Notes: a model not told the origin generated them from the letters alone. Positions 1 to 64,000 are shown, counted from the stretch's first letter. The stretch is 64,000 nucleotides of DNA from Gemmatimonas sp. (GCA_965279375.1 OZ257156.1:864001-928000); one strand, 5' to 3'. Program-made: numbers and translations.

Positions 1-774
1 CTTCATACCGGGGAGGGTCATGTCGGCGCCGTACATCGCCGTGCCGGTCGTCATCGGCACCAGATCGATCGAGCGCATCGCCTTGCCTTCCCACCGACGC
101 TCACTCGGCGACTTGATGCGCACGCGCGTCTTCGCCGGCATCGGCATCGTGCGCGCTGTTGCCACCAACGCGCCGAACGCTTTCGTGCGACCGCTCGCCG
201 TGTGCACCACTTCGCCGTTGCGCGCCTTCACGTCCGCGGCAGCAACGCCCCACTCCTTGGCGGCCGCGTCTTCCAGCAGTGCGCGTACCGTGGCACCGGC
301 CTCGCGATACTTCGACAGGAAGTCGCGCACACTCGTGGAACCGTCGGTGTTCTGGCTGCCGTACTTCGGTTCGTCGCCGTGTGCCTGCTCCACACGGCAC
401 TTGGTCCAGTCGGCTTCCATCTCGTCGGCGATGATCATCGGCATCGTGGTACGAATGCCCTGCCCCATCTCCGAGCGATGACAGAAGATCGTGACGATGC
501 CGTCCTCTCCGACACGAACGTACACGTGTGGCTCCCACGGATCAGCGAACGCATCAGCGGGTGCGCCTTCCGCGGCGAGACGACGCACGCCGAGCGTGCT
601 GGCGGCGATCAAGAGGCCGCCTGCGCCCAGCAGCTTGAGCACGTCGCGACGATGCGTTAAACCAGCGGGAGATTCGGCGCGATCGCTCGTCGCCTGCTGC
701 TGCCCCATCGCCGAGTCGAGATCTGTGGTTGCCTGCGCGGTCGAGATCCAGGGCAGTCGCGTTGGCGCGCTCAT
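1..774 (-). CDS. Molybdopterin-binding oxidoreductase large subunit (isoquinoline 1-oxidoreductase beta / xanthine dehydrogenase family), 5' part, runs off window
   Basis: Manual translation from ATG 774 (ATGA overlap with upstream stop): Tat-like RRDVLK, then [28 protein letters not shown]. Confidence 0.9.
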
Positions 775-1322
775 GGCATCTTCTCCGCAGCGGCCTTGAT
801 CGCCGCACGAATCCGTGGGTACGTACCGCAGCGACAGATGTGCCCGTTCATCGCCGCATCGATGTCGTTGTCGCCCGGCTTCGCGTTGCGCGCCAGCAGC
901 CCTGCGGCCTGCATGATCTGTCCGCTCTGACAGAAGCCGCATTGCGGCACGTCGATGTCGCGCCAAGCCACCTGCAGCGGATGCTCACCGCTGGGGTGCA
1001 GTCCTTCGATCGTCGTGACGTTCGCTCCGCTCAGCGTCTGCATGCGTCGCTGGCAGGCCCGCGTCGGTGTGCCGTTCACGTGTACCGTGCACGCGCCGCA
1101 CTGCGAGATGCCGCAGCCATACTTGGTGCCGGTCAACGCGAGATCGTCGCGCAGAAACCAAAGCAGCGGCATCATCGGGTCGCCGTCGTACGTGCGACTC
1201 TTGCCATTGACGGTGAGACTGACTGCGATCGTCGTGGGGGCGGCGTGCGCGTCGGTCGACGACGCGACGGGACTGTGAACGTCAGGCGTCACGGACTGCT
1301 CCGGAGGGAGTGGATGCGGCAC
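771..1322 (-). CDS. (2Fe-2S)-binding small subunit of the Mo-oxidoreductase
   Basis: [24 protein letters not shown] and HICRCGTY motifs; start may lie ~30 nt downstream. Confidence 0.95.
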
Positions 1323-1385
1323 GCACCGTCGGTGCAGGCCGCTCGCGAATCTGCACCAGCCTAACGACTCTGGCTACTTCACTGG

Positions 1386-2330
1386 CTACTTCGCCGTCCA
1401 GAATGGATCGGTGGTGGGTACGGCTTGCGTCTTGATGCCGGGAAGGAGCGGCTGCAGCCAACGCACCAGCTCATCCGAACCGGCCTGCTCCGACGGAACA
1501 TGCCCAAGCACAATCAAGGCCTTCTTGCGTCCCTGCGAGATCAGATCGGCCGCATAGGGAACCGTCTCCCATTCACGCGCCTCGCCGATGATGACGACCT
1601 CGACATCATCGCGCACGAGCATCGAGCGATGCATGTCGAAACCGGAGGCACCCGGCAGATAGGCCACGCGCGTCACGCGCAGATCGCGATCCCCCACGAC
1701 CCGCACCGACTGCGCGCGGAGTGCCTTACCGACCGATGCAGCGAGCGCTCCTACGGTGGTAGACGGTACAGTGACGACCGGCTGGCTTGGCTGCTGCTGG
1801 TAGTTCGTCCAGCCTAGCTCGCGGAAGACACCCGCCACGACAGGATCCACCGCTCGCGCCGGGAAGTGCCAGTGATCGTGCAGGCGAAACACCACCAGGT
1901 GATGCTCGCGAATGAACGCGCGCTTGGCCGCGGTGACCGGATCACGCGACAGCTCGAGGCCGGTGAGCCTGTCCTCGTGCGAGTAGAACGTCGGTTCGTG
2001 CGTGATGATGAGATTGAGCCCACTGGCCGCCGCGCGTTGCAACACGTCCATCGTGGCCATCATCGTCACCGCCACACCCGTCACCGGCGTGTTTGGATCG
2101 CCATCCTTGAAGCTGTCGATGCCCGTATCAGACCACGTGCCCTTGAGCTCTGCCTTGATGCGATCCATCACCTGCAGCGCGGACATCGGTGCGGACGTTC
2201 CTGCTGCGGCCTTCGTGCCCGACGGCGTACCTGACTGCGCGCGCACAGCTCGCATCGGCGCGTGCAATGCGAACGCACCAAGCGCCAGCGCGATCACACC
2301 CCGCATCTGAATTCGCGTCGGAGTCCGCAT
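1386..2330 (-). CDS. Nif3-like dinuclear metal protein with signal peptide
   Basis: IITHEP, FRLHDHWH and LGHVPSE motifs; hydrophobic N-terminus ending VRA-Q. Confidence 0.8.
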   Translation of the reverse strand: MRTPTRIQMRGVIALALGAFALHAPMRAVRAQSGTPSGTKAAAGTSAPMSALQVMDRIKAELKGTWSDTGIDSFKDGDPNTPVTGVAVTMMATMDVLQRAAASGLNLIITHEPTFYSHEDRLTGLELSRDPVTAAKRAFIREHHLVVFRLHDHWHFPARAVDPVVAGVFRELGWTNYQQQPSQPVVTVPSTTVGALAASVGKALRAQSVRVVGDRDLRVTRVAYLPGASGFDMHRSMLVRDDVEVVIIGEAREWETVPYAADLISQGRKKALIVLGHVPSEQAGSDELVRWLQPLLPGIKTQAVPTTDPFWTAK

Positions 2331-2334
2331 GTCG

Positions 2335-3198
2335 CTACGCCGGCCCGGTCGCCACCGGCGTATCCGTCGCACTCCCCCACTCGGTCCAGCTGCCGTCAAA
2401 CACCGCCGTGTCGTGCGCGCCAAGCACATCGAGCGCGAGCACCACCGCACACGCCGTCACCCCCGTGCCGCAACTGGCCACGATCGGACGCGTCAGATCG
2501 AGTCCCGCATCCGCAATGATGCCTCGCAGCGCATCCGCATCACGCAGCGTGCCGTCGGCGTTCACCAGCGACGCGTAGTGCACGTTGACGCTACCCGGGA
2601 TATGACCACCGCGCACACCGGCTCGTGGTTCCGCCTCGGTGCCCTGAAAGCGACCCGGCGACCGTGCATCCACGACCTGCGCCGTGCGCGATGAGAGATT
2701 CGCCTTCATTGCCGCAATGTCGCGCACACGGTCCGCGTGCAGCGTGGCGCTGAACGTCGCGGGCACCACCGGCGCGATCTCCGCCGTCACTGCGCGGCCC
2801 TCGGCGCGCCACTTGAGCAGACCGCCATCCAGCAGCGCAACGTTCGTGTGTCCGAACGTACGCAGCATCCACCACAGGCGCGGCGCGCTGAAGTTCTGCC
2901 CCGACGTGTCATAAACCACCACGTCGTCACCGCTGCCGATTCCTAACGCTCCAATGCGATCAGCGAAGGCCGCGGCGCCGAGCAGTGTGTGCGGAAAGGG
3001 CGCCGACTCATCGCTCAGCCACGCGAAGTCCGCGAACACCGCCCCGGGAATGTGCGCCGCGTCGTACTCGGCGCGCGAGTTGCGGTTGGCGTTGGGGAGA
3101 TACATGCTCGCGTCCACGACGCGCAGACGCGGGCGGCCGAGCTGTTCAGCAAGCCAGCTCGTCGATACGAGCGGCGTGGGGAGTGCGAGATTGGACAT
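2335..3198 (-). CDS. sseA: 3-mercaptopyruvate sulfurtransferase (two rhodanese domains)
   Basis: HIPGA, GHIPGS, active loop CGTGVTA, FDGSWTEW. Confidence 0.9.
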   Translation of the reverse strand: MSNLALPTPLVSTSWLAEQLGRPRLRVVDASMYLPNANRNSRAEYDAAHIPGAVFADFAWLSDESAPFPHTLLGAAAFADRIGALGIGSGDDVVVYDTSGQNFSAPRLWWMLRTFGHTNVALLDGGLLKWRAEGRAVTAEIAPVVPATFSATLHADRVRDIAAMKANLSSRTAQVVDARSPGRFQGTEAEPRAGVRGGHIPGSVNVHYASLVNADGTLRDADALRGIIADAGLDLTRPIVASCGTGVTACAVVLALDVLGAHDTAVFDGSWTEWGSATDTPVATGPA

Positions 3199-3244
3199 GC
3201 AGTGGATATACGACGCCGGTGCGTGACCGTGCAACCGTCGCGTG

Positions 3245-3718
3245 CTACTCCGCGCGCACCCACGTCTGCGACCGACCGATCAGCGAGAAGCCGATGAATC
3301 CACGCAACACCAGCTTCTTCCCGCCATCGGCCAGCTTGATCTTGGCCTTGTAGACCTTGCCTGTATCCGGATCGAGCACTTCACCGCCAGTCCATTCGTC
3401 GCCATTGGCGCGCAGCCCTGTAAGAATGTCCATCCCCTCGATGGGTTTGCCTTTTCGCGCGCCGGGACACTTGTCGCAGGTCGCATTGACCGGCTCATCC
3501 TTGCGCAGCGTCCCTCGCGCCGTGCCGATGAAGACTCCCTTCTCCTCGCGAATCTCCACGATGCCGCGTGGCTTTCCGTCTACGTCGCTGATGGTATGCC
3601 ACATACCCACGGGGGAGGACAGCTTGCTCCCTTGCGCCAGCGCGCCGCGCAGCGGGACCACGGCAAGGCTAGCTGCCAGCAGCAGCGTTCGGACGACAGC
3701 GGCAACCGGACGGGGCAT
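3245..3718 (-). CDS. DUF2147 family exported protein
   Basis: SPVGMW, CDKC, GEVLDPDTGKVY, LRGFIG..LIGRSQTW. Confidence 0.9.
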   Translation of the reverse strand: MPRPVAAVVRTLLLAASLAVVPLRGALAQGSKLSSPVGMWHTISDVDGKPRGIVEIREEKGVFIGTARGTLRKDEPVNATCDKCPGARKGKPIEGMDILTGLRANGDEWTGGEVLDPDTGKVYKAKIKLADGGKKLVLRGFIGFSLIGRSQTWVRAE

Positions 3719-3870
3719 GAGACTCGACAAGAGGGTTTGAAGGACGCAGCTACGACACACCGATCTATCAACGACAGGTTCTACGCTGCAACATAGGAAG
3801 GGTTTCGCCAACGCCATGCGGATCACGTCAGACGAGACACGCACCACTTCCAAGCGTACGGAGCACACGG

Positions 3871-5184
3871 ATGCCGATTGATCGACGCGAGCTGCTGGGC
3901 GCGCTGGGTGGACTCGCCGCGTCACGCGCACTCGGCTTGTCCGGGCAAGGCGTACTGCATACCGGCTCGATACTTACACACCGCGACACGGCCGATCGTT
4001 TCGCCGACGCCGTGATGCCGGGCGCGCGTGCCGAGTTTCCTCGCAAGGACGACTTCGCCATCGACGCCGGTGTCACGTTCTTGAACGCCGCCTATACACA
4101 CCCGGTTCCGAAGGTCGCCGTCCAGGCCGCACGCCGCGGCGCCGAATGGCGGGGCACGATGCGCGCCACCATGGACGTACCCGCCGCACCGAGCCCCAAG
4201 GAGCTGTTCGCGAAGCTCATCAACGCCAAGCCGTCGGAGATTGCGCACGTTTCGAGCACGAGCGCAGGAGAGAATCTGGTGATGCGCGCGTTACAGCTCG
4301 ATCACCGCTTCGACGGCAATGTCGTCACGGATGGGCTCCATTTCGAAGGCGCGCTCATGCATCTCGACGCACTGCGTCAACGCGGACTCGACGTGCGCGT
4401 GGTCCAGCCCACGACAGATGCCCGCATCGACCTCAAGGAGCTCGAGCGGCGCATCGATCGCAAGACGCGGCTCGTACAGATCAGCGCAACCGCGAGCTAC
4501 AACGGCTTCCAGCACGATCTCAAGGCCGTCGCCGATCTCGCTCACGCGCACGGCGCACTCGTGTACGCGGACATCGTGCACGCTGCCGGCGCGGAGCCGC
4601 TCGATGTGCAAACGTGCGACATCGACTTCGCCGCCTGCTCGAGCTTCAAATGGCTCATGGCAGACTTCGGACTTGGCTTTCTGTACGCGCGCGAACGCAC
4701 GTGGGATCGCCTCACCCGCCCGGTCGTCGGCTACTATCAGGCCGCCGACATCGACGCGAACTATCCGCCCAATCTGCCGTCGGGCGCATACGTCCCGGTG
4801 CAGTACTCGTTCAATCGCAGCGCGAGTGGTTTCTTCGAAATGGGATCACTCACAGGACGCCCCGAAGCGGGCGTTGCGCTCCTTGCCAGCTCACTGAGCT
4901 ACTTGCTCGCACTCGGCGTGCACAACATCGCCGCCCATCGGCAGCCGCTCATCGACAAGCTGCGTCTGGAAATGCCGCGACTCGGCTTTCAGTCGGCCAC
5001 GCCAGCGAACTCCACCAGCGGCATCATCACCTTCACCAAGCGCGGACTGGCCGAGTCGGATGTGGCCAAGCGCCTCGCCGCCGCGAAGATCAACCTGCGG
5101 TTAACCCCGCACTGGCTGCGCGTGTCGCCGTCTGTCTACAACGACATGGCCGACGTCGAGCGCCTGCTCGAGGCGCTCGCGTAA
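3871..5184 (+). CDS. PLP-dependent class V aminotransferase-fold enzyme with Tat signal
   Basis: DRRELL Tat motif; ADIVH, SSFKWL (PLP lysine), LRVSPSVYN. Confidence 0.85.
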   Translation: MPIDRRELLGALGGLAASRALGLSGQGVLHTGSILTHRDTADRFADAVMPGARAEFPRKDDFAIDAGVTFLNAAYTHPVPKVAVQAARRGAEWRGTMRATMDVPAAPSPKELFAKLINAKPSEIAHVSSTSAGENLVMRALQLDHRFDGNVVTDGLHFEGALMHLDALRQRGLDVRVVQPTTDARIDLKELERRIDRKTRLVQISATASYNGFQHDLKAVADLAHAHGALVYADIVHAAGAEPLDVQTCDIDFAACSSFKWLMADFGLGFLYARERTWDRLTRPVVGYYQAADIDANYPPNLPSGAYVPVQYSFNRSASGFFEMGSLTGRPEAGVALLASSLSYLLALGVHNIAAHRQPLIDKLRLEMPRLGFQSATPANSTSGIITFTKRGLAESDVAKRLAAAKINLRLTPHWLRVSPSVYNDMADVERLLEALA

Positions 5185-5195
5185 CACAACGCGCA

Positions 5196-5597
5196 TCATG
5201 GCTTACCGATGAGTGCTCGCACACGCGCATCGCGGATATAGAGCGCCAGCCACATCACCGTCGCGAAGTAGACGGGAGACAGGATGTGTGTGAAGAATGG
5301 GTTCTGCACCCGCACGTGGGTCGCCACCGCACCGCCGAAGTACGCGGTCCACAGCAGTGCACCAAACGGCGCGGTACGCGGGATCAGCAACAGCAGCAGG
5401 CAGACCGCTTCAATGACCGCGATCGGTGCAAGAACGCCCGCTGGATAGCCAAGTTGCATCGTGCCATCGATCGCCTCCTTGGAAGAGGAGAGCTTCATGC
5501 TGGCGTCGAACGCCAGAAAGACGACAACAAGGCCGAAGAGGACGCGACCCGTCCATTGCGCGGTGCGCGAGCTGAGCAATCCTGGCGTGTTTGACAT
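5196..5597 (-). CDS. DoxX family membrane protein
   Basis: Four hydrophobic segments; GALLWTAYFGGAVATH. Confidence 0.85.
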   Translation of the reverse strand: MSNTPGLLSSRTAQWTGRVLFGLVVVFLAFDASMKLSSSKEAIDGTMQLGYPAGVLAPIAVIEAVCLLLLLIPRTAPFGALLWTAYFGGAVATHVRVQNPFFTHILSPVYFATVMWLALYIRDARVRALIGKP

Positions 5598-5704
5598 GAT
5601 CCAGCGGTGTCGGTGAGGAGAGTGCGAGTGCGAGAATCGGCACTGCACCGCTTTGACCTCATTCCACCCGCGAAATCATCGGTCGCGCGCGACACTGACC
5701 GCGA

Positions 5705-6082
5705 TCAGCGACTCGGCGCTATCGCGGCTCGCCACACCCACCAGATCAGCAGCGGCTGCAACGGCAGCCGCGCCCAGAGCATCGTGACGTAGAGCGCCGA
5801 TCCACCCGTCGCCCGCGCGTTGAGCAGCATCTGGACGTTGGCGGGGAACACCGCAACCAGCAGCGCGATCAGCCCCCACCCGGCGGCCACGCGCGTCGCG
5901 GGCACCAGCAATCCCGCCGCCCCCAGCAGCTCGGCGACGCCGCTCAGCTGCACAGCCAATCGCGCGTTGGGCACCCACGCCGGCACGATCGACTCGAAGA
6001 CGCGCGGCACGAGGAAGTGCGCGACGCCCGCCACGGCAAAGAGCAGTGCGAGCCCGCGCACAGATCTGCTGGATGCCGCCAC
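5705..6082 (-). CDS. DoxX-like membrane protein
   Basis: AGVAHF, SGVAE, AVFPANV, RLPLQ. Confidence 0.85.
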   Translation of the reverse strand: MAASSRSVRGLALLFAVAGVAHFLVPRVFESIVPAWVPNARLAVQLSGVAELLGAAGLLVPATRVAAGWGLIALLVAVFPANVQMLLNARATGGSALYVTMLWARLPLQPLLIWWVWRAAIAPSR

Positions 6083-6086
6083 TCAG

Positions 6087-6725
6087 CTACGGTGCCGCGT
6101 AGTAGAGCACCGCGAAGTAGTGACACGCGCTCCCGCCCATTACGAACAGATGCCACACCGGATGCGACCAGCTCTTGCGCGCCAGATAAAACACGCAGCC
6201 GCCAGTGTAAAACAGTCCGCCCGCACCCAGGAGCATGAGGCCTGCGGTAGGCAGCACGTGCATCATCGGCTTGAGCGCGATGATGATCACCCAGCCCATC
6301 GCGATGTACATCGCGGTCGAGGCCTTCTGGAAGCGCGCGCCGAACTTGAGCTTGAAGAGCACGCCGAGCGCCGCGAGCGTCCAGATGATGCCGAAGATCG
6401 CCCAGCCCCAGGTGCCACGCAGCACACCCAGCGTGAAGGGCGTGTACGTGCCGGCGATGAGCAGGTAGATCGCCGCGTGGTCCACGATGCGCAGCTTCTG
6501 CTTGAGCGTCGGATGCGGAATCGCGTGGTAGAGCGTCGATGCCGCATACAGTGCAATCAGGGTGGCACCAAAGACGCTCGCGCCGATGATCGTCAGTCGT
6601 TCACCGCGCGCCGCCGCGCTCAGTACCAGAATCGGTAGCCCGATCAGACTGAGCACGAACCCGATGCCATGGGTCAGGGCGTTCAGCAATTCTTCCTGCG
6701 TGGAGGCAACGCGGTCGTGGCTCAT
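6087..6725 (-). CDS. Hemolysin III / PAQR family membrane protein
   Basis: EELLNALTHG, STLYH, DHAAIYLLIAGTYTP, HPVWHLFV. Confidence 0.95.
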   Translation of the reverse strand: MSHDRVASTQEELLNALTHGIGFVLSLIGLPILVLSAAARGERLTIIGASVFGATLIALYAASTLYHAIPHPTLKQKLRIVDHAAIYLLIAGTYTPFTLGVLRGTWGWAIFGIIWTLAALGVLFKLKFGARFQKASTAMYIAMGWVIIIALKPMMHVLPTAGLMLLGAGGLFYTGGCVFYLARKSWSHPVWHLFVMGGSACHYFAVLYYAAP

Positions 6726-6789
6726 TCAGGAAAGCTACCACCAACTATCGTGCCCTGCCCGAATCGCTCAGCCGCTGGCGCGACCGGCG

Positions 6790-8208
6790 TCAGGTTCTTC
6801 CACGTTTTGTCCACACGATGATCGCGCCGCAGTTGTTGCTCGTGATGAATTGCGCCGGCACCGTTTGCGCACGCGAGTAGACCTCGATCCCGTACAGGTC
6901 CTCGGGTCGGAAGAAGGTCAGCTCGTCGATCGACGACCGACGGCCGTCGAGGTACAGGTCCGGAGCACAGGTGGACGCGCCACGGTTGATCAGAACGTTC
7001 GCCAGCACACCGCGCCGTTGCACCTGTACTGCGGGTAGTCCCTGTAGCGCGCTGGCCATATCGCTGCGTCCCACCAGGTCCTTCTCGCTCACGTAGTAGC
7101 CGAAACCGGTCTTCTTTCGCTCCTCGAACGCGGTCTGCTCCGCCGACACCTTCCTGTCGGCCACGACGTTCATGCGGGCCAACACCGTTGCCGGTGGCAG
7201 ATCGAGCAACACCTCGGTCGAGCGGCCGGGACGCAGATCCACCTGCATCACCAAGGGTCCGTTCCCCAGCTTGAGCACTCGCACCAGCTGGGTTCCCGCT
7301 GGCAATCCACCGATCGCAAACGCGCCGGTAGCATCCGAGCGACCGCTCGTATCGGCGCTCGGCAGGGTGATCAGCGCGTTCACCACCGGCATCCCCTTCG
7401 CGTCGCGCACCATGCCGCGCAGCGTCGCCGTCCCGCGTGCACGCACCCGCGGCGGTACCACCGGCGCGCCCATGCGACTCGTGGAGCGAGGCACCGTGTC
7501 CTGTACCGGCACACGCATTTCGTTGCTCACGAAAAAATCTCGGCGACTGATGCGCGACGTCCCCAACTGCAACTCCGCGTTACCCGCCGACATCTCCCCC
7601 GCGCCCACCTCGATGCTCAGCGCGACATCGGTGGGGAGTCCGCACGCGTAGTAGTTGCCCGTGCTGTCGCTCCGTGCCACCGACACCGGCCGATCCATCA
7701 CCACCTGCCGCCCATTGGACTCGTACGACCACCACTGCACGATCACGCGCGCACCCTGCAGCCGCACATCGTTTGCCGCGTTGATGATGCTGCCGTACAC
7801 GATGCCGCTGTCACCGCGGACGGCGATCGTGCGCGGACACAACGAACGCCACATAGTGGCAAAACTGGGCGTGCCCATCGGCACCGCAACCTCCTGCCCA
7901 GCGATCACATTCACATCGCGCGAAAGCGAAAAGAGCCCCAGCGAATCGAGCGACGGCGCCGACAGACTCAGCGAACGTCGACCGACCGGCACGCTGTCGA
8001 GCGTGAAGATGCCACGCTCATCCGTCACGCCGATGCGCGACGAGCCGGATACCAGCACCGTCGCACCCGCCAACGGCCGGTTCCACAGACTGTCGAACAC
8101 CACGCCGCGGATCTTGCCCACCGCCTGCGCATGCGCGGTCGCCGGCAACGCCGTCAACAGCGCGCCCAGCGCAACGCAGGCCAACCGCCCAACAAGCGTT
8201 GCCGTCAT
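6790..8208 (-). CDS. Exported protein with carboxypeptidase-regulatory-like domains and a C-terminal TonB-plug-like domain
   Basis: Signal peptide; IRGVVFD and LRGMVRD repeats; C-terminal IEVYSR..CGAIIVWTK. Confidence 0.75.
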   Translation of the reverse strand: MTATLVGRLACVALGALLTALPATAHAQAVGKIRGVVFDSLWNRPLAGATVLVSGSSRIGVTDERGIFTLDSVPVGRRSLSLSAPSLDSLGLFSLSRDVNVIAGQEVAVPMGTPSFATMWRSLCPRTIAVRGDSGIVYGSIINAANDVRLQGARVIVQWWSYESNGRQVVMDRPVSVARSDSTGNYYACGLPTDVALSIEVGAGEMSAGNAELQLGTSRISRRDFFVSNEMRVPVQDTVPRSTSRMGAPVVPPRVRARGTATLRGMVRDAKGMPVVNALITLPSADTSGRSDATGAFAIGGLPAGTQLVRVLKLGNGPLVMQVDLRPGRSTEVLLDLPPATVLARMNVVADRKVSAEQTAFEERKKTGFGYYVSEKDLVGRSDMASALQGLPAVQVQRRGVLANVLINRGASTCAPDLYLDGRRSSIDELTFFRPEDLYGIEVYSRAQTVPAQFITSNNCGAIIVWTKRGRT

Positions 8209-9479
8209 CGCTTGGCGGGCGTCTCCGGCACCGCACTCACCGACGCCAGCAGCCGCTGCACGAAACCATCCATCGCACTCGTCTCGATCCATCGCACCAC
8301 CGCCACCACGTCGTTCACAGGGTCCACGTAGATCATGTTCGTGCCGTTCCCCAGATGCACAAACGCTGCCGCCGGCGCACTCGCCAGATACTTGCGATCG
8401 GTGTTGAGGAACCAGTTCATGAAGCCGTACGTCGGCTGCGCCTTGGTAGGCGTGGTGGCCATCGTCACCCACGCGTCAGACAGCAACCGTTTGTCCTTCC
8501 ACTGACCGCGGCGCAGCGTGAGCAGTCCAAAGCGCGCCATGTCCCGCGCGTTGATGAACAGTCCGCCGCCCCAGTGGCCGCCTCCGCTCACCGACTGTAC
8601 CACGCGACCGTCCAGCACGATCCACGAGTTGTCGTAGCCGTACCACCGCCACGTGTTCGTCGCGCCGATCGGGTCCATGATCTGCTCGCGCAACACTTCC
8701 GGCAGCGGCCTGCGCCACACGTTGAGCGCCGCCAGTGCAAGCGCGTTCACCCGCACATCGTTGTACTCGTAAACACTGCCCGGCTCCACGCGCGGGCGAT
8801 TCGTCCACGTGTTGGGCGCACCGGTCGGACGATCGGCCCACTCGGGCTTCCCCCACAACGTCCCTTCCCAGTCGCTCACCTGACGCAGCATGTGATCCCA
8901 CGTCAGCCGACGATTGTGCGGCGTGTCGAATGGCTTGAGCCATCGCCCTTCGCTCGGCGCATCCGCCGCGACACCGCGCGCCGGCTCCCCCGCCATGAGA
9001 ATCGGGCCGATCGCCTTGGCCACCGTGTCGTGCACGCTCTTGATCAGCCCTTTGTCGTATGCGAGGCCTACCACAGTGGACAGCATGCTCTTGGTGACGC
9101 TGTGCGTCATCTCCACCGCGTCGGGATCGCCCCACTCCGCCACCACGTAGCCCTTCCGCACGATCACGCCGGTCATCGCACCTCGCGGCGCAATCGGCCC
9201 CGTCGCCTGTCCGAACGGCTCGCGTCCGAAGGTCTGGTAGTGATTCACTTCCAGGTCGCGCGGATTCTTGCTCTCACCAGCGATCGCGAACGCAATCGCG
9301 TCCGCCAGCTTTGCCGAGTCGAGCCCCACCTGCACCGCGCGCCGACGCTGCCAACCCGCGTTACCCGCGTCAGGATAGTACGCGTTGGCTGGCACGGTCC
9401 ACGTGGCCTGCGCCGAGAGTGTCGAAGCGAGTAGCGCCGACGCCGACACAAACGTCATCGCTGCAAGGACACGCTTCAC
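8205..9479 (-). CDS. Serine hydrolase, beta-lactamase family
   Basis: SVTK (SxxK), YEYND, ARDMARFG; signal peptide. Confidence 0.9.
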   Translation of the reverse strand: MKRVLAAMTFVSASALLASTLSAQATWTVPANAYYPDAGNAGWQRRRAVQVGLDSAKLADAIAFAIAGESKNPRDLEVNHYQTFGREPFGQATGPIAPRGAMTGVIVRKGYVVAEWGDPDAVEMTHSVTKSMLSTVVGLAYDKGLIKSVHDTVAKAIGPILMAGEPARGVAADAPSEGRWLKPFDTPHNRRLTWDHMLRQVSDWEGTLWGKPEWADRPTGAPNTWTNRPRVEPGSVYEYNDVRVNALALAALNVWRRPLPEVLREQIMDPIGATNTWRWYGYDNSWIVLDGRVVQSVSGGGHWGGGLFINARDMARFGLLTLRRGQWKDKRLLSDAWVTMATTPTKAQPTYGFMNWFLNTDRKYLASAPAAAFVHLGNGTNMIYVDPVNDVVAVVRWIETSAMDGFVQRLLASVSAVPETPAKR

Positions 9480-12400
9480 GCGATCGGCCCCTTCTTCTTG
9501 GCCGCAGTGATCACGCCTTCAACCTTGCCGGCCTGTAGCAGCTTGTTGAACGCGGGCACATCCACCTGCTCGATCTGCTCCACTTCACCACGCAGCGCGC
9601 TCCACAACTTCTCGAGCTCCGCCAAGCGCTCCTTGACTGGCTTGGTTAACGCCGGATTGCCTTCCACCTGCCCCAGCAAAAAGCCGTACTGGCCGTTGAT
9701 GCCGTTGGCGTAGTTGATGATGTCCTGCCCGTTACCTGCCTTGGTCGTCATGCGCGGATCGATCTTCGCCAGCTTGTCGCTCAGCGCCTTGCCCGCCTTG
9801 GCGATCGTGTCGGCGTTGGTCGCTTCCTTCACGCGTGTCGTGAAGCCACCCACCTGCGCCTTGAGATCGCGCACGCGCACCACGGCGTCGTGAATCTCCG
9901 AGATTCGGTTCGACAGCAACGTCGCGATCGAATCACGCTCGGCGATCACCGCACGCGGCACATCGAGCCGCGGGTCCTGCAACACTTCGAACGACTTGGT
10001 CAGTACCGTCGCGCCTGCCGTCAGTCGCACCTGATACGTGCCGGGCGGAACGCGCGCACCGCCATCGCCCGGCGCACCGAACAGCAGAATGCCGGGCAAC
10101 CGCGTGGGCGCCGCACGACGCAGGTTCCAGTTCACGCTGTTGAGCCCCGCCTTCACCGTGATCTTGTCGAGCGTGTCACGCGATCCATAGCTGCGGAGCA
10201 CGGTGCCCTTCGCGTCGAGGAAGTCCACCTTCACTGCCGTCGCGCTGTCCGGCGCCGACGACATGCGGAAGAACACCGTCGCCCCGTAGGCCGGATTGCG
10301 ACCGGCGTTGCGCGCCGGGCCGCCAGAACCACCCGCCAGCACCGCGCTGCGCGGCGCGTATAGGTGCACCGCTGCCGTCGCCAACGAATCGGCACGCTGA
10401 CGGATCACCGAGAGGTCATCGAGAATCCAGAACGCGCGCCCTTCCGTCGCGGCAATCAAGTCGCCGTGCTTCACCTTGAGATCGGTCACCGGCGTCACGG
10501 GGAATCCGGTGTACGGCATCCACTTCGCACCAGCGTCGTACGAGACGTACACACCCGTTTCCGTGCCGGCGTACAGCAGTCCCTTTCGCTCGGTATCCTC
10601 ACGCACCACACGCACCGGCTCACCGTCGCGCAGTCCGTTCACCAGGCGCGTCCACGTTTTGCCGTAATCGGTGCTGCGGAAGACGTGCGGCGTCGGGTCG
10701 CCCATGCGATCCTTGCGATACGCCACGTACACCGTCGCCGGATCGAACGGCGACACTTCGATTTCATTCACCAGCCCGTCGCCCCATGCGGCCGGCGTGA
10801 TGTTGCTCCACGTCTTGCCAGCATCGCGCGTCAGCTGAATCACACCATCGTCGCTGCCTACATAGATCGTATTGGCATCGTGCATCGACTCGTTGATCAC
10901 CACCAGCGCCGCGTACACCTCACCACCCGCGCCTTCGTTCGTGATGGGATAACCACCCCACCCCTGACGCGACTTGTCGTTCTTGGTGAGATCGGGCGAG
11001 ATCGGCGTCCAGCTCATGCCGCGGTCGGTCGTCTTGAACAACACGTTGCCGCCGTGATAGACCACGTTGTCGTTGAACTTCGAAACGACGATCGGCGCGG
11101 TCCAGTTGTAGCGGTACTTCGTCTTGTCCGTCGGCTCGGTCAGGTTCATCTCGGGCCACGGCATGATCGCACGCGTGATGTCCGTCTGCGCGTCCAGCTC
11201 CTCGATGATGCCCTGATAGCAGCCACCGTACACGAGGCGCGGATTCTTCGCGCTCACGCCCATGTTGGCGCTTTCGCAGCCCGGGCCCGGATACCAGTCG
11301 CGCACGTCGATGCTGCCACCTTCGGTGCGGCTCTTGATGATCACCGACGAGTTGTCCTGCTGACCGGCATACAGCTTGTACGGAAACGCGTCGTCAACAG
11401 CCACATGATAGAACTGCGCCGTCGGCTGATTGTCCTGCGTGCTCCAGCTCTTGCCACCGTCCAGCGAAATCGCCGCTCCGCCGTCGTTGGCATTGATGAG
11501 ATAGCGGCTGTCCGTCGGGTTGATCCACAGGCCGTGGTTGTCGCCATGCTGCGCGGGAATAACCTGGAACGTGCGGCCACCATCGATGGAGCGCGTCACC
11601 GGCGCATTCATCACCCACACCACATCCGCGTTCTTCGGATCGGCGGTGACATTCATGTAGTACCACGAGCGCGTCTGGATCAGGCGATCGCCCGACATCA
11701 AACGCCACGTCTTGCCGGCGTCGTCGCTGCGGAATAGACCTCCATTCTCCGCTTCGACAATCGCGAACACGCGATCCGGATTGGCCGGCGACACCGCCAC
11801 GCCAATCTTGCCCACCAGCTTGGGCAGCCCTTCGGTCAAGCGCGTCCACGTATCGCCGCCGTCGATCGACTTCCAGATGCCGCTGCCGGGTCCACCGCTG
11901 CGCACCACCCACGGCTGGCGCTGATGATCCCAGAACGCGGCGTACAGAATGCGCGGGTTGGTCGCGTCCATCGACAGGTCCGACGCGCCGCTGTTCGCGT
12001 TCTCACCCTTGAGCACCGACGTCCACGTCTTGCCACCGTCCGTCGTGCGATAGATGCCGCGATCAGGCGTCCCCTTCCACCGATCGCCCTGCGCGGCCAC
12101 GTACACCACTTCGGGATTGGTGGGATGGATGCGAACCGCCGAGATCTGCCGCGTGGCCGCCAACCCAATGTGCGTCCACGTGCGTCCCTGATCGGTGCTC
12201 TTGTAGACGCCGTCGCCGTAGGTGCTCGACTGCCCGCGAATCGCGTGCTCGCCCATGCCCACGTAGATCACGTTGGGGTCGGACGGGGCCACGGCAATCG
12301 CGCCGACTGAACTCGTCTTGAAGAACCCGTCGGAGATGTTGCGCCAGTTGTTGCCCGCATCGTCGGTGCGCCACAGGCCGCCGCCGGTGTACCCGGCGAA

Positions 12401-12652
12401 ATAGGTCATCGGCTGCGACGGGATCCCCGCCACGGCCACCGATCGTCCGCCTCGGAATGGGCCGATGTTGCGCCACCCCATGGTGCCGAAGGTCGCCGAG
12501 TCGAATGCAAAAGCACTCGGCGCAACGGCGGGCGCGGGCTTCGCCGCAGGCTTGGCAGCCTGGGACCAGAGCGAAGCGGAGGGGGCCAGCAGCATCGCGC
12601 CAGCGAGGATGGCGCGGCGTGGGGACGAACGGTGCATGAACGTGAGACGCAT
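9476..12652 (-). CDS. VPS10/BNR-repeat beta-propeller glycosyl hydrolase-like exported protein
   Basis: WRNIGPFRGGR and many S/TxDxGxTW Asp-boxes. True start is 12652 or 12637; the ORF-track extension to 14110 is the antisense shadow of the VanZ gene. Confidence 0.9.
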   Translation of the reverse strand: MRLTFMHRSSPRRAILAGAMLLAPSASLWSQAAKPAAKPAPAVAPSAFAFDSATFGTMGWRNIGPFRGGRSVAVAGIPSQPMTYFAGYTGGGLWRTDDAGNNWRNISDGFFKTSSVGAIAVAPSDPNVIYVGMGEHAIRGQSSTYGDGVYKSTDQGRTWTHIGLAATRQISAVRIHPTNPEVVYVAAQGDRWKGTPDRGIYRTTDGGKTWTSVLKGENANSGASDLSMDATNPRILYAAFWDHQRQPWVVRSGGPGSGIWKSIDGGDTWTRLTEGLPKLVGKIGVAVSPANPDRVFAIVEAENGGLFRSDDAGKTWRLMSGDRLIQTRSWYYMNVTADPKNADVVWVMNAPVTRSIDGGRTFQVIPAQHGDNHGLWINPTDSRYLINANDGGAAISLDGGKSWSTQDNQPTAQFYHVAVDDAFPYKLYAGQQDNSSVIIKSRTEGGSIDVRDWYPGPGCESANMGVSAKNPRLVYGGCYQGIIEELDAQTDITRAIMPWPEMNLTEPTDKTKYRYNWTAPIVVSKFNDNVVYHGGNVLFKTTDRGMSWTPISPDLTKNDKSRQGWGGYPITNEGAGGEVYAALVVINESMHDANTIYVGSDDGVIQLTRDAGKTWSNITPAAWGDGLVNEIEVSPFDPATVYVAYRKDRMGDPTPHVFRSTDYGKTWTRLVNGLRDGEPVRVVREDTERKGLLYAGTETGVYVSYDAGAKWMPYTGFPVTPVTDLKVKHGDLIAATEGRAFWILDDLSVIRQRADSLATAAVHLYAPRSAVLAGGSGGPARNAGRNPAYGATVFFRMSSAPDSATAVKVDFLDAKGTVLRSYGSRDTLDKITVKAGLNSVNWNLRRAAPTRLPGILLFGAPGDGGARVPPGTYQVRLTAGATVLTKSFEVLQDPRLDVPRAVIAERDSIATLLSNRISEIHDAVVRVRDLKAQVGGFTTRVKEATNADTIAKAGKALSDKLAKIDPRMTTKAGNGQDIINYANGINGQYGFLLGQVEGNPALTKPVKERLAELEKLWSALRGEVEQIEQVDVPAFNKLLQAGKVEGVITAAKKKGPIA

Positions 12653-12760
12653 GGGGGGCACGTGAGGGGGCGCGGTGCAATGCGCAGTGGCTGGAAACGC
12701 GTCGGCGACAGCGTGTGAGCGACCCACAGAACATAGCCTCACCTGCCGATACTCCGCTGC

Positions 12761-14065
12761 ATGCGAATCCTTGCCCAACCGTCGCCGCCGGCCACTCCGC
12801 CCAGCACCGGACGCCGACGTCGGGCAACGGATATCACCGCCGCTCGACTCGGGCGGGCCACGCTGGTCTATCTGGCGGTGATGATGGGCATCATCACGTT
12901 GGCTCCGTTCCACTTTGCCGCCTCGCCACAGCATGGATTGAGCGCGGTGTGGACATGGTCGGATCTGGTGATGAACGTGCTGATGTTCCTCCCCTTCGGC
13001 TTCGTCTACCAAATGACCCGGCCGGCGGGCGCCCCCGCACCGTTTGGGCGGGTCCTGCTCCTTGGTGCGGCGCTCAGTGCGGTGGTCGAAACGGCGCAGC
13101 TCTTCGAGCCGACGCGCTACACCTCGCTGTTCGACATCGCCACCAATGCGCTCGGCGCCGCCGTCGGATCGACGGCCTACCTCGTCGCACTCAAGCGGGT
13201 GCAGGGGGAGAACGCCGTCCGCACGCTCGCCCTCGAGCTCCCGCTCATGGCGCTCGTCTACCTCCTCGTGCCGCTCGCGTGGCTCATGGGACTGACCAGC
13301 GGCCAAGACGTTCGGCAATGGCTGGCCGTTCCCGTGGGGCTCTTTGCCGGCGGCATTCTGGGCACGGTACACGCCGCGTACCTCACGCCGGGCAAGAAGG
13401 TCACGTACGGCTGGCTGCTCGCGTCGGCGCTGCTCTGGTTCTCGGTCGCGCTGCTTCCGGCGACCATCCGCGACCGCGGTCTGGTGGTGGCGGCCGCTGC
13501 GGTCACCCTGGGCAGCGCGTGGCTCCGCAGCATCGCCACGGCGCGCTATCGCACCTGCTTCGGCAGCCGCAGGTTCGAGCTGCCCACGCTCCGCCTGATG
13601 ATGCCGCTCTTTGCCGCCTACCTCGCGCTCTCCTCGCTCTGGCCGCTCGACGAAGCCACAGCGACATGGCGCGCCTCCCTTGGCCTGCTCCCCGCCGGCA
13701 CCGCGCTCACCAACCGGCTCATCTACCAGATGCTGGAGCATGTGGCTGCGTTCACCCTCGTCGGATTCATGACCGCCGAGTTCTACGGCCGTTACGAGAC
13801 GCGTTATCGCGAGATCGCACCGCGTGTGCTGGGCTGGGGGGCGGGGGTGTCGCTGCTGCTCGAGGCGACACGCGGATTTCACCCGCAGTATGGGGCGAGT
13901 CTGGCCATGCTCCTGATGACCATCGCCGCCTGCGGCTTTGGCGGATGGTTGTATCAGCTCCAGCGCGATCACGTGAAAGCGCTGCTGGCGCGACGTACGC
14001 GCCCCGCCGCGCAGCAGACCCGCCCAGACACGTCCGACGTACAGCCCCTCCGTCGCACGGCGTAG
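12761..14065 (+). CDS. VanZ-like polytopic membrane protein
   Basis: NVLMFLPFG, ETAQLF..R..SLFDIATNALG; a second degenerate VanZ-like repeat. Confidence 0.8.
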   Translation: MRILAQPSPPATPPSTGRRRRATDITAARLGRATLVYLAVMMGIITLAPFHFAASPQHGLSAVWTWSDLVMNVLMFLPFGFVYQMTRPAGAPAPFGRVLLLGAALSAVVETAQLFEPTRYTSLFDIATNALGAAVGSTAYLVALKRVQGENAVRTLALELPLMALVYLLVPLAWLMGLTSGQDVRQWLAVPVGLFAGGILGTVHAAYLTPGKKVTYGWLLASALLWFSVALLPATIRDRGLVVAAAAVTLGSAWLRSIATARYRTCFGSRRFELPTLRLMMPLFAAYLALSSLWPLDEATATWRASLGLLPAGTALTNRLIYQMLEHVAAFTLVGFMTAEFYGRYETRYREIAPRVLGWGAGVSLLLEATRGFHPQYGASLAMLLMTIAACGFGGWLYQLQRDHVKALLARRTRPAAQQTRPDTSDVQPLRRTA

Positions 14066-14131
14066 CCTCGTCGCACGCGGGGGCGATGATTCGTCTCGCC
14101 ATGCGCGCATTGCCGCGACAACTTGAGCCGC

Positions 14132-17100
14132 ATGACTACGAGATGCGGAACCTCTCTCAAGGCGATGCTGGTTGCGGGGCTCTTCGCCGCCGTCGCGCGC
14201 GCCGACGCCCAGCGCACCGTCTCCTTCACCACCACCGAAGGCACGTGGATGTCGCTCGACGCCGCGCCCAACGGGCGGGGGCTCGCGTTCGAGTTACTCG
14301 GCGACATCTACACTCTGCCGATGGAAGGAGGCTCTGCCACGCCCATCCTGACCGGCACCGCGTTCCAATCGCAGCCACGATATTCGCCAGACGGATCGCG
14401 GCTGACGTTCGTGAGCGATGGCAGCGGCGGCGATAACGTCTGGATTGCCGCCGCCGATGGGTCAGGCGCTCGCGCACTCTCCACGTTCCGACGCGCGATC
14501 GTGAACTCACCAGTCTGGGCCGCCGATGGTCAGGCGATCTACGCCACGGTCCTCGAAGGACGCACCGCCGACCTCTGGCGATTCGACGTGAAGACCGGCG
14601 CGGGCACCAAGGTCATCGCCAACGCCAATGGTCCCGCCGCACCGCTCGTCTCCTCGCCGGGCCCGGGACCGTACTCCGCGCACGTCACCGCAGACGGACG
14701 CTTTCTCTACTACTCGAGCGTCACGCCGCGCCCCTATGGCAGCCGACTCGGCGCATCGTCGATGCTCATGCGACGCGACATTGCCGGCGGGCGCGACGAG
14801 CCGGTCGTAGTGGAAGAGCCCATGGCGATGGCGCCGGTCGTGTCGCACGACGGACACTGGCTGGTGTACGCGGCGCAGAGCCGCGGACAAACCGGGCTTC
14901 GCCTCCGCGATCTCCGCACTGCATCAGAACGGTGGCTCGCGTGGCCAATGCAGCGCAACGAGCTCGAGTCGCGCGCCGCACGTGACGTACTACCCGGCTA
15001 CGCGCTCACGCCGGATGATCGCGCGGTGCTCGTGGCGTTCGGCGGCAAGATCCATCGCATCGACATTGCAACGGGCGCCGACGTCGTCGTGCCCTTCGCC
15101 GCGACGTATGCCACCACCATTCCCGATGCGCAGCGCAGTTCGTGGCGCGCTTCATCCGACTCGGTGCGTGGACGCTTCGCGCAGCACGCTGCGGTCTCCG
15201 CCGACGGGCGCGTCGCCTTCTCCATGTTCGCCAGCCTGTACGTCGCTCCGACGCGCACCGGCGCACCCGGACGCATCACCACCACCGCGCAGCCGCGCGA
15301 GTTCATGCCGGCGTGGTCGCCAGACGGACGCTGGCTCGCGTACGTGATTTGGGGTCCTGAGGGCGGACATCTGTTCAAAGTGCGAGCGTCGGGCGGTGCA
15401 CCTGTGCGCCTGTCCGATGCACCGGCGCTCTGGATGGACCCGGTGTGGAGCGCGGACGGGCGCCATCTCTACGCGTTGCACGCGCCTCTCGGCACCGCTC
15501 ACGCGCAGCCGCTGCCGCTCCCTACCGACGCCATGCTCGTACGCATCTCGGCGGACGGCGGGGCCGTCGTATCGCTGGCGCCCGCGCAGGGCATGCGGCA
15601 TCCGCATTTCAGTCGCGACAGCGCGCGCCTCTGGTTCTCGTCACCACAGGGACTCGGCTCCGTCGCCGTGAATGGCACCGACCGTCGACTGCACACGCGA
15701 GCGCCCGTTGGTGCTGGACCAGCCGGCTCGCCGCTCGCGTCCGATCTGCGTATCAGCCCTGACGGACGTTGGGTGGCCATGCATGCCAGCGATCGCGTGT
15801 GGGTGCAGCCGCTCCCCACGCTCTCGGACAGCGCCCCGGCGGTGCTCGACTTCCGTGCCGCCACCGACGTCTCGGGCCCGGCAACCACCGGCATGGCCTG
15901 GTCGCCCGACGGAGCGCAGCTCTCGTGGATCACCGGCTCCACAGTGCATACGCGCGTGATGTCTCTGTCGGGAACGCCTGCAACGGCGAACGCCACAACG
16001 AACGCAGCGACTAGCGCGACCACCACCAATCGTTCGCTGGCCGTCACTCGACCGCGCGCTACGCCGCGTGGCACCGTGGTGCTGCGCGGCGCCCGCGTGA
16101 TCACCATGCGCGGTGACACCGTCATCGACAACGCCGACGTCGTGGTGACGGACAATCGCATCGTGTCCGTCGGCGCACGTGCGGCAACGACCGCTGCGGG
16201 CGCACGCGTAATCGACGTGACGGGCAAGACGATCATGCCGGGAATCGTCGACGCACATGCGCATTGGGCCGTGCGTCGCGAGCTGCTCGAACCGGAAGCG
16301 CCGTCGCTGTACGCCAATCTCGCATTCGGCGTCACGACGATTCGCGATCCGCAAACGTTCGCCGAGATCTTCGCCTACTCGGATCTCGTGGAGGCGACCG
16401 GGCTCCCGAGCCCGCGCATCTTCTCCACAGGGCCCGGGCTGTTTGCCGAAACGGATTTCAAGTCGCTCGACGACGCGCGCCGCACGCTCACGCGCTACCG
16501 AGACGACTACGGCACGCATCTCATCAAGAGCTACATGGTGGGCAATCGGCAGCAGCGGCAGTGGGTGGCGCAGGCGAGCCGAGAGCTTGGCTTGCTCACC
16601 ACCACCGAAGGCGGCGCCGACACCAAGATGGACCTCACGCACACGCTCGATGGCTTCTTCGGCAACGAGCATGCGTTCCCTAACGCACCATTGTACGAAG
16701 ACATCGTGCAGCTCGCGGCACGCAGTGGCATCCACTACACACCCACGCTGCTGGTGTCGTTCGGCGGAGCACTGCCGATCTATCGGCTGCTCGCGCAGGA
16801 ACGCCCCTTCGATGATCCCAAACTGAATCGCTTCTTCCCGCGCAGCGAACTCTATCAACGCACCGCCACGCGTCTGCTCGCCTTCCCCAGCGAGGACTAC
16901 AACGACCGCGAAACCTCCGCAGGCGCACGCGACATCCTGCGCGCCGGTGGACGCGTCTCGTTGGGTGGACACGGCGAAATGCAGGGGCTGCAGGTGCACT
17001 GGGAGATGCGCTTGCTCGCGCAAAGCGGCCTGACACCGCACGAGGTGCTGCGCGTGGCCACGCTCAATAGTGCGGCGGCGATCGGTCTCGACCGCGATCT

Positions 17101-18640
17101 GGGCAGCATCGAAGCGGACAAGCTCGCGGATCTCATCGTGCTCGACCGCGATCCACTCGCGGACATCCGCAACACCACCGCCATTCGCTACGTGATGGCC
17201 AACGGCGTGCTCTACGACGGAGAAACGCTCGATCGCGTCTCGCCCACGGTGGCTGCGCTCCCCGCGCCGTGGTGGCGCGCCGATGCCCCCGCTGTCGGAG
17301 GCACCCCCTTCAACGAAGCCGCCGTCGATCAGGTGGTGCTCTCCGAAATGCGTCGTCAGCAAAGCCCCGGAATCGGCGTCGCCGTCATCAAGGGCGATCG
17401 CGTGCTGATGTCCAAGGGCTATGGCATGGCGAATGTCGAGCAGCAGATGCCCGTCACCGCCGAAACCATGTTCGAGTCAGGGTCGGTGGGAAAGATGTTC
17501 ACTGCGGCCGGCATCATGGCCTTGGTGGAGGAGCAGAAGATCGCGCTCGACTCGTCGGTGCGGCGCTACCTGCCAGACGCACCAGCGGCCTGGCAGCCCA
17601 TCACGATTCGTCACCTGCTCTCGCACACGTCAGGCATCCCCGACTACACCGGCGATGCGATGGACTATCGGCGCGACTACACGGAGGCGCAGCTCGCGTC
17701 GATGGCGTTCGCCATGCCGCTCGAGTTCCCCCCGGGCACGCGCTGGAATTACAGCAACACGGGCTACGTGATGCTCGGCGCGATCATCAGCCGCCTCACT
17801 GGCGCGCCCTACTGGCAGTATCTGCGATCGCGGATCTTCACACCCGCCGGCATGACGTCGGTGCGCATCATCTCCGAAGCAGACATCGTACCGCGGCGCG
17901 CGTCGGGGTACCTGCCGAGTGCGTCAGGGTTCGTACACCAGAGCTGGGTCTCACCCTCGCTCAACACCACGGCGGATGGCTCGCTGCTGATCAGCGTGCG
18001 CGACTTTGTGGCGTGGAACGCCGTCGTGCGTGACACGCGCGTACTGTCGAAAGAGAGTTGGGAGTCGCTCCTCACGCCGATCAAGCTGAACAGCGGTCGT
18101 ACGCACCCGTACGGATTCGGCTGGTTCCTCGACTCGCTCAACAATCAGCGCGTGGTTCAGCACGGCGGATCGTGGCAGGGGTTCCGCACGCAATTCACGC
18201 GCTTCGAGGGGAGCGATCTCGCCGTGGTGGTGCTCTCCAACTCCGGCGCGGTGCGGCCGGACGAGATCGCCAATCGTATCGCGGCCGCGGTCGACACCGC
18301 ACTGACGCCGCCACCCACGCCATCCGTCGCCATCGCCGATGGCAACCCTGCCACCACCGCGATGGTGCGCACCGTGCTGCTCAAGACGGCGCGCGGTGAA
18401 CTCGCGGTAAGCGATTTCGAGTTCGTTCGCGCCACGACGGTCCCACGCATGGGCGCTGCCTACGCGCGTATGCTGCAGCCGCTCGGCGCGCTTACGCGAC
18501 TCGATCTGCTCTCTACCGGCAATGTGGCCGACGACCGCACCTTCACGTATCGTGCCGTCTACGCCGAGGGCGTGGTAATGGTGAACGCACGCACGGGGCC
18601 CAACGGTGGCCTCACGAGCCTGCAGCTCAGCAGGCCGTAG
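14132..18640 (+). CDS. Fusion of PD40/TolB propeller, amidohydrolase and beta-lactamase-family serine hydrolase
   Basis: P.WSPDG repeats; PGIVDAHAH and GSIEADKLADL; SVGK, YSNTGY, HGG. Confidence 0.85.
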   Translation: MTTRCGTSLKAMLVAGLFAAVARADAQRTVSFTTTEGTWMSLDAAPNGRGLAFELLGDIYTLPMEGGSATPILTGTAFQSQPRYSPDGSRLTFVSDGSGGDNVWIAAADGSGARALSTFRRAIVNSPVWAADGQAIYATVLEGRTADLWRFDVKTGAGTKVIANANGPAAPLVSSPGPGPYSAHVTADGRFLYYSSVTPRPYGSRLGASSMLMRRDIAGGRDEPVVVEEPMAMAPVVSHDGHWLVYAAQSRGQTGLRLRDLRTASERWLAWPMQRNELESRAARDVLPGYALTPDDRAVLVAFGGKIHRIDIATGADVVVPFAATYATTIPDAQRSSWRASSDSVRGRFAQHAAVSADGRVAFSMFASLYVAPTRTGAPGRITTTAQPREFMPAWSPDGRWLAYVIWGPEGGHLFKVRASGGAPVRLSDAPALWMDPVWSADGRHLYALHAPLGTAHAQPLPLPTDAMLVRISADGGAVVSLAPAQGMRHPHFSRDSARLWFSSPQGLGSVAVNGTDRRLHTRAPVGAGPAGSPLASDLRISPDGRWVAMHASDRVWVQPLPTLSDSAPAVLDFRAATDVSGPATTGMAWSPDGAQLSWITGSTVHTRVMSLSGTPATANATTNAATSATTTNRSLAVTRPRATPRGTVVLRGARVITMRGDTVIDNADVVVTDNRIVSVGARAATTAAGARVIDVTGKTIMPGIVDAHAHWAVRRELLEPEAPSLYANLAFGVTTIRDPQTFAEIFAYSDLVEATGLPSPRIFSTGPGLFAETDFKSLDDARRTLTRYRDDYGTHLIKSYMVGNRQQRQWVAQASRELGLLTTTEGGADTKMDLTHTLDGFFGNEHAFPNAPLYEDIVQLAARSGIHYTPTLLVSFGGALPIYRLLAQERPFDDPKLNRFFPRSELYQRTATRLLAFPSEDYNDRETSAGARDILRAGGRVSLGGHGEMQGLQVHWEMRLLAQSGLTPHEVLRVATLNSAAAIGLDRDLGSIEADKLADLIVLDRDPLADIRNTTAIRYVMANGVLYDGETLDRVSPTVAALPAPWWRADAPAVGGTPFNEAAVDQVVLSEMRRQQSPGIGVAVIKGDRVLMSKGYGMANVEQQMPVTAETMFESGSVGKMFTAAGIMALVEEQKIALDSSVRRYLPDAPAAWQPITIRHLLSHTSGIPDYTGDAMDYRRDYTEAQLASMAFAMPLEFPPGTRWNYSNTGYVMLGAIISRLTGAPYWQYLRSRIFTPAGMTSVRIISEADIVPRRASGYLPSASGFVHQSWVSPSLNTTADGSLLISVRDFVAWNAVVRDTRVLSKESWESLLTPIKLNSGRTHPYGFGWFLDSLNNQRVVQHGGSWQGFRTQFTRFEGSDLAVVVLSNSGAVRPDEIANRIAAAVDTALTPPPTPSVAIADGNPATTAMVRTVLLKTARGELAVSDFEFVRATTVPRMGAAYARMLQPLGALTRLDLLSTGNVADDRTFTYRAVYAEGVVMVNARTGPNGGLTSLQLSRP

Positions 18641-18647
18641 CGCGTCG

Positions 18648-20243
18648 CTAACGAGGCCTGGGGTCGGGGCGCCGAATCGTGCGTCCCGGCCGCGCGCCGG
18701 TGAGTGCGCCATCGCGAATGACCGCCACGCCGTTCACGAAGAGCTGGGTCACGCCTTCCGCATAGTGATGCGGGTCGGTGAAGGTGGCCCTATCGATGAA
18801 TCGCGCGCGATCGAAGACCACCAGATCGGCCACCATGCCGCGGCGCACGATGCCACGATCGGATAACCCCAATGTGCGCGCGGGAACGCTCGTCATCTTG
18901 GAAATCGCCGACTCGAACGACAGCAGCTGTCGTTCGCCCACGTACCGCGCGATGACGCGCGGAAACGCGCCGTAGCTGCGCGGATGCGGAAAGCCGACGC
19001 CCGGTGTGACGAGATCGCCGTCCGTCGACACCATCGACGCCGGATGACGCAGAAACGCTTCGATGTCGCGCTCGCTCATCGCCTCGACGATGCCGGTGAA
19101 TCCGCCGTCGCGTTGCAGCGTGATCAGCGCGTCGATGATCGCGTCTACCGACTCCGGAACGCCGCGCGTTGCGAGGTAGTCTGCCAGCGTACGCCCCTGC
19201 AATGCAGGCATCGATGGAATCGTGCGAAAGCGAACGCTCGACGCCGTGCCACCGGTTTGCGCCGCGAAGATGGGGCGCATCTCCGCACGTAGCCGACGCA
19301 ACGTGGTCGAATCCGTCAGGCGCGCACGCACCGAGTCGGCACCATCGGCCAGCGCCCACGCCGGGAACAGCACGTCGGAGTAGGTGCTGTAGGCGGGATA
19401 CGGATACACGTCGAACGAGATGCGTTGACCCCGCGCATTGAGCGAATCCAAGCCGCGCAGCACCGCCGTGCTCTTGCCCCAGTTGTTCGCCCCCGTGCTT
19501 TTTATGTGGCTGATATGCACCGGCTGCCCCGAACTGCGCCCCACGTCCACCGCCTCGGCGATGGCATACTCCAGCGCGGCCCCTTCATCGCGTAGATGCG
19601 TTACGTAGAGCGAACCGGGACGCTTGGCCGCGCGCGCCAGCGCCACCAACTCCGCGCGTTCGGCATAGACGGCCGGGATGTACTCCAGCCCCGTGCCCAA
19701 TCCGAACGCGCCATCATCCATCGCCTCGGCTACCAGCGTTCGCATCCGCACCAACTCCTCCGCCGTCGGCGCGCGGTTCTCGCGCCCCATCACCCGACTG
19801 CGCACCCACGTGTGCCCTGCCGTCCACATCGTGTTGGGCGCAACGCGCAGCGTGTCGAGAAACGCGCCCAACGGATACGGCTGATCGAGACTGTGCAGGC
19901 TGTTGAAGATCGTCGTGATCCCTTGGCGCAGAAAATTCTCGGCGTCGGGATGCTCGGCTATCGTGGTGATGTGCGCATGCGGGTCGATGAACCCCGGCGC
20001 GATGATCTGTCCCGTGGCATCGACGATGCGCGTGCTCGCACCCGCGGCAATGCGCGGCGCCACGGCGCTGATGCGTCCACCGCGCACCGCCACATCGGCA
20101 CGACGCGCCGGCGCACCCGTGCCGTCCACGACCGTACCGCCGCGCAGAATGAAATCCGGCGGGGTTTGCGCGCTCGCGGCAGACCCGCTCAACGCAATCA
20201 GCGCAACCCAGATCGCTGAGCGTCGTACGCGAAGGGCCCTCAC
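18648..20243 (-). CDS. N-acyl-D-amino acid deacylase (D-aminoacylase family)
   Basis: APGFIDPHAH, THLRDEG, HISHIK, HPRSYGAFPR; GTG start overlaps the dinB stop (GTGA). Confidence 0.9.
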   Translation of the reverse strand: MRALRVRRSAIWVALIALSGSAASAQTPPDFILRGGTVVDGTGAPARRADVAVRGGRISAVAPRIAAGASTRIVDATGQIIAPGFIDPHAHITTIAEHPDAENFLRQGITTIFNSLHSLDQPYPLGAFLDTLRVAPNTMWTAGHTWVRSRVMGRENRAPTAEELVRMRTLVAEAMDDGAFGLGTGLEYIPAVYAERAELVALARAAKRPGSLYVTHLRDEGAALEYAIAEAVDVGRSSGQPVHISHIKSTGANNWGKSTAVLRGLDSLNARGQRISFDVYPYPAYSTYSDVLFPAWALADGADSVRARLTDSTTLRRLRAEMRPIFAAQTGGTASSVRFRTIPSMPALQGRTLADYLATRGVPESVDAIIDALITLQRDGGFTGIVEAMSERDIEAFLRHPASMVSTDGDLVTPGVGFPHPRSYGAFPRVIARYVGERQLLSFESAISKMTSVPARTLGLSDRGIVRRGMVADLVVFDRARFIDRATFTDPHHYAEGVTQLFVNGVAVIRDGALTGARPGRTIRRPDPRPR

Positions 20244-20743
20244 GCGCTCGCCTTGTCCATCCACACATCCCACGTCACCCCGCCGATCTCCTCATCATCG
20301 AACGCTCGCCCCACCTGCTTGAGCGCCAGCTTGATCTGCCCGTGATGGTATCCCTCGTGCCAGATGAAGTGCTGAAGCAGCAGAATCGGATGATCGTAGT
20401 GCCGGTCCATGTCACGTCGCTCGGCCAACCGACGCACCACGGCCGAACGCACCGTCGCTGCACTCTCGTTCAACCACTGCGTCATGCGCGCGCGATCCCG
20501 CTCTTGCCGCCACTCCCCGTCCGGCATCGCCGTCGCCGATTCGGGTGCGTCCTCCTGCACAAAGATCAGCCGGCAGTAGTGCATGTGCATGAACAGTCCG
20601 CCGATGGACGGACTCGTGGGCGTCGGCCGCAGATCCAGCGCGTCCTCGGGAAGCGCGTGGAGCAGGTTCACGAGAATCGTGTTGTTGCGATCCCACGAAT
20701 CCAGCAGCGCCGCGAGCAGCGCGTCATAGTCGCGATCGGACAT
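20240..20743 (-). CDS. DinB family protein
   Basis: HMH and WHEGYHHGQI metal-binding helices. Confidence 0.85.
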   Translation of the reverse strand: MSDRDYDALLAALLDSWDRNNTILVNLLHALPEDALDLRPTPTSPSIGGLFMHMHYCRLIFVQEDAPESATAMPDGEWRQERDRARMTQWLNESAATVRSAVVRRLAERRDMDRHYDHPILLLQHFIWHEGYHHGQIKLALKQVGRAFDDEEIGGVTWDVWMDKASA

Positions 20744-20826
20744 CGGTTCGGAATCCTCGCCTGTACGTGGAGATGACGATGGCGTGCCTCGCGAACGCTG
20801 CTTCCTCCCGACGCGTGGCGCAACGC

Positions 20827-20861
20827 AAAACTGGCCCCGGCGATATGCTCGCCGAGGCCAG
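20827..20861 (-). terminator. Rho-independent terminator downstream of the DeaD-like helicase
   Basis: Stem ctggccccggcga / tcgccgaggccag followed by TTTT on the minus strand. Confidence 0.75.
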
Positions 20862-20905
20862 GCTGGTGCTACGTCACGATCAACTGTCTCGCGCTTGCCG
20901 GCAAA

Positions 20906-22633
20906 CTAGGCCCGGTCGCGCCGTACCAGAATGCGCCGACCCTTGATGGTCGTGCTGCGCAACGCCGTGATGATGTCCTCGGCGATCTCCTCCGGCACTT
21001 CCACGGTCGAGTAGCCATCGGCGATCTGGATCGCACCGATCACACCGGCGTCGATGCCGACTTCGTTGGCGATCGCACCCACGAGATCACCCGGACGCAG
21101 CTTCGCCTTCCGGCCAGCGCCAACCCACAGCTTGGCCACGGCCCACTCGGGCGACGCGCCCTTGGGCGCCTTGCCGCGCGGGGCACGCTCGCCACGCTCC
21201 GGAGCGCCTTCACGACGCGGACGCTCTGCACGCTCGGCACGAGCGGGCCGGTCGTCGCCGCGCGGGCGTTCCGGCTTGGGAGCGACGGTCGGGATTTCAT
21301 CCTCGTCCGTGTCTTCCCGAGCTTCCAGCAACTTCACGGCCGCCGCAGCGATGTCCATGACGTCGAACTCTTCCGCCAACGACTCGCAAATGCCGCGGAA
21401 GTGATCGAGCCCGCCGTCGAGAATCGCTTCCCGCAGCGACGCCCGCGCCAACTCCAGTCGCTTGGACTTGAGATCAGCCACCGTTGGTACGGTCGCAATC
21501 TCGATCCGCTGCGACGTCATCCGCTCGATGTTGCGCAGCAACCGATGCTCACGCGGCTCGGCCAGCGTGATCGCCACGCCCTCGCGACCCGCACGTCCCG
21601 TGCGACCGATGCGGTGCACATACGCTTCTGCATCCGCCGGCACGTCGAAGTTCACCACGTGCGACACATGCTTCACGTCGAGTCCACGGGCAGCAACGTC
21701 CGTCGCGATGAGGAGATCCGTCTTTTTTGCACGGAACTTCTGCATCACGCGATCGCGCTGATCCTGGCTCAGGCCGCCATGCAACGCGTCGGCGCGCATC
21801 CCGCGCGCAGCCAGCGTTTCCGACAGCTCGTCCACTTCAGTGCGCGTGCGGCAGAAGACAATCGCCGACGTCGGATGCTCGAGATCGAGCACGCGAGCGA
21901 GCGCGGCCATCTTGTGTGCGCGCGGCACCATGTACGCCACCTGACGGACACGCGCCGACTCACCCGCCGGCACCACTTCACGATCGATCGTGACGGTGAC
22001 TGGGTTCTGCAGCTGGCGACGTGCGATCGACACGATGCGAGACGGCAGCGTCGCTGAAAACAGCGCCGTCTGCCGAGTCTTGGGCGTCGCGGCGAGAATC
22101 GCTTCCAGATCCTCGGCGAAGCCCATGTCCAGCATTTCGTCCGCTTCGTCGAGCACGACCGTGCGCACGCTCTTGAGATTGAGCGTACCGCGGTTGATGT
22201 GATCGAGCGCGCGTCCCGGGGTCGCAATCACCACGTCGACGCCGCGCTTGAGAGCGCGGATCTGCGTGTCCATGGATGCGCCACCATATACAGGCAGCGC
22301 CTGCACGCCCAGCGGCTTGCCGTAGCGATGCACCGCTTCGGCCACCTGCATGGCGAGCTCGCGCGTGGGCACGAGAATGAGCGCGGCCGTGCGTTCGCGC
22401 GGCAGTGCGTTCGGGTTGAGTCGGCTCAGCAGTGGCAGCGAAAACGCCGCCGTCTTGCCCGTGCCGGTGGCTGCCTGCGCCAACACGTCACGTCCTTCCA
22501 GCAGCGGCGGAATGGCTGCGCGCTGAACTGGGGTGGGCTCTTCATATCCAAGCGCGGCGAGTGCCGCCACGACGCGCGGGTCCAGTCCGAGTGCCGAGAA
22601 ACCCGTCTCGGTCTCCTGCGGGGCCCCGGTCAC
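20906..22633 (-). CDS. deaD: DEAD-box RNA helicase with C-terminal DbpA RNA-binding domain (DeaD/CsdA type)
   Basis: Q motif, ATGTGKT, PTRELA, DEAD, SAT, HRIGRTGR, DbpA-like C-terminus. Confidence 0.9.
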   Translation of the reverse strand: MTGAPQETETGFSALGLDPRVVAALAALGYEEPTPVQRAAIPPLLEGRDVLAQAATGTGKTAAFSLPLLSRLNPNALPRERTAALILVPTRELAMQVAEAVHRYGKPLGVQALPVYGGASMDTQIRALKRGVDVVIATPGRALDHINRGTLNLKSVRTVVLDEADEMLDMGFAEDLEAILAATPKTRQTALFSATLPSRIVSIARRQLQNPVTVTIDREVVPAGESARVRQVAYMVPRAHKMAALARVLDLEHPTSAIVFCRTRTEVDELSETLAARGMRADALHGGLSQDQRDRVMQKFRAKKTDLLIATDVAARGLDVKHVSHVVNFDVPADAEAYVHRIGRTGRAGREGVAITLAEPREHRLLRNIERMTSQRIEIATVPTVADLKSKRLELARASLREAILDGGLDHFRGICESLAEEFDVMDIAAAAVKLLEAREDTDEDEIPTVAPKPERPRGDDRPARAERAERPRREGAPERGERAPRGKAPKGASPEWAVAKLWVGAGRKAKLRPGDLVGAIANEVGIDAGVIGAIQIADGYSTVEVPEEIAEDIITALRSTTIKGRRILVRRDRA

Positions 22634-23067
22634 GTCACCTGGAGCAATTCGTCCATCAACGTGAAGACCGCCGCACGGGACACGGGATTCTTCATCGCGC
22701 CGAAGCCGATCGCCAAGCGATCGTTCTCTTCAAGTACTTCGCGCGAGCACGCGTTGATCGCTTCACGAGCGGTCTGCAGCGCTTCGTCCGGCAACACCGA
22801 CGACGCACGCGGAAGCAACTCGATCTTTGGGCCACTGCCGCGCATGGGGCGCGCCGCCCAGAACACCATGTTCGAACCGATACGCTGGAAGCTCACCACT
22901 CCCTTCGCTGATTCATCATCCCGGAATCGCAGCAACTCCGGTCGGGCCAGGCTCCACTCGATCATGGCGTCGAGTACAGCGGTATAGCGTGGCCGATCGG
23001 ATCCTGCAGTATCCCGGTTCATCGCGGTGATGAACGCGTCTCGGGCCGTGGGCAACGTACGGGTCAT
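22630..23067 (-). CDS. Hypothetical protein translationally coupled to deaD
   Basis: AGGAGG-like RBS; GTGA overlap with deaD. Confidence 0.7.
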   Translation of the reverse strand: MTRTLPTARDAFITAMNRDTAGSDRPRYTAVLDAMIEWSLARPELLRFRDDESAKGVVSFQRIGSNMVFWAARPMRGSGPKIELLPRASSVLPDEALQTAREAINACSREVLEENDRLAIGFGAMKNPVSRAAVFTLMDELLQVT

Positions 23068-23160
23068 GAACTCCTCCTTTTCTTGAATATAGCCGGTTCC
23101 GAGGCACGAAGCGCCCGAACGTATCCCGTCGGTCCGCTCGCGACGGCATATCTTTCGCTC

Positions 23161-23622
23161 ATGTCCGACGAAACGAGCCCGCTTCCATTCGAAATCCGGC
23201 CTTCGCCCATTCAGGGTGCCGGCGCCTATGCCACCAGCGTGATACCGGCGGGCACGCGCCTCATCGAATACACCGGTGAACGCCTGACGCCGGCCGCGGC
23301 CGAGGCCCGCTATCCCGACTCAGCGAACGAGCGGCACCATACGTATCTCTTCGCCATCGATGATGAAGTCGTCGTCGATGCCGCGGTGAATGGCAACGAG
23401 GCGCGGTTTCTCAACCATTCGTGTGCGCCCAACTGCGATGCGGTGATCGAGGACGGTCGTATCTGGCTCGAAACGATTCACGACATCGAGGTCGGCGAGG
23501 AACTGGTGTACGACTACGCCTACGTCCTCGCGGAGCGGCACACGCCAGCCGCGAAGAAGCGCTACCCGTGCCGTTGCGGTGCCATCACCTGTCGCGGCAC
23601 TATTCTCGCGAAGAAGCGGTAA
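23161..23622 (+). CDS. SET domain protein-lysine methyltransferase
   Basis: RFLNHSCAPNC, GEELVYDY, post-SET CRCGAITCRG. Confidence 0.95.
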   Translation: MSDETSPLPFEIRPSPIQGAGAYATSVIPAGTRLIEYTGERLTPAAAEARYPDSANERHHTYLFAIDDEVVVDAAVNGNEARFLNHSCAPNCDAVIEDGRIWLETIHDIEVGEELVYDYAYVLAERHTPAAKKRYPCRCGAITCRGTILAKKR

Positions 23623-23657
23623 GCAGCACCGAGTCGGTCAACCTTGTTGGAGGTCCT

Positions 23658-24212
23658 ATGCGGCTGTTGGTCTCGGCGTTTTCGCTGATCGTGGTCAGTT
23701 CAGCGTTCGGCAGCACCCTCTCGGCGCAGGTGGCGCGACCGCGCCCCAGCCCGTTCCTGCAGGACTCCATCCGCACGGCCACCATCGCGGAAGTGATGAA
23801 GTCCATCGCCGGACGCGAAAACGAGCCCGCAGGCAAGGTCTTCAAGAACGTCCTGCTGCATAAGGACATGCCCGCCAAGGACTTCCTCAAGAAGATGGAC
23901 GAGGAATACGGTCGCGGCGTCGGCTCGGTGTGCAGCAACTGCCATGTCCCGGGCGAGTGGGACAAGGACGACAAGAAGAACAAGACGATCACGCGCGACA
24001 TGGAAAAGATGACGCGCGTCATCAACGAAGCGCACCTCGCCAAGCAGAAGGATCTCGACGAGGACTACCCCAAGGCCACGTGCGTCCTCTGCCACCGCGG
24101 CACGCTGCACCCGCCCAACACGCTCCCCAAGCCGACGCGTGACACGCCGCCGGCTGAGCAGCGCGGTCGTCCCACGCCACCGCCTCCCGGCGCGCCGACT
24201 TCGTATCGCTGA
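23658..24212 (+). CDS. Diheme c-type cytochrome (reaction-centre cytochrome c family-like)
   Basis: Signal peptide; CSNCH and CVLCH; VFKNV..L and K..TRDM..MTR.IN pattern. Confidence 0.8.
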   Translation: MRLLVSAFSLIVVSSAFGSTLSAQVARPRPSPFLQDSIRTATIAEVMKSIAGRENEPAGKVFKNVLLHKDMPAKDFLKKMDEEYGRGVGSVCSNCHVPGEWDKDDKKNKTITRDMEKMTRVINEAHLAKQKDLDEDYPKATCVLCHRGTLHPPNTLPKPTRDTPPAEQRGRPTPPPPGAPTSYR

Positions 24213-24256
24213 ACCAACCGCTCCTCACGGCTGCGCGACGCAGCCGCTGAACGCGA

Positions 24257-24292
24257 AACGGGCGCCCTCTCATCGGGGCGCCCGTTCTGTTT
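24257..24292. terminator. Hairpin between convergent genes, probably a bidirectional terminator
   Basis: Perfect 11-bp stem aacgggcgccc / gggcgcccgtt followed by ctgttt. Confidence 0.7.
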
Positions 24293-24310
24293 CCGCTGCC
24301 ACCGCGAGCG

Positions 24311-25363
24311 TCAGCGCACGTTCACGATCACAGTACGCACCGCGTTGTTGCCGTAGCCCAACCGGTTCCACTCGATCGCGTCGGGTTGGCTGGCACCGGA
24401 CGCGTCGGTCGCACGGCAGCGCAGCGTGACGCGACGCTCCCCAGGCAGTACGACCGCGCACTCCCACGGTGTCCACGCATGCGCCGACACCGGCGCACCG
24501 ACCACACCCTCGCACCAGCGGTCGCCGCCATCCACGCCGACCTCGACCCGCGTGATGGCGCCGTACCCCGACCACGCCCATCCGCGTACGATCACCTCGC
24601 GGTCACAGCCAGAACCGTCCGCGGGAGTCGTGATGATCGACTTCACACGCATGCGGTCCACCGGCGTGATCTCGCCGGCCACATCGTACACATAGCGCTG
24701 TCGCTGGAAATAGCCACCGAATGGAGCGCGGATCGCCTCGATCGCACGCACCCACTTCACGCTGGCCATCCCGTACCAGCCGGGGACGACGAGTCGCACC
24801 GGGGCACCGTGCATGGGCGAGAGCGGTGCGCCGTTCATGCCGAGTGCGAGGAGTGTGTCCGGATGCAGCGCCTCATGGACCGGCATCGAGCGCGCGAAGG
24901 TGACGGGTCCGTCCGCATCCTCGCGCGGTCCGTGGTCGGCGGCACTCACGACCAGCTCGACCGCATCGTCGGCGACGCGCGCACGCTCCAGCAACAGCCG
25001 CAATGGCACACCTGTCCAGGTCGCCGTACTGACCGCGCCGCGCTTCCACGGCTCACCCTCGGGCAACGGGTGCATACCTAGCCGATCGTTGCCGGCGCAC
25101 TCCATGGTCACCGTCACCGTGTGCTGCGGGAGCGCGCGCAGTTCGGCGACGCCGAGCGTGAACGGCGCGTGCATGGCGCCACCGATGGCGATGATGTGCG
25201 AGTCATCGAGGGACGGCACGGCGAAGTTGGTGCGCACGTAGACGTTCGCCGACGACGTGACCGGGACTACGAGTGCGGGATCGGGCGTTTCGGCGTTGAA
25301 CGGGAACTGGCGAATGACCTCGAGCGCGGGCTCCACGGCGCGCGTCGTGCCGCCGTCATTCAC
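24311..25363 (-). CDS. Sulfite oxidase family molybdoenzyme
   Basis: PFNAETP, ECAGN, HGAPVRLVVPGWYGMASVKW; GTGA overlap with the upstream gene. Confidence 0.9.
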   Translation of the reverse strand: MNDGGTTRAVEPALEVIRQFPFNAETPDPALVVPVTSSANVYVRTNFAVPSLDDSHIIAIGGAMHAPFTLGVAELRALPQHTVTVTMECAGNDRLGMHPLPEGEPWKRGAVSTATWTGVPLRLLLERARVADDAVELVVSAADHGPREDADGPVTFARSMPVHEALHPDTLLALGMNGAPLSPMHGAPVRLVVPGWYGMASVKWVRAIEAIRAPFGGYFQRQRYVYDVAGEITPVDRMRVKSIITTPADGSGCDREVIVRGWAWSGYGAITRVEVGVDGGDRWCEGVVGAPVSAHAWTPWECAVVLPGERRVTLRCRATDASGASQPDAIEWNRLGYGNNAVRTVIVNVR

Positions 25364-26547
25364 TGCGGCTCCCGAGCGGGGCGCGCGAAGGCGCTCGGCA
25401 GTGAATCCCACGGATTCGCTCCCTGCGCCTTCGCAAAACCAAACTCGTCGAGGCGCTGCATGAAGCCTCTATCGAACAGCTTGTCGCCGCCGGGTTCGAG
25501 CGCCAGCCACGCCGGCGGCAGTGCCACCTTCACATCCACGCGCAGCCCCGGCACCAACGCACTCACGGCGCGTGAGAGGTCAGTCAGCGCGGTCAACGAC
25601 TGCGGCTGATGCGAATAGAAGAGCATCGCCGTCGATCGCGAGCTCATCGCGCCGCGACGTGACGCCGGAATCACTCTTGATTCCGGATGCGACCAGAGGT
25701 TCATCACCACCCAGATGCGCACGGTGACGTCGCGCATCCCCTTCGCCGCCAGCCGATCTGCGAGCAGGCGATAGTCGTCGAAGGTGAGCACCGGCAGGAT
25801 GTTGGCGATCACGCCGCCGTCCGCGTGCACATGCCCGTCGATGACGACCGGAGGGAAGATACCGGGAATCGCCGTCGCCGCCTTGAGCAGCATGCGCGTG
25901 CGCTGCAGCGACACTTCCGTGGTGTCGAGCGCCTCGGTCATCGCCCACGTGCGACCGATCCCCAGATCGAAGTCGGCCGTGCCGAACAGCAGCTGCCGAT
26001 CTTCCTTCAGCGCCGCCCGCACCTGCGCACCGAACTGCCCGTCGATGGTCTTCTCCAACGTACGGTCGTAGCGCGCGGTGTTGACCAACCCGCCGGTGCG
26101 ACGGAAGAGAAAGAGCCAATCGATGGACGGCGCGATCTCTTCGGCAGCACGCGCGTACGTGGCGGAAATGCTGTCGATCGCGGCCTGTGTACCCAGCAAC
26201 GCATACGGCGCCTGCAGCGCGCCGGTACTGATCCCCGTGACCATGTCGAAGCGCGGCATCGGTGCATCGGCACGCGTGCGCCAGCCACGCAGAAAGCCCA
26301 CGCCGAACGCGCCGTTCTGCCCGCCGCCCGAGAGCATGAGCACATCCAGCGTCCGATCACCACGCGCCTGTGCCCGTCGCACCAGGCGCTCGATGACGGT
26401 GTCCCGCGCGGCGCGTTCCGCGCTGCGCGCGCTGACCGCGTCGGCTTCGAGCTGTGGCAGCGTCGTCTGTGGCCGCCGATTGACTGCGCAGGCTGAGAGG
26501 TTCGTGGCCGCAGCGAGTGCGAGAATTGAAAGAGCGCAGGGACGCAT
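25360..26547 (-). CDS. Patatin-like phospholipase, lipoprotein
   Basis: LSGGGQNGAFG, GISTG, DGG; lipobox LSAC. Confidence 0.9.
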   Translation of the reverse strand: MRPCALSILALAAATNLSACAVNRRPQTTLPQLEADAVSARSAERAARDTVIERLVRRAQARGDRTLDVLMLSGGGQNGAFGVGFLRGWRTRADAPMPRFDMVTGISTGALQAPYALLGTQAAIDSISATYARAAEEIAPSIDWLFLFRRTGGLVNTARYDRTLEKTIDGQFGAQVRAALKEDRQLLFGTADFDLGIGRTWAMTEALDTTEVSLQRTRMLLKAATAIPGIFPPVVIDGHVHADGGVIANILPVLTFDDYRLLADRLAAKGMRDVTVRIWVVMNLWSHPESRVIPASRRGAMSSRSTAMLFYSHQPQSLTALTDLSRAVSALVPGLRVDVKVALPPAWLALEPGGDKLFDRGFMQRLDEFGFAKAQGANPWDSLPSAFARPAREPQ

Positions 26548-26586
26548 TGTCTCGAAGAATCGGGCGCGAACGCCGCGGGATGTGGT

Positions 26587-26961
26587 TCAGCGCGGCTTCT
26601 TGGCGCGCGTCGATGATGCCTTCGCCCGACGCGCCTTGGCCCGACGGGCGACGGCCACGGCACGTGTCCCCCACGTGCGCAACGCGTCCTGATCTTCGAT
26701 CAGTTCGGCGGACACCTCGTAGTACTGCATCGATTCGCCACCGTCACCGAACGGACGCCAAGGCCCCATGCCGATCGCCTGGAAATCCCCGCGCGTCTCG
26801 TCGTCGACCTTGAAGAACAACGTGTCGTTGTCCATCAGCGCGAAGAAGAACGTACCGCTATAGACGCCGACGCCGCCGAACATGCTGCGGGAACGCACCT
26901 CCGGGAGCGCACGCGCCAACTGCTCGAGCACGAACGCCTTGTAACTCTCACTGACTGCCAT
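26587..26961 (-). CDS. TfoX/Sxy N-terminal domain protein
   Basis: RSMFGGVGVY..FFAL..LFFKVD..MQYY. Confidence 0.9.
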   Translation of the reverse strand: MAVSESYKAFVLEQLARALPEVRSRSMFGGVGVYSGTFFFALMDNDTLFFKVDDETRGDFQAIGMGPWRPFGDGGESMQYYEVSAELIEDQDALRTWGTRAVAVARRAKARRAKASSTRAKKPR

Positions 26962-27000
26962 GGTCTCCTCCTGCTGCCGAACTGCGTTCCGACGAACGTG

Positions 27001-27432
27001 CTACTTGCCCTGCACCGCGATGCATTCGATCTCCATGCGCGCGTCGCGTGCGAGTCCGCTCGCGCCGAGTGCGCTGCGCGCCGGCTTGTGCGTGGGGAAG
27101 AAGGTCGCGTACACCACATTCATCGCCGGCCACTCCTTCATGTCCGCCATGAAGACCGTGCACTTCACCACGCGATCCATCGTGGAGCCGTTGGCCTCGA
27201 CCACCTTCTTGATGTTGAGCAACGTCTGCCTGGTTTCCGCCTCGACGCCGCCCTTGACCAGATTGCCCGTGCTGTCCGTACCGATCTGGCCGGAAAGATA
27301 GAGCATCTTGCCAACGCGCACCGCAGGAGAAAACGGCCCCAGCGCCGGTCCCGGTGGCGCAATGAACTCCGGCGTCGTGGAGGCGCAGGCACCGAGTGTG
27401 ACGCAGGCGAGCAGGAGAGGGATCAGACGCAT
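27001..27432 (-). CDS. RidA/YjgF family protein with lipoprotein signal
   Basis: LGAC lipobox; YLSGQIG, MNVVY, PARS, MEIECIA. Confidence 0.9.
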   Translation of the reverse strand: MRLIPLLLACVTLGACASTTPEFIAPPGPALGPFSPAVRVGKMLYLSGQIGTDSTGNLVKGGVEAETRQTLLNIKKVVEANGSTMDRVVKCTVFMADMKEWPAMNVVYATFFPTHKPARSALGASGLARDARMEIECIAVQGK

Positions 27433-27484
27433 GACGCAGCGACTCCTTGAAAGTTCCGGCTGACGAACACGTTGTGCGAGCGCA

Positions 27485-28030
27485 TCACGCCGGTTGCAGC
27501 GGCCATTGCTCGATGGTGCCACTCAGCGTGACACCGCCGTGCACGAGATAGACTGTACCATCGGTCACGGACAATTCCAGTGACATGCGACGATCGAGCC
27601 GAGCGACAAGGGAATCGATCAAGTCACGGTCGACCGCGAAGAGCCCGATCGACTCTGCCTTGTGGATGCGCTCGCCGGCCACTTGCCGCTGCAGCGACGC
27701 GGGATCCTTGTGCGTGTAGATCGCGACGCGCGGCGACGCCTTGCTGGCTTTATGCAACCGTGCAGCATCGGGCGCGCCGATTTCGATCCACACCTTGAGC
27801 GCTCCGGTGAGATCACGCACGGCGATCGGGGGTTCGTCCGGATCGGAGATACCGCGTGAGAACGCGATGCCCTCCTGATATTCAAGGCAGTACGCCAGCA
27901 GCCGCGTGACGAAGTACTCCGCCGACTCGGACGGGTGCATCGGCACGCGCAGCTGCAGCGTTTCGTACACTCCGCGATCCACATGCGCGAGCTGGATCTC
28001 GAAGACATACATCGTGGACGTGAGCGCCAT
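27485..28030 (-). CDS. yaeQ: YaeQ family protein
   Basis: MAL..T, HPSES, RLLAY, FSRGIS.PDEP, WIEIG.PD. Confidence 0.9.
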   Translation of the reverse strand: MALTSTMYVFEIQLAHVDRGVYETLQLRVPMHPSESAEYFVTRLLAYCLEYQEGIAFSRGISDPDEPPIAVRDLTGALKVWIEIGAPDAARLHKASKASPRVAIYTHKDPASLQRQVAGERIHKAESIGLFAVDRDLIDSLVARLDRRMSLELSVTDGTVYLVHGGVTLSGTIEQWPLQPA

Positions 28031-28032
28031 GC

Positions 28033-28956
28033 TTACTTGACGAACGTCATCCAGCCAAACGTGTCCTCGGCGCGACCATGGACGATGTCGAGGAACGCCT
28101 TCTGCATCTTGAGCGTGATCGGTCCCGGCTTGCCCGCGCCGATCTTGATGCGATCGATGCTGCGCACCGGCGTGAGTTCGACGGCCGTGCCCGTGAAGAA
28201 CACTTCGTCGGCGGTGTAGAGCATCTCGCGCGGAATCATCTGCTCGCGGAACGGAATGCCTTCGCGCGCCGCGAGTGCAATGATCGTGGACCGCGTGATG
28301 CCGCTCAGCAGCGTGCCATCGAGTGGCGTGGTGATGAGCGTGCCGTCCTGCACCAGGAACACGTTCTGTCCGGCGCCTTCGCTCACCATGCCGCCCGGTC
28401 CAAGGGCAATGCCTTCAGCGTAGCCATTGGCCATCGCTTCGGTCTTGATCAGCTGTCCGCTCAGATAGTTGCCGGCAATCTTGGCCAGCGACGGAACAGT
28501 ATTCGGCGCCATGCGATGCCAGCTCGACACGCACGCATCCACGCCAGCCGCGAGTGCATCGGGGCCGAGGTAGGCGCCCCACGGCCACACCGGCACGTAC
28601 ACCTCGATGGGACTATCGAACGGCGCCATGCCCATCGCGCCGAGTCCGCGCACTACCATGGGTCGGATGTAGCAGAACTTCACTTCGTTCTTCACCACGG
28701 TGGCACGACAGGCGTCGATCAGCTCGTCCATCGTGTACGGAATTTCCGTGCGATAGATGTGGCACGAGTGATAGAGGCGCTGCAGATGTTCGCGCAGACG
28801 GAAGATCGCGCTGCCCTTCGGCGTGTCGTAGCAGCGAATCCCCTCGAACGCTGCCGATCCGAACTGCACGGCGTGACTGAGGATGTGCACGTTCGCCTCG
28901 GCCCAGGGCACGAAGTTGCCGTTCTTCCAGATCCAGTTCGTTTCGGGGATAGCCAT
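28033..28956 (-). CDS. ilvE: Branched-chain amino acid aminotransferase
   Basis: FEGIRCY, AKIAGNY, SEGAGQN, LSGITR, EVFFTGTA. Confidence 0.95.
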   Translation of the reverse strand: MAIPETNWIWKNGNFVPWAEANVHILSHAVQFGSAAFEGIRCYDTPKGSAIFRLREHLQRLYHSCHIYRTEIPYTMDELIDACRATVVKNEVKFCYIRPMVVRGLGAMGMAPFDSPIEVYVPVWPWGAYLGPDALAAGVDACVSSWHRMAPNTVPSLAKIAGNYLSGQLIKTEAMANGYAEGIALGPGGMVSEGAGQNVFLVQDGTLITTPLDGTLLSGITRSTIIALAAREGIPFREQMIPREMLYTADEVFFTGTAVELTPVRSIDRIKIGAGKPGPITLKMQKAFLDIVHGRAEDTFGWMTFVK

Positions 28957-28982
28957 CGGATGCCTGTGTGTGTGTGAAGAGA

Positions 28983-29771
28983 CTAGAGCAGCGTGGCGAC
29001 TTCGCCACCATCAACGCAGATCGATTGCCCGGTGATGAAGCCCGCGCGATCGGAGGACAGAAACGCAATCGTTGCCGCCAGCTCTTCCGGGCGACCGAGT
29101 CGCTTGACCGGAATGTTGGCGCGCCAGCCTTCGTAGACGACGTCTTTCGTCGCGCCGGTACGCGCCGTCGTGGCCGCAGCGAGTGCGCCGAGGCGTTCGG
29201 TGTCCGTCATGCCGGGCATGACCGTGTTGACCGTCACGCCGTCAACACCGACATCTGTGGCGAGCGTACGCAGATAGCCGGTGACTGCGGCACGCAGGCT
29301 GTTGCTCAGCACGAGGGCATTGACCGGATACTTGACCGCCTTGGAGGTGATCGCGACGACGCGTCCCCATTTGCGTTCGCGCATTCCCGGCACGAAGGCG
29401 CGCGTCAGCTCAACGACGCTGCGGAGCAGCAGATGCGTCGCCTGCTCCCACGCGGCCCACGCGTGTTCCATGGGCGCGCCGGTTGGTGGGCCACCCGTGT
29501 TGGTGATGAGAATGTCCACGTGACCGTAGTGCGCGTTCACGCCATCGATGACGGCGGTGATGCCTTCCATCGTGCTCAAGTCGGCAACGATCTGCAGCAC
29601 CGGCACGCCGTGCGCTTCGAGGCGCTTGGCTGCATCGGCCAACGAGGCGGCATCGCGCGAGCAGATCGCGAGCTGCGCACCTTCCTTGGCAAACTCTTCG
29701 GCGGTGGCGTAAGCGATGCCTTTGCTGGCACCGCACACCAACGCGACTTTGCCGCGTATACCTAGGTCCAT
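28983..29771 (-). CDS. SDR family oxidoreductase
   Basis: GASKGIA, NTGGP, SNSLR, ITGQSICVDGG. Confidence 0.9.
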   Translation of the reverse strand: MDLGIRGKVALVCGASKGIAYATAEEFAKEGAQLAICSRDAASLADAAKRLEAHGVPVLQIVADLSTMEGITAVIDGVNAHYGHVDILITNTGGPPTGAPMEHAWAAWEQATHLLLRSVVELTRAFVPGMRERKWGRVVAITSKAVKYPVNALVLSNSLRAAVTGYLRTLATDVGVDGVTVNTVMPGMTDTERLGALAAATTARTGATKDVVYEGWRANIPVKRLGRPEELAATIAFLSSDRAGFITGQSICVDGGEVATLL

Positions 29772-30167
29772 CTACTTGGCCCCGCGCAGATAGCCGTCGT
29801 CCTTGTCGATCCAGTCCTGGCGCGGCGGATTGAAGACGTCCACGTCGAGGGTGTCTTCGAGAGCTTCGGCGCGGTGACGCAGGTTGGGCGGAATCACCAG
29901 CACTTCGCCTGCGCCGATATCGGTGTAGACGTCGCCCGGCGCGTCAGCGTGCGCACCCAGCCAGAAGCGCAGCACACCGGAGATGACGTAGGTGAACTGC
30001 TCGTTGTGATGATCGTGCGCCGGCACGATCGCGCCCTTCTTGAGATAGACATGGGCGAGCATCATGCGCTCGCTCCAGATCAACCGACGACCGATGAGTG
30101 GATTCATCTCTTCGATCGGCATGGCATCCCATGTGAACTTGCGCGGATCAGCTATCGGATCGGACAT
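29772..30167 (-). CDS. Cupin domain protein
   Basis: HDHHNEQ, IPPNLRH, DVFNPPRQDW. Confidence 0.9.
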   Translation of the reverse strand: MSDPIADPRKFTWDAMPIEEMNPLIGRRLIWSERMMLAHVYLKKGAIVPAHDHHNEQFTYVISGVLRFWLGAHADAPGDVYTDIGAGEVLVIPPNLRHRAEALEDTLDVDVFNPPRQDWIDKDDGYLRGAK

Positions 30168-30213
30168 CGGAGCCTGTCGTGGTGAGCGTGGAGTGACGAA
30201 ACCTGACCAAGCG

Positions 30214-30849
30214 TCAGGTGCCTTCGACGTAGACCGCTTGCTGTACGTAGCGTCGTTCCTGAATCTCCTGCAGCAGGAAGGCCGCCAATGATGCACGACT
30301 CATGCGACTGCGCAGTCCCACCGCCAGATCGGTCGCGGCGCGGGCGGGCGTCACCTCGGAACTCTCGGTCAGGCGCGGCGGCTTGACCAGCGTCCAATCG
30401 AGCTTGCTGCCGCGCACCACGCGCTCCTGCGCAGCGCGGTCTTCCGCTTGTTCGTCGTCGCCGATGCGTCGAATCGCGAACTCCAGCGTGCGCATCGGAA
30501 TCGAGATGTTGCCGGCCGACTCGCCGATCATCGCGCCCGTCAGCACCAGCAAGCGGCGCTGCCCCTGCGCCTGCATCCCTTCGATGATCGCCTTGGTCGA
30601 CTTGGACGTGAACACATGACGTGCCTTGGGGCGCGGACCAAAGAGCACGACCACGGCCTCCGCACCACGCAGCACCTCGCGCACCGCCGTCGGGTCGGTA
30701 AGGGCGCCAACCACCACCGTCGCCAACGGAGGCGCATCATCTTCGGGCGCCGATCGATAGTGCAGACGAAGCGCGTGTCCAGCAGCACTGGCCGCCGTGA
30801 TGAAGGCGCGACCGGCACGTCCGGAGGCACCGAAAACCGATATGATCAT
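30214..30849 (-). CDS. NAD(P)H-binding oxidoreductase (biliverdin reductase B-like)
   Basis: VFGASGRAG, LDWTLVKPPRL. Confidence 0.85.
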   Translation of the reverse strand: MIISVFGASGRAGRAFITAASAAGHALRLHYRSAPEDDAPPLATVVVGALTDPTAVREVLRGAEAVVVLFGPRPKARHVFTSKSTKAIIEGMQAQGQRRLLVLTGAMIGESAGNISIPMRTLEFAIRRIGDDEQAEDRAAQERVVRGSKLDWTLVKPPRLTESSEVTPARAATDLAVGLRSRMSRASLAAFLLQEIQERRYVQQAVYVEGT

Positions 30850-31466
30850 GGCGTTTGCGAAAGCGAGCGCGCAGTCGTGCGCACCGAAACGATGGAGTCG
30901 GCGAGCTTGCGCGCCGATTGATACGAACGCCCTTCCGGGCGCCACGTGGTCAGGCTGTCCGACCCACGATAGCCGAAGCGCAGGCCGTTACACACCGCCC
31001 ACCCACCGTCGTCGTCAGGAACGAGATCCCACTCGAGCACGGCTCGGGCCACTCGCTCCCGCGCCACAAACCGATCGGTCGCACGCCGATCCACATCCTG
31101 TTCTGCCACCGTCACCACTTCGGCCCGCCCCACGATGGTCCCCTCGCGCAGCTCGAACGGGTGCAGCGTGAAATCGGCCAGCAGCATCGACGGAAACGAC
31201 GGCGCACCGGACTCCCCACATGCCGCATCGGCGGCCGGCGGCAGCGCGTCACTGGTCGCATTCGACTCGCGCGACGCCGTGAGCCACGCCGCCAGCGCGG
31301 TTTCTGCCGCACGTAGCACGGCACTGTCAGCACGCGCTACGTCGGCTACCTCGGTCTTGGATGCACGCCCAACGTCCGCGACAGCCGAATGCTCCGCGGC
31401 CTCACCACCGGCGGTGCACGCGGCAAGGCACATCAGCATCGCCCCGGCGGCAGGACGACGGGTCAT
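30846..31466 (-). CDS. Hypothetical lipoprotein
   Basis: LAAC lipobox; ATGA overlap with the downstream gene. Confidence 0.65.
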   Translation of the reverse strand: MTRRPAAGAMLMCLAACTAGGEAAEHSAVADVGRASKTEVADVARADSAVLRAAETALAAWLTASRESNATSDALPPAADAACGESGAPSFPSMLLADFTLHPFELREGTIVGRAEVVTVAEQDVDRRATDRFVARERVARAVLEWDLVPDDDGGWAVCNGLRFGYRGSDSLTTWRPEGRSYQSARKLADSIVSVRTTARSLSQTP

Positions 31467-31618
31467 CGGACGAATGGGAGGGAGGACACCCACGCAACAT
31501 GCACCCAAGCCAGCCAAGGCGGGAGCGTCTACCTTCCCGGGAGCGTTACTTCCCAGTCCAGCGCTCCCAGCATCACCATCGACTCAGCCCGGAGTTCCGC
31601 GTCGTGTCACGTCAGGCC

Positions 31619-33283
31619 GTGCCGTCAGACATCGAAATCGCCCAGCAGGCGCAGATGCGCCCCATCGTGGACGTCGCCGCCGACTTGGGTCTCGGTGCCG
31701 ACGACATCGATCTCTACGGCCGATTCAAGGCGAAGCTGCCACTCGAACTCGCCACACGGCCAGCGCGCGGCCGTCTGGTGCTCGTCACCGCGATCAATCC
31801 CACGCCAGCCGGCGAAGGCAAGAGCACGGTGAGCGTCGGCCTGGCGCAAGCGCTGCGACGCATCGGCACGAACGCGATTCTCTGCATGCGCGAGCCGAGT
31901 CTGGGGCCGGTGTTTGGCGTGAAGGGCGGCGCGGCGGGCGGCGGCTACTCGCAGGTGCTGCCGATGGATGACATCAACCTGCACTTCACGGGTGACTTCC
32001 ACGCGATCTCGAGTGCGCACGCGCTGCTCTCCGCGCTGCTCGACAATCATCTGCATCACGGCAACGCGCTCGGTATCGACACGAAGCGCATCACATGGCC
32101 ACGCACGATCGACATGAACGATCGCGCGTTGCGAAGCGCGGTGATTGCATTGGGCACAGGCAACGGTGCCACGCGTGAAGAGCGCTGGGTGATCATCCCG
32201 GCCAGTGAAGTCATGGCGATTCTTTCGTTGGCCAGCGACGCGGCCGATCTCGAGCGCCGTCTTGGCGACATTCTCGTTGGTGCGACGGCCGGCGCGGGTC
32301 GTACGCCGGTGCGTGCGCGCGATCTCAAGGCGACGGGTGCGATGTCGCTGCTGCTGAAAGACGCGCTACGCCCCAACCTCGTGCAGACGCTGGAAGGCGG
32401 CCCCGCACTCATTCATTGCGGCCCGTTCGGCAACATTGCGCACGGTTGCAACAGTCTGGTGGCCACGCGCACGGCGCTGGCCTTGGGTGATGTCGTCGTG
32501 ACGGAAGCCGGCTTCGGTTCCGACTTGGGCGCGGAGAAATTCTTCGATATCAAGTGTCGCGCGGGCGGACTCAATCCCGAAGCCGCGGTGTTGGTCGCCA
32601 CGGTGCGCTCGCTCAAGATGCAGGGCGGCGCGCCAAAGTCGGCACTCGACAAGGAAGACCTGGGCGCGCTCGAGCGCGGGCTCGCGCATCTCGACCATCA
32701 CATCGCCAACGTGCGGCAGTTTGGTGTGCCGGTGGTAGTAGCGATCAATCGTCGACTGAGCGATACGGACGCCGAACTGCAGATGGTCGCCGCGCAGGCC
32801 GCGCGCACCAACACGCCCGTGGCGCTGTGCAACGTGTGGGCGGACGGCGGAGAGGGCGGCGAAGCACTCGCGCGCGAGGTGCTCGCACTGCTCGACGGCA
32901 AAACGGCATCGTTCCGTCCACTCTACGACGCGTCGCTTCCCATTCGCGAGAAGATCAACACCATCGCGACCAAAGTGTACGGCGCCGACGGCGTGGACAT
33001 CGCACCAAGTGCCGCGCGCGCAATCGACTATCTGGAATCGATCGGCATGGGCAACACGCCGGTGTGCATGGCCAAGACACAGTACTCACTCAGCGACGAC
33101 GCAACGAAGCTGGGCACACCGCGCGGCTTCCGCATCTCCATCAACGAAGTGTACGGCTCGGCGGGCGCTGGCTTCGTGGTGGCCAAGGCGGGTGACATCA
33201 TGACGATGCCCGGCTTGGGCAAGGAGCCGGCTGCGGAAAAGATGCGCCTGCGGCCCGATGGCACGATCGAGGGGTTGTCGTAG
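31619..33283 (+). CDS. fhs: Formate--tetrahydrofolate ligase
   Basis: SDIEIAQ, TPAGEGKST, GPVFGVKGGAAGGGY, CMAKTQYS; start 31604 or 31619. Confidence 0.97.
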   Translation: MPSDIEIAQQAQMRPIVDVAADLGLGADDIDLYGRFKAKLPLELATRPARGRLVLVTAINPTPAGEGKSTVSVGLAQALRRIGTNAILCMREPSLGPVFGVKGGAAGGGYSQVLPMDDINLHFTGDFHAISSAHALLSALLDNHLHHGNALGIDTKRITWPRTIDMNDRALRSAVIALGTGNGATREERWVIIPASEVMAILSLASDAADLERRLGDILVGATAGAGRTPVRARDLKATGAMSLLLKDALRPNLVQTLEGGPALIHCGPFGNIAHGCNSLVATRTALALGDVVVTEAGFGSDLGAEKFFDIKCRAGGLNPEAAVLVATVRSLKMQGGAPKSALDKEDLGALERGLAHLDHHIANVRQFGVPVVVAINRRLSDTDAELQMVAAQAARTNTPVALCNVWADGGEGGEALAREVLALLDGKTASFRPLYDASLPIREKINTIATKVYGADGVDIAPSAARAIDYLESIGMGNTPVCMAKTQYSLSDDATKLGTPRGFRISINEVYGSAGAGFVVAKAGDIMTMPGLGKEPAAEKMRLRPDGTIEGLS

Positions 33284-33343
33284 CGGCTGCTACAACCGCA
33301 ACGGTGGATTGAACTGCGGATATCAACTCAACGGTTACAGCGT

Positions 33344-33453
33344 GTCACGGATACGAACAGAATTGAAAACGGATGAACGGGGAGACTGCGGAATACCAAG
33401 CAGTTATCGCTGTATCCCTGTTATCTGATTTTGCTTCTGTTCTTATCCGTGAC
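33344..33453. repeat. Intergenic inverted-repeat element
   Basis: gtcacggatacgaacagaa (33344-33362) and ttctgttcttatccgtgac (33435-33453) are complementary at 18/19 positions. Confidence 0.75.
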
Positions 33454-33513
33454 CAAAGAGTTGTAGTTATCCCTTGGTCTGACTAACGCGCGGATGCGGC
33501 CGAGCAGGCAGCT

Positions 33514-34134
33514 CTATGTGCGTTCGTCCACCACAATCCCCGCCTGCCCACGCGTCAAGTCCAGCAACGCTTGACGTAGCGCATCCACGCGCTCCAGTGG
33601 GCAACGCAACGCGAATTGCACGTCGGCGGCGTACGTCTCATCCAGTACGTCCACCTCGTGTACAGGCCACAGCAACTGACACGCCGTGATGTGCGAGTAG
33701 CTCACAGTCACCTGCAGCGTGGCGTATTCGCGGTACTCACCGCGTGGCATCTCCAGTAGCGCCTGTTGCACCGATTGACTGTATGCCTTCACCAGTCCAC
33801 CAGTCCCAAGCTTCACACCGCCAAACCAGCGCGACACCACGGCCACCACATCGCCAACGCCGCTGTGCAGCAGCACGGTGAGCATCGGTCGCCCCGCAGT
33901 GCCATGCGGTTCGCCGTCGTCGCTCATGCCGATGCGATCGGTGCTTCCCGGCGGGCCGATCACGAACGCCCAGCAGTGATGCGTCGCATCGGGGAACTCC
34001 GCGTTCAATGCATGGATGAACGCGTGCGCCTCGTCGGCGGAACTCGCTGGCGCGATCGTGCAGAGAAACCGGCTCCGGTCGATCACGATCTCTGCGCGAT
34101 GACGCGCACCCGGAATCGCGTATCGCGGGCTCAC
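33514..34134 (-). CDS. yigZ: YigZ / IMPACT family protein
   Basis: SRF, ATHHCWA, SDDGEPHGTAGRPML, RWFGGVKLGTGGL. Confidence 0.9.
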   Translation of the reverse strand: MSPRYAIPGARHRAEIVIDRSRFLCTIAPASSADEAHAFIHALNAEFPDATHHCWAFVIGPPGSTDRIGMSDDGEPHGTAGRPMLTVLLHSGVGDVVAVVSRWFGGVKLGTGGLVKAYSQSVQQALLEMPRGEYREYATLQVTVSYSHITACQLLWPVHEVDVLDETYAADVQFALRCPLERVDALRQALLDLTRGQAGIVVDERT

Positions 34135-34138
34135 GGCG

Positions 34139-34453
34139 TCACAGGTCGTCGTCTTCCCAGTGAAAGACGCGCAGCACGTGATGAAAGACCGGCGTGAGCA
34201 ACAACCCACCCGCAATCAGAAAGACGAGCCCCGAGTACAGTGCGAAGAACGACGCGAACAGCTTGCCGTCGGTACTGACCTTGGTCAGATCACCGACCGG
34301 CCCCATGCCACCGAGCAACATGGACGCGTTCAGGAACGCATCCACGGCGTGCTGATCGCAGAACTCCATGAAGCCGAGGGTGCCGAGCACCAGCGACCCG
34401 CACATGACCGCGAGCGTGTAGCCCAGGTGACGCAGCAGTCTGAAGGCGAACAT
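34139..34453 (-). CDS. Small two-TM membrane protein (channel pore-like)
   Basis: DAFLNASMLLGGMGPV..GKLFASFFALYSG. Confidence 0.75.
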   Translation of the reverse strand: MFAFRLLRHLGYTLAVMCGSLVLGTLGFMEFCDQHAVDAFLNASMLLGGMGPVGDLTKVSTDGKLFASFFALYSGLVFLIAGGLLLTPVFHHVLRVFHWEDDDL

Positions 34454-34484
34454 CCGCGGCGAGAGCGGCCGCGGACCTCGCCTT

Positions 34485-35927
34485 CTATCGACCACCACCG
34501 CTGCTCGGACGACCACCACCACTGCGGCCGCCGCTCGCACCGCCGCTCGCACCGCCGCCGCTCCGGCCACCACCTGACGGCTTCGCACCGCTTGGTCGTC
34601 CACCGCCGGCAGAGCGGCCACCACCGCCGCCGCCCGCGCGCGGCGGAGCACTCCGCGGTGCAGCACCTGCGCTCTCACGACGCGCGGCCTTGGCTGCGGA
34701 CCGTGCACGATCTTCCGCCTTCTTGCGCTTGATCTCCGCGATACGCTCGGCGAGCGGCACTTCCAGCTTGCCCGCCGGACGCGCCGCGTAGTCGAAGCCC
34801 GGCACCGTCACACGCGGCAGCTGACGACCAATCGCCTTCTCGATCTGCTTCAACTCGCCTTCTTCTTCCGGCGAGACGAAGGTGAACGCCTCACCCGTGC
34901 TTTCAGCGCGCGCCGTCCGACCCACGCGGTGGATGTAGTCTTCCGACGCCACCGGCACGTCGAAGTTGACCACGTGACCGAGTGCTTCGACGTCGATGCC
35001 GCGGGCAGCGATGTCCGTCGCCACGAGCACCTGATACGTGCCGTCCTTGAAGCCCGCCAACGCCAGCGTGCGCTGCGACTGCGAACGGTTGCCGTGAATG
35101 CGCTCCGCCTTGATGCCGTGCGTGACCAGCTGCGACGCGAGACGGTTGGCGCGATGCTTCGTGCGCGTGAACACCAGCGCCTGCGGCATGTCGCCACGCT
35201 TGAGCAGTTCGATCAGCAGCGCGCTCTTGAGATCCTGCGAGACGGGATAAATCGCCTGCGTGATCCCCACCGCCGGCGCCGCCTTGCGCTGCAGGTTGAG
35301 CGTGACCGGCTGCGACAGCATCTCCTTGGTCAGCGCGGCAATCGGCGCCGGCATCGTCGCGCTGAAGAACAGCGTCTGCCGCTTTCTCGCGGGCAGGTGA
35401 CGCAGGATCTTCTTGATCTCGGGGAGGAAACCCATGTCGAGCATGCGATCCGCTTCGTCGAGCACGAGATACTCGAGGTGATCGAGCTTCGCGTACGGCG
35501 AGCGGAAATGATCGAGCAGACGACCCGGCGTCGCGACCATCACGTCGACGCCCGTGCGGAACGCGTGCTCCTGCGGCCCCATCCCTACGCCACCAAATAT
35601 CGCAGCGCCCGTCAGCGGCGTGTGCACCGCGACGTCGTTGAGGCTTTCGAGGATCTGTGCGGCCAGTTCACGCGTGGGCGTCAGCACGAGCGCGCGCGTG
35701 ACACCGCGCGGCTTCTCGAGGAGCTGATGCATGATCGGCAACAGGAACGCGTACGTCTTGCCGCTGCCCGTCATCGCGCACGCCAGCACGTCGCGCCCTT
35801 CGAGGGCGGGCGGGATGGCCTCGCTCTGAATCGGCGTCGGACGAAGGAATCCGAGCTCCTTGAGGCCGCTTTGGAGGCTCGGATGCAGCTGCAGGCTGGT
35901 GAATGAGACGGGTGCGGTCAGGGTCAG
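34485..35927 (-). CDS. DEAD-box RNA helicase, RhlE-like, with probable non-canonical CTG start
   Basis: Q motif F..L.L..GF..PTPIQ lies upstream of the first GTG (35789); TGSGKT, DEAD, HRVGRT; Gly/Arg-rich tail. Confidence 0.9.
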   Translation of the reverse strand: MTLTAPVSFTSLQLHPSLQSGLKELGFLRPTPIQSEAIPPALEGRDVLACAMTGSGKTYAFLLPIMHQLLEKPRGVTRALVLTPTRELAAQILESLNDVAVHTPLTGAAIFGGVGMGPQEHAFRTGVDVMVATPGRLLDHFRSPYAKLDHLEYLVLDEADRMLDMGFLPEIKKILRHLPARKRQTLFFSATMPAPIAALTKEMLSQPVTLNLQRKAAPAVGITQAIYPVSQDLKSALLIELLKRGDMPQALVFTRTKHRANRLASQLVTHGIKAERIHGNRSQSQRTLALAGFKDGTYQVLVATDIAARGIDVEALGHVVNFDVPVASEDYIHRVGRTARAESTGEAFTFVSPEEEGELKQIEKAIGRQLPRVTVPGFDYAARPAGKLEVPLAERIAEIKRKKAEDRARSAAKAARRESAGAAPRSAPPRAGGGGGGRSAGGGRPSGAKPSGGGRSGGGASGGASGGRSGGGRPSSGGGR

Positions 35928-37744
35928 GTCCGGACAGGGGTGACAGTCGTGAAGTCTTCACCAGGGTTGATGAAGCGATCGCTTTCGAGATGGTACTGGC
36001 GGTCGTACAGGTCGCGGTAGCGTCCACTCAACGCCATCAGCTCGGCGTGAGTGCCCCGCTCGACGATCTGCCCATGTTCCAGCACCAGAATCTGGTCGGC
36101 CGAGGTGATCGTGGAGAGCCGGTGCGCGATCACGAACGTGGTGCGTCCAGCGCGCAGGCGGCGGAGCCCTTCCTGAATGAGCTGCTCGCTCTCGCTGTCG
36201 AGGCTGGAGGTCGCTTCGTCGAGAATGAGAATGCGCGGGTCGGCAAGAATTGCGCGCGCGATCGCCACGCGCTGCCGCTGTCCGCCGGAAAGCTTCACGC
36301 CGCGCTCGCCCACGATCGTGTCGTACTGCTGCGGGAAGCCCTGAATGAACTCGTCCGCATTCGCGATGAGCGAGACCTCACGAATCTGGTCGTCCGTGGC
36401 GCCAGGCTTGGTGAAGGAGATGTTCTCCTTGACCGTGCCATCGAACAAGAAGTTGTCCTGCATGACCACGCCCAAGTGACGGCGATACTCGTGCAGCTTG
36501 AGGTCGGAGAGCGGCTTCCCATCAATGAGAATGCGCCCCTGCTGCGGCTGCGCGAAGGCCATGATCAGCGAGATCATCGTGCTCTTGCCCGAGCCGCTCG
36601 AACCCACCAGCGCCGTCGTCGTGCCGGCCGGCGCGGTGAAGTTCACGCCCTTGAGCACGGGCACATCCTTCTCGTACTCGAAGACCACGTTCTCGAACTG
36701 CACGTCGCCGTTCACCACGGGGACGGTCTGACGTGACGCGTCTTCCTGATCTTCCGTCGCCATGTCGCGCAGTTCGCGAATGCGATCGAGCCCCGCAAAC
36801 GCTTCCGTCAGCTGCGTGCCGATGTTCGCGATCTGGATCAGCGGCAGCGTGACGAGTCCGATGAAAAACACGTACATGATCAGGTCGCCCAACGTCATCG
36901 TTCTGTTGAGCACCGCCTTGCCACCCACCGCCATCACCAGCACACCCACCATGCCAACGACAGCCGTGGACAGCGCCGTCGTCGCCGAGGTGCCCGTGAT
37001 GGTGGCCGCGATGTTCCTGAAGAGGCGATTGGTGCCGTCGGCGAAGACTTTCTGCTCGCGCGCTTCGGCCGTGTAGACCTTGATCAGACGAATGCCGCCG
37101 ATCGTTTCCGTGAGGCGCCCAGTCACGTCGGCGGTGATCACACTCCGCTCGCGGAAGATCGGGCGCAGCTTCTTGAACGCCGTCGCCATCCCGACGCCGA
37201 AGATCACGAGAAAGACCATCGTCGCGACGGTCAGCTGCCAGTTGAGCCAGAAGAGCACGCCCAGTCCGACAGTTGCGGTGAGCAGGCCACCCACCATCTG
37301 AATGAGACCGGTGCCGATCAGATTGCGAATGCCTTCCGGATCATTCATCACGCGGGCCACCAGCACGCCGCTCTTGGTGCTGTCGAAAAACCGCACCGGC
37401 AGGCGGATCAGGTGGGCTTGTACTTCACTGCGCAGATTGGCGATCGCTTGCTGCGCCGCGACGCTCACCACCTGCGAGAGCGAGTACGATGTGATCGACT
37501 GAATCAGCGTCGCCACACCCACCGCGATCACGATTGGCATGAGCAGCGAGAAGTCCTGCTTGGTGAGCACATTGTCGATCAGCCACTTGGAGCTGGCGGG
37601 CAGCACCAACCCGGCCGCACGGCTCAGCACCATGAGCGCCAATCCGATGGAGACGGAGCGACGGTGTGTCCAGATGAGCGCGCGAGCTTCCGCCCAGGCG
37701 CGCTTCGTGTCGTACTTGGGCTTCTTTGGGGGCGTAGGGACCAT
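35924..37744 (-). CDS. ABC exporter with fused TM and ATPase domains (MsbA-like)
   Basis: GSSGSGKS, LSGGQRQR, ILDEATS, IAHRLST. Confidence 0.95.
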   Translation of the reverse strand: MVPTPPKKPKYDTKRAWAEARALIWTHRRSVSIGLALMVLSRAAGLVLPASSKWLIDNVLTKQDFSLLMPIVIAVGVATLIQSITSYSLSQVVSVAAQQAIANLRSEVQAHLIRLPVRFFDSTKSGVLVARVMNDPEGIRNLIGTGLIQMVGGLLTATVGLGVLFWLNWQLTVATMVFLVIFGVGMATAFKKLRPIFRERSVITADVTGRLTETIGGIRLIKVYTAEAREQKVFADGTNRLFRNIAATITGTSATTALSTAVVGMVGVLVMAVGGKAVLNRTMTLGDLIMYVFFIGLVTLPLIQIANIGTQLTEAFAGLDRIRELRDMATEDQEDASRQTVPVVNGDVQFENVVFEYEKDVPVLKGVNFTAPAGTTTALVGSSGSGKSTMISLIMAFAQPQQGRILIDGKPLSDLKLHEYRRHLGVVMQDNFLFDGTVKENISFTKPGATDDQIREVSLIANADEFIQGFPQQYDTIVGERGVKLSGGQRQRVAIARAILADPRILILDEATSSLDSESEQLIQEGLRRLRAGRTTFVIAHRLSTITSADQILVLEHGQIVERGTHAELMALSGRYRDLYDRQYHLESDRFINPGEDFTTVTPVRT

Positions 37745-37821
37745 GTCGGAACTTACCACCTTTGAGTGGTCGCGTGTCGGACCAGCTCGCCCGACACGTT
37801 TACGCCACCGCTATGTCACTG

Positions 37822-38808
37822 CTATGCCGACGCCGCGACCAGCGCTTCGATCCTCTTGCGCATCGCTTCGTCGGGGAGCGCGCCGCGCGCCGCGCCCTGA
37901 TTGTCCTGCAGATACGCCATCGTGGCGGTACCGGGAATGACACAGGTCACCGCCGGGTTGGACAGGATGTACTTGAGGAAGACCTGTGCCCACGTCGTGG
38001 CCTCGAACTCCTTGGTCCACTCGGGCACCGGCTTCCCCAGCACGTTCTGAAAGACGCGACTGCGCCCGAAGGGCAGGTTGATCAGCACGCCGATCCCCTT
38101 GTCCCGGGCCAGCGGCAGGATGCGATCGGCCGCTTCTCGATTATCCACGGCGTAGTCCACCTGGATGAAGTCCAGCGTCTCCTTCTGCATCAGCTGCTCG
38201 AGTGCGGCATACTGCCGCTCGCTCGACGTCGTCACGCCGATGTATCGAATCTTCTTCGCCTGTTTCATGTCGCGCAGCACGGGCAACAGCGTCTCGGTGC
38301 CGCCGAGGTTCCACACCTGCATGAGATCCACGCGATTGGTCTTGAGCCGCGCGAACGACTCCTCCATCTGCTTGATCCCTTCGGCCGCGTCCGTTCCGCG
38401 CACCGACACCTTGGTCGCCAGGAAGAGCTTGTCCCTGTTCCCCGCCTTGGCCACCAGTTCGCCCACCACACCCTCGGCGGCCCCATAACTGGGCGCCGTA
38501 TCGATCAGCTTTCCGCCCAGCTCCGGCAGCTTTCGCAACACATCGAGCAGCGGTGCCTTGGCCTCTTCTGTGGTCACGTCGTAGCGCCGTGCCGTGCCGA
38601 TCCCGATCGCGGGGAGCTTTTCGCCGCTGCTTGGGATGGTGCGCAGAATGAGCGGTCCAGACTGTGCGGTCAGACGAGACAGTGGAAGCAGCGGTGTCAG
38701 AGCGAGCCCGAGTCCTGCGCCAATGCCGAGCTGCAGCGCATCGCGCCGTGTCACGGTGCGGTGGAGCAGACTGCTGTGTGCCGGAGAGGAGGTCCGAGGG
38801 TCTGTCAC
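37822..38808 (-). CDS. Aldo/keto reductase with Tat signal
   Basis: TRRDAL; IGIGT, IDTAPSYG, FLATKV. Confidence 0.9.
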   Translation of the reverse strand: MTDPRTSSPAHSSLLHRTVTRRDALQLGIGAGLGLALTPLLPLSRLTAQSGPLILRTIPSSGEKLPAIGIGTARRYDVTTEEAKAPLLDVLRKLPELGGKLIDTAPSYGAAEGVVGELVAKAGNRDKLFLATKVSVRGTDAAEGIKQMEESFARLKTNRVDLMQVWNLGGTETLLPVLRDMKQAKKIRYIGVTTSSERQYAALEQLMQKETLDFIQVDYAVDNREAADRILPLARDKGIGVLINLPFGRSRVFQNVLGKPVPEWTKEFEATTWAQVFLKYILSNPAVTCVIPGTATMAYLQDNQGAARGALPDEAMRKRIEALVAASA

Positions 38809-38995
38809 GGTAGTGGCCCGCTGTCTTGGGTAGAGATTCGCGCGCGAACTCGCGCATTCACCACGAACGCGTGCAAAATACGCGCGACCTGCGCCGAGCG
38901 TTCCGTCTGGGACGCGCGTATCTTTCCAAGGCTGGTCCCCGCTCTCTCCGCGCCGCAGTAGTGGCGCGCGCCCCTCCGCTCGAATCCCCACGGGA

Positions 38996-39964
38996 ATGCA
39001 CATCCCCGATGCAGACTTGCTCGCCAAGGTCGAAGTGCTGGCCGACCTCGAGCCCGATGTCAACGAACTGATGGAAGCGCACGAAGCCAAGCGCATCCTG
39101 TGGTTCCCGAGCGAAGTGCTCGCCCCCGCCCCCGACACCGACCCCGATGAGCATGTTCGCGCTCTTCGCGAACGTGCCAAGGGGATCAGTCTCCCGGGTC
39201 GCGTCTCGCTCGCGCTCAATCTCCTGACGGAAGAAGGACTCCCGCACTTCCATCGCCTGCTCGCCGTGTACTTGGGCAACGAGTCGTTCTGGTCGCGCTG
39301 GACCAATCTCTGGACCGCCGAGGAAGACCGCCACGGCGCGATCCTGCACGACTACATGCACGACAGCCGCATCCTCGACAATCCGATCCTCGAGCGGATG
39401 CAGTTCGAATATCTCAAGGCGGGTTTTGCGCCGGCGTGGGATCGCGACCCGTATCGCGTGTTCGTCTACACCTCGCTGCAGGAGCGCGCCACGCAGGTCA
39501 GCCACGCCAACACCGGCAAGCTGGCCAGCGAGTACGAACCGCTCATCGGCGAAGTGCTCTCGAACGTGGCCAAGGAAGAAGCGCGGCACTACGTCTTCTA
39601 TCGCGAGATTTTCCAGCGCTGCCTCGTGCGCGATCCCAACAACGCACTCGCTTCCGCGGCGCTGATCATGCCGTCGATCGACATGCCCGGCCTCAACATG
39701 CCGCACTTCCGCGAGATGGCCGACGTGGTCCGTCGCGCCGGCATCTACGGGCCTCGTGACTATCTCAAGATTGTCGAAGATCTCATCAAGTTCTGGGCGA
39801 TCGAAAAGCTCGACGGCTTGAACGAGATGGGCCGCAAGGCGCAGGAAAAGATCTGCGCGATTCCCGCGCGCCTCGAGCGCGTCGCCGACATGATGGAGAC
39901 GCGCAGTCGCGCAAAGACCTTCTCGTTTGCCGTGACTTTCCAGCGCGAATTCGCGATGGACTGA
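38996..39964 (+). CDS. Soluble acyl-ACP desaturase (ferritin-like di-iron)
   Basis: NLLTEEGLP, WTAEEDRHG, QERAT, EEARH. Confidence 0.9.
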   Translation: MHIPDADLLAKVEVLADLEPDVNELMEAHEAKRILWFPSEVLAPAPDTDPDEHVRALRERAKGISLPGRVSLALNLLTEEGLPHFHRLLAVYLGNESFWSRWTNLWTAEEDRHGAILHDYMHDSRILDNPILERMQFEYLKAGFAPAWDRDPYRVFVYTSLQERATQVSHANTGKLASEYEPLIGEVLSNVAKEEARHYVFYREIFQRCLVRDPNNALASAALIMPSIDMPGLNMPHFREMADVVRRAGIYGPRDYLKIVEDLIKFWAIEKLDGLNEMGRKAQEKICAIPARLERVADMMETRSRAKTFSFAVTFQREFAMD

Positions 39965-39992
39965 GTGGGGCCGGTGCAGCGGGTGGCGTCTG

Positions 39993-40048
39993 TCGTCACC
40001 CGCTGATCGTCACCCGCTGATCGTCACTCGCTGATCGTCACTCGCTGG
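39993..40048 (+). repeat. Four-copy 14-bp tandem repeat tcgtcacYcgctga
   Basis: Units start at 39993, 40007, 40021 and 40035; near-inverse copy cagcgggtggcg at ~39977-39988. Confidence 0.9.
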
Positions 40049-40174
40049 CAATCACCTGTTCGTCGTCGCGATCGCCGCCGGGCAGGATCCACCCCGATGG
40101 GCGACGCTGAACGCGCATTGCAGCGGCAGGATCTCGCGCGCGACACCAATGCTGCCGCGATTGGCGGCAGCAAC

Positions 40175-40867
40175 TCAAGGCTGGTTGGACGGCTCGACAG
40201 GCGAGCAATCGCCGTACCGCGCCAGATAGTGCCAGACCTTCTTGAGGTCCTGCGGGTGATGACGTTCCGTGCGCACTGCCATTTCAAGGATGTCTGGCGT
40301 GAGCCATCCATCGACCGCAATCGACCGTCCCAGCGCCACGTACTCTGGCCCACGATAACTTGGATGCTGCGCCATCTCGTCGACGTGGAGGCGAAAGCCC
40401 GAGTGCCATTCAAGCTCGCATGGGAGTTGAAGCGCGAGTGCCTCGACCTCGGTATCGCGGAAGCACGGATCGAGGACGAGCGCCTCCACGTCGATCGCAA
40501 AGCGAAGAGGGCCATGCACGTGCGCTTCGATGTAGTCGTCGAGGCGGTCCCGCTGATCCGCGACGGCGAGTTCCATGAGACTCGTTCGCGAAGCCGTACC
40601 GAACGCGGACGGGTCGAAGCAGGAATCGGGAAAGCAAAAAGTGCAGCGCGGCGCGATCTCAGGCCGCAGCCGCAGATGCGCGGAGCCGAAGCGCGGGGCC
40701 GCTCCAGTCGCGCGGCGAGCGTAGTTGAGCGCGCCGACCTTCGGGCGCTCAGTGGCGGGGGCGGCGTCGTACGCGCCGCCGAAGAGACGAGTCTCCCAGT
40801 GCCATCGCTCGCCCCCCGGGTGTGCTGAGAGGCTTCCGTTGCGTTCTGCTGCAGGGCACTTCGACAA
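40175..40867 (-). pseudogene. DUF3626 family protein, 5'-decayed
   Basis: NGSLSAHPGGERW.WETRLFGGAY, GAAPRFGSAH, DDYIEAHVHG; the preceding RSQF motif is in another frame. Confidence 0.65.
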
Positions 40868-41085
40868 ATTGCGACCGGCGATCGGAGCGATTCGCGGAGC
40901 GATTCACGGGCCGCCATCCGGACAGGCGCTGTCTACCGCAACGCAAGGATAGTCGCCAGTGACATGAGCCGCCTTGGTCACTGGCTGCCATGCTGACGGG
41001 TGGGCACGAGACACAGATTCCGCCCGTGCGGCCCGACCGACCATCAGAGTGTATTCCTGCAGCTCGGCGGGTGCCGGTGCGGCCG

Positions 41086-41538
41086 TTACGTGTCGTCGTC
41101 GCCAAACGTAAAGAACGTCACGGGCGTGGGCACGCCGCCGATGGCCCGATAGAAGTCGAGCGCGTGCGTGTCTTCGTTGTCGGCGGGGACGAACGCGATC
41201 GAGATGCCCGCCTTTGCGGCCTCGGCGCAGAGTGTCGTGACGAGCCTTCGACCGACCCCGTGGCGTTGCCAGGCCGGCACTACCGCCAGATCGTAGATGA
41301 AGAGTTCGGAAACTTCCGCACGCGTGAGCGGCAGCGTGTGGGCGGTCAGTCCACCGGCCAGCTGGCCGTCGACACTGGCGTGGAGCGCCCAGAAATCGGG
41401 GCGCTGGAGCAACTGCAGGAGATAGGCATCGCTGAGTGGATCGGCCTCGGTCTCGAACACGTCGGCCATCGTCGCGAACAGCTGGCGCGCGCGCGCCACG
41501 TCGGCGACCGTGAGTCGTGTTACCTGAATGTCCGCCAT
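41086..41538 (-). CDS. GNAT acetyltransferase, AAC(3)-I-like, in cassette context
   Basis: YL..LL, SELFIYDLAV, QRHGVG, VPADNED..A..FY; starts 44 nt after the GTTAGGT core site. Confidence 0.8.
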   Translation of the reverse strand: MADIQVTRLTVADVARARQLFATMADVFETEADPLSDAYLLQLLQRPDFWALHASVDGQLAGGLTAHTLPLTRAEVSELFIYDLAVVPAWQRHGVGRRLVTTLCAEAAKAGISIAFVPADNEDTHALDFYRAIGGVPTPVTFFTFGDDDT

Positions 41539-41575
41539 CGCGCCTCTCGCCTCCGTCATAGAAGTCGTGCACGCC

Positions 41576-41667
41576 ACCTAACGCTGGCTTCTGCTGCGAG
41601 CGGAGCGCGTGATGCCGTGCGCCACGCTGTTGGTTGGTCCGCTCGTCAGCAGCAATCATCGTTCGAA
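41576..41667 (-). mobile_element. attC site A
   Basis: Plus strand acctaac..ctgctg.cgagcgga / tccgctcg-T-cagcag-C-aa..gttcgaa; two unpaired bases on one arm; R' = GTTAGGT on minus. Confidence 0.8.
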
Positions 41668-41731
41668 CCCGTGTAGGTGCTGGCGAATCGTGCGAACGGG
41701 CCGCCGCTGTTCAAGCTCCCTCAACTCTGCG

Positions 41732-43282
41732 CTAGGCCCGGTCGGGCACATACATCAATTGCCCTGTTCTGTCCGGTTCCAGGCAATAGATGTCCCATCC
41801 GGCGTTCACCTTCTCCTTACGGTAAGCCATCGCCACATTCTTCCCGTCCGTGCGCAGGTTGATCGCACCATACACCTCCACGCCGCGACCAAGCACCGTG
41901 CGTTGGATTCTTTCAAAGGCTGCCTGGGCCTCTTCACGCGCTGTGTCCGTGCTGGCCTTCTCCACCTTCTCCTCTGCGTCTTTGAGCCTGTCGTAGTCTT
42001 CCTTGGTCACACCGTTCTCTCTGGCCGAGCGCGCCAGTTCCGTGCTGAAGATCAGCGGACGCTTGCCGCGCCCATACAGCCCTATTGCGCCCAATGTGTC
42101 GCATCGGGGATGCGCATGGCTTTCGTTGTCACCGCTGGATATGACCGTGGCGACCGCGTTGAAAGCGCGCATCAGGTCATCTGGAATGTCATGGCTACCG
42201 TGGTGGCAGCTCTTGGCCACATCGCTTTGGAAAACCTCGCGAGCGAGCATTACCGCTGCCTCCCGCGCTGCTCCAGACTTTGGTAGCGGCTCTCCATCGT
42301 TGCCGTATTGCTCCAACAGAAACTCCCCAGCAGAGGTGTTGAGGTCTCCGCCCAAAAGCAGTTTCACAGCGCCATACTGCAACTGCAGGATCACAGAATG
42401 TCCGTTCTTGGTTTTGCCCTTGTCAAAGCTCTTACTCCGCGGCGAGGGTCCGAACCAGCGCAGCCGATCTACCCCATCGCTATTTCTCTCCAGCACTGGG
42501 CCGAGCACTTGTATTTGAAGGTCGTTCTCTCCTGGCTTGAACCCGGGCAGGTACGACTTCTTGCCTGGCTTGGCATTCAACGCTTTGAATGCATCCACTC
42601 GCTTGGATTCCACGAGGTTGTTGAGCAGCGTGCCGTACACCTTGGGCGACTCCCTGCCTGCTGCGGTCGTTCCCACCCAGCGCGATCGATCCTTCAAGAA
42701 ATCCTTCATCCCCTTGCTGTCCTTGATGATCTCATCGACATAACGCCGCCCGTCGATATCGACATGTGCGCCGAGACCGTCATCGCTTGTGTCTTCGATG
42801 ATGCCATTGTGGTAGATGGTGCTGAATCGCACGTTGGCATCCTCGAAAAGCCACTCGAAGCCCTTGTAGTGGTCCAGATCGGAGTGGCTGATAATCCCCG
42901 TGAACTTGAAAGGCACCGGCTGCTTTCTGAAGTTGTACTTCCACCTCAGGAAGCGGTACATGTTGTTCGCCTGGCCGGCGTCCAGAATGATATGCTGGTC
43001 ATCCGGGGTGCGAATAAGGGCGCCATCACCCTGACCGATGTCAACGAAGGTCACTTCCAGCAATCGATCATTCTGAACTTCCGCTTCCTTCACGCGGCAG
43101 GGCATGTTCGCCTCCAGGCCTCGGGGGCGCACAGGTAACCAGCCACCTTCTGCTCTTCCGGTAACCTCCATCCAATCGCCCCAAAGTAGTTCACGCGTTC
43201 TTGTTCTGCCGTCTTCCTCCTGCACCTTGAGCGTGGCCTTGGGATAGCCAGCGTAGCAGACGTCTCCTTTCTCGTATGGCAT
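41732..43282 (-). CDS. MBL-fold metallohydrolase (ComEC/Rec2-like) with SH3-like N-terminus
   Basis: DIGQGDG, SHSDLDH, GGDL, CHHGS, HAHP. Confidence 0.85.
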   Translation of the reverse strand: MPYEKGDVCYAGYPKATLKVQEEDGRTRTRELLWGDWMEVTGRAEGGWLPVRPRGLEANMPCRVKEAEVQNDRLLEVTFVDIGQGDGALIRTPDDQHIILDAGQANNMYRFLRWKYNFRKQPVPFKFTGIISHSDLDHYKGFEWLFEDANVRFSTIYHNGIIEDTSDDGLGAHVDIDGRRYVDEIIKDSKGMKDFLKDRSRWVGTTAAGRESPKVYGTLLNNLVESKRVDAFKALNAKPGKKSYLPGFKPGENDLQIQVLGPVLERNSDGVDRLRWFGPSPRSKSFDKGKTKNGHSVILQLQYGAVKLLLGGDLNTSAGEFLLEQYGNDGEPLPKSGAAREAAVMLAREVFQSDVAKSCHHGSHDIPDDLMRAFNAVATVISSGDNESHAHPRCDTLGAIGLYGRGKRPLIFSTELARSARENGVTKEDYDRLKDAEEKVEKASTDTAREEAQAAFERIQRTVLGRGVEVYGAINLRTDGKNVAMAYRKEKVNAGWDIYCLEPDRTGQLMYVPDRA

Positions 43283-43333
43283 CGCGATGGTGGTATGGGT
43301 TTGACGTGTGTAGCGCGTGAGTCGAGTGTGTTA

Positions 43334-46300
43334 TCAATCAAACGCGCGGAGGATCCCCTTGATGGCGGCGCGTCGTGTCGGCTTTTTGATTTTTCCAGCG
43401 CACTGTCGGCAGAGTTCCAGCGGCCCGGCGTCCCATCGAATGTCCTCCTCGTTGTTGTAATAGCCGGGACAGTTCTTGGGGCCGATGGAATGCGTCGACA
43501 CCTCGCTTAACGAAAAAGCGAGCGCATTCGCGAGGAAACGCTCAATCGTGTACGGTGCATGCATTTTTTCGAGTCGGCCGCCAGTAGAAACAATGGAGAT
43601 GCGTCCGTCGTCCGATACGCTCGCTGACAAACTCTCTTTGCCGTCGCTCCAAAGCGCCATTGTGGTAATGCAACACAGTTGCGCCACGCCGAGCCGCTCG
43701 AGCGTTGGTTTCAGCTTCGTTTCGACTTCTGCGGCGTCGAGCACCGCGTGCTGCGTATTCCTTTGCCGTGATCGACGCCACGTGCCCAATGGCGCGGTGA
43801 GGTTCGCGCGTTCAAACACAAACACCTCTTGTGCATCATTGAGCCGTTGAACTACCCTATTGAGTTCGGGAATGACGTAGTTGAGATCCCATATCGCAAT
43901 GGTTGGCTTGGTGGATCGCGTGAGCGATCGCCGTGCAGTCGTGGCTGGAGCGAGATCCGTCATGCGAGCGATTGCTGTCGCGGACGTATCAGCGTGCGGA
44001 ACCAACACGTCATCTGGGTTGCGCGCGAACAGCACCGGAACGGCCCAGTCGATAGCCTCGCCCGCAATTGAATAGTTGACAGCCACGCGAGCCTCACGCG
44101 CAGCATCGCCGATCGTGCGGCCAATACTCAATGCCCAATAGAAATGTTGCGCGAATGCGGTGGCCGAGACATCCAACACGCTAAACTGATTTGCGACAAT
44201 GGCGGGAACCCCACCGCTCACGAGCATTGGCGCGACGCCGCTTGAAAAATCGAACACGCGATTGGGGTGACGTCGACCAAATCCGGTGCCCGTTTCGCAC
44301 GCATTCAGAAAGACGAGGCGCACGCCGCGATGGGCCGCGATCTGCCGGAAAATGTCAGCGCGTAACTCGTGAGACCGCCCCGACCGATCTTCGAACAGCA
44401 AATATCCAAATCCGGTTGTCTCGTCAAACTCTCCGTGACCAATAAAGTGGAGCACATCAAAGCGATCACCAATGACGTCGGTGAGGCTCAACAGTTCATG
44501 CAGCTTTTGCGGTGTGACGTCGACTTCGACTTGTACTTCCGCAAGCCCCGCACGAATGAGCGGTTCAAACGCGCTCCGCACCATGGAAATCTCTTCATCG
44601 ATCGAAAGCGCACCTGCGCCCACGGGCTGTGCGGCAATGACGAGAATGCGAAGCTTGCCAGAACGCGCACCCAATGCATCAGCCGGCACGGCCGTGATGG
44701 AATTGCGAATGAAGTTCACTTCTTCCGTACAAATAAACGTTTCTTCGTACGGATCGAACGCAAATTCCCATGGTTTGTCCGCTACCCAACCGATGGTTGA
44801 AGTGAGGCACACATTGAGACGCCGCTCTTTCAATTCTGCACGCGCAGTGTCGTAGAGTCGCCGCACCTCTCCAGGGAAAATCGAATCGAACAGGAGCGCT
44901 CCGTACTTGCGAAGCTCTTCCTCCGAGGGAAGGGATTTGTACCTGGAATTTCCGTCGATGTATCCCTTGATTCGTTTATGCGTGTTGTCAATGAGTTGAT
45001 AGCGATCCCGCGCTTCGCCTCTCGTCGGCCGGAATGGTTCAATCACACGCGCATTGCGAAAGCTGGCAATGAGCAACGCGGTGTCGCCTTTGGTGCTGTT
45101 TGCAACCATCTGCGAGAGGCCGTAGTCGGAGTCGTTTTCTTTCGGCATCGCGAGCGCATTGAGCGGCGACACAATGAAGAGGTGCAGCACTTCGTCAAGA
45201 AATGATTGCCGGCTGGGACGCACCGTGGAGACTCTTGGCGGGTGATTACCGTCGGTCTCGGGTGGCAGAGTGGTGGATGGTGGATTGATAGGCGGTGTTG
45301 CAGCACCGCGCGCATCTGATGTCATCGCTCCATTGCCACGTCGACCGTCGCGCTTCGTTGGCAATTCCGCGTCGAGCTGCATCGTAGGAAGCCCTTGTGG
45401 CTGGCCGAGTACGGCGCGCGCCAGGAAATCGACTGTTTCCGTTTGATTGAAGAAGGTGGTGTGCGTCACATCGACAGGTCCGTTCGTTCGCAGATTGCCA
45501 CCGGGACCGTAGCATCCGACACGATCGTTTCCAACGATGGTCATGGTTGGCGTTCCTACTCTCCAACCGCCGCGGGTTGGAACGACGAGATCATTCGCCA
45601 TACCAAAAAATCCATCAACACCCACATCGACCATGCGTGCCACCACACCTTCGCTCGGCTCGTGATTCGACGCGAGTGCTGACCATGTTCCGGCGGGATG
45701 CGGCAATGATTGCAATTCGTCGATCAGTGGACCGCGCGGATTCATAGTTGCCAATCCGGGAATGACATCGCCAACTTTTCCGGCCAACCACGCGACCGAC
45801 TCGACGAGAAAATCCGCGCCCGTGGTAAATGGATTGTCAGGAAAGAGATCGATGACATTGCCGATCCAATCCGTGAAGAGGTGCCATCGATCTGGTGATG
45901 CTAGCGGGGTTCCTTCGTTGGGTCCGGCGACGAGTACGACATTGCCCACGCTAAAGCGTTTCGCGAGCGGGGCGAGTTCAGCGCTTTCGAGAATCGTGCG
46001 AAGCACCAATGCGCCGCGAGAATGCGTGATAACATCGAATTCCTGATTCGTTGTTGACAACGCCAACATTAGGTCGCGACCATTCGCCTCTGCAGTTTCG
46101 CTCACCGTAAAGTGATTGAACGCGTAAATGCGTTCGCCATACGTTGCTCGAACCTTGTCAAAGAACGTCTGCCCATCCGCTCCGCGGGTTTTTCCGAGTG
46201 CACCAAACCCTCCCTGAAAATTGGAGAAGGTGCCGTGAATGAACAGCAGCTTTCGTCCTTCTGGGAGCTTGCGCGAATTCTTGAGTTGTACGAGCGACAG

Positions 46301-46990
46301 CGTACCATCTGCGCCCACCTGCACCTGCTGAAAACCTCGCACTATTTTCTTCTTCTTCCAAGTACGTGTTTCCCAAAGCGACGCAAGTTTTTCGATCGCG
46401 AAGTCGGCAACTTTGTCGGCGGCTTTCTTCATGATCTTGACCACGACAAACTTGATGACTTTGCTGACGGGGCCGCGCCGTCCGGTTGCTGTCGCCGAAC
46501 TCTGGGTGGTAATGCGAAAGCGAAGTACGCCCTGTGGGCTCGACGAACGCTTTTTGTCGGTTGACTTTGCAGCTCTGCGCTTTCGTGCGCCGCGCATTCC
46601 TGTGCCGAGGATGTCACCGACCGCGAAACTCACGGCATCCGATGCATGACGTGCAATGACGACGTGCGTTTGGCGATCTGTCGGCTCGTATTCGAATGTG
46701 AGCGGTTGATCCTCCACGTTGCGCCGTGCTGGAAGCACCGCTTCGTGCGAGCTTACCATCTCGATTTCATTCGTGGCAAGCAGTGTCTTGACAAATGGGT
46801 CGATCCCGCTGTCGGCCCGTTGGCCTCGTCGCACTCGCCGTGCGCGTTCCGCGAGTGGTGCTGCGGAGATAAACCACGCACTGGTGCTCGTAATTGCACC
46901 TCTGCCCGAAGTACCTGATCTCTTCGTACTGGCGCGCTTGGTCGTTGATCGAGAGGCAACGGAGCGCTTGGGTCGGCGAGGCGAGGGCAT
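43334..46990 (-). CDS. Alpha/beta-hydrolase plus CHAT (caspase-like) protease multidomain protein
   Basis: FIHGTFS, THSRG, NDLVVP; CHAT LHFIGHG and FLNACE dyad intact. Confidence 0.85.
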   Translation of the reverse strand: MPSPRRPKRSVASRSTTKRASTKRSGTSGRGAITSTSAWFISAAPLAERARRVRRGQRADSGIDPFVKTLLATNEIEMVSSHEAVLPARRNVEDQPLTFEYEPTDRQTHVVIARHASDAVSFAVGDILGTGMRGARKRRAAKSTDKKRSSSPQGVLRFRITTQSSATATGRRGPVSKVIKFVVVKIMKKAADKVADFAIEKLASLWETRTWKKKKIVRGFQQVQVGADGTLSLVQLKNSRKLPEGRKLLFIHGTFSNFQGGFGALGKTRGADGQTFFDKVRATYGERIYAFNHFTVSETAEANGRDLMLALSTTNQEFDVITHSRGALVLRTILESAELAPLAKRFSVGNVVLVAGPNEGTPLASPDRWHLFTDWIGNVIDLFPDNPFTTGADFLVESVAWLAGKVGDVIPGLATMNPRGPLIDELQSLPHPAGTWSALASNHEPSEGVVARMVDVGVDGFFGMANDLVVPTRGGWRVGTPTMTIVGNDRVGCYGPGGNLRTNGPVDVTHTTFFNQTETVDFLARAVLGQPQGLPTMQLDAELPTKRDGRRGNGAMTSDARGAATPPINPPSTTLPPETDGNHPPRVSTVRPSRQSFLDEVLHLFIVSPLNALAMPKENDSDYGLSQMVANSTKGDTALLIASFRNARVIEPFRPTRGEARDRYQLIDNTHKRIKGYIDGNSRYKSLPSEEELRKYGALLFDSIFPGEVRRLYDTARAELKERRLNVCLTSTIGWVADKPWEFAFDPYEETFICTEEVNFIRNSITAVPADALGARSGKLRILVIAAQPVGAGALSIDEEISMVRSAFEPLIRAGLAEVQVEVDVTPQKLHELLSLTDVIGDRFDVLHFIGHGEFDETTGFGYLLFEDRSGRSHELRADIFRQIAAHRGVRLVFLNACETGTGFGRRHPNRVFDFSSGVAPMLVSGGVPAIVANQFSVLDVSATAFAQHFYWALSIGRTIGDAAREARVAVNYSIAGEAIDWAVPVLFARNPDDVLVPHADTSATAIARMTDLAPATTARRSLTRSTKPTIAIWDLNYVIPELNRVVQRLNDAQEVFVFERANLTAPLGTWRRSRQRNTQHAVLDAAEVETKLKPTLERLGVAQLCCITTMALWSDGKESLSASVSDDGRISIVSTGGRLEKMHAPYTIERFLANALAFSLSEVSTHSIGPKNCPGYYNNEEDIRWDAGPLELCRQCAGKIKKPTRRAAIKGILRAFD

Positions 46991-47315
46991 ATAGGGACCT
47001 CAGTGGGAAAGACCAAACATTTCGGGGGCAATTCGCGCAAGAACAGTGTTGCGATCTGTGAGTTCGCGCAATTCGGCAGCTGCCCAGTCGACGGCTTGCT
47101 TGAAGGATTCACTTCGCGCATTTCTCGCGACCTGATCAGGCAACGCCATTCGCGCGGTCGGTGACTGGCGGGCTGTTCAATACCGATCTGACGCCGTGGC
47201 ATCACCATCAATCGCAGTGGTCCGAGCGTCTCGCGCTGGCACGTTCCTTCCTCGGCGGCCTTCGGTGTTGAACGCGCCGTCTCCCTGCGACGCAGAAGAC
47301 CGGGTCCCATACACA

Positions 47316-47537
47316 GCGAACGTCGCGGAATCGTCCTTCGGCAGTTTGAAGAAGGAACGGGTAAAGAAGCACATCTATCGGAACGGCGAGCTCGCGACCG
47401 TGGAGATCGCAGACGATATCAACCGCTTCTTCAATTGCATACGGCGGCACGGTCACTTAGACGGGCTCAGTCCCGAGCGATTTGAAGCCGCTCACAAGTC
47501 CCGCTGCCGACGTGTCCACTAAGCGCTGGGAACTCCA
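47316..47537 (+). mobile_element. IS3-family remnant (transposase C-terminus and right inverted repeat)
   Basis: VAESSFGSLKKE..FFN..RRHGHLDGLSP..FE; end gtgtccactaagcgctgggaactcca-3'. Confidence 0.85.
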
Positions 47538-47676
47538 ATTCCTCCTCAATCATGACCCACGGCTCGCCGAGTGGACCCTCCTTCAGCGAGAAGCTAACGC
47601 CTCTGTGATAGGTATGTGCGCGATCTCCTGTTGTTCGATCATTGGGGCCAAGGCATTCTGGAAAGTCTGATACCAT
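47538..47676 (-). pseudogene. Probable cassette ORF truncated by the IS3 insertion
   Basis: Open frame just downstream of the attC-B core site (..FSLKEGPLGEPWVMIEEE) running into the IS end. Confidence 0.4.
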
Positions 47677-47714
47677 TCGAGAAACTCTAGCGTGGGTGGT
47701 ACCGTCTTAGGCCC

Positions 47715-47827
47715 ACCTAACGCTCGCGTTCTGTTGCAGCGCCCTTCAACAGGATGCGGCCAGCGAGCGCAGCGAGCAATAGGCCGCACTCCTTGAAAGC
47801 GCTCTCAACAGCAACGCAAGGTTAAGC
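47715..47827 (-). mobile_element. attC site B
   Basis: acctaac..gcgtt ctgttg..agcgc / gcgct..T-caacag-C-aacgc..gttaagc; long inner stem. Confidence 0.9.
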
Positions 47828-48068
47828 GGCGCTGGCGCGCACCCGCCCACCCCCGGATTGCGGGTTTCGCCCACTTACTCATCGGAGCGTCATTCCGGTG
47901 GTCACTGGACGGTGGTTCGAGGGCCTCGGCGCGCCCGATCCCCTGTTTTGCACTAGGCTCTTGAGTCGCATCCATATGTATACAGTTCGCGGCCTCCGTC
48001 CTCTAAGCCACCCTACTGCTTCTTCGTCGACCGGGTGCGATTCCGCTCTTTGGCCAGCCTCTAGCCGT

Positions 48069-50495
48069 TCAATCCAGTATGGGTGGGTAGGCAAGAGGGT
48101 CGGTGGAGGCCATCAGATCGTACACCGCCTGAAATACGCTCTCGGTGTTCGGCTTCGACATGTAGTCGCCGTCGCGGCCGTACGCAGGTCGATGCGCTGC
48201 CGCCGTGAGCGTTCGCGGGGCCGCATCCAGCCAGTGGAAGCCGCCTTGCCTTTCCAACACCTCTTGCATCATGTACGATGTCGCGCCGCCGGGCACGTCC
48301 TCGTCGAGGAAGAGGACACGGTTTGTTTTCTTCAACGACTCAACAATCGCGCAGTCGATATCGAACGGCAGCAACGACTGGACATCGATCACCTCTACGC
48401 TCACACCGGTGGTCGCAGCGAGAGAGTCCGCCGCCTCCAGGGCGACCTGACAGCACGCGCCGTACGTCACGACGGTCACGTCCTTCCCTTGCCGGATGAC
48501 CTCGACGCGGCCGATCGGCGTCTTCAGCTCACCGATGTTCAGCGGCATCCGCTCCTTCCGATAGTACCCGTTCAGGACCTCGACAACCACGGCCGGGTCC
48601 CCGGATTGGAGGAGGGAATTGTAGAACCCAGCCGCACGGGTCATGTCGCGTGGGACGAGCACGTACATTCCTCGCAAAAGGTGCACGATCGCCGCCATCG
48701 GTGAGCCCGAGTGCCAGACTCCGACGAGACGATGACCTCGTGTCCGCACGATGACTGGTGCTTTCTGTCCGCTCTTAGTGCGGTAGCGGAGCGACGCGAG
48801 ATCGTCGCTCAGGATCTGTAGCGCATAAGGCATGTAGTCGACGTACTGGATCTCTGCAATTGGACGAAGTCCACGCATCGCGAGGCCGATCGCCTGGCCA
48901 ATGATGGTGCACTCTCGGATACCGGTGTCCGCCACGCGACTCTCCCCGAAGCGAGCCTGCAGCCCCGCGAATCCTTTGTTGACGTCCCCGAGACGACCCA
49001 CGTCTTCGCCGAACGCGATGATACGTGGGTCGCGCGCGAGCGCGGCATCGAAACAGGCGTTCAGCACACGATGAGCATCAACGCCGCTCCCATCTCCGTA
49101 CACCGGTGCCACCGACTTCACACGCAATGCGGAGTCCGCGCCTTCCGCATAAAGGTGGGAGTCGTATTGCTCGCGGCTTGCCTCCCGCTGTTCCCTGACC
49201 CATCGCCGGAGCGGTTCGACAGCCGCAGTGTCGCATCCCCGGACAGCGACTAGGGCGCGGTGGGCCGTCGACGCAAGATCGCGACGCAGCGGCTCGGTGC
49301 AGGCAGCCACCGCGGCGCTTGCCGCGGCGAACTCTGCGTGGCCGTCGGGACATGCCGCACCAACCTCTTTCAACGCGGCAGTCAGCGACCGTGCCTCGGC
49401 CAGGATCGGAGCCTGGTAGTCATTCCATGCCTCGTCACGCTCCCGCCGCACGTACTCACGCTCCCCGCGCTCCAGCATCTCGAGGTCTTCCACCGACGCG
49501 AACCCGTCGGTGATGAGCCATGCGCGCATCCGCGCGAGGCAGTCATGCTCCTTCTCCCAGGTCAAGCGTTCAGTAGACTTGTAGCGCTCGTGGCTCCCAG
49601 TCGTCGAGTGACCGAGAGGTTGCGTTAGCTCGACCACATGCACGACTGCCGGCACGTGGTCCCGTCGCACCCCCGCGGCCGCGATGGCGAACGTGTCGAC
49701 AAGGGCCGGATAGTCCCAGCCGAGTACGGTCATAAGCTCGAGACCGCCTTTCCTGTTTGGCGTGCGACGGAATCCCTCTAGCAGCTCTGCGAGGTGCCCC
49801 TTTGTTAGCTGAAGCTCGTTCGGGACCGAGATGCCATAGCCGTCGTCCCAGACTGAGAGCAGCATGGGGACCTGCATGACGCCGGCGGCGTTGAGCGTCT
49901 CCCAGAACATCCCTTCGGCGCACGATGCATTTCCGATTGTACCGACGGCGATCTCGTCGCCGTCGCGCGAGAACCGCGTCATGGAGCGCAGCTCTGGCAA
50001 CGTCCGGTAGAGCTTGGATGCCTGTGCGAGCCCGAGAAGTCGAGGCATCTGTGCAGCCGTCGGCGAGATATCCGCGGAAGAATGGAAGTCATCAACAAGT
50101 GCCTTCCACTCGCCCGACTCGTCGAGCATGCGAGTGGCGAAATGAGCGTTCATGCTGCGACCCGCGGACGAGGGTTCGGCAACGACGTCGACGTGTCCGT
50201 ATAGTTGCGCAAAGAACTGACGGACGTCGAGCGCGCCGAGCGCGAGCATGAGCGTCTGGTCGCGGTAGTAGCCGGACCGGATGTCGCCAGGCCGCAGCGC
50301 GCGGGCCAAGGCTACTTGGGCGACTTCTTTTCCGTCTCCGAAAATCCCGAACATGGCACGTCCGGTTATGACCTCATCGCGGGCGACGAGGCTCAGCTGG
50401 CGGCTCCGGTAGGCGGTTCGGTAGTCCTCCAGCACGAGGGCCGGATCGAGTCCCTCCACCGCCCTCTGCTGGATAGTGCTCCCGACAAGTGTCAT
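48069..50495 (-). CDS. Fused alpha+beta E1 of a 2-oxoacid (probably branched-chain) dehydrogenase
   Basis: FGIFGDGKE, GYYRDQT, TPP-binding IGNAS..EG..WDDGYGIS, GEDVG, EIQYVDY, HSGSP. Confidence 0.9.
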   Translation of the reverse strand: MTLVGSTIQQRAVEGLDPALVLEDYRTAYRSRQLSLVARDEVITGRAMFGIFGDGKEVAQVALARALRPGDIRSGYYRDQTLMLALGALDVRQFFAQLYGHVDVVAEPSSAGRSMNAHFATRMLDESGEWKALVDDFHSSADISPTAAQMPRLLGLAQASKLYRTLPELRSMTRFSRDGDEIAVGTIGNASCAEGMFWETLNAAGVMQVPMLLSVWDDGYGISVPNELQLTKGHLAELLEGFRRTPNRKGGLELMTVLGWDYPALVDTFAIAAAGVRRDHVPAVVHVVELTQPLGHSTTGSHERYKSTERLTWEKEHDCLARMRAWLITDGFASVEDLEMLERGEREYVRRERDEAWNDYQAPILAEARSLTAALKEVGAACPDGHAEFAAASAAVAACTEPLRRDLASTAHRALVAVRGCDTAAVEPLRRWVREQREASREQYDSHLYAEGADSALRVKSVAPVYGDGSGVDAHRVLNACFDAALARDPRIIAFGEDVGRLGDVNKGFAGLQARFGESRVADTGIRECTIIGQAIGLAMRGLRPIAEIQYVDYMPYALQILSDDLASLRYRTKSGQKAPVIVRTRGHRLVGVWHSGSPMAAIVHLLRGMYVLVPRDMTRAAGFYNSLLQSGDPAVVVEVLNGYYRKERMPLNIGELKTPIGRVEVIRQGKDVTVVTYGACCQVALEAADSLAATTGVSVEVIDVQSLLPFDIDCAIVESLKKTNRVLFLDEDVPGGATSYMMQEVLERQGGFHWLDAAPRTLTAAAHRPAYGRDGDYMSKPNTESVFQAVYDLMASTDPLAYPPILD

Positions 50496-50512
50496 GATGG
50501 TCGTCCTTTTCG

Positions 50513-52978
50513 TTACGACACGATGTTCACAAGTACTGGCGAGACGTAGACCACGCGACGCGGTTCTCTTCCATTCAGGTGCCGCTGCACCACCTCGCTG
50601 GCTGCCGCCGCCGCTTTGGTCTCATCAGGCGCGAGACTCGCGTTGACGCGAATACGGTCTCGCACTCTTCCGTTGACCTGCACCACGAGGAGATGCGTCT
50701 CCGCTCGCACCGCGCTCTCGTCCACGGTAGGCCAGCGTTGGAGGTGCACCGAGTATGGCTTTCCCATTCGGCACCACAGTTCCTCGGCTATGTGCGGCAT
50801 GAGGGGTGCTAGCATGAGAACGAGCATGTCACACGCCTCGACCCATTCGTGCGTCCCCTCGAGTCCGTCGCGCTGAGCTTCGATGAGATCACTGGTGAAC
50901 TGCATGAGCGACGGCACGACGGTGTTGAATGCGAACCTGTCAAGGTCGTTGGTCACTGACAGTAGCGTACGATGCGCGCTGGCCTTGAGGGCGGTGCGAG
51001 CGGCCGCACTGGCCACCGGCTCCGTAGGATGCTCCCTGCGCGTCGCGAGCAACGCCCACACGCGCCGCACCCAGCGCGCGGAACCTTCAATGGCTTTTTC
51101 GTTCCATGGTCCCCCCTGGTCCCAGCGGGCGAACCATGCCAAGTACACGCGGACAACGTCTGCACCGTAGCGGTCGACGAGATCGTCCGGAGCGACCACG
51201 TTCCCCTTCGACTTCGACATCTTCGTCGCATCCGCGCCCAAGATCGGGCCTTGGTTGCGAAGCTGGAGCATCGGCTCGGGACCACTCGTGAGTCCGATGT
51301 CGCGAAGCGCCTTGTGGAAGAAGCGCGTGTAAATCAGGTGCATCGTCGCGTGTTCGACACCGCCAGTGTAGGTGTCGACCGGCATCCAGTAGGCGTACTC
51401 CTCCTTGGAGAACGGACCCGCATCGTCGTGCGGGCTCAGGTAGCGAAGGTGGTACCAGGATGAACAGACGAACGTGTCCATGGTGTCGGAATCCCGCTCC
51501 GCATCACCGCCGCAGCGCGAACACTGCGTCATCCGCCAAGTCGGGTGCAGTTTGAGAGGGCTTTCTCCAGTTGGGAGCCACTCCACGTCTTCGGGAAGGG
51601 TGACAGGCAGCTCACCGTCCGGAACCAGCACCGGACCGCACGACTGGCAGTGCACGACGGGAATGGGCGCTCCCCAGTACCGCTGCCGTGATACCAGCCA
51701 GTCACGGAGCCGATATTGTACAGTGCGGTGGCCGACGCCCTTGTTCTCGAGAAACTCGATGGTGCGACCGATTGCGTCGGCAGCCGAGGTTCCCGTGAGC
51801 GATCCCGAGTCCACCATGCGACCACGGCCGGTCCAGGGGAGCTTCGGACCCTTGGACGAGTCCGTGACATCGGTCGGCTGGAGCACCTGCCGGACCTTAA
51901 GTTCGTAGCGTGTCGCGAAGTCGAAATCCCGCTGGTCGTGCGCCGGCACACCCATTACCGCCCCAGTGCCGTACCTCGCGAGGACATAGTCGGCAACCCA
52001 GATCGGCACCCGGTCACCGGTCAACGGGTGGGTAGCAAAGGCGCCTGTATCGACGCCTGTCTTGACGCCGTCCGTCGATTCACGCTGAACGTCCGACTGG
52101 CGTAACGCGGCGGAAACATACGACATGACGGGATCGCGCTGGTCGACCTTCAGAAGCCGCGGAAGAAGCGGGTGCTCGGGGGCGATCGCGAGGAAGGTGA
52201 CGCCCCATAGTGTGTCCGGGCGCGTCGTGAACACTTCCAGCGATTCCCCGGCATCCGTCGCGAATCGAACGAGAGCTCCTTCGGACCGACCGATCCAGTT
52301 GGTCTGCGCAAGCTGCACGCGCTCGGGCCAATCCAAGCCTGAGAAGTCCAGCAGCTCTTCGGCGTATCGCGTCGTTCGAAAGAACCACTGCTCCAGTTCA
52401 CGCCGCGTCACGGGGGATTCGCAGCGTTCACAGATACGGTCGTCGGTGATAACCTGTTCGCGCGCTAGGGTCGTGTTGCACCCAGGACACCAGTCCACGG
52501 CGGCGCGCTTACGGTACGCAAGCCCGGCCTTGAAGAGCCAGACGAATAGTTGCTGTGTCCAGCGATAATACTCGGTGTCGGACGATACCATCTCGCGCCT
52601 CCAATCGAACATCGCGCCCATGCGCTGAAGCTGGCTGCGCATGCGATCGATGCTGGCGTAGGTCCACTGCGCCGGGTGCACGCCGTTCTTGATCGCGGCG
52701 TTTTCCGCCGGGAGCCCGAACGCATCGAAGCCCATCGGGAAGAGCACATTGAACCCCTGCATGCGCATGAACCTTGCCCGCATGTCGGACGGCACCATGG
52801 CATACCAGTGACCGATGTGGAGGGCGCCCGACGGATACGGCAGCATCGTGAGCGCAAAGTGCTTGGGACGCGTATGGTCGACGCGCGCACGATCGATGCC
52901 GTCCGCGGCCCAGCGCGCCTGCCAACGGGTCTCGACCTCTCCCGGCCGGTATTCTGATCTAATCTTCGCATCGACCAT
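50513..52978 (-). CDS. leuS: Leucine--tRNA ligase (probably an accessory copy)
   Basis: PYPSG.LHIGH, CP1 FTTRPDT and GTGAVMGVPAHDQRD, SRQRYWG, KMSKS. Confidence 0.97.
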   Translation of the reverse strand: MVDAKIRSEYRPGEVETRWQARWAADGIDRARVDHTRPKHFALTMLPYPSGALHIGHWYAMVPSDMRARFMRMQGFNVLFPMGFDAFGLPAENAAIKNGVHPAQWTYASIDRMRSQLQRMGAMFDWRREMVSSDTEYYRWTQQLFVWLFKAGLAYRKRAAVDWCPGCNTTLAREQVITDDRICERCESPVTRRELEQWFFRTTRYAEELLDFSGLDWPERVQLAQTNWIGRSEGALVRFATDAGESLEVFTTRPDTLWGVTFLAIAPEHPLLPRLLKVDQRDPVMSYVSAALRQSDVQRESTDGVKTGVDTGAFATHPLTGDRVPIWVADYVLARYGTGAVMGVPAHDQRDFDFATRYELKVRQVLQPTDVTDSSKGPKLPWTGRGRMVDSGSLTGTSAADAIGRTIEFLENKGVGHRTVQYRLRDWLVSRQRYWGAPIPVVHCQSCGPVLVPDGELPVTLPEDVEWLPTGESPLKLHPTWRMTQCSRCGGDAERDSDTMDTFVCSSWYHLRYLSPHDDAGPFSKEEYAYWMPVDTYTGGVEHATMHLIYTRFFHKALRDIGLTSGPEPMLQLRNQGPILGADATKMSKSKGNVVAPDDLVDRYGADVVRVYLAWFARWDQGGPWNEKAIEGSARWVRRVWALLATRREHPTEPVASAAARTALKASAHRTLLSVTNDLDRFAFNTVVPSLMQFTSDLIEAQRDGLEGTHEWVEACDMLVLMLAPLMPHIAEELWCRMGKPYSVHLQRWPTVDESAVRAETHLLVVQVNGRVRDRIRVNASLAPDETKAAAAASEVVQRHLNGREPRRVVYVSPVLVNIVS

Positions 52979-53029
52979 TGCGTTGTCCTCGTTTTTGCGT
53001 CGTGGCGCGCAGGATTCCCGTACGCCGAA

Positions 53030-54340
53030 TCAGGCGGCGAGCTGAGAGTCGTTGAGTGTGAGGCACTGGTAGGCCGCGTGGATCGTGGCCGCGTCCACGC
53101 CGCCCATGAGGCGTGCTTCGCGACAGAGACCACGAACGCACTCGCGGGCGATCGCTCGCGAATCGTCGTTGACGCGCTCTGCGTCCCACGTCGGTAGGAG
53201 CTCGTGCGACACCGCGACAACGCCGCCGCCGGAAACAATGGGATCGGGGATGAACACAATGCCAACGGCCGTGAACTCCTGAAGCAGCGCGTCGCCGCGA
53301 TGCTCGATCGAGCCGAGTTGGTCGTTGCCGGCGCCGAGGATCAGGCGAACGCGTGCGCCCGCGCGGCGAGCCGCGGCCAGGATCTCACCTCGGGTGCGCA
53401 GATCGCCGACGGGGCGCGTGCCTAGGAAATCGGTGCCTCCTCCGTTCGGGCTGACGACCTCGACCGTCGGATCTTCGAGCGCGGCAACCTCAGAGTCGAA
53501 GACGCTGCCACGCTCGACCAATCGGCGCAGCAGCGCCAGGTGGCGCTCTTCATCGACCTCGCCGCCGCGCGCCTTTGTGGCACGATAGAGACGATCCGCG
53601 GAATCGAGGGACGGATCGAGTTGCGGATCGAACACAACGACGTCGGCGCCAGCGCGATCGAGCAGGTACGCGAGAGGGAGACCAACCTTGCCGAGACCAA
53701 GAACGAGCACCCGAACCTCATCCAAGGATGTCTGGCCCTGCAGCTCCTCGATCGTCTCGAGCAGGCCCGCCTTCACGCCTTCCGCTGTCGCCTCACCAGT
53801 GTCACGTCCGCACTTGAGGCCGATCGTGTAATCGGTGAGGGAGTTCATCAGTTCCAGGTCCGCGTGACTCAGGCCCTGATCAAGCGAGCCAAGGTAGTCG
53901 CCAGCAATGAAGTTCAGGAGCGCCGCATGCGCGCGAAGGCGAGCCTCTCCCACGCCGGTGCCACCGGGGCCGAGTTTGTGCTCCGCAGGAACCCAGATCG
54001 TCCCCTTGCCTCCGGCCCACGAGTAGTGCCGCACGTCGGGTCCCAAGCGGCACGCCGCTCCATAGATGAGCGTCGTCTTGGCGTCCATGGCCCGCGCGAG
54101 CGCCCCAGCGGTGCGCAAGGCATGGGTGTGATCAGGGCACTGAACGATCCGGGTGCCACCAAGACCGACGCGGTTACCCCCCAACGCGGTCTTCGAGACG
54201 ACGACCGAGCTGTAGATCCGGGCGTCGGGGGCGACCGAAGACCCGTTGAAGGCTTCGAAAAGGACGTAGCCGCCATCGAATCGCGCGGGACCTCGAAGTG
54301 TGAGATCCCCCTGCTGAACTTCGCGGTAGTGCATCGACAT
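53030..54340 (-). CDS. Divergent Glu/Leu/Phe/Val dehydrogenase (leucine dehydrogenase-like)
   Basis: LGGTR, LARAMDAK, GGKG, ATAEGV, GLGKVG, GAGND, PD.IVSGGGV. Confidence 0.8.
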   Translation of the reverse strand: MSMHYREVQQGDLTLRGPARFDGGYVLFEAFNGSSVAPDARIYSSVVVSKTALGGNRVGLGGTRIVQCPDHTHALRTAGALARAMDAKTTLIYGAACRLGPDVRHYSWAGGKGTIWVPAEHKLGPGGTGVGEARLRAHAALLNFIAGDYLGSLDQGLSHADLELMNSLTDYTIGLKCGRDTGEATAEGVKAGLLETIEELQGQTSLDEVRVLVLGLGKVGLPLAYLLDRAGADVVVFDPQLDPSLDSADRLYRATKARGGEVDEERHLALLRRLVERGSVFDSEVAALEDPTVEVVSPNGGGTDFLGTRPVGDLRTRGEILAAARRAGARVRLILGAGNDQLGSIEHRGDALLQEFTAVGIVFIPDPIVSGGGVVAVSHELLPTWDAERVNDDSRAIARECVRGLCREARLMGGVDAATIHAAYQCLTLNDSQLAA

Positions 54341-54431
54341 GGCCTTTCTCTCGCACGAAAAGGGTGAGCCCGAGCAAAGGACGGACGGCAGGCCAGCCGC
54401 ATCTGCGCAGGCGGTCAATCTACTTACCGCG

Positions 54432-54460
54432 ATAATATATCATATTTATCTTCATTGCAA
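54432..54460 (-). promoter_or_regulatory. Sigma70-type promoter for the dehydrogenase-leuS-E1 operon
   Basis: TTGCAA-N17-TATTAT on the minus strand, in an AT-rich patch. Confidence 0.65.
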
Positions 54461-54529
54461 GAGTTTATATCGATTAAAATAGCCTAAGGTATCGAGTTGA
54501 GTGCGTTCCGCGGGGAGGCGTCGTTGGGT

Positions 54530-54559
54530 TTGACGGATTATCTATGGAGCTCGTAGTAT
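54530..54559 (+). promoter_or_regulatory. Sigma70-type promoter for the RSH-STAND / STAND-wHTH pair
   Basis: TTGACG-N18-TAGTAT; GGAGAG RBS before ATG 54605. Confidence 0.55.
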
Positions 54560-54604
54560 TCCTTCGGGGGATTCATAGACGGGCCGATAATCGTTGGAGA
54601 GAAC

Positions 54605-57600
54605 ATGATGAATACCGAGCCGAACGGAGATAGATTTCACACCCCGTTGATGCGTGGCGCCGGGACCGGTGCGGTCCTCGCCGTTCCGGCAAGCCGTGTG
54701 GAGTGGGATCACTGTCAACGCCTTGCGGCGATCCTTCACCAGCGGTTCGACGATCCCGTGCTCACCGAAGCGGGGTTGCTGCACGGCATAGGTGCCCACG
54801 CAGTTGAACGACTCGGCGCGAGCGGAAGGCCAGAGGTCGTCGCGATTCTCGAGGATGTCGAAAAGCTTCGCGCGCTTGAGTTCCGTGACGAGGATCTGAC
54901 GGGAAGTGCTCTTCGAAACGTCTTGCCGCTTCTACGGGATCCGCGGTCCGGCGTGCTGCTGGCGTTCGACCAACTGGACCACGTCGACCCCGATCAATCC
55001 TTTAGACGATGGAGCGCAAAGTTCCACCGTCTTCCCGAGATCGGCGTGGACGCGCTTCCGAGAGAGACCGCGCATCTCGACCCGTTAGTGGAACTCGGGT
55101 CCTATCCACGATTTCTTCGCCGCGTGGTGGCTCCGGTCGCCGCACTCAGTGGATTTTGGCGCGAGCGAAATGCTCTGGATGACTGCGCAACCCTGATTTG
55201 GGACCCCGATCGTGCTAAGGACATCTCCATCGAGGTGAGGCGAGCATCGGGGGCGTGTCGACGCTTGGTTGGGGAAATTGAGGCTTCCTTTGGCGATGGA
55301 GCCGACGCTTCGGTGCTTTGGGAGTGGCGGCACCTCGGTCGGCTGGATCGAGAACTTCCGCGGTCGAACGATCAACTTGCCAGCGCTTTCGATGCACGCA
55401 TCGGAACCCTCGGCTTCGTCACGGTCGTGTGCGTGGACGAGGACGAGTGCTACCGGCTTCTAGGCCGCATTCATCGTCACTTCGAGGGGAGGGGGGAGGC
55501 GTTCCGGGACTATATCGGCAACAAGAAGGGCGACGACTACCGTGCGCTCCACACGCGCGTGGGTCGCCAAGGAGCGGGACGCGGTCCGCGAGAGATCTCC
55601 ATCCGCTTGATTTCCCGAAGTGATGACTTGAAACGAAGCCAGCCGGCTCGACGGTGGCATGATCTGCGCCCGACGAATCCCGCCGGTCCGATGCGCGTGT
55701 TCACCCTCCACGGCGACCCGGTCGATCTTCAGCCGGGTGCTACTGTGGCTGCGTTCGCGGTCGAGGTACACGACGCTCTGCTATTCTACGCGATCGGCGC
55801 CCGGGTCAACCGTCGAACGGTCGAGCTAAACTACAAGTTGTCGCCCGGCGACGTCGTTGAAGTGCTAAAGAGCGAGCGGCTGCAGCCGCTTCCGTCTACT
55901 TGGAAGACTTGGATCCCCGAGATTCTGCCGCAGTCGACGACTTCGTTAAGGGAGTCGACGCCGAACCCAACGCATCGAAGAGTGCGAAAGGCGTATAAAC
56001 GCTTGTTCGAGAGCGAACTCGGCCGGCAGGGATACGCTGAGCTGGAACGACATCTCATACGAGAAGGAATCCGTCGGGTTCCCAGCATGGACGAGATCGG
56101 CCGATTCATTCTTGCGGCAGTGAACTCTTTGTCGGGAGCGCCCCGCAGCGCATGGCTGGACGCGGATTGGTGGTTGCAGCAGATCGGGGCGCTGGTCTAC
56201 AACTCAAAAGACTTCGACCCACTCTTCGAAGTTCAACTCACGAAGGATTTCCAAGGTCTTCTCTTCGAGAAAGTTCGAGACTTGGTCGCCGCCAGCCAGC
56301 TCTGTGAGGAGCTCGGTATCGATCCGCGGACGGCTGGTACTTTCTCTCTGGTACGATGCTCGGCCTGCCATCCTACGACGAGCGACCAAATCCTCGTCGA
56401 ACGGACATACTCGCTACTCACGCTGCACAGGGCCGGTGCTGACTGCGCCAAGGACGCTAGGCCGGTCGACGCCATTGGTCCCTTCGAAGATCAGTTCCTC
56501 TGGATTGAAGGACCGAATAGAGTGGGGTTTGCGGCGACTGTCGCCGAAACATTTTCGAAACACGGTATCGACATCGAGGAGATCATCGCACGAGCGATAA
56601 ATCAGCAGCGAGCTGCCGTCAGGGTGCAGCTGGCGCCTCTGCCGGCTACTCGACTGAAGCAGGTCCTCGAAACATTGCGATCGAACCATGGACTGAAGGT
56701 GACCGACCCGGACGCCGGCCAAGCGACCAGTGAAGAGCGAAATCACTTTCCTCCACGGTCAATGCGCTCGGCCACCCCGCTGACAGATTTCGTTGACTCG
56801 CCATACCGCGTCGGTGACGCACTCTATCAGGACGCGGATTTCTACGGTCAGCAAAGCTCTCTGACGAAACTAAGGACCATCTTTGAAGGCCTGTTGGCGA
56901 ACCCACGTGGTCACGGCCGTCGTTGCTCGATACTGGGGCCGATTAAGGTGGGGAAGACATCGCTGGCGCTCGCGTTCCTCCGCAGGATGTCGAAGGACCA
57001 CGATAGGGTGACGACGATTTATGAGCGGGCGACCCAAACAATGACGTGGCAGGAGATGGAGGCGAATCTTCGAGAGACGATCCTGAAAGAATCTGCCGAG
57101 GTTGCCGCACGCAACAATCGTTCTTTCGACCTTCCACCCGACATCGCACGCAACACGAACATGTACACGGTCGTCAATTCTGTGCGCGAACGTACCGGCG
57201 GTCCAATGATTATCGTGATCGACGAAGCACCGTGGCTGTTCAAAACCTCGCACGAGGGCGGAGAGGCATCCCGACTCGCAGAGGTGGTAGCGCAGCTGCT
57301 TCGAGCCGGCGTGATGTTGATCTGCGTTGGCCCCAAAGTCGGATTCGAGCGTATCCCACCGCGCTTGAGGCCGATCCTTCGCGATGGGACCGATGTCTCC
57401 GTCGACAAGCTGACGCTTCTTGAGGTTCGGGACCTGCTCTTAGCGCGACAGAAGGGAGGTCGATACTCCATCCTGATCGAATCCGGCATTGCCGAAGCTG
57501 TCATGAAAGCAACAAGAGGGAATCCGTTCTGGACAGCCGCGCTCGCAGACAAAATGTGGGAGCTGAACCATGAACGGTACGACAAGACCGTTTTTGAGAA

Positions 57601-57946
57601 CGCGCAAGCTCGTCTGGCGCGTGACAAAATAAAGTTCTACGACCGCTGGGATGATGAGGATCAGTCTTGGCATCCAAATTCGACGATCAAAGGAATTGTC
57701 CGCAAGCTCCTGCAGGAGCTTGCGAAAGAGACTCCTCCCACGGACAAGATGGTTCGAATGCGTACCCAGACTGCTCTCCGCCGTCTGGCGGATGATTCAA
57801 TTCCCTCCGCTGACGAGCTACTCAAAGAACTCGAAGATCTTGGAACCATAGAGCTAAACGCTGAGAGCGCCGGCAAGGATCAGATGTGGTCGCTCGCGGC
57901 ACCAATTTTGGCGCTTCATCTTCGAGAGCATCTTCACAATGCGTGA
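54605..57946 (+). CDS. Degenerate long RelA/SpoT homologue (HD*-SYNTH*-TGS-ZFD-ACT) fused to a STAND-like P-loop ATPase
   Basis: AGLLHG; ECYRLLGRIH..FRDYIG..YRALHT..EISIR; TGS RVFT..GAT..FA..VH..GARVN..L..GDVVEV; RCSACHP..HR; ACT GPNRVG; GPIKVGKTS, IVIDE, GNP. Confidence 0.85.
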   Translation: MMNTEPNGDRFHTPLMRGAGTGAVLAVPASRVEWDHCQRLAAILHQRFDDPVLTEAGLLHGIGAHAVERLGASGRPEVVAILEDVEKLRALEFRDEDLTGSALRNVLPLLRDPRSGVLLAFDQLDHVDPDQSFRRWSAKFHRLPEIGVDALPRETAHLDPLVELGSYPRFLRRVVAPVAALSGFWRERNALDDCATLIWDPDRAKDISIEVRRASGACRRLVGEIEASFGDGADASVLWEWRHLGRLDRELPRSNDQLASAFDARIGTLGFVTVVCVDEDECYRLLGRIHRHFEGRGEAFRDYIGNKKGDDYRALHTRVGRQGAGRGPREISIRLISRSDDLKRSQPARRWHDLRPTNPAGPMRVFTLHGDPVDLQPGATVAAFAVEVHDALLFYAIGARVNRRTVELNYKLSPGDVVEVLKSERLQPLPSTWKTWIPEILPQSTTSLRESTPNPTHRRVRKAYKRLFESELGRQGYAELERHLIREGIRRVPSMDEIGRFILAAVNSLSGAPRSAWLDADWWLQQIGALVYNSKDFDPLFEVQLTKDFQGLLFEKVRDLVAASQLCEELGIDPRTAGTFSLVRCSACHPTTSDQILVERTYSLLTLHRAGADCAKDARPVDAIGPFEDQFLWIEGPNRVGFAATVAETFSKHGIDIEEIIARAINQQRAAVRVQLAPLPATRLKQVLETLRSNHGLKVTDPDAGQATSEERNHFPPRSMRSATPLTDFVDSPYRVGDALYQDADFYGQQSSLTKLRTIFEGLLANPRGHGRRCSILGPIKVGKTSLALAFLRRMSKDHDRVTTIYERATQTMTWQEMEANLRETILKESAEVAARNNRSFDLPPDIARNTNMYTVVNSVRERTGGPMIIVIDEAPWLFKTSHEGGEASRLAEVVAQLLRAGVMLICVGPKVGFERIPPRLRPILRDGTDVSVDKLTLLEVRDLLLARQKGGRYSILIESGIAEAVMKATRGNPFWTAALADKMWELNHERYDKTVFENAQARLARDKIKFYDRWDDEDQSWHPNSTIKGIVRKLLQELAKETPPTDKMVRMRTQTALRRLADDSIPSADELLKELEDLGTIELNAESAGKDQMWSLAAPILALHLREHLHNA

Positions 57947-59306
57947 TCCGACGCAGATGGGTGGCGGAGCCCCTGCAAATTCTCCGCCAGCTGAGTTCAA
58001 CGGTAACCCGTTCTTCTTCGACGAGCTGATAACGCCGTTGAGCCGGACACTGAAAGAACAAGGCCGATACCTCCGCGGATTTAGGGGGGCAGGAAAAACT
58101 CACATCCTGCGAGCGTTCTCGGTGATCGCCGAATCGATGCTTCTGATGAACCGAAGCCTGAGGGATCGGCCAATCATCTCACCGCTCGATCGGTCGGCGG
58201 AAGAAATCGACATCGTGCTGCGTGACATCGCGCGATCGAAAGGATCGAAGGGAGTTGTCCTCATCGACGACCTAGATCTTCTGCTAGAGCACTCGCAAAA
58301 AGATGGCTTGGACCGCTGGGACTCGCTTTCCGACTCACTGGAGCGGATTTTCACCAGACTTGAGAATGTGCACATTCTCTTCACGACCACCCGCAATCCA
58401 GTTGACATCGGAACGCGGAATCAGATGCTCTCCAACTTCTTGCAAAATGCTCGGGAGCAGCCGCTTGAGCCTTGGAAAACCGCAGAAGAGTGGCACCGAA
58501 AAGTGCGGGATATTCTGGGAGCAAGTCTCGGAGGGGACGCGTGCAGCACTGACGTCGTGGCGAAAGGCATAGTCATACTGAGCGGAGGTCATCCGACCCT
58601 CATCGGTGCCGCCGTGCGGCGGATTCGGAAAACGATGTCGCAGTCGAGCGGATGGATCCCCCCGACCAGGCTTGCGCCCGTGCTCAAGGAGATCCCGCGC
58701 CTTCTCACCGACGACGGCCTCCCGTCTATTAGACGTCGCATCTTAGCGCTGGCCCCAGACCAGCGTAGGGCGCTGGCAGATCTGGCAGGGCATAGCGTAG
58801 GCTACCGTGCGCTCCTCGAGAGGCGAATCGGCGAGGAGCTCACAAATGCAGGGCTTGTACGCAGGCATGACGGCCATCGCGAAGGTCAGCGCGAGTATTC
58901 GATTCCGTCCCCGCTAATTCGGGAAGAGGCATCTGCCGAGCTTTCTTCCCGGGTGGACGATTTCGTTTTGCTTGACCCGTCGACAAGTAATCCAGACCAA
59001 GAAGGCGCGGTGGTCGCCGGTTCGGGATCGACGACTCGCATCGTCAGTCTAAGCGGTCGTTCATGGCAACTCGCGCGTGTGCTCTATGACAACGCGGGGA
59101 AACCGCTGGCGCCCGACGAACTAAATCGACTGCTCGGAGAATTGGTGACCGAAACAGGAAAGCCATTCGTCGTTCACGCCGCGCTCCAACGACTCAGGTC
59201 TTCATTGAAGAACGAGCTGCCGAATCTACTACAAACACATCGCGGCAGCGGATACCTGTTTGACGTACCGCAGCTGCGAGATTACTCCAGGCGACCCAGT
59301 GCTTGA
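57939..59306 (+). CDS. STAND-like ATPase with C-terminal OmpR-type winged-helix DNA-binding domain
   Basis: NPF, GFRGAGKT, LIDDLD, GGHP; C-terminal LS...QL..L..NAGK..EL..RLR..L..QTHRGSGY. Confidence 0.8.
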   Translation: MRDPTQMGGGAPANSPPAEFNGNPFFFDELITPLSRTLKEQGRYLRGFRGAGKTHILRAFSVIAESMLLMNRSLRDRPIISPLDRSAEEIDIVLRDIARSKGSKGVVLIDDLDLLLEHSQKDGLDRWDSLSDSLERIFTRLENVHILFTTTRNPVDIGTRNQMLSNFLQNAREQPLEPWKTAEEWHRKVRDILGASLGGDACSTDVVAKGIVILSGGHPTLIGAAVRRIRKTMSQSSGWIPPTRLAPVLKEIPRLLTDDGLPSIRRRILALAPDQRRALADLAGHSVGYRALLERRIGEELTNAGLVRRHDGHREGQREYSIPSPLIREEASAELSSRVDDFVLLDPSTSNPDQEGAVVAGSGSTTRIVSLSGRSWQLARVLYDNAGKPLAPDELNRLLGELVTETGKPFVVHAALQRLRSSLKNELPNLLQTHRGSGYLFDVPQLRDYSRRPSA

Positions 59307-59735
59307 CATAGCGCCGTGCACGAGACCCTTCAGAAAGTCTGCTGAGAACGAGGCCCAAATCATTGGTGGCGGGCGCTACACCGGTCGCTGCGGCGCGGTT
59401 GTGGTTTGTCGACCCTCGCCCCATCGAGCCTACCTTAGCAATTCCGCGCTCACTTTCTTGGCGGCGATTTTGGCCAGCTCGCTTGGAACGCGAGACTTCG
59501 AAACGCCTAACCGTCGCTGTTCGGCTCTGCCTGTGCCCTGCGACTAGACCCCGTGCGAGCGGGAATCCGGTACGAGTCCCGCTCGCCCGCGACGTGAAGG
59601 TGTTCTACTATCCTGGCGTTACAATAGAGGTGGTTTTGCGCTGCTGGGGGTGCGAGAGGACGACGGGCCGGTATTCGCGCACCGTAGGACGTCCCGAACG
59701 TGGGCTTCGCTATGTCTGTTACGGTGAATGGCGCC

Positions 59736-59845
59736 GCCTAACGATTGCGTTCGCTTGCAGGGCCCTTCCATAGGATGCCGACAGTGAGCACAGCGAACAG
59801 TCGGCAGTCCGTGAAGGCCCTGTCAAGCGCAACGCCGGGTTAGAC
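59736..59845 (-). mobile_element. attC site C
   Basis: gcctaac..gcgtt cgcttg caggg / ccctg-T-caagcg-C-aacgc..gttagac; lies 20 nt after the serine hydrolase stop. Confidence 0.92.
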
Positions 59846-59864
59846 CGCAGCAACGCTGACGGTG

Positions 59865-60989
59865 CTAGTTGGGCGAGAGCGCGGCGAGGACCCGCCGTAA
59901 GATGTCCTCGGAGCGGCGCTGGCCGTAGGGGCGGCCGTAGGCGCTGGAGCTGATCGCCAGCACTGCGTCGTACGCGGGGATGACGTAGATCTTGTTGCCG
60001 CCGTTGCCCGACGCGAAGTGCACCGTGACGTGGCGGTCGCCGAGCGCATAAGTCTTCGTGTACCACAGGTAGCCATAGCTGTCCGCGTAGCGGTCGACCG
60101 CGCCGATGGACACGGAAGGGGCGAGGGCGTGGGCAATCCAGGCGCTGTCCACGAGTTGTTGCCCACCGGCACGCCCGTGGCGCAGCACCAACTCGCCAAT
60201 CGCGACCATATCCCGCACGCGGATCGACAGATTGCCTTGGCCCACCCCTTCGCCCCGCGGCCCGCGACGCCACGCAAATCGGGGCACGCCGAGCGGCCGA
60301 AACAGGACGCGGTTGGCGAAGTCCGCCAGCGGCGCCTGCGCCTGTTGCTCGACCACCCGCCCCGCGAGGAAGGCCGTGAGCGAGGAATAGACGTAGCGCT
60401 CGCCCGGGGGCGACGCCATCGGGACCGCGCGGACGAAGGCCATCCAATCCGGACTGTCGTCGAGACGGGTCTCATTTCCGCGCGCCAGCGAGTCCTCGTC
60501 GTCGGCGTCGAGTCCGGCGCGCATGGTAAGGAGATCGCGGAGACGAATGCGCTGCTGCGCGGGGGTCAGACTCCCTGGCAGGAGCGCGCCCAGGGGAGCG
60601 TCGAGCGTCTGGAGTGCCTGCGGTCCGAGGGCGATGCCGACCAGCAGCGCGGTAATGCTCTTGGTCGCCGACCGGATATCGTGCAACGTGGCGACCGCGT
60701 CGCCATTGAAGTACTGCTCGGCGACGCGTTGGCCATGCTGCTGCACGACCACGCCCTTCAGATCGCGGACCGAGTCCGCGCGATAGGACTGCAGGACGCG
60801 ATCGAGCGCCGGGCGGACCGCGCGCGCCGCGCGTTGGTGGGCCGTGTCGCTCGCCGGCACCCGTCGCCGCACGAGCGAATCACGCACTTGGGCGTGCAGT
60901 GGCTGGGATGACAATCCGCACCACAGGACGAAGCCCAGCACGACACGCGCACAGCGCAGGCGAGGTTCGACGCGGCGAAGGGTAGGCAT
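59865..60989 (-). CDS. Serine hydrolase, beta-lactamase family, gene cassette
   Basis: SATK, LLTMRAG, YVYSS, YGYLW, ASGNGG; flanked by matching cassette ends. Confidence 0.9.
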   Translation of the reverse strand: MPTLRRVEPRLRCARVVLGFVLWCGLSSQPLHAQVRDSLVRRRVPASDTAHQRAARAVRPALDRVLQSYRADSVRDLKGVVVQQHGQRVAEQYFNGDAVATLHDIRSATKSITALLVGIALGPQALQTLDAPLGALLPGSLTPAQQRIRLRDLLTMRAGLDADDEDSLARGNETRLDDSPDWMAFVRAVPMASPPGERYVYSSLTAFLAGRVVEQQAQAPLADFANRVLFRPLGVPRFAWRRGPRGEGVGQGNLSIRVRDMVAIGELVLRHGRAGGQQLVDSAWIAHALAPSVSIGAVDRYADSYGYLWYTKTYALGDRHVTVHFASGNGGNKIYVIPAYDAVLAISSSAYGRPYGQRRSEDILRRVLAALSPN

Positions 60990-61028
60990 GCTCGCTCGGA
61001 CGTGCGCGCCGACGGAAAAGTTTGAAGA

Positions 61029-61059
61029 GCTGCGGTCTAACCCGCTTTCACCTGCACCC
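61029..61059 (-). mobile_element. Core site / 3' half of an att site opening the first cassette
   Basis: Minus strand GTGCAGGTGAAAGCGG-GTTAGACCGCAGC; no partner arm found upstream. Confidence 0.65.
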
Positions 61060-61183
61060 CTCAACAGAGCGAATCAATATCGCTCCAACCCTCGGCATGA
61101 CGACTGTAATCGCGCGGCAGTCGGCCCACATCGCACACGCCCGTTATCGCGCAGTCGTCGGATCCTGCTCACGGCGCAAATTC

Positions 61184-61633
61184 TCAGTCACCTGCCCCAG
61201 GCACAACTCTCCACCCCGCATCCAACAACGGAACCGTCGCCGCCGCCGGCCCTCCGTCACGCGCACGCCCATGAATCTCCGCGCGTAGTACTGCCCCCGG
61301 CGACAGCAACACTGCTTGTATGAGCTCCTTCGCAACGCCGCCGAGCGGCACCTTCGCACGCCGCGACCACGGTGACGGCGGTCCGCCAGCGTACTGGCCG
61401 GCGTTGATGTACACGAACCGCCCCGCCGGTGGCCCCTGCACCTCGGGGCCCTTCAACACGAGCACACCGTCCGCGCGTACTACCGCTTCCACACGCAACT
61501 CGAACGTGACGCTATCGTCTGCGACGTGCATGGGCTCCACCAGCTCGAATCGTCCGCGCTGCATGCGCAGTTGGACCTCGGGATGTGGCGCACGCACCAC
61601 CACCTGCAACGTCAACGTGTCGGCCATCGTCAT
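61184..61633 (-). CDS. DUF5990 family protein
   Basis: GPEVQGPPAGRFVYINAG..WSRRAKVPL..GGPAAATV. Confidence 0.8.
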   Translation of the reverse strand: MTMADTLTLQVVVRAPHPEVQLRMQRGRFELVEPMHVADDSVTFELRVEAVVRADGVLVLKGPEVQGPPAGRFVYINAGQYAGGPPSPWSRRAKVPLGGVAKELIQAVLLSPGAVLRAEIHGRARDGGPAAATVPLLDAGWRVVPGAGD

Positions 61634-61742
61634 TCCTGTCGATGTGCGAGAAACTGACTTCGCAGCGAGCACCCTTGCGACCAATTCTCGTGGCGAGTCG
61701 CTAAACCTCTCTTTCCCATCGCCGCGAATCGAGCGCCGTTCG

Positions 61743-64000
61743 TCACCCGCTGTTCCGCAGCCCCGCGCTGATGCCGTTGATGGTCAGGTGAATGCCACGC
61801 TCCAGTCGCTCATCCAACGGCTCCCCACGCGCTTCCGCGTTGCGGAGCCGTTGCAGCATGGCAATCTGCAGATGGTTCAGTGGATCCATGTACGGAAAGC
61901 GATTGGCGATCGAGCGCGCCAACAGTCGGTTGTCCACCAGAAACCGCGACTGTCCCGTAATCGACCACAGCGCCTCCTTGCTGCGATGCCACTCGGCTTC
62001 GATCCGCCCAAAGATGTTCGTGCGGAGCGACACATCCGTCACCAACTCCGCGTAGCGCGATGCGATCGGCAAGTCGGACTTGGCCAGCACCATGTCCATG
62101 TTGGACAACAGACTCCGAAAGAACGGCCACGTCTGCGCCATGCGCTGCAGCGTGGTTAACCCATCCGGCACCTCGCGCAGCCACGCGTCGACCGCGCTAC
62201 CGAAACCGTACCACCCCGGCAGCATCACGCGACTCTGCGCCCACGCGAACACCCACGGAATCGCGCGCAGATCTTCAATGCGATCGGAGCCGCTGCGCGA
62301 CGCCGGCCGACTGCCGATGTTGAGCGTGGCGATCGCCGACAGCGGCGTGCTTTCACGAAAATACTGCGCGAATCCGGGCGTTTCGTACACGAGTGCTCTA
62401 TACGCGGCATACGCGTGCGCCGACAACCGGTCCATCACTGGCCGATACTGCGCGCCACGCTCACTCTCCTGCGCGTGATCGGTGAGCGACGCCTCGAGAG
62501 TCGCGGCGACGAAGATCTCGAGATTGCGACGCGCCACATCGGGGTTGGCATACTTGGATGCGATCACTTCGCCCTGCTCGGTGATGCGGATCTGCCCCTG
62601 CACGGCGCCCGCCGGCTGCGCGAGAATCGCTGAGTAGCTGGGGCCACCGCCGCGCCCCACCGACCCGCCGCGCCCATGAAACAGCCGCATCTGCACGCCG
62701 TGCAATGCAAACACGCGCGTCAGCTCCACCTCAGCTTGATACAGCTCCCACCCCGAGGTCAGAAAGCCTCCGTCCTTGTTGCTGTCGGAGTAGCCGAGCA
62801 TGACCTCCTGCGTGTCACCGTGAGAGGCGACCATCGCGCGATAGATCGGGAGCGAGAACGCCGATTGCATCGTGGCGCCGGCGCGCCGCAGGTCGTCGAT
62901 GGTCTCGAAGAGCGGGATGATCTGCATCGACAGCGTGGGCACGACACCACCACGCAGCAGCCCCGCTTCCTTGAGCAGCAGCGCAACTTCGAGCAAGTCG
63001 GAGACGCCGTCGCACTTGGAGATGATGCAGTGCGGTAACGCCGCATTGCCGTAGCGCGCACGCAACTCAGCCGCGACAAAGAAGATCGACAGCTCGCCGC
63101 TCGTCTCCGGTGAGTAGGTGAGGTACGGTGCGTACAGCGGACGCGTGCCGGCGAGTTCGCTGGTGAGCAACGCAATGCGCGCGGCTTCGTCGAGCGACGC
63201 GTAGCCATCGGTGACGCCGGCGCGCGTCAGCAGCTCGCCCACCACGCGCGCATGCACGTCGGAGTTCTGCCGCAGGTCGAGCGGTGCCAGATGAAATCCG
63301 AATACGTCCACAGCGCGCAACAACCGACGCAACCGACCGTTAGCTAATCTGGCCACGCCATTCGCACGCAGCGACTCGCGCACCACGCGCAAGTCGCTCG
63401 CGAACTCGTCGGCCGTGGCGTACGGCGCTCCGTCGGCCACCGCCGCGCGCGCTGGCTGCGCCTGCACCAGCGCGTGCATCGTGGCGGCCATGCGCGCATA
63501 CATACCGATCAACGCGCGGCGATAGGGCTCGTCCACGCGCTGCGGCGACGTATCCGGAGAACGCGCCGACAGTTCAAGCAGCGCTGGCGACACATCGAGC
63601 AGCAGCTGCGACAATGGCAAGTCTTCGCCCAGCGCATGAATCTCGTCCAGATAGAAAGACAGGGCGGCCGTGGACTGCAGTCGCACCGTTTCGCGCAGAA
63701 TCTCCGCGGTCACATACGGATTGCCGTCTCGATCGCCACCAATCCAACTGCCGATGCGGAAGAAGTTCGGCAGCTCCCACTGTTCTTCGGGAAAGCGCGC
63801 GCGCAGCAGATCTTCCATCGTGCTGTACAGCCGCGGCACTTCAGCGAAGAAGGTGCTGTGAAAGTAGTTGACGCCGTTCTTCACCTCGTCGATCACGCGC
63901 AGTCGCGTCGGGCGCACCAACCGCGTGTGCCACAACGTGAGCACGAGTTGCGAGAGCTCATCGTCGATGGCGGTGCGTTCCGTCGGCGTGAGCGCCACAC
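61743..64000 (-). CDS. ppc: Phosphoenolpyruvate carboxylase, 5' part outside the window
   Basis: SWIGGDRDGNP, VMLGYSDSNKDGG, FHGRGGSVGRGG, LRAIPWVF. Confidence 0.97.
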   Translation of the reverse strand, partial: VALTPTERTAIDDELSQLVLTLWHTRLVRPTRLRVIDEVKNGVNYFHSTFFAEVPRLYSTMEDLLRARFPEEQWELPNFFRIGSWIGGDRDGNPYVTAEILRETVRLQSTAALSFYLDEIHALGEDLPLSQLLLDVSPALLELSARSPDTSPQRVDEPYRRALIGMYARMAATMHALVQAQPARAAVADGAPYATADEFASDLRVVRESLRANGVARLANGRLRRLLRAVDVFGFHLAPLDLRQNSDVHARVVGELLTRAGVTDGYASLDEAARIALLTSELAGTRPLYAPYLTYSPETSGELSIFFVAAELRARYGNAALPHCIISKCDGVSDLLEVALLLKEAGLLRGGVVPTLSMQIIPLFETIDDLRRAGATMQSAFSLPIYRAMVASHGDTQEVMLGYSDSNKDGGFLTSGWELYQAEVELTRVFALHGVQMRLFHGRGGSVGRGGGPSYSAILAQPAGAVQGQIRITEQGEVIASKYANPDVARRNLEIFVAATLEASLTDHAQESERGAQYRPVMDRLSAHAYAAYRALVYETPGFAQYFRESTPLSAIATLNIGSRPASRSGSDRIEDLRAIPWVFAWAQSRVMLPGWYGFGSAVDAWLREVPDGLTTLQRMAQTWPFFRSLLSNMDMVLAKSDLPIASRYAELVTDVSLRTNIFGRIEAEWHRSKEALWSITGQSRFLVDNRLLARSIANRFPYMDPLNHLQIAMLQRLRNAEARGEPLDERLERGIHLTINGISAGLRNSG

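Follow-up and report, generated by a model that had tools for sequence, protein, structure and literature searches.

The DNA analysed here, a 64,000-nucleotide stretch from Gemmatimonas sp. (the window), raises the question of what a RelA-like protein fused to an ATPase could be doing opposite an operon for an extra leucyl-tRNA synthetase and two amino-acid enzymes. To our knowledge, the described functions of RelA-type proteins are limited to those of alarmone enzymes. Our main reading, to which we give a probability of roughly 0.45, is that this protein is a tRNA-charging sensor that drives transcription of protective amino-acid or tRNA-related cargo. What is new here is the pseudoenzyme status of the RSH protein, its unnamed family, its conserved partner, its variable cargo, and the attC-bounded mobile block in which they lie.

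Two divergent gene units and their spacer

Between positions 48069 and 59306 of the window, two units diverge: the genes for the sensor and its partner on the plus strand and a dehydrogenase-LeuRS-E1 operon on the minus strand. The five genes of the original prediction were confirmed at their positions by ORF analysis, Pfam, and NCBIfam; its two ATPase genes do overlap, by 8 nt (54605-57946 and 57939-59306), and they face the dehydrogenase/leuS/E1 operon across an AT-rich spacer of 186 bp (54419-54604), as it had claimed. This spacer, a candidate divergent control region by its sequence and a promoter consensus scan, holds two of the three sigma-70-like matches in the 12.5 kb scanned, namely, the promoter-like TTGCAA-17-TATTAT on the minus strand (54460-54432) and TTGACG-18-TAGTAT on the plus strand (54530-54559). 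A terminator-like hairpin 3' of the partner gene (59382-59401, plus strand) comes from the consensus scan only, and such hairpins were no more numerous here than in shuffles.

The first gene of the operon (53030-54418, minus strand) encodes an ELFV-family amino-acid dehydrogenase of 462 aa (ELFV_dehydrog PF00208, 7e-7), which matches the NCBIfam ScyB model at 4e-15 and has Leu, Phe, and Trp dehydrogenases as its nearest solved structures (3e-12 to 7e-9; LeuDH 6acf, 2.8e-12). It is followed by an intact accessory LeuRS of 821 aa (50513-52978, minus strand; TIGR00396, 907.6 bits against a cut-off of 548.4), with HIGH, KMSKS, and the CP1 editing motifs TTRPDT and AHDQRD all present. This enzyme is only 44% identical to the other LeuRS of the genome and is strain-specific, all 25 congeners having only the other type. 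The last gene (48069-50495, minus strand) encodes a fused 2-oxoacid dehydrogenase E1 alpha/beta protein of 808 aa with Pfam matches to E1_dh, Transket_pyr, and Transketolase_C; against the PDB, its beta part matches at 1e-45 to 1e-49 and its alpha part at 7.6e-12. When aligned to 1um9_A, the ThDP/Mg motif GDG-X(~26)-NN is altered to GNA..DD, and since this variant is kept in six of six fused E1 homologues, the E1 may still be active. Close E1 homologues, members of a phylum-native family, stand alone without the sensor pair in all five other loci examined; therefore, the dehydrogenase-LeuRS-E1 trio is not a conserved unit.

A stringent factor without catalytic residues and its winged-helix partner

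The sensor gene (54605-57946, plus strand) encodes a pseudo-RSH-STAND ATPase of 1113 aa, as judged from Pfam, NCBIfam, a family alignment, an AF2 model, and Foldseek. Its Pfam matches are a weak RelA_SpoT (1.9e-7), TGS (1.6e-10), ACT (2.9e-4), and AAA_16 (1.8e-8; 35.5 bits against a cut-off of 32.6), and with TIGR00691 it scores 71.6 bits, where the NCBIfam cut-off is 499. The domains run approximately as pseudo-HD (residues 30-200), pseudo-SYNTH (201-345), TGS (360-425), helical (430-575), ZFD (578-625), RRM/ACT (628-700), ATPase (745-935), helical/GxP (936-1015), and WH (1016-1113). A MAFFT alignment places the protein collinear with six bona fide Rel proteins over HD, SYNTH, TGS, AH, ZFD, and RRM/ACT. 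In Foldseek, the AF2 model (pLDDT 83) aligns with ribosome-bound RelA (5kpv/5iqr) over ~715 columns (E 4e-19) and also matches SpoT and Rel, with 7qpr and 6yxa among the matches, while its last ~400 aa match Orc1/Cdc6 (TMt 0.45-0.50) and the archaeal AAA+ structures 2qen (0.73) and 2fna (0.66).

At the HD dyad, the sensor reads LLHG, and the downstream acidic motif EDT is absent; where RSH enzymes have the HD aspartate, 35 of the 46 family sequences have Gly and one has Asp. The synthetase motifs, which we take to be those named RxKxxxS..K, DxxxxR, and EIQIRT in RSH proteins, read WEW[HR]H.., [CA]G.VTV.C, and x[IV]x[VI]R[IL] in the 46-sequence alignment, and the helix that follows them is deleted. 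Judged by these residues, the RSH half is a pseudoenzyme, and because both hydrolase and synthetase catalytic residues are lost, the sensor is predicted to make no (p)ppGpp.

The C-terminal half of the stringent factor is retained. TGS is the best-conserved domain (mean column identity over the 46 sequences of 0.42, against 0.20-0.32 elsewhere), and C585, C588, P590, and H608 of the ZFD are invariant in the family. The ATPase has a Walker A motif (GxxxxGK[ST]) and a Walker B motif (hhhhDE) in which G778, K784, S786, D873, and E874 are invariant among the 46 sequences, as is G972 within TxGNPxW of the helical GxP module that follows; sensor relatives match nSTAND1 and ATPase_2. The original prediction had described an RSH part uncoupled from catalysis and fused to a P-loop switch ATPase. 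Both points were borne out, the first by residue loss with TGS, ZFD, and ACT/RRM kept and the second by the intact Walker motifs. The protein is like long RSH enzymes (RelA, Rel, and SpoT) in domain order and fold over ~720 residues, but it has lost their catalytic residues and part of SYNTH and has gained a C-terminal P-loop ATPase and WH. Neither of two surveys of RSH proteins (PMC3153485, PMC7229694) uses the words "ATPase," "AAA," or "NTPase" in its main text.

The partner gene (57939-59306, plus strand) encodes a second STAND-like ATPase of 455 aa (Pfam AAA) with a C-terminal OmpR/PhoB-type wHTH, and the claim of a winged-helix partner is upheld by a Trans_reg_C match above its Pfam cut-off (5.4e-7; 30.0 bits against 26.2). 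Across five loci, the partner alignment shows Walker A/B, GGHP, and wHTH blocks with a conserved ..QRL....GxGYRF, and a model of low confidence (pLDDT 60 overall, ~75-80 in this part) shows a sheet-3 helices-hairpin topology for the wHTH.

In RelA, the TGS and zinc finger contact tRNA and rRNA, and a TGS histidine is presumably the reader of the tRNA 3' end; at that position, only 29 of the 46 sequences have His, and 12 have Asn. ACT domains can bind free amino acids, and those of some Rel proteins bind branched-chain ones. In place of tRNA or the ribosome, the ligand of the ACT and pseudo-synthetase pockets might be a free amino acid, an analogue, or a nucleotide, in which case the pair would be an ordinary ligand-gated STAND activator. 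The retained ACT fold agrees with such sensing, and the near-invariant WEW[HR]H motif that the dead synthetase has gained (45 of 46 sequences for each Trp) hints at a ligand other than tRNA. However, short forms without the whole N-terminal half exist with the same partner, and the TGS and zinc finger are the best-conserved parts, so we regard this account as quite unlikely.

Relatives, cargo at other loci, and a proposed mechanism

In a full HMMER scan, the sensor had 116 non-self hits at E<=1e-30, of which 101 measured at least 1000 aa; the alignments covered almost all of the query, with 24-32% identity. Since more than 100 proteins of other organisms align end to end, the fusion is not due to chance. 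Distribution is patchy within its own phylum and also within its own family (2 of 401 genomes in each case), and no relatives were found in viral contigs. Annotations of the family are limited to "TGS domain-containing," "HD domain-containing," "AAA family ATPase," "GTP pyrophosphokinase," and "hypothetical," and the label "GTP pyrophosphokinase" is misleading because the synthetase residues are lost. Gene neighbourhoods were counted at five loci, the window and four others. In all five, a partner homologue lies directly downstream of the sensor, and the upstream neighbour is divergent across a short spacer; in one congener locus (G009), a natural short sensor of 750 aa retains only TGS through STAND and keeps the same partner. 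We found no published description of the sensor-partner family. The pair is conserved and, as had been supposed, unnamed, and it constitutes a diverse, widespread, undescribed family.

The facing cargo varies by locus and is amino-acid or aminoacyl-tRNA themed in three of the five (the window, L011, and G009). L011 has a ScyB-like ELFV dehydrogenase (2.4e-58), which aligns with that of the window at the GGTR, GGKG, and GxGxxG motifs. G009 has a GntB-like amino-acid hydroxylase (9e-21) together with a B3_4 protein (Pfam 1.7e-10); among solved structures, the latter comes closest to the canavanyl-tRNA deacylase CtdA. No amino-acid or tRNA link is visible in the other two, with a cyclase-like protein and a cNMP-PP2C phosphatase in one and membrane or unknown proteins in the other. 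The predicted linkage of the pair to amino-acid genes elsewhere therefore stood at two of the four other loci and failed at two, a divided outcome that we count as favourable overall.

Cargo of this kind might also belong to a small biosynthetic cluster, in which the dehydrogenase and the ThDP enzyme would make a non-canonical amino acid or a LeuRS-directed antimetabolite, the extra LeuRS (in G009, the tRNA deacylase) would give self-resistance, and the ATPase pair would be a pathway regulator, perhaps responsive to starvation. ScyB is the best NCBIfam match of both the window and L011 dehydrogenases, and a dehydrogenase with a ThDP enzyme presumably mirrors ScyB/ScyA logic; in G009, moreover, a CtdA-like deacylase sits beside an amino-acid-hydroxylase-like enzyme. 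According to passages of PMC13149037, a tRNA deacylase that stands alone is the mark of a cluster of "one tailoring enzyme + regulator + resistance"; in the case described there, an AlaX deacylase accompanies an Fe/aKG dioxygenase, a regulator, and a transporter. Likewise, self-resistance aminoacyl-tRNA synthetases and deacylases such as CtdA are extra charging or fidelity genes beside free-amino-acid enzymes, but the regulators are ordinary ones, and no RSH-derived sensor is reported in the accessible portions of these papers (PMC10018355, PMC12449066, PMC13149037). Against a producer cluster, the cassette has no transporter or exporter, the E1 is phylum-native and found alone elsewhere, and just two enzymes are present, with nothing that identifies a product. 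We consider it unlikely.

Under our main reading, the sensor pair probably turns on protective cargo upon tRNA-charging failure. The sensor would be a fossil long RSH that kept the RelA fold and the tRNA- or ribosome-reading half (TGS, helical, zinc-finger, and RRM/ACT domains) and lost catalysis. When charging fails, through starvation, an aminoacyl-tRNA synthetase inhibitor, or an amino-acid analogue, the RSH half may engage deacylated tRNA, its putative ligand, either free or on stalled ribosomes, and this engagement would free the Orc/Cdc6-STAND-type ATPase switch. The sensor would then, in putative contact with the second STAND-like ATPase and its OmpR-type winged helix, bind the AT-rich spacer as the candidate DNA target and switch on the divergent, locus-specific cargo operon. 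In the window, the second LeuRS could serve to restore Leu-tRNA charging, and the dehydrogenase and 2-oxoacid E1 could deaminate and decarboxylate a leucine-like antimetabolite. Several points speak against the main reading: the two loci whose cargo shows no amino-acid or tRNA link, the incomplete conservation of the TGS histidine, the gained WEW[HR]H motif, the ability of ACT domains to bind free amino acids, the altered ThDP motif of the E1, and the occurrence of close E1 homologues on their own. In addition, a ribosome-bound sensor would need a hypothetical relay to reach DNA.

The separate elements of such a device have known counterparts. MalT and AfsR, STAND-type transcription activators, combine a P-loop switch ATPase with a DNA-binding (w)HTH, oligomerise on ligand, and activate an adjacent operon. 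The pair likewise couples a switch ATPase to a (w)HTH and would be expected to act in the same way, but one of its ATPase proteins carries the sensor and the other the DNA-binding domain, and a dead stringent factor stands in place of TPR or sugar-binding repeats. T-box leaders and attenuators are cis-acting RNAs that induce aminoacyl-tRNA synthetase genes or their backup copies when tRNA is uncharged. The proposed logic is alike, in that uncharged tRNA would be read and a synthetase gene induced, whereas the device proposed here would be a protein, would act in trans, and would be carried by a mobile cassette. A fuller version, possible though rather doubtful, would be a protein counterpart of the T-box in which a dead stringent factor on stalled ribosomes or deacylated tRNA fires a STAND relay rather than producing ppGpp, inducing integron-borne cassettes tailored per amino acid (a leucine set here and an arginine-like one in the congener) and defending translation against antimetabolites or synthetase inhibitors. 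Gcn2 is also comparable as a translation enzyme turned pseudoenzyme, its pseudo-HisRS domain being reused, according to the part of PMC11363354 consulted, to sense uncharged tRNA or stalled ribosomes, the sensing role that we propose here; unlike the sensor family, to which it has no homology, it is a eukaryotic kinase with its output on eIF2alpha. If our main reading is true, the stringent-response sensor would have, in a large dead RelA family wired to STAND and wHTH proteins, a second output that does not depend on ppGpp, and this family would offer a handle on the control of accessory aminoacyl-tRNA synthetase and tRNA-editing genes on mobile elements and on natural resistance to synthetase-directed antibiotics and amino-acid antimetabolites.

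An attC-bounded block of unusual size

Both units lie between two attC-type sites on the plus strand. The left one (47713-47832; R'' ACCTAAC, R' GTTAAGC at 47821-47827) matches a profile of the genome's own repeat (nhmmer E 5.8e-32) and forms a hairpin of -57.4 kcal/mol (z -3.3); the right one (59730-59849; R'' GCCTAAC, R' GTTAGAC at 59839-59845; nhmmer E 1.3e-30) is ~80% identical to it and also forms a hairpin. Elsewhere in the genome (1248086-1393520), an integron has 122 like attC sites beside an IntI (TIGR02249, 384 bits against 265). The block lies in a 21.8-kb insertion (39970-61740), and congeners have the same flanking genes without it. By its attC boundaries, the block is an integron-type cassette and presumably mobile, and these boundaries together with the insertion bear out the original placement of all five genes inside one mobile unit. 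The neighbouring cassette encodes DUF7379-CHAT and MBL-fold proteins, with weak PADLOC matches to SAVED_CHAT (4.6e-13) and LmuA (1.5e-9).

Shared mobility also bears on whether pair and cargo belong together at all. The ATPase pair might act elsewhere, with the leucine-type genes as unrelated passengers of the same insertion; that the cargo differs in every locus and that close E1 homologues occur without the pair fit this view. Adjacency alone nevertheless seems improbable to us, given that a divergent neighbour and a short spacer recur in five of five loci, that pair and cargo share the same two flanking attC sites, that cargo in L024 and L011 has low GC3 like the sensor pair against high-GC3 flanks, and that three of the five cargo sets touch amino acids or aminoacyl-tRNA.

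An anti-phage or abortive-infection role would have the dead RelA detect phage damage to tRNA or translation and the STAND pair unleash harmful cargo, for example, a leucine drain or rewired charging. The STAND architecture, patchy distribution, and variable cargo are in keeping with this role, as are the weak PADLOC matches next door and the integron-type location, integron cassettes being reported, in the part of 10.1101/2024.07.02.601719 available, to encode phage defence. However, the sensor matches only mad8 (0.0028) in PADLOC, the partner, dehydrogenase, LeuRS, and E1 have no match in PADLOC-DB 2.0, a PHROG search returned zero matches, and viral contigs yielded no relatives; the cargo consists of intact housekeeping-type enzymes, not nucleases, pores, or NADases, and transcription through a wHTH would be slow for an abortive response. 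A defensive role of this type is therefore unlikely in our judgement. Among known defence systems, toxSAS/CapRel are active synthetases without the C-terminal sensor half, and Avs proteins carry nuclease or other killing domains. They resemble the cassette in having RSH or STAND parts on mobile, patchy loci, but its core fits no PADLOC model, and its sensor is catalytically dead by sequence.

If the main reading holds, the locus would also give a handle on the contents of very large integron cassettes. A usual cassette measures about 0.5-1.5 kb and has one promoterless ORF. The present one departs from this in size and content, with about 12 kb (11.9 kb) between both attC sites, five genes, and its own divergent promoter-like sites; the largest attC spacing in the main integron array is 3.4 kb.

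The five genes and the intervening spacer

All five genes described in the original prediction were recovered by ORF listing and by Pfam and NCBIfam scans. Three lie on the minus strand, namely an ELFV-type amino-acid dehydrogenase (53030-54418, 462 aa), a leucyl-tRNA synthetase (LeuRS; 50513-52978, 821 aa), and a fused E1 alpha/beta protein (48069-50495, 808 aa), and they form a tight operon with intergenic gaps of 51 and 17 bp. Facing them on the plus strand are the sensor (54605-57946, 1113 aa), which gives weak RelA_SpoT, TGS, ACT, and AAA_16 matches, and the partner (57939-59306, 455 aa), an AAA protein that carries a Trans_reg_C winged helix; the two genes share 8 nt. The spacer between the divergent units (54419-54604) is 186 bp long and AT-rich. 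Each direction has its own sigma-70-like site there, and these are two of the three such sites in the 12.5 kb scanned. A direct-repeat operator in the spacer was considered and dropped, as none was found in its sequence; by eye, the spacer showed no more than two short palindromes plus a TTTAT pair. G+C content is about 65% across the window, with two dips to 57-60%, one at 42-48 kb and the other at 56-60 kb.

A RelA-derived sensor and its ATPase partner

The sensor family is rare. Although a word-index search with the sensor returned only ordinary RelA/SpoT proteins, which matched a quarter of its length with an identity near 26%, a HMMER scan of 1.84 billion representatives gave 2432 matches at E<=0.001 and 117, including the query, at E<=1e-30; 101 of the 116 others reach at least 1000 aa, and these align with the sensor over almost the whole length at 24-32% identity. 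A locus search with a seven-row family alignment found two genome loci and one metagenome locus, with none in viral contigs, and tblastn against 72,556 plasmids gave no match. Among sampled genomes, the family profile was found in 2 of 401 from the same phylum, 2 of 401 from the same family, and 1 of 401 from the phylum of genome G424, the last being that centre genome itself. Members named in the sources belong to Gemmatimonadota, Acidobacteriota, Caldilineaceae, and Myxococcota, and are variously labeled "TGS domain-containing," "HD domain-containing," "AAA family ATPase," "GTP pyrophosphokinase," or "hypothetical." The profile also touched locus L023 (G039:C17:1-11839), through the ATPase only. 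That locus encodes a 1275-aa nSTAND1 ATPase that ends in a PRTase-CE domain, set beside HNH, AbiEi/AbiEii, and DndB-like genes in a defence island.

From the HD domain through the RRM/ACT, the family is collinear with six genuine Rel proteins, among them the 726-aa Rel enzyme of the window genome itself. The HD dyad of the sensor reads HG, with the Asp position occupied by Gly in 35 of 46 aligned sequences and by Asp in only one. The RxKxxxS..K, DxxxxR, and EIQIRT motifs of Rel synthetases are replaced, and the helix that comes after EIQIRT in real Rel enzymes is deleted. Judged by these residues, the sensor is a fossil stringent factor whose catalytic residues are gone. In a distant clade (proteins P0163, P0169, P0170, P0174, and P0175), the HD domain is better preserved and its dyad is kept; the synthetase residues are lost there too. 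Short forms that begin at the TGS domain also exist, among them that of the congener G009 (750 aa) and several others, at least one of the listed forms being a partial record.

Across the 46-sequence alignment, the Walker A residues G778, K784, and S786, the Walker B residues D873 and E874, the zinc-finger signature C585, C588, P590, and H608, and three TGS residues are invariant, and TGS is the best-conserved domain (column identity of 0.42 versus 0.20-0.32 in the others). In Foldseek, an AlphaFold model derived from this alignment (mean pLDDT of 83) aligned over about 715 columns with ribosome-bound RelA (5kpv and 5iqr; E of 4e-19) and also resembled SpoT and Rel; its last ~400 residues matched Orc1/Cdc6 as well as two archaeal AAA+ proteins, 2qen (TMt of 0.73) and 2fna (0.66). 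On conservation and modeled fold, the sensor is a dead RSH whose tRNA- and ribosome-reading half is intact, joined in one protein to a switch ATPase that is likewise intact. An alternative is that its ligand is something other than tRNA or the ribosome. Two features call for caution here: (i) a WEW[HR]H motif (55319-55333, sensor residues 239-243), gained in the dead synthetase domain and near-invariant, with each Trp present in 45 of 46 sequences, suggests that this domain may have taken on a new binding function, and (ii) at the TGS position whose histidine reads the tRNA 3' end in RelA, His is found in no more than 29 of the 46 sequences.

Genomic context was taken from five loci: the window, a Thermoanaerobaculia MAG (L010), an Acidobacteriota MAG (L011), a metagenome contig (L024), and the congener G009. 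A homologue of the 455-aa partner directly follows the sensor in all five, so that the wHTH-ATPase partner is obligatory in this set; in L011, its gene is broken by a frameshift. In the partner alignment, Walker A reads GxRGxGKT and Walker B reads LLIDD; GGHP and OmpR-type C-terminal blocks are also present. The partner showed no significant BLASTP similarity to the sensor ATPase. Its AF2 model is of low confidence (pLDDT of 60.5), and the NB-ARC and ORC matches that this model gave in Foldseek (TM of 0.16-0.30) are only suggestive of such a likeness.

The pair is named by no PADLOC, PHROG, or NCBIfam model. The terms "ATPase," "AAA," and "NTPase" are absent from the main texts of two RSH classification papers (PMC3153485 and PMC7229694), and in the part of Kaur et al. 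2020 (PMC7159879) consulted, TGS appears only as an RNA-binding effector domain. Searches of article full texts turned up nothing relevant to the domain combination. STAND switch and HTH logic is already known, unlike the RelA-derived sensor and the two-protein layout.

The facing genes and a possible response to tRNA charging

In all five loci, the sensor has a divergent upstream neighbour, and the facing operon is exchangeable between loci. In the window, this operon encodes the dehydrogenase, LeuRS, and E1. The dehydrogenase keeps the GGTR, GGKG, and Rossmann GxGxxG motifs and is closest to Leu, Phe, and Trp dehydrogenases. The LeuRS carries HIGH, KMSKS, and both CP1 editing motifs, and is only 44% identical to the other LeuRS of the genome; since 25 of 25 congeneric genomes carry just one LeuRS, of the other type (42-48% identity), the window enzyme is an acquired extra. 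At L002 (G000:C1:2383723-2386143), the genus housekeeping LeuRS has HVGN in place of the usual HIGH of the cassette copy. Aligned to 1um9_A, the E1 has GNA..DD at the GDG..NN of ThDP enzymes, a variant kept in 6 of 6 fused E1 homologues of this phylum (48069-50495 and L040-L044), where the metal-ligand positions look swapped. E1 homologues (57-67% identity) were found in 6 of 350 other phylum genomes searched, and none of the other four cassette genes stood beside them in the five loci examined; therefore, a conserved dehydrogenase-LeuRS-E1 trio was rejected, and the trio was put together in this cassette rather than being an old unit.

Elsewhere, L011 has a ScyB-like ELFV dehydrogenase (ScyB match of 2.4e-58, under the family cut-off; 27% identical to that of the window) and a 318-aa protein of no known type. 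The congener G009 has a membrane di-iron FA_desaturase-family protein, whose sole NCBIfam match, under the cut-off at 9e-21, is to the L-arginine hydroxylase GntB, and a 258-aa B3_4 protein, whose closest solved structure is the canavanyl-tRNA deacylase CtdA (9e-5). L024 has a 771-aa protein, with a cyclase-like lead only (Atlas score of 0.90), and a cNMP-binding PP2C phosphatase, and L010 has two proteins of no known type, one with membrane helices by eye. Facing genes whose predicted substrates are free amino acids or aminoacyl-tRNA are thus present in three of five loci, a small count made post hoc, and an alternative is that the adjacency of pair and facing genes is incidental. Beside the L010 pair, at 15327-19568 of that locus, are T2SSE/VirB11-like and VirB4/TraG-like ATPase genes, and the pair may ride on a conjugative element.

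We put slightly under even odds (about 0.45) on the reading that a tRNA-charging sensor pair induces the facing genes. The RSH half of the sensor would read a failure of tRNA charging, the ATPase switch and partner would act on the spacer to induce the operon, and the window genes would bring back Leu-tRNA charging as well as converting a leucine-like compound. The amino-acid hydroxylase-like and tRNA deacylase-like set of G009 agrees with this scheme, applied to a different amino acid. This set also matches a pattern in which resistance or editing genes adjoin amino-acid tailoring enzymes, as described in PMC10018355 and PMC13149037. A further alternative to the induced charging response is a producer cluster that includes its own self-resistance gene.

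The integron setting

In the congeners G165 and G835, a fatty-acid desaturase gene (39.0-40.0 kb in the window) adjoins the gene for PEP carboxylase (from 61.7 kb), and 39970-61740 is therefore a 21.8-kb insertion. Hairpin repeats of about 120 bp lie on the plus strand to the left (47713-47832) and right (59730-59849) of the five genes, and a degenerate third copy is at 40839-40957 (+). The two good repeats have attC-like cores, R'' being [AG]CCTAAC and R' being GTTAAGC or GTTAGAC. Because these attC-type repeats bracket the five genes, the latter form one unusually large 11.9-kb unit outside the main array. An attC of the same type lies 3' of the partner gene in G009, and the window and G009 sensors are only 24% identical, so the two are separate acquisitions. 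Neither Rfam nor tRNA scans matched anything in the island.

The neighbouring attC-bounded unit (6.8 kb, 40957-47713) encodes a 1218-aa DUF7379 and CHAT protein (PADLOC SAVED_CHAT, 4.6e-13), a 516-aa MBL-fold protein that weakly matches LmuA and Avs1a, and an rve_2 transposase fragment (47196-47522), and looks like a defence-type cassette of an unfamiliar kind. This integron and CHAT neighbourhood favors phage defence as an alternative role for the five genes; however, they gave no match to a system in PADLOC and PHROGs and are without any defence or phage model match.

Genome-wide, the repeat profile found 130 copies, 122 of which form one minus-strand array (G000:C1:1248086-1393520) with spacings of 0.5-3.4 kb. 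An integron integrase is encoded beside it (1246027-1246965, +; TIGR02249, 384 bits versus a cut-off of 265), and the whole (G000:C1:1246027-1393520) is a very large sedentary chromosomal integron. Isolated attC-type sites are also present at 109649, 316898, 318310, 673924, and 3705120 of the same genome. At the right end of the insertion (59865-61684), two proteins are encoded, one with a beta-lactamase fold and one of DUF5990, and their nearest DNA matches in congeners sit elsewhere in the congener genomes.

Follow-up and report, generated by a model that had tools for sequence, protein, structure and literature searches.

A leucine dehydrogenase-like gene paired with a second leuS in an attC-bounded five-gene unit of Gemmatimonas sp.

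A divergent amino-acid dehydrogenase gene placed directly before a second leucyl-tRNA synthetase (LeuRS) gene recurs at loci outside Gemmatimonas sp. and, judged by sequence comparison, forms the conserved core of a five-gene unit bounded by two attC sites. Our preferred reading, advanced tentatively as a credible candidate that falls somewhat short of probable, is that the unit may be a mobile, inducible module cleaning the amino-acid pool and protecting leucine charging from near-cognate amino acids. If this holds, a fidelity layer would act before the synthetase by removing near-cognates from the pool, and that layer would be mobile. The stretch analysed, here called the window, comprises 64,000 nt of Gemmatimonas sp. 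(GCA_965279375.1 OZ257156.1:864001-928000) and holds the following features.

39965..61742, surrounding 21.7-kb insertion, an attC cluster without integrase, containing the five-gene unit
47715..47827 (-), closing attC site (HMM E 5.5e-28; long hairpin z -3.6), 242 nt after the E1 stop
48069..50495 (-), fused E1 alpha-beta ORF, 808 aa
50513..52978 (-), leuS ORF, 821 aa
53030..54340 (-), dehydrogenase ORF, 436 aa
54341..54604, AT-rich divergent promoter region between the operon and the sensor gene
54460-54432 (-) and 54530-54559 (+), sigma-70-like sites, consensus matches only
54605..57946 (+), RelA/SpoT-like protein fused to a STAND ATPase, 1113 aa (Pfam TGS, RelA_SpoT, ACT, AAA_16)
57939..59306 (+), STAND-type ATPase with an OmpR-type winged helix (Trans_reg_C), 455 aa
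59736..59845 (-), opening attC site (HMM E 1.1e-26; hairpin z -5.7)

Gene order and control region

An earlier note, made from the sequence alone, had described the dehydrogenase, leuS and E1 genes as an operon with a ribosome-binding site before each gene, and the layout agrees: the three minus-strand ORFs are co-oriented, separated by gaps of 51 nt and then 17 nt, and preceded by the purine-rich, RBS-like words AGAAAGG (dehydrogenase), GAGG (leuS) and AAGGA (E1). For the dehydrogenase, a second ATG at 54334 sits at a better distance from AAAGG. We infer co-transcription from the spacing only; a simple terminator scan gave no terminator-like site between the three genes, its sole minus-strand match lying inside the dehydrogenase ORF.

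Absent from the earlier note were the divergent RelA-like/STAND gene pair and both bounding attC sites. The core of the promoter region (54416-54500) has 31% GC, the scan yielded 3 sigma-70-like consensus matches against 1.3 expected, and no operator repeats were found in the region. Control by a riboswitch or T-box was rejected on zero Rfam matches across 40000-64000. A dedicated tRNA was likewise rejected: the window contains none, and the 15 loci scanned gave only tRNA-Glu (L020) and tRNA-Asn/His (G432).

Conservation of the dehydrogenase–leuS pair

The dehydrogenase gene is followed by leuS at 16 of 19 distinct outside loci, a recurrence that we judge to be more than chance; three loci (L014, L018 and L019) carry the dehydrogenase without leuS. 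The dehydrogenase and LeuRS trees co-diverge (Mantel r 0.93, 8 of 12 splits common, 15 pairs), a congruence that may stem from shared host descent. Neighbouring genes differ from locus to locus; in one lineage, a D-amino-acid-oxidase-like gene overlaps leuS by 4 nt and Rid-family genes lie upstream. In L001, leuS is followed by a convergent B3/4 gene, an arrangement seen only once and treated as chance. The dehydrogenase was found in none of 300 genomes of the taxonomic family and had no match on plasmids, and the 43 pattern matches on viral contigs included none encoding a relative of it. We found no description of the dehydrogenase–leuS pair, or of the RelA–STAND sensor fusion, in the open-access literature.

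The synteny expected of a three-gene operon was thus borne out for the dehydrogenase and leuS and failed for E1, which followed leuS at none of the 11 outside loci having at least 1 kb downstream; on this count, a place for E1 within the conserved unit is ruled out. It was also found in 0 of 35 relatives, and is 58-63% identical to unlinked copies in all five dehydrogenase-bearing genomes. The gene, which encodes a fused alpha-beta E1 of a 2-oxoacid (branched-chain type) dehydrogenase (Pfam E1_dh, Transket_pyr, Transketolase_C), is on these comparisons best regarded as a foreign, local add-on. The missing E2 and E3 had been pointed out before, correctly insofar as the unit has neither; however, their absence looks ordinary, as an ORF listing inspected by eye showed no E2-like ORF within 1.5 kb of the window-type E1 in the five dehydrogenase-bearing genomes, and the host genome carries three E2-like genes and two E3 genes elsewhere. 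A bkd operon encodes E1, E2 and E3 together, whereas the unit has E1 only.

A canonical, editing-type LeuRS

The leuS product is a second LeuRS, of Anaerolineae/Thermoanaerobaculia type with a CP1 editing domain, whose closest matches are 60-65% identical; the native leuS of the host (C1:2383723) is 42% identical to it. Its score against TIGR00396 (907.6 bits, cut-off 548.4) and its synthetic and editing motifs place it in the bacterial LeuRS family (leuS_bact). Aligned to 1H3N, the HIGH/KMSKS motifs, the leucine pocket and the CP1 editing motifs TTRPDT, GTG and HDQRD are canonical, and we take their residues to have the usual synthetic and editing roles. In G388, G528 and G630, moreover, a LeuRS of this type is the only one found. 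On these observations we reject a LeuRS dedicated to an analogue or to biosynthesis; because this type is the only LeuRS found in three genomes, its partner dehydrogenase must be compatible with routine leucine charging.

The window copy departs more than any other from conserved LeuRS columns (37 of 403, median 6), with departures clustered around KMSKS and in the anticodon-binding helices; as a sign of inhibitor resistance, this is only a lead. Extra, resistant synthetases are known, among them AgnB2 (a LeuRS, agrocin 84), which resists through lowered tRNA and inhibitor affinity, and IleRS2/MupA (PMC7916415, in part). Like these self-resistance enzymes, the window LeuRS has been acquired laterally and coexists with a native synthetase. 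Unlike AgnB2, it does not lie in an inhibitor-making cluster, the interval between the attC sites holding no biosynthetic genes, and its type is elsewhere the sole LeuRS.

The association runs one way. Among 20 class genomes with a LeuRS of this type, 15 are without the dehydrogenase, and in the LeuRS tree the copies accompanied by it interleave with those that lack it; this LeuRS therefore does not need the dehydrogenase. Monophyly of the dehydrogenase-linked LeuRS copies is unsupported, as they mix with dehydrogenase-less and Anaerolineae-labelled copies (FastTree, long outgroup).

A remodelled dehydrogenase pocket

The dehydrogenase is a divergent member of the Glu/Leu/Phe/Val family of amino-acid dehydrogenases with 58 family relatives at 35-47% identity, and we assign it to an undescribed subfamily with a predicted leucine dehydrogenase (LeuDH) fold. 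Its model (pLDDT 93, pTM 0.92) has the two-domain architecture, the top match being LeuDH 7VID (Z 34.9, rmsd 3.2, 338 aligned), and the insertions remarked on in the earlier note are real and confidently folded in it. Also upheld are the retention of both lysines, K88 and K112 aligning with LeuDH K68 and K80, and the altered pocket motif, YLGSLDQG standing opposite the usual YITAEDVG. In 6ACF numbering, L40, M65, K68, K80, D115, N261, V291 and V294 are kept in 53 of 53 family members. The GxGxxG motif is likewise present in 53 of 53. The window copy also has K68, K80, D115, N261 and GxGxxG, which presumably act as they do across the superfamily.

Leucine dehydrogenase proper (G. stearothermophilus 6ACF, P. 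aeruginosa 7VID; PF00208/PF02812) thus shares with the window family the fold, both lysines, D115, N261, L40/V291/V294 and an NAD-type Rossmann motif. In contrast, the window family is only ~24% identical, ~70 residues longer, tied to leuS, and characterized by the substitutions A113S (52 of 53 members), E114K/G/L, T134I (50 of 53), P146T (53 of 53), N262D and N287S; Pfam did not detect PF02812 in the window protein. The side-chain pocket of the EC 1.4.1.9 enzyme (L40/A113/T134/V291/V294) is therefore altered at 113 and 134. The window copy departs most from the family columns (19 of 112). Decay was rejected as the cause, since P0002 has SLDQG, KTT and VSGGGVV too, and these shared features therefore mark a sub-lineage.

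The excerpted text of PMC11200242 names K80 and D115 and treats positions 113, 134 and 294 as size gatekeepers at which smaller residues admit longer chains; the data concern engineered amine dehydrogenases with ketone substrates, where the change went the other way, towards a larger pocket. A113S and T134I make the pocket of the window family look narrowed, suggesting substrates smaller than leucine, and its remodelling across the family makes a non-leucine substrate plausible. The earlier hint of a non-standard substrate thus survives. A new subfamily whose pocket is predicted to be naturally narrowed would be of interest to biocatalysis.

It is also conceivable that the main role of the dehydrogenase is to bind or sense this LeuRS type through a docking surface formed by its insertions, as a separate protein equivalent to the dehydrogenase–dead-ValRS fusions. 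The one-way association would suit such a role, the dehydrogenase being rare without a window-type LeuRS while the reverse does not hold, as would the well-folded, family-specific insertions and the occurrence of a dehydrogenase–ValRS-like fusion beside a sensor pair in G432. However, the invariance of all catalytic residues is what a functioning enzyme would show, the dehydrogenase of the fusion falls in a different clade whose pocket has the canonical AEDVG motif, and three loci are without leuS; we give this explanation little credence.

Pool cleaning or catabolism

The preferred reading starts from what is observed: an ordinary editing-type LeuRS, co-oriented and co-inherited with a LeuDH-fold dehydrogenase in which catalytic and carboxylate-binding residues are kept while the side-chain gate residues are bulkier. 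On this basis, the dehydrogenase would oxidatively deaminate near-cognates that are slimmer than leucine, such as norvaline, 2-aminobutyrate or an analogue from the environment, while largely sparing leucine itself. The near-cognates concerned would be those that LeuRS mis-activates or releases after editing. In the window genome, E1 could then decarboxylate the resulting 2-oxo acid and pull the reversible deamination forward, with host E2/E3 acting in trans. In favour of this reading, norvaline is described as the main threat to yeast LeuRS editing (PMC5499588, in part); against it, norvaline is a substrate of LeuRS editing in any case, and further clearance may not be needed.

The earlier note had found it unexpected that leucine catabolism should be co-expressed with the charging it competes with. 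That argument presumes a leucine substrate, and does not hold up insofar as the pocket changes run towards a smaller cavity, with which the paradox would vanish. The explanation closest to its wording, leaving out the analogue, is ordinary branched-chain catabolism with buffering: the dehydrogenase and E1 would burn surplus Leu, Val or Ile, and the extra LeuRS would keep tRNA-Leu charged as the pool falls. The LeuDH-like fold with all catalytic residues, the retention of L40, V291 and V294, the branched-chain/pyruvate type of the E1, and the ability of ACT domains to sense branched-chain amino acids (PMC6606846, in part) are consistent with this. Yet a canonical LeuDH, next to acyl-CoA dehydrogenase-like genes, is already present in the host, as are four further E1 sets and a native leuS. 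The altered pocket residues are fixed throughout the dehydrogenase family, and it is not clear why catabolic genes would have to adjoin leuS at 16 of 19 loci. Overall, we consider ordinary catabolism possible but rather unlikely.

A close parallel is the canavanine system of Pseudomonas canavaninivorans and Rhizobium leguminosarum, where, in the portion of PMC10018355 drawn on here, CtdA (B3/4 trans-editing) precedes a canavanine-gamma-lyase operon. The window, on the preferred reading, would likewise encode translation quality control beside analogue-destroying enzymes, and a B3/4 gene also lies by the sensor pair of G898. Its components, however, are a complete LeuRS with editing in cis, a dehydrogenase of LeuDH fold and an E1, and its control would lie with a protein sensor rather than a riboswitch.

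A putative RelA–STAND sensor pair, predicted to lack RelA catalysis

The plus-strand gene next to the operon encodes HD-like, SYNTH-like, TGS, zinc-finger and ACT domains followed by a STAND ATPase, and belongs to a family of 117 clusters (E<=1e-30, full scan). The HD aspartate is present in 1 of 62 members, and D/E occurs in at most 7 of 62 at synthetase motif columns 267-269 and at most 2 of 62 at 330-333, positions that we take to match the HD aspartate and the synthetase Asp and Glu motifs of long RSH enzymes. The RelA/SpoT-like moiety is thus predicted to be catalytically dead, while Walker A GKxS and Walker B DE are invariant in the family. The long RelA/SpoT homologues covered in part by PMC6606846 share the HD-SYNTH-TGS-helical-ZFD-ACT order (625 aligned columns, probability 99.9), but the sensor has lost the catalytic acidic residues of these (p)ppGpp enzymes, is fused to a STAND ATPase, and is partnered with a STAND–winged-helix protein. 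The partner gene overlaps it by 8 nt; its product is 23% identical to the G432 partner, and all four copies seen have retained Walker A GFRGAGKT and Walker B DD. A plasmid search with the sensor gave only ordinary RelA/SpoT matches.

At all four loci read, both genes of the adjacent pair encode a STAND module, which recalls the mobile nSTAND2 two-gene operon (Kaur et al. 2021, PMC8195603), whose products both carry STAND modules. In that system, the second STAND module has become eroded and is joined to GT4 or HEPN effectors, whereas here it keeps Walker A/B and, in the window copy, ends in Trans_reg_C; here, too, a RelA-like sensor forms part of the first gene product. In the one supplement file of that paper that lists nSTAND2 neighbourhoods, 'RelA' has 0 occurrences; the nSTAND2 profile PF20702 had no Pfam match at E<=0.001, and one Atlas neighbour at 0.78.

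All three other sensor loci that could be read lie beside amino-acid-modifying enzymes, two of them beside synthetase-type genes: a dehydrogenase–degenerate ValRS fusion, HisRS and tRNA-His in G432, a GntB-like hydroxylase/desaturase and a B3/4 domain in G898, and a clavaminate-synthase/VioC-like oxygenase in G548. The sensor pair was found in none of the five dehydrogenase-bearing class genomes, and neither sensor-bearing class genome has the dehydrogenase; the five-gene combination has therefore been seen once. In long RSH proteins, TGS recognises the CCA end of tRNA, and ACT is able to bind branched-chain amino acids (PMC6606846, in part). In the weakest step of the pool-cleaning reading, the TGS/ACT domains of the sensor would detect uncharged tRNA or a branched-chain amino acid, whereupon the sensor and its STAND–winged-helix partner would activate the operon with no ppGpp being made. 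If so, the locus would offer a first genomic clue to what the dead-RelA–STAND family might regulate.

A broader proposal, which we regard as unlikely, would make the pair a 'private stringent response' that is widespread, undescribed and independent of ppGpp. It would read uncharged tRNA or an amino-acid analogue, directly induce an interchangeable adjacent kit (amino-acid-modifying enzyme plus synthetase or editing domain), and be able to travel as a giant integron cassette defending translation against antimetabolites or phage. The kits, so read, would be Leu here and Val/His, Arg-like and oxygenase elsewhere.

Integron boundaries

The five genes occupy a foreign unit of 11.9 kb (~12 kb). 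It is bounded by two attC sites that follow one another on the same strand and belong to the integron family of this genome, the ends of the unit lying 242 and 430 nt from the sites. The attC HMM, trained on 48 sites of the host array, gave zero matches at E<=10 between 47827 and 59736; candidates picked by eye at 41576, 59506 and 61036 had no HMM score and were left uncounted. The surrounding insertion contains a further attC site at 40836-40954, and the genes flanking it are separated by only 91 nt in G242 and 35 nt in G1026. The integron integrase is encoded elsewhere (C1:1246027), in a genome with 122 attC matches. Placed between successive attC sites, the five genes may move as a single cassette. 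An excision joint was not seen among the contigs of one sample, an assembly form that drops rare variants.

Alternatively, the dehydrogenase and leuS could be the sole unit, with E1 and the sensor pair as chance passengers in an insertion hot spot that attC sites merely flank. The single sighting of the five-gene set, the higher GC3 of the operon (0.75-0.76) relative to the sensor pair (0.63-0.65), the distances from the unit ends to the attC sites, and the lack of attC-like hairpins at the borders of other dehydrogenase–leuS loci all fit this view. But the operon and sensor pair have a divergent promoter region in common, E1 is coupled at 17 nt, and the other readable sensor loci uniformly adjoin amino-acid-modifying enzymes, and we give it scant credence.

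A defence or resistance cassette, in which the sensor would detect a LeuRS inhibitor or phage-caused translation stress and induce a resistant LeuRS with inhibitor-destroying or amino-acid-draining enzymes, is suggested by the integron context, where CHAT-protease and MBL-hydrolase neighbours have weak defence-model matches. Defence functions are frequent in chromosomal integron cassettes (bioRxiv 10.1101/2024.07.02.601686, in part), a two-STAND operon is predicted to act against invaders in the excerpts of PMC8195603, and the known resistant synthetases and the deviant columns of the window LeuRS point the same way. However, PADLOC returned 0 matches for all five genes, no biosynthetic genes adjoin, the LeuRS type is a sole copy in other genomes, and none of the 43 pattern matches on viral contigs encodes a relative of the dehydrogenase; we think this explanation distinctly unlikely.

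Integron cassettes and integrase-less attC clusters resemble the unit in their same-strand attC bounds of the host family and their own promoter-like sites, and long cassettes recombine poorly (bioRxiv 10.1101/2024.07.02.601686, in part). The present unit differs in holding five genes in two directions and in its length, ~3x the largest spacing of the host array (median 972 nt, maximum 4121 nt). With a housekeeping synthetase between its attC sites, it would test the size limit of integron cassettes.

Conservation of the dehydrogenase–leuS pair

The three co-oriented genes of the earlier note, separated by gaps of 51 and 17 nt, are present as ORFs:

54340-53030, minus strand: dehydrogenase (LeuDH fold, 436 aa), with an RBS-like word
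52978-50513, minus strand: leuS, with an RBS-like word, 51 nt after the dehydrogenase
50495-48069, minus strand: fused E1 alpha–beta (808 aa), with an RBS-like word, 17 nt after leuS

All three look foreign, since the dehydrogenase is absent from 300 genomes of the host's family (0/300), the fused E1 was not found among 35 relatives (0/35), and the best LeuRS matches reach 60–65%, the named ones being Anaerolineae/Chloroflexota except for one from Thermoanaerobaculia. The host genome (one contig, 5.31 Mb, 99.95% complete) additionally carries a native leuS, 42% identical to the window copy, four further E1 sets and a leucine dehydrogenase of canonical type, with three E2-like and two E3 genes above family cut-off elsewhere.

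The 60 proteins from a dehydrogenase search consist of 58 relatives (35–47%), one distant canonical enzyme and the window protein itself. The alignment comprised 54 of the 60, leaving out five short or partial sequences and the canonical enzyme. Loci were obtained for 20 subfamily members and 4 canonical enzymes; two of the 20 stop at or within the dehydrogenase, and among the 18 informative loci leuS directly follows in 15 (13/16 without two exact duplicates), being missing at L014, L018 and L019. The dehydrogenase also occurs in 5 of 401 genomes of the class Thermoanaerobaculia (that of locus L001), and in each of the five this leuS lies downstream of it; three of these genomes add to the locus count, which had included the other two. 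The synteny check thus bears out the earlier note's linkage of the two genes, which recurs in a total of 16/19 distinct outside loci. Dehydrogenase and leuS trees of 15 pairs agree (Mantel r 0.93; 8/12 splits common to both), although this co-divergence may partly reflect host descent. The pairing is real and conserved. It is apparently undescribed, neither the pair nor the sensor fusion discussed below having been found in the open-access literature, and is here enlarged into a unit of five genes with an attC site at either end.

Individual loci differ in detail. An 895-nt gap separates the two genes in comparison genome G630 (L034:8285-9179) and holds about three tandem imperfect repeats of ~85 nt each. 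In G536 (L020), tRNA-Glu(CTC) at 6450-6525 and 14432-14508 lies on either side of the dehydrogenase–leuS island, a possible integration site. In one lineage, representing a single event, a D-amino-acid-oxidase-like gene overlaps the leuS end and Rid-family and flavin amine-oxidase genes lie upstream (L035:6890-14164, L037:4270-14171, L010:630-5960), with an amine-oxidase–Rid fusion in L037.

E1 as a local addition

E1 follows leuS at 0/11 outside loci having at least 1 kb downstream, and the same E1 type (58–63% identity) is unlinked in 5/5 dehydrogenase-bearing class genomes. By this comparison E1, which the earlier note counted in the operon, is a local addition. E2 and E3 are indeed missing from the unit; however, the earlier note's emphasis on this does not hold, because no E2-like ORF was seen within 1.5 kb of E1 in those five genomes either, making the absence ordinary. 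Plain catabolism by the operon, akin to the original proposal of leucine catabolism joined to leucine charging, is unlikely, and the unit is not a bkd operon.

Dehydrogenase pocket and LeuRS

The dehydrogenase structure model (pLDDT 93) matches LeuDH 7VID (Z 34.9). In 6ACF numbering, L40, M65, K68, K80, D115, N261, V291 and V294 are each kept in 53/53 relatives, whereas A113S (52/53), T134I (50/53), P146T (53/53) and N287S (53/53) are substituted; E114 is K in 40/53, G in 11/53 and L in the window copy. The altered pocket first noticed in the window copy is therefore a remodelling across the family (113, 134, 146), although K68, K80, L40, V291 and V294 persist. Shrinking the gatekeepers 113, 134 and 294 to Gly or Ala lets an engineered enzyme accept longer chains (PMC11200242). 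Ser113 and Ile134 would instead constrict the pocket, in favour of substrates slimmer than leucine. PMC5499588 describes norvaline as the chief near-cognate threat to yeast LeuRS.

The window LeuRS passes the leuS_bact family profile. Its alignment with T. thermophilus 1H3N reveals canonical HIGH and KMSKS motifs, together with a pocket and editing motifs that are likewise canonical. LeuRS of this type is a second copy in the host, G301 and G536, and no other LeuRS was found in G388 (5.89 of ~5.9 Mb in a single contig), G528 or G630. From these motifs and sole copies, it appears to be an ordinary charging enzyme. Within the class, the Anaerolineae-like type (L060-L078) occurs in 20/401 genomes (including G480, flagged unpublished) in varied contexts, which suggests repeated displacement of the native leuS. 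Only 5 of the 401 have the dehydrogenase, and LeuRS copies with and without it are mixed in the tree, which argues against tight coupling; dependence appears one-way, of the dehydrogenase on the LeuRS type. That the dehydrogenase acts as a physical partner is very unlikely. G301 (L026-L028) has one LeuRS gene of the cassette type and two of the native type, one of these partial; the total of three may reflect bin contamination.

The window LeuRS deviates most at conserved columns (37/403 versus a median of 6 among 40 copies), with deviations clustered near KMSKS and within the anticodon-binding helices. This is a lead to altered tRNA or inhibitor binding, or may merely reflect faster evolution. 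Defence or inhibitor resistance is nonetheless distinctly unlikely as the unit's role: PADLOC gave 0 matches for the five genes, and this leuS lies in no toxin cluster of the kind that harbours self-resistance genes.

The sensor pair and a possible mechanism

Divergent from the operon, across a 264-nt region with predicted back-to-back sigma-70-like sites, lies a gene whose 1113-aa product joins the complete domain series of a long RSH, in the usual order, to a STAND ATPase; a STAND–winged-helix gene directly follows. The first protein's family (dead-RelA–STAND; 117 representatives at E ≤ 1e-30) is fast-evolving; in 62 aligned members Walker A and Walker B are invariant, the hydrolase Asp occurs in 1/62 and acidic residues are mostly absent at the synthetase motifs. 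By these residues the protein is not an active RSH, and the pair lacks one of the traits that define the nSTAND2 system (PMC8195603). Searching 401 phylum and 401 class genomes for the STAND fusion yielded three further loci; seven weaker phylum matches, covering the RSH part only, were taken as ordinary Rel. The sensor is absent from all five dehydrogenase-bearing class genomes (0/5). In G432 (L052:1671-7155) the pair is immediately followed by a dehydrogenase–degenerate ValRS fusion (1203 aa), a convergent HisRS gene and tRNA-His. The G898 copy of the first protein has no N-terminal RSH part; facing the pair there are a GntB-like hydroxylase/desaturase and a B3/4 domain, and the gene facing the G548 pair is for a clavaminate-synthase/VioC-like oxygenase. 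The NCBIfam matches naming these neighbours score below their cut-offs. Including the window, an amino-acid-modifying-type enzyme adjoins 4/4 sensor loci and a synthetase or editing domain 3/4, in a small uncontrolled sample.

We tentatively propose pool cleaning, in which the dehydrogenase would clear near-cognate amino acids, E1 would render that step one-way, and the sensor pair would induce the operon via TGS and ACT. PMC6606846 describes TGS as reading the tRNA CCA end, and some Rel enzymes as binding branched-chain amino acids through ACT. That the five genes are a chance assembly is very unlikely. The unit would work like the canavanine system, in which an editing protein precedes an analogue-degrading operon (PMC10018355), but is not a member.

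attC boundaries

The host has an integron integrase (above the TIGR02249 cut-off) and 122 attC matches (~110–120 nt each), with an array spacing of median 972 nt and maximum 4121 nt. Together they form a chromosomal super-integron at C1:1246027-1393500 of its contig (genome G000), and further attC are scattered at C1:109649, 316903, 318315 and 673929. An HMM built from 48 host attC sites identified in the window:

47716-47824, minus strand: attC, E 5.5e-28, long hairpin
59737-59844, minus strand: attC, E 1.1e-26, long hairpin
40839-40952, minus strand: attC, E 5.4e-16

Because the scan (E ≤ 10) gave no attC between 47824 and 59737, precisely these five genes are enclosed by two successive sites. 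An 11,996-nt contig covers 47768-59763 in each of four runs from a single sample; this supports the assembly of the unit, though not independently, and no excision joint occurs among the contigs listed from these runs. The genes flanking the whole 40.0–61.7 kb region are separated by 91 nt in one congener and by 35 nt in another. An attC also lies near the G898 sensor locus, and a generic attC scan of other dehydrogenase–leuS loci revealed none. The five genes may move as one cassette, although long integron cassettes recombine poorly (bioRxiv 2024.07.02.601686).

Elsewhere in the insertion, an MBL-fold hydrolase (516 aa) and, after it, a CHAT protease protein with DUF7379 (1218 aa) at 41732-46990 (minus, low GC3) make up a candidate defence system of two genes flanked by attC sites, with weak LmuA, SAVED_CHAT and Avs1a defence-model matches. 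The stretch from the CHAT gene to the next attC holds a short transposase-like remnant (47196-47522, plus) that resembles an IS3-type integrase core. A GNAT acetyltransferase (41086-41577, minus; AAC(3)-I 87.6 versus a cut-off of 200 bits) lies upstream of the attC at 40836-40954. At the right end are a serine beta-lactamase-fold protein (59865-61064, minus), stopping 20 nt from attC, and a DUF5990 protein (61184-61684, minus). The left edge carries a 14-nt tandem repeat (40001-40056), and near 61740 a TTCGTCACCCGCTG word resembling it appears again.
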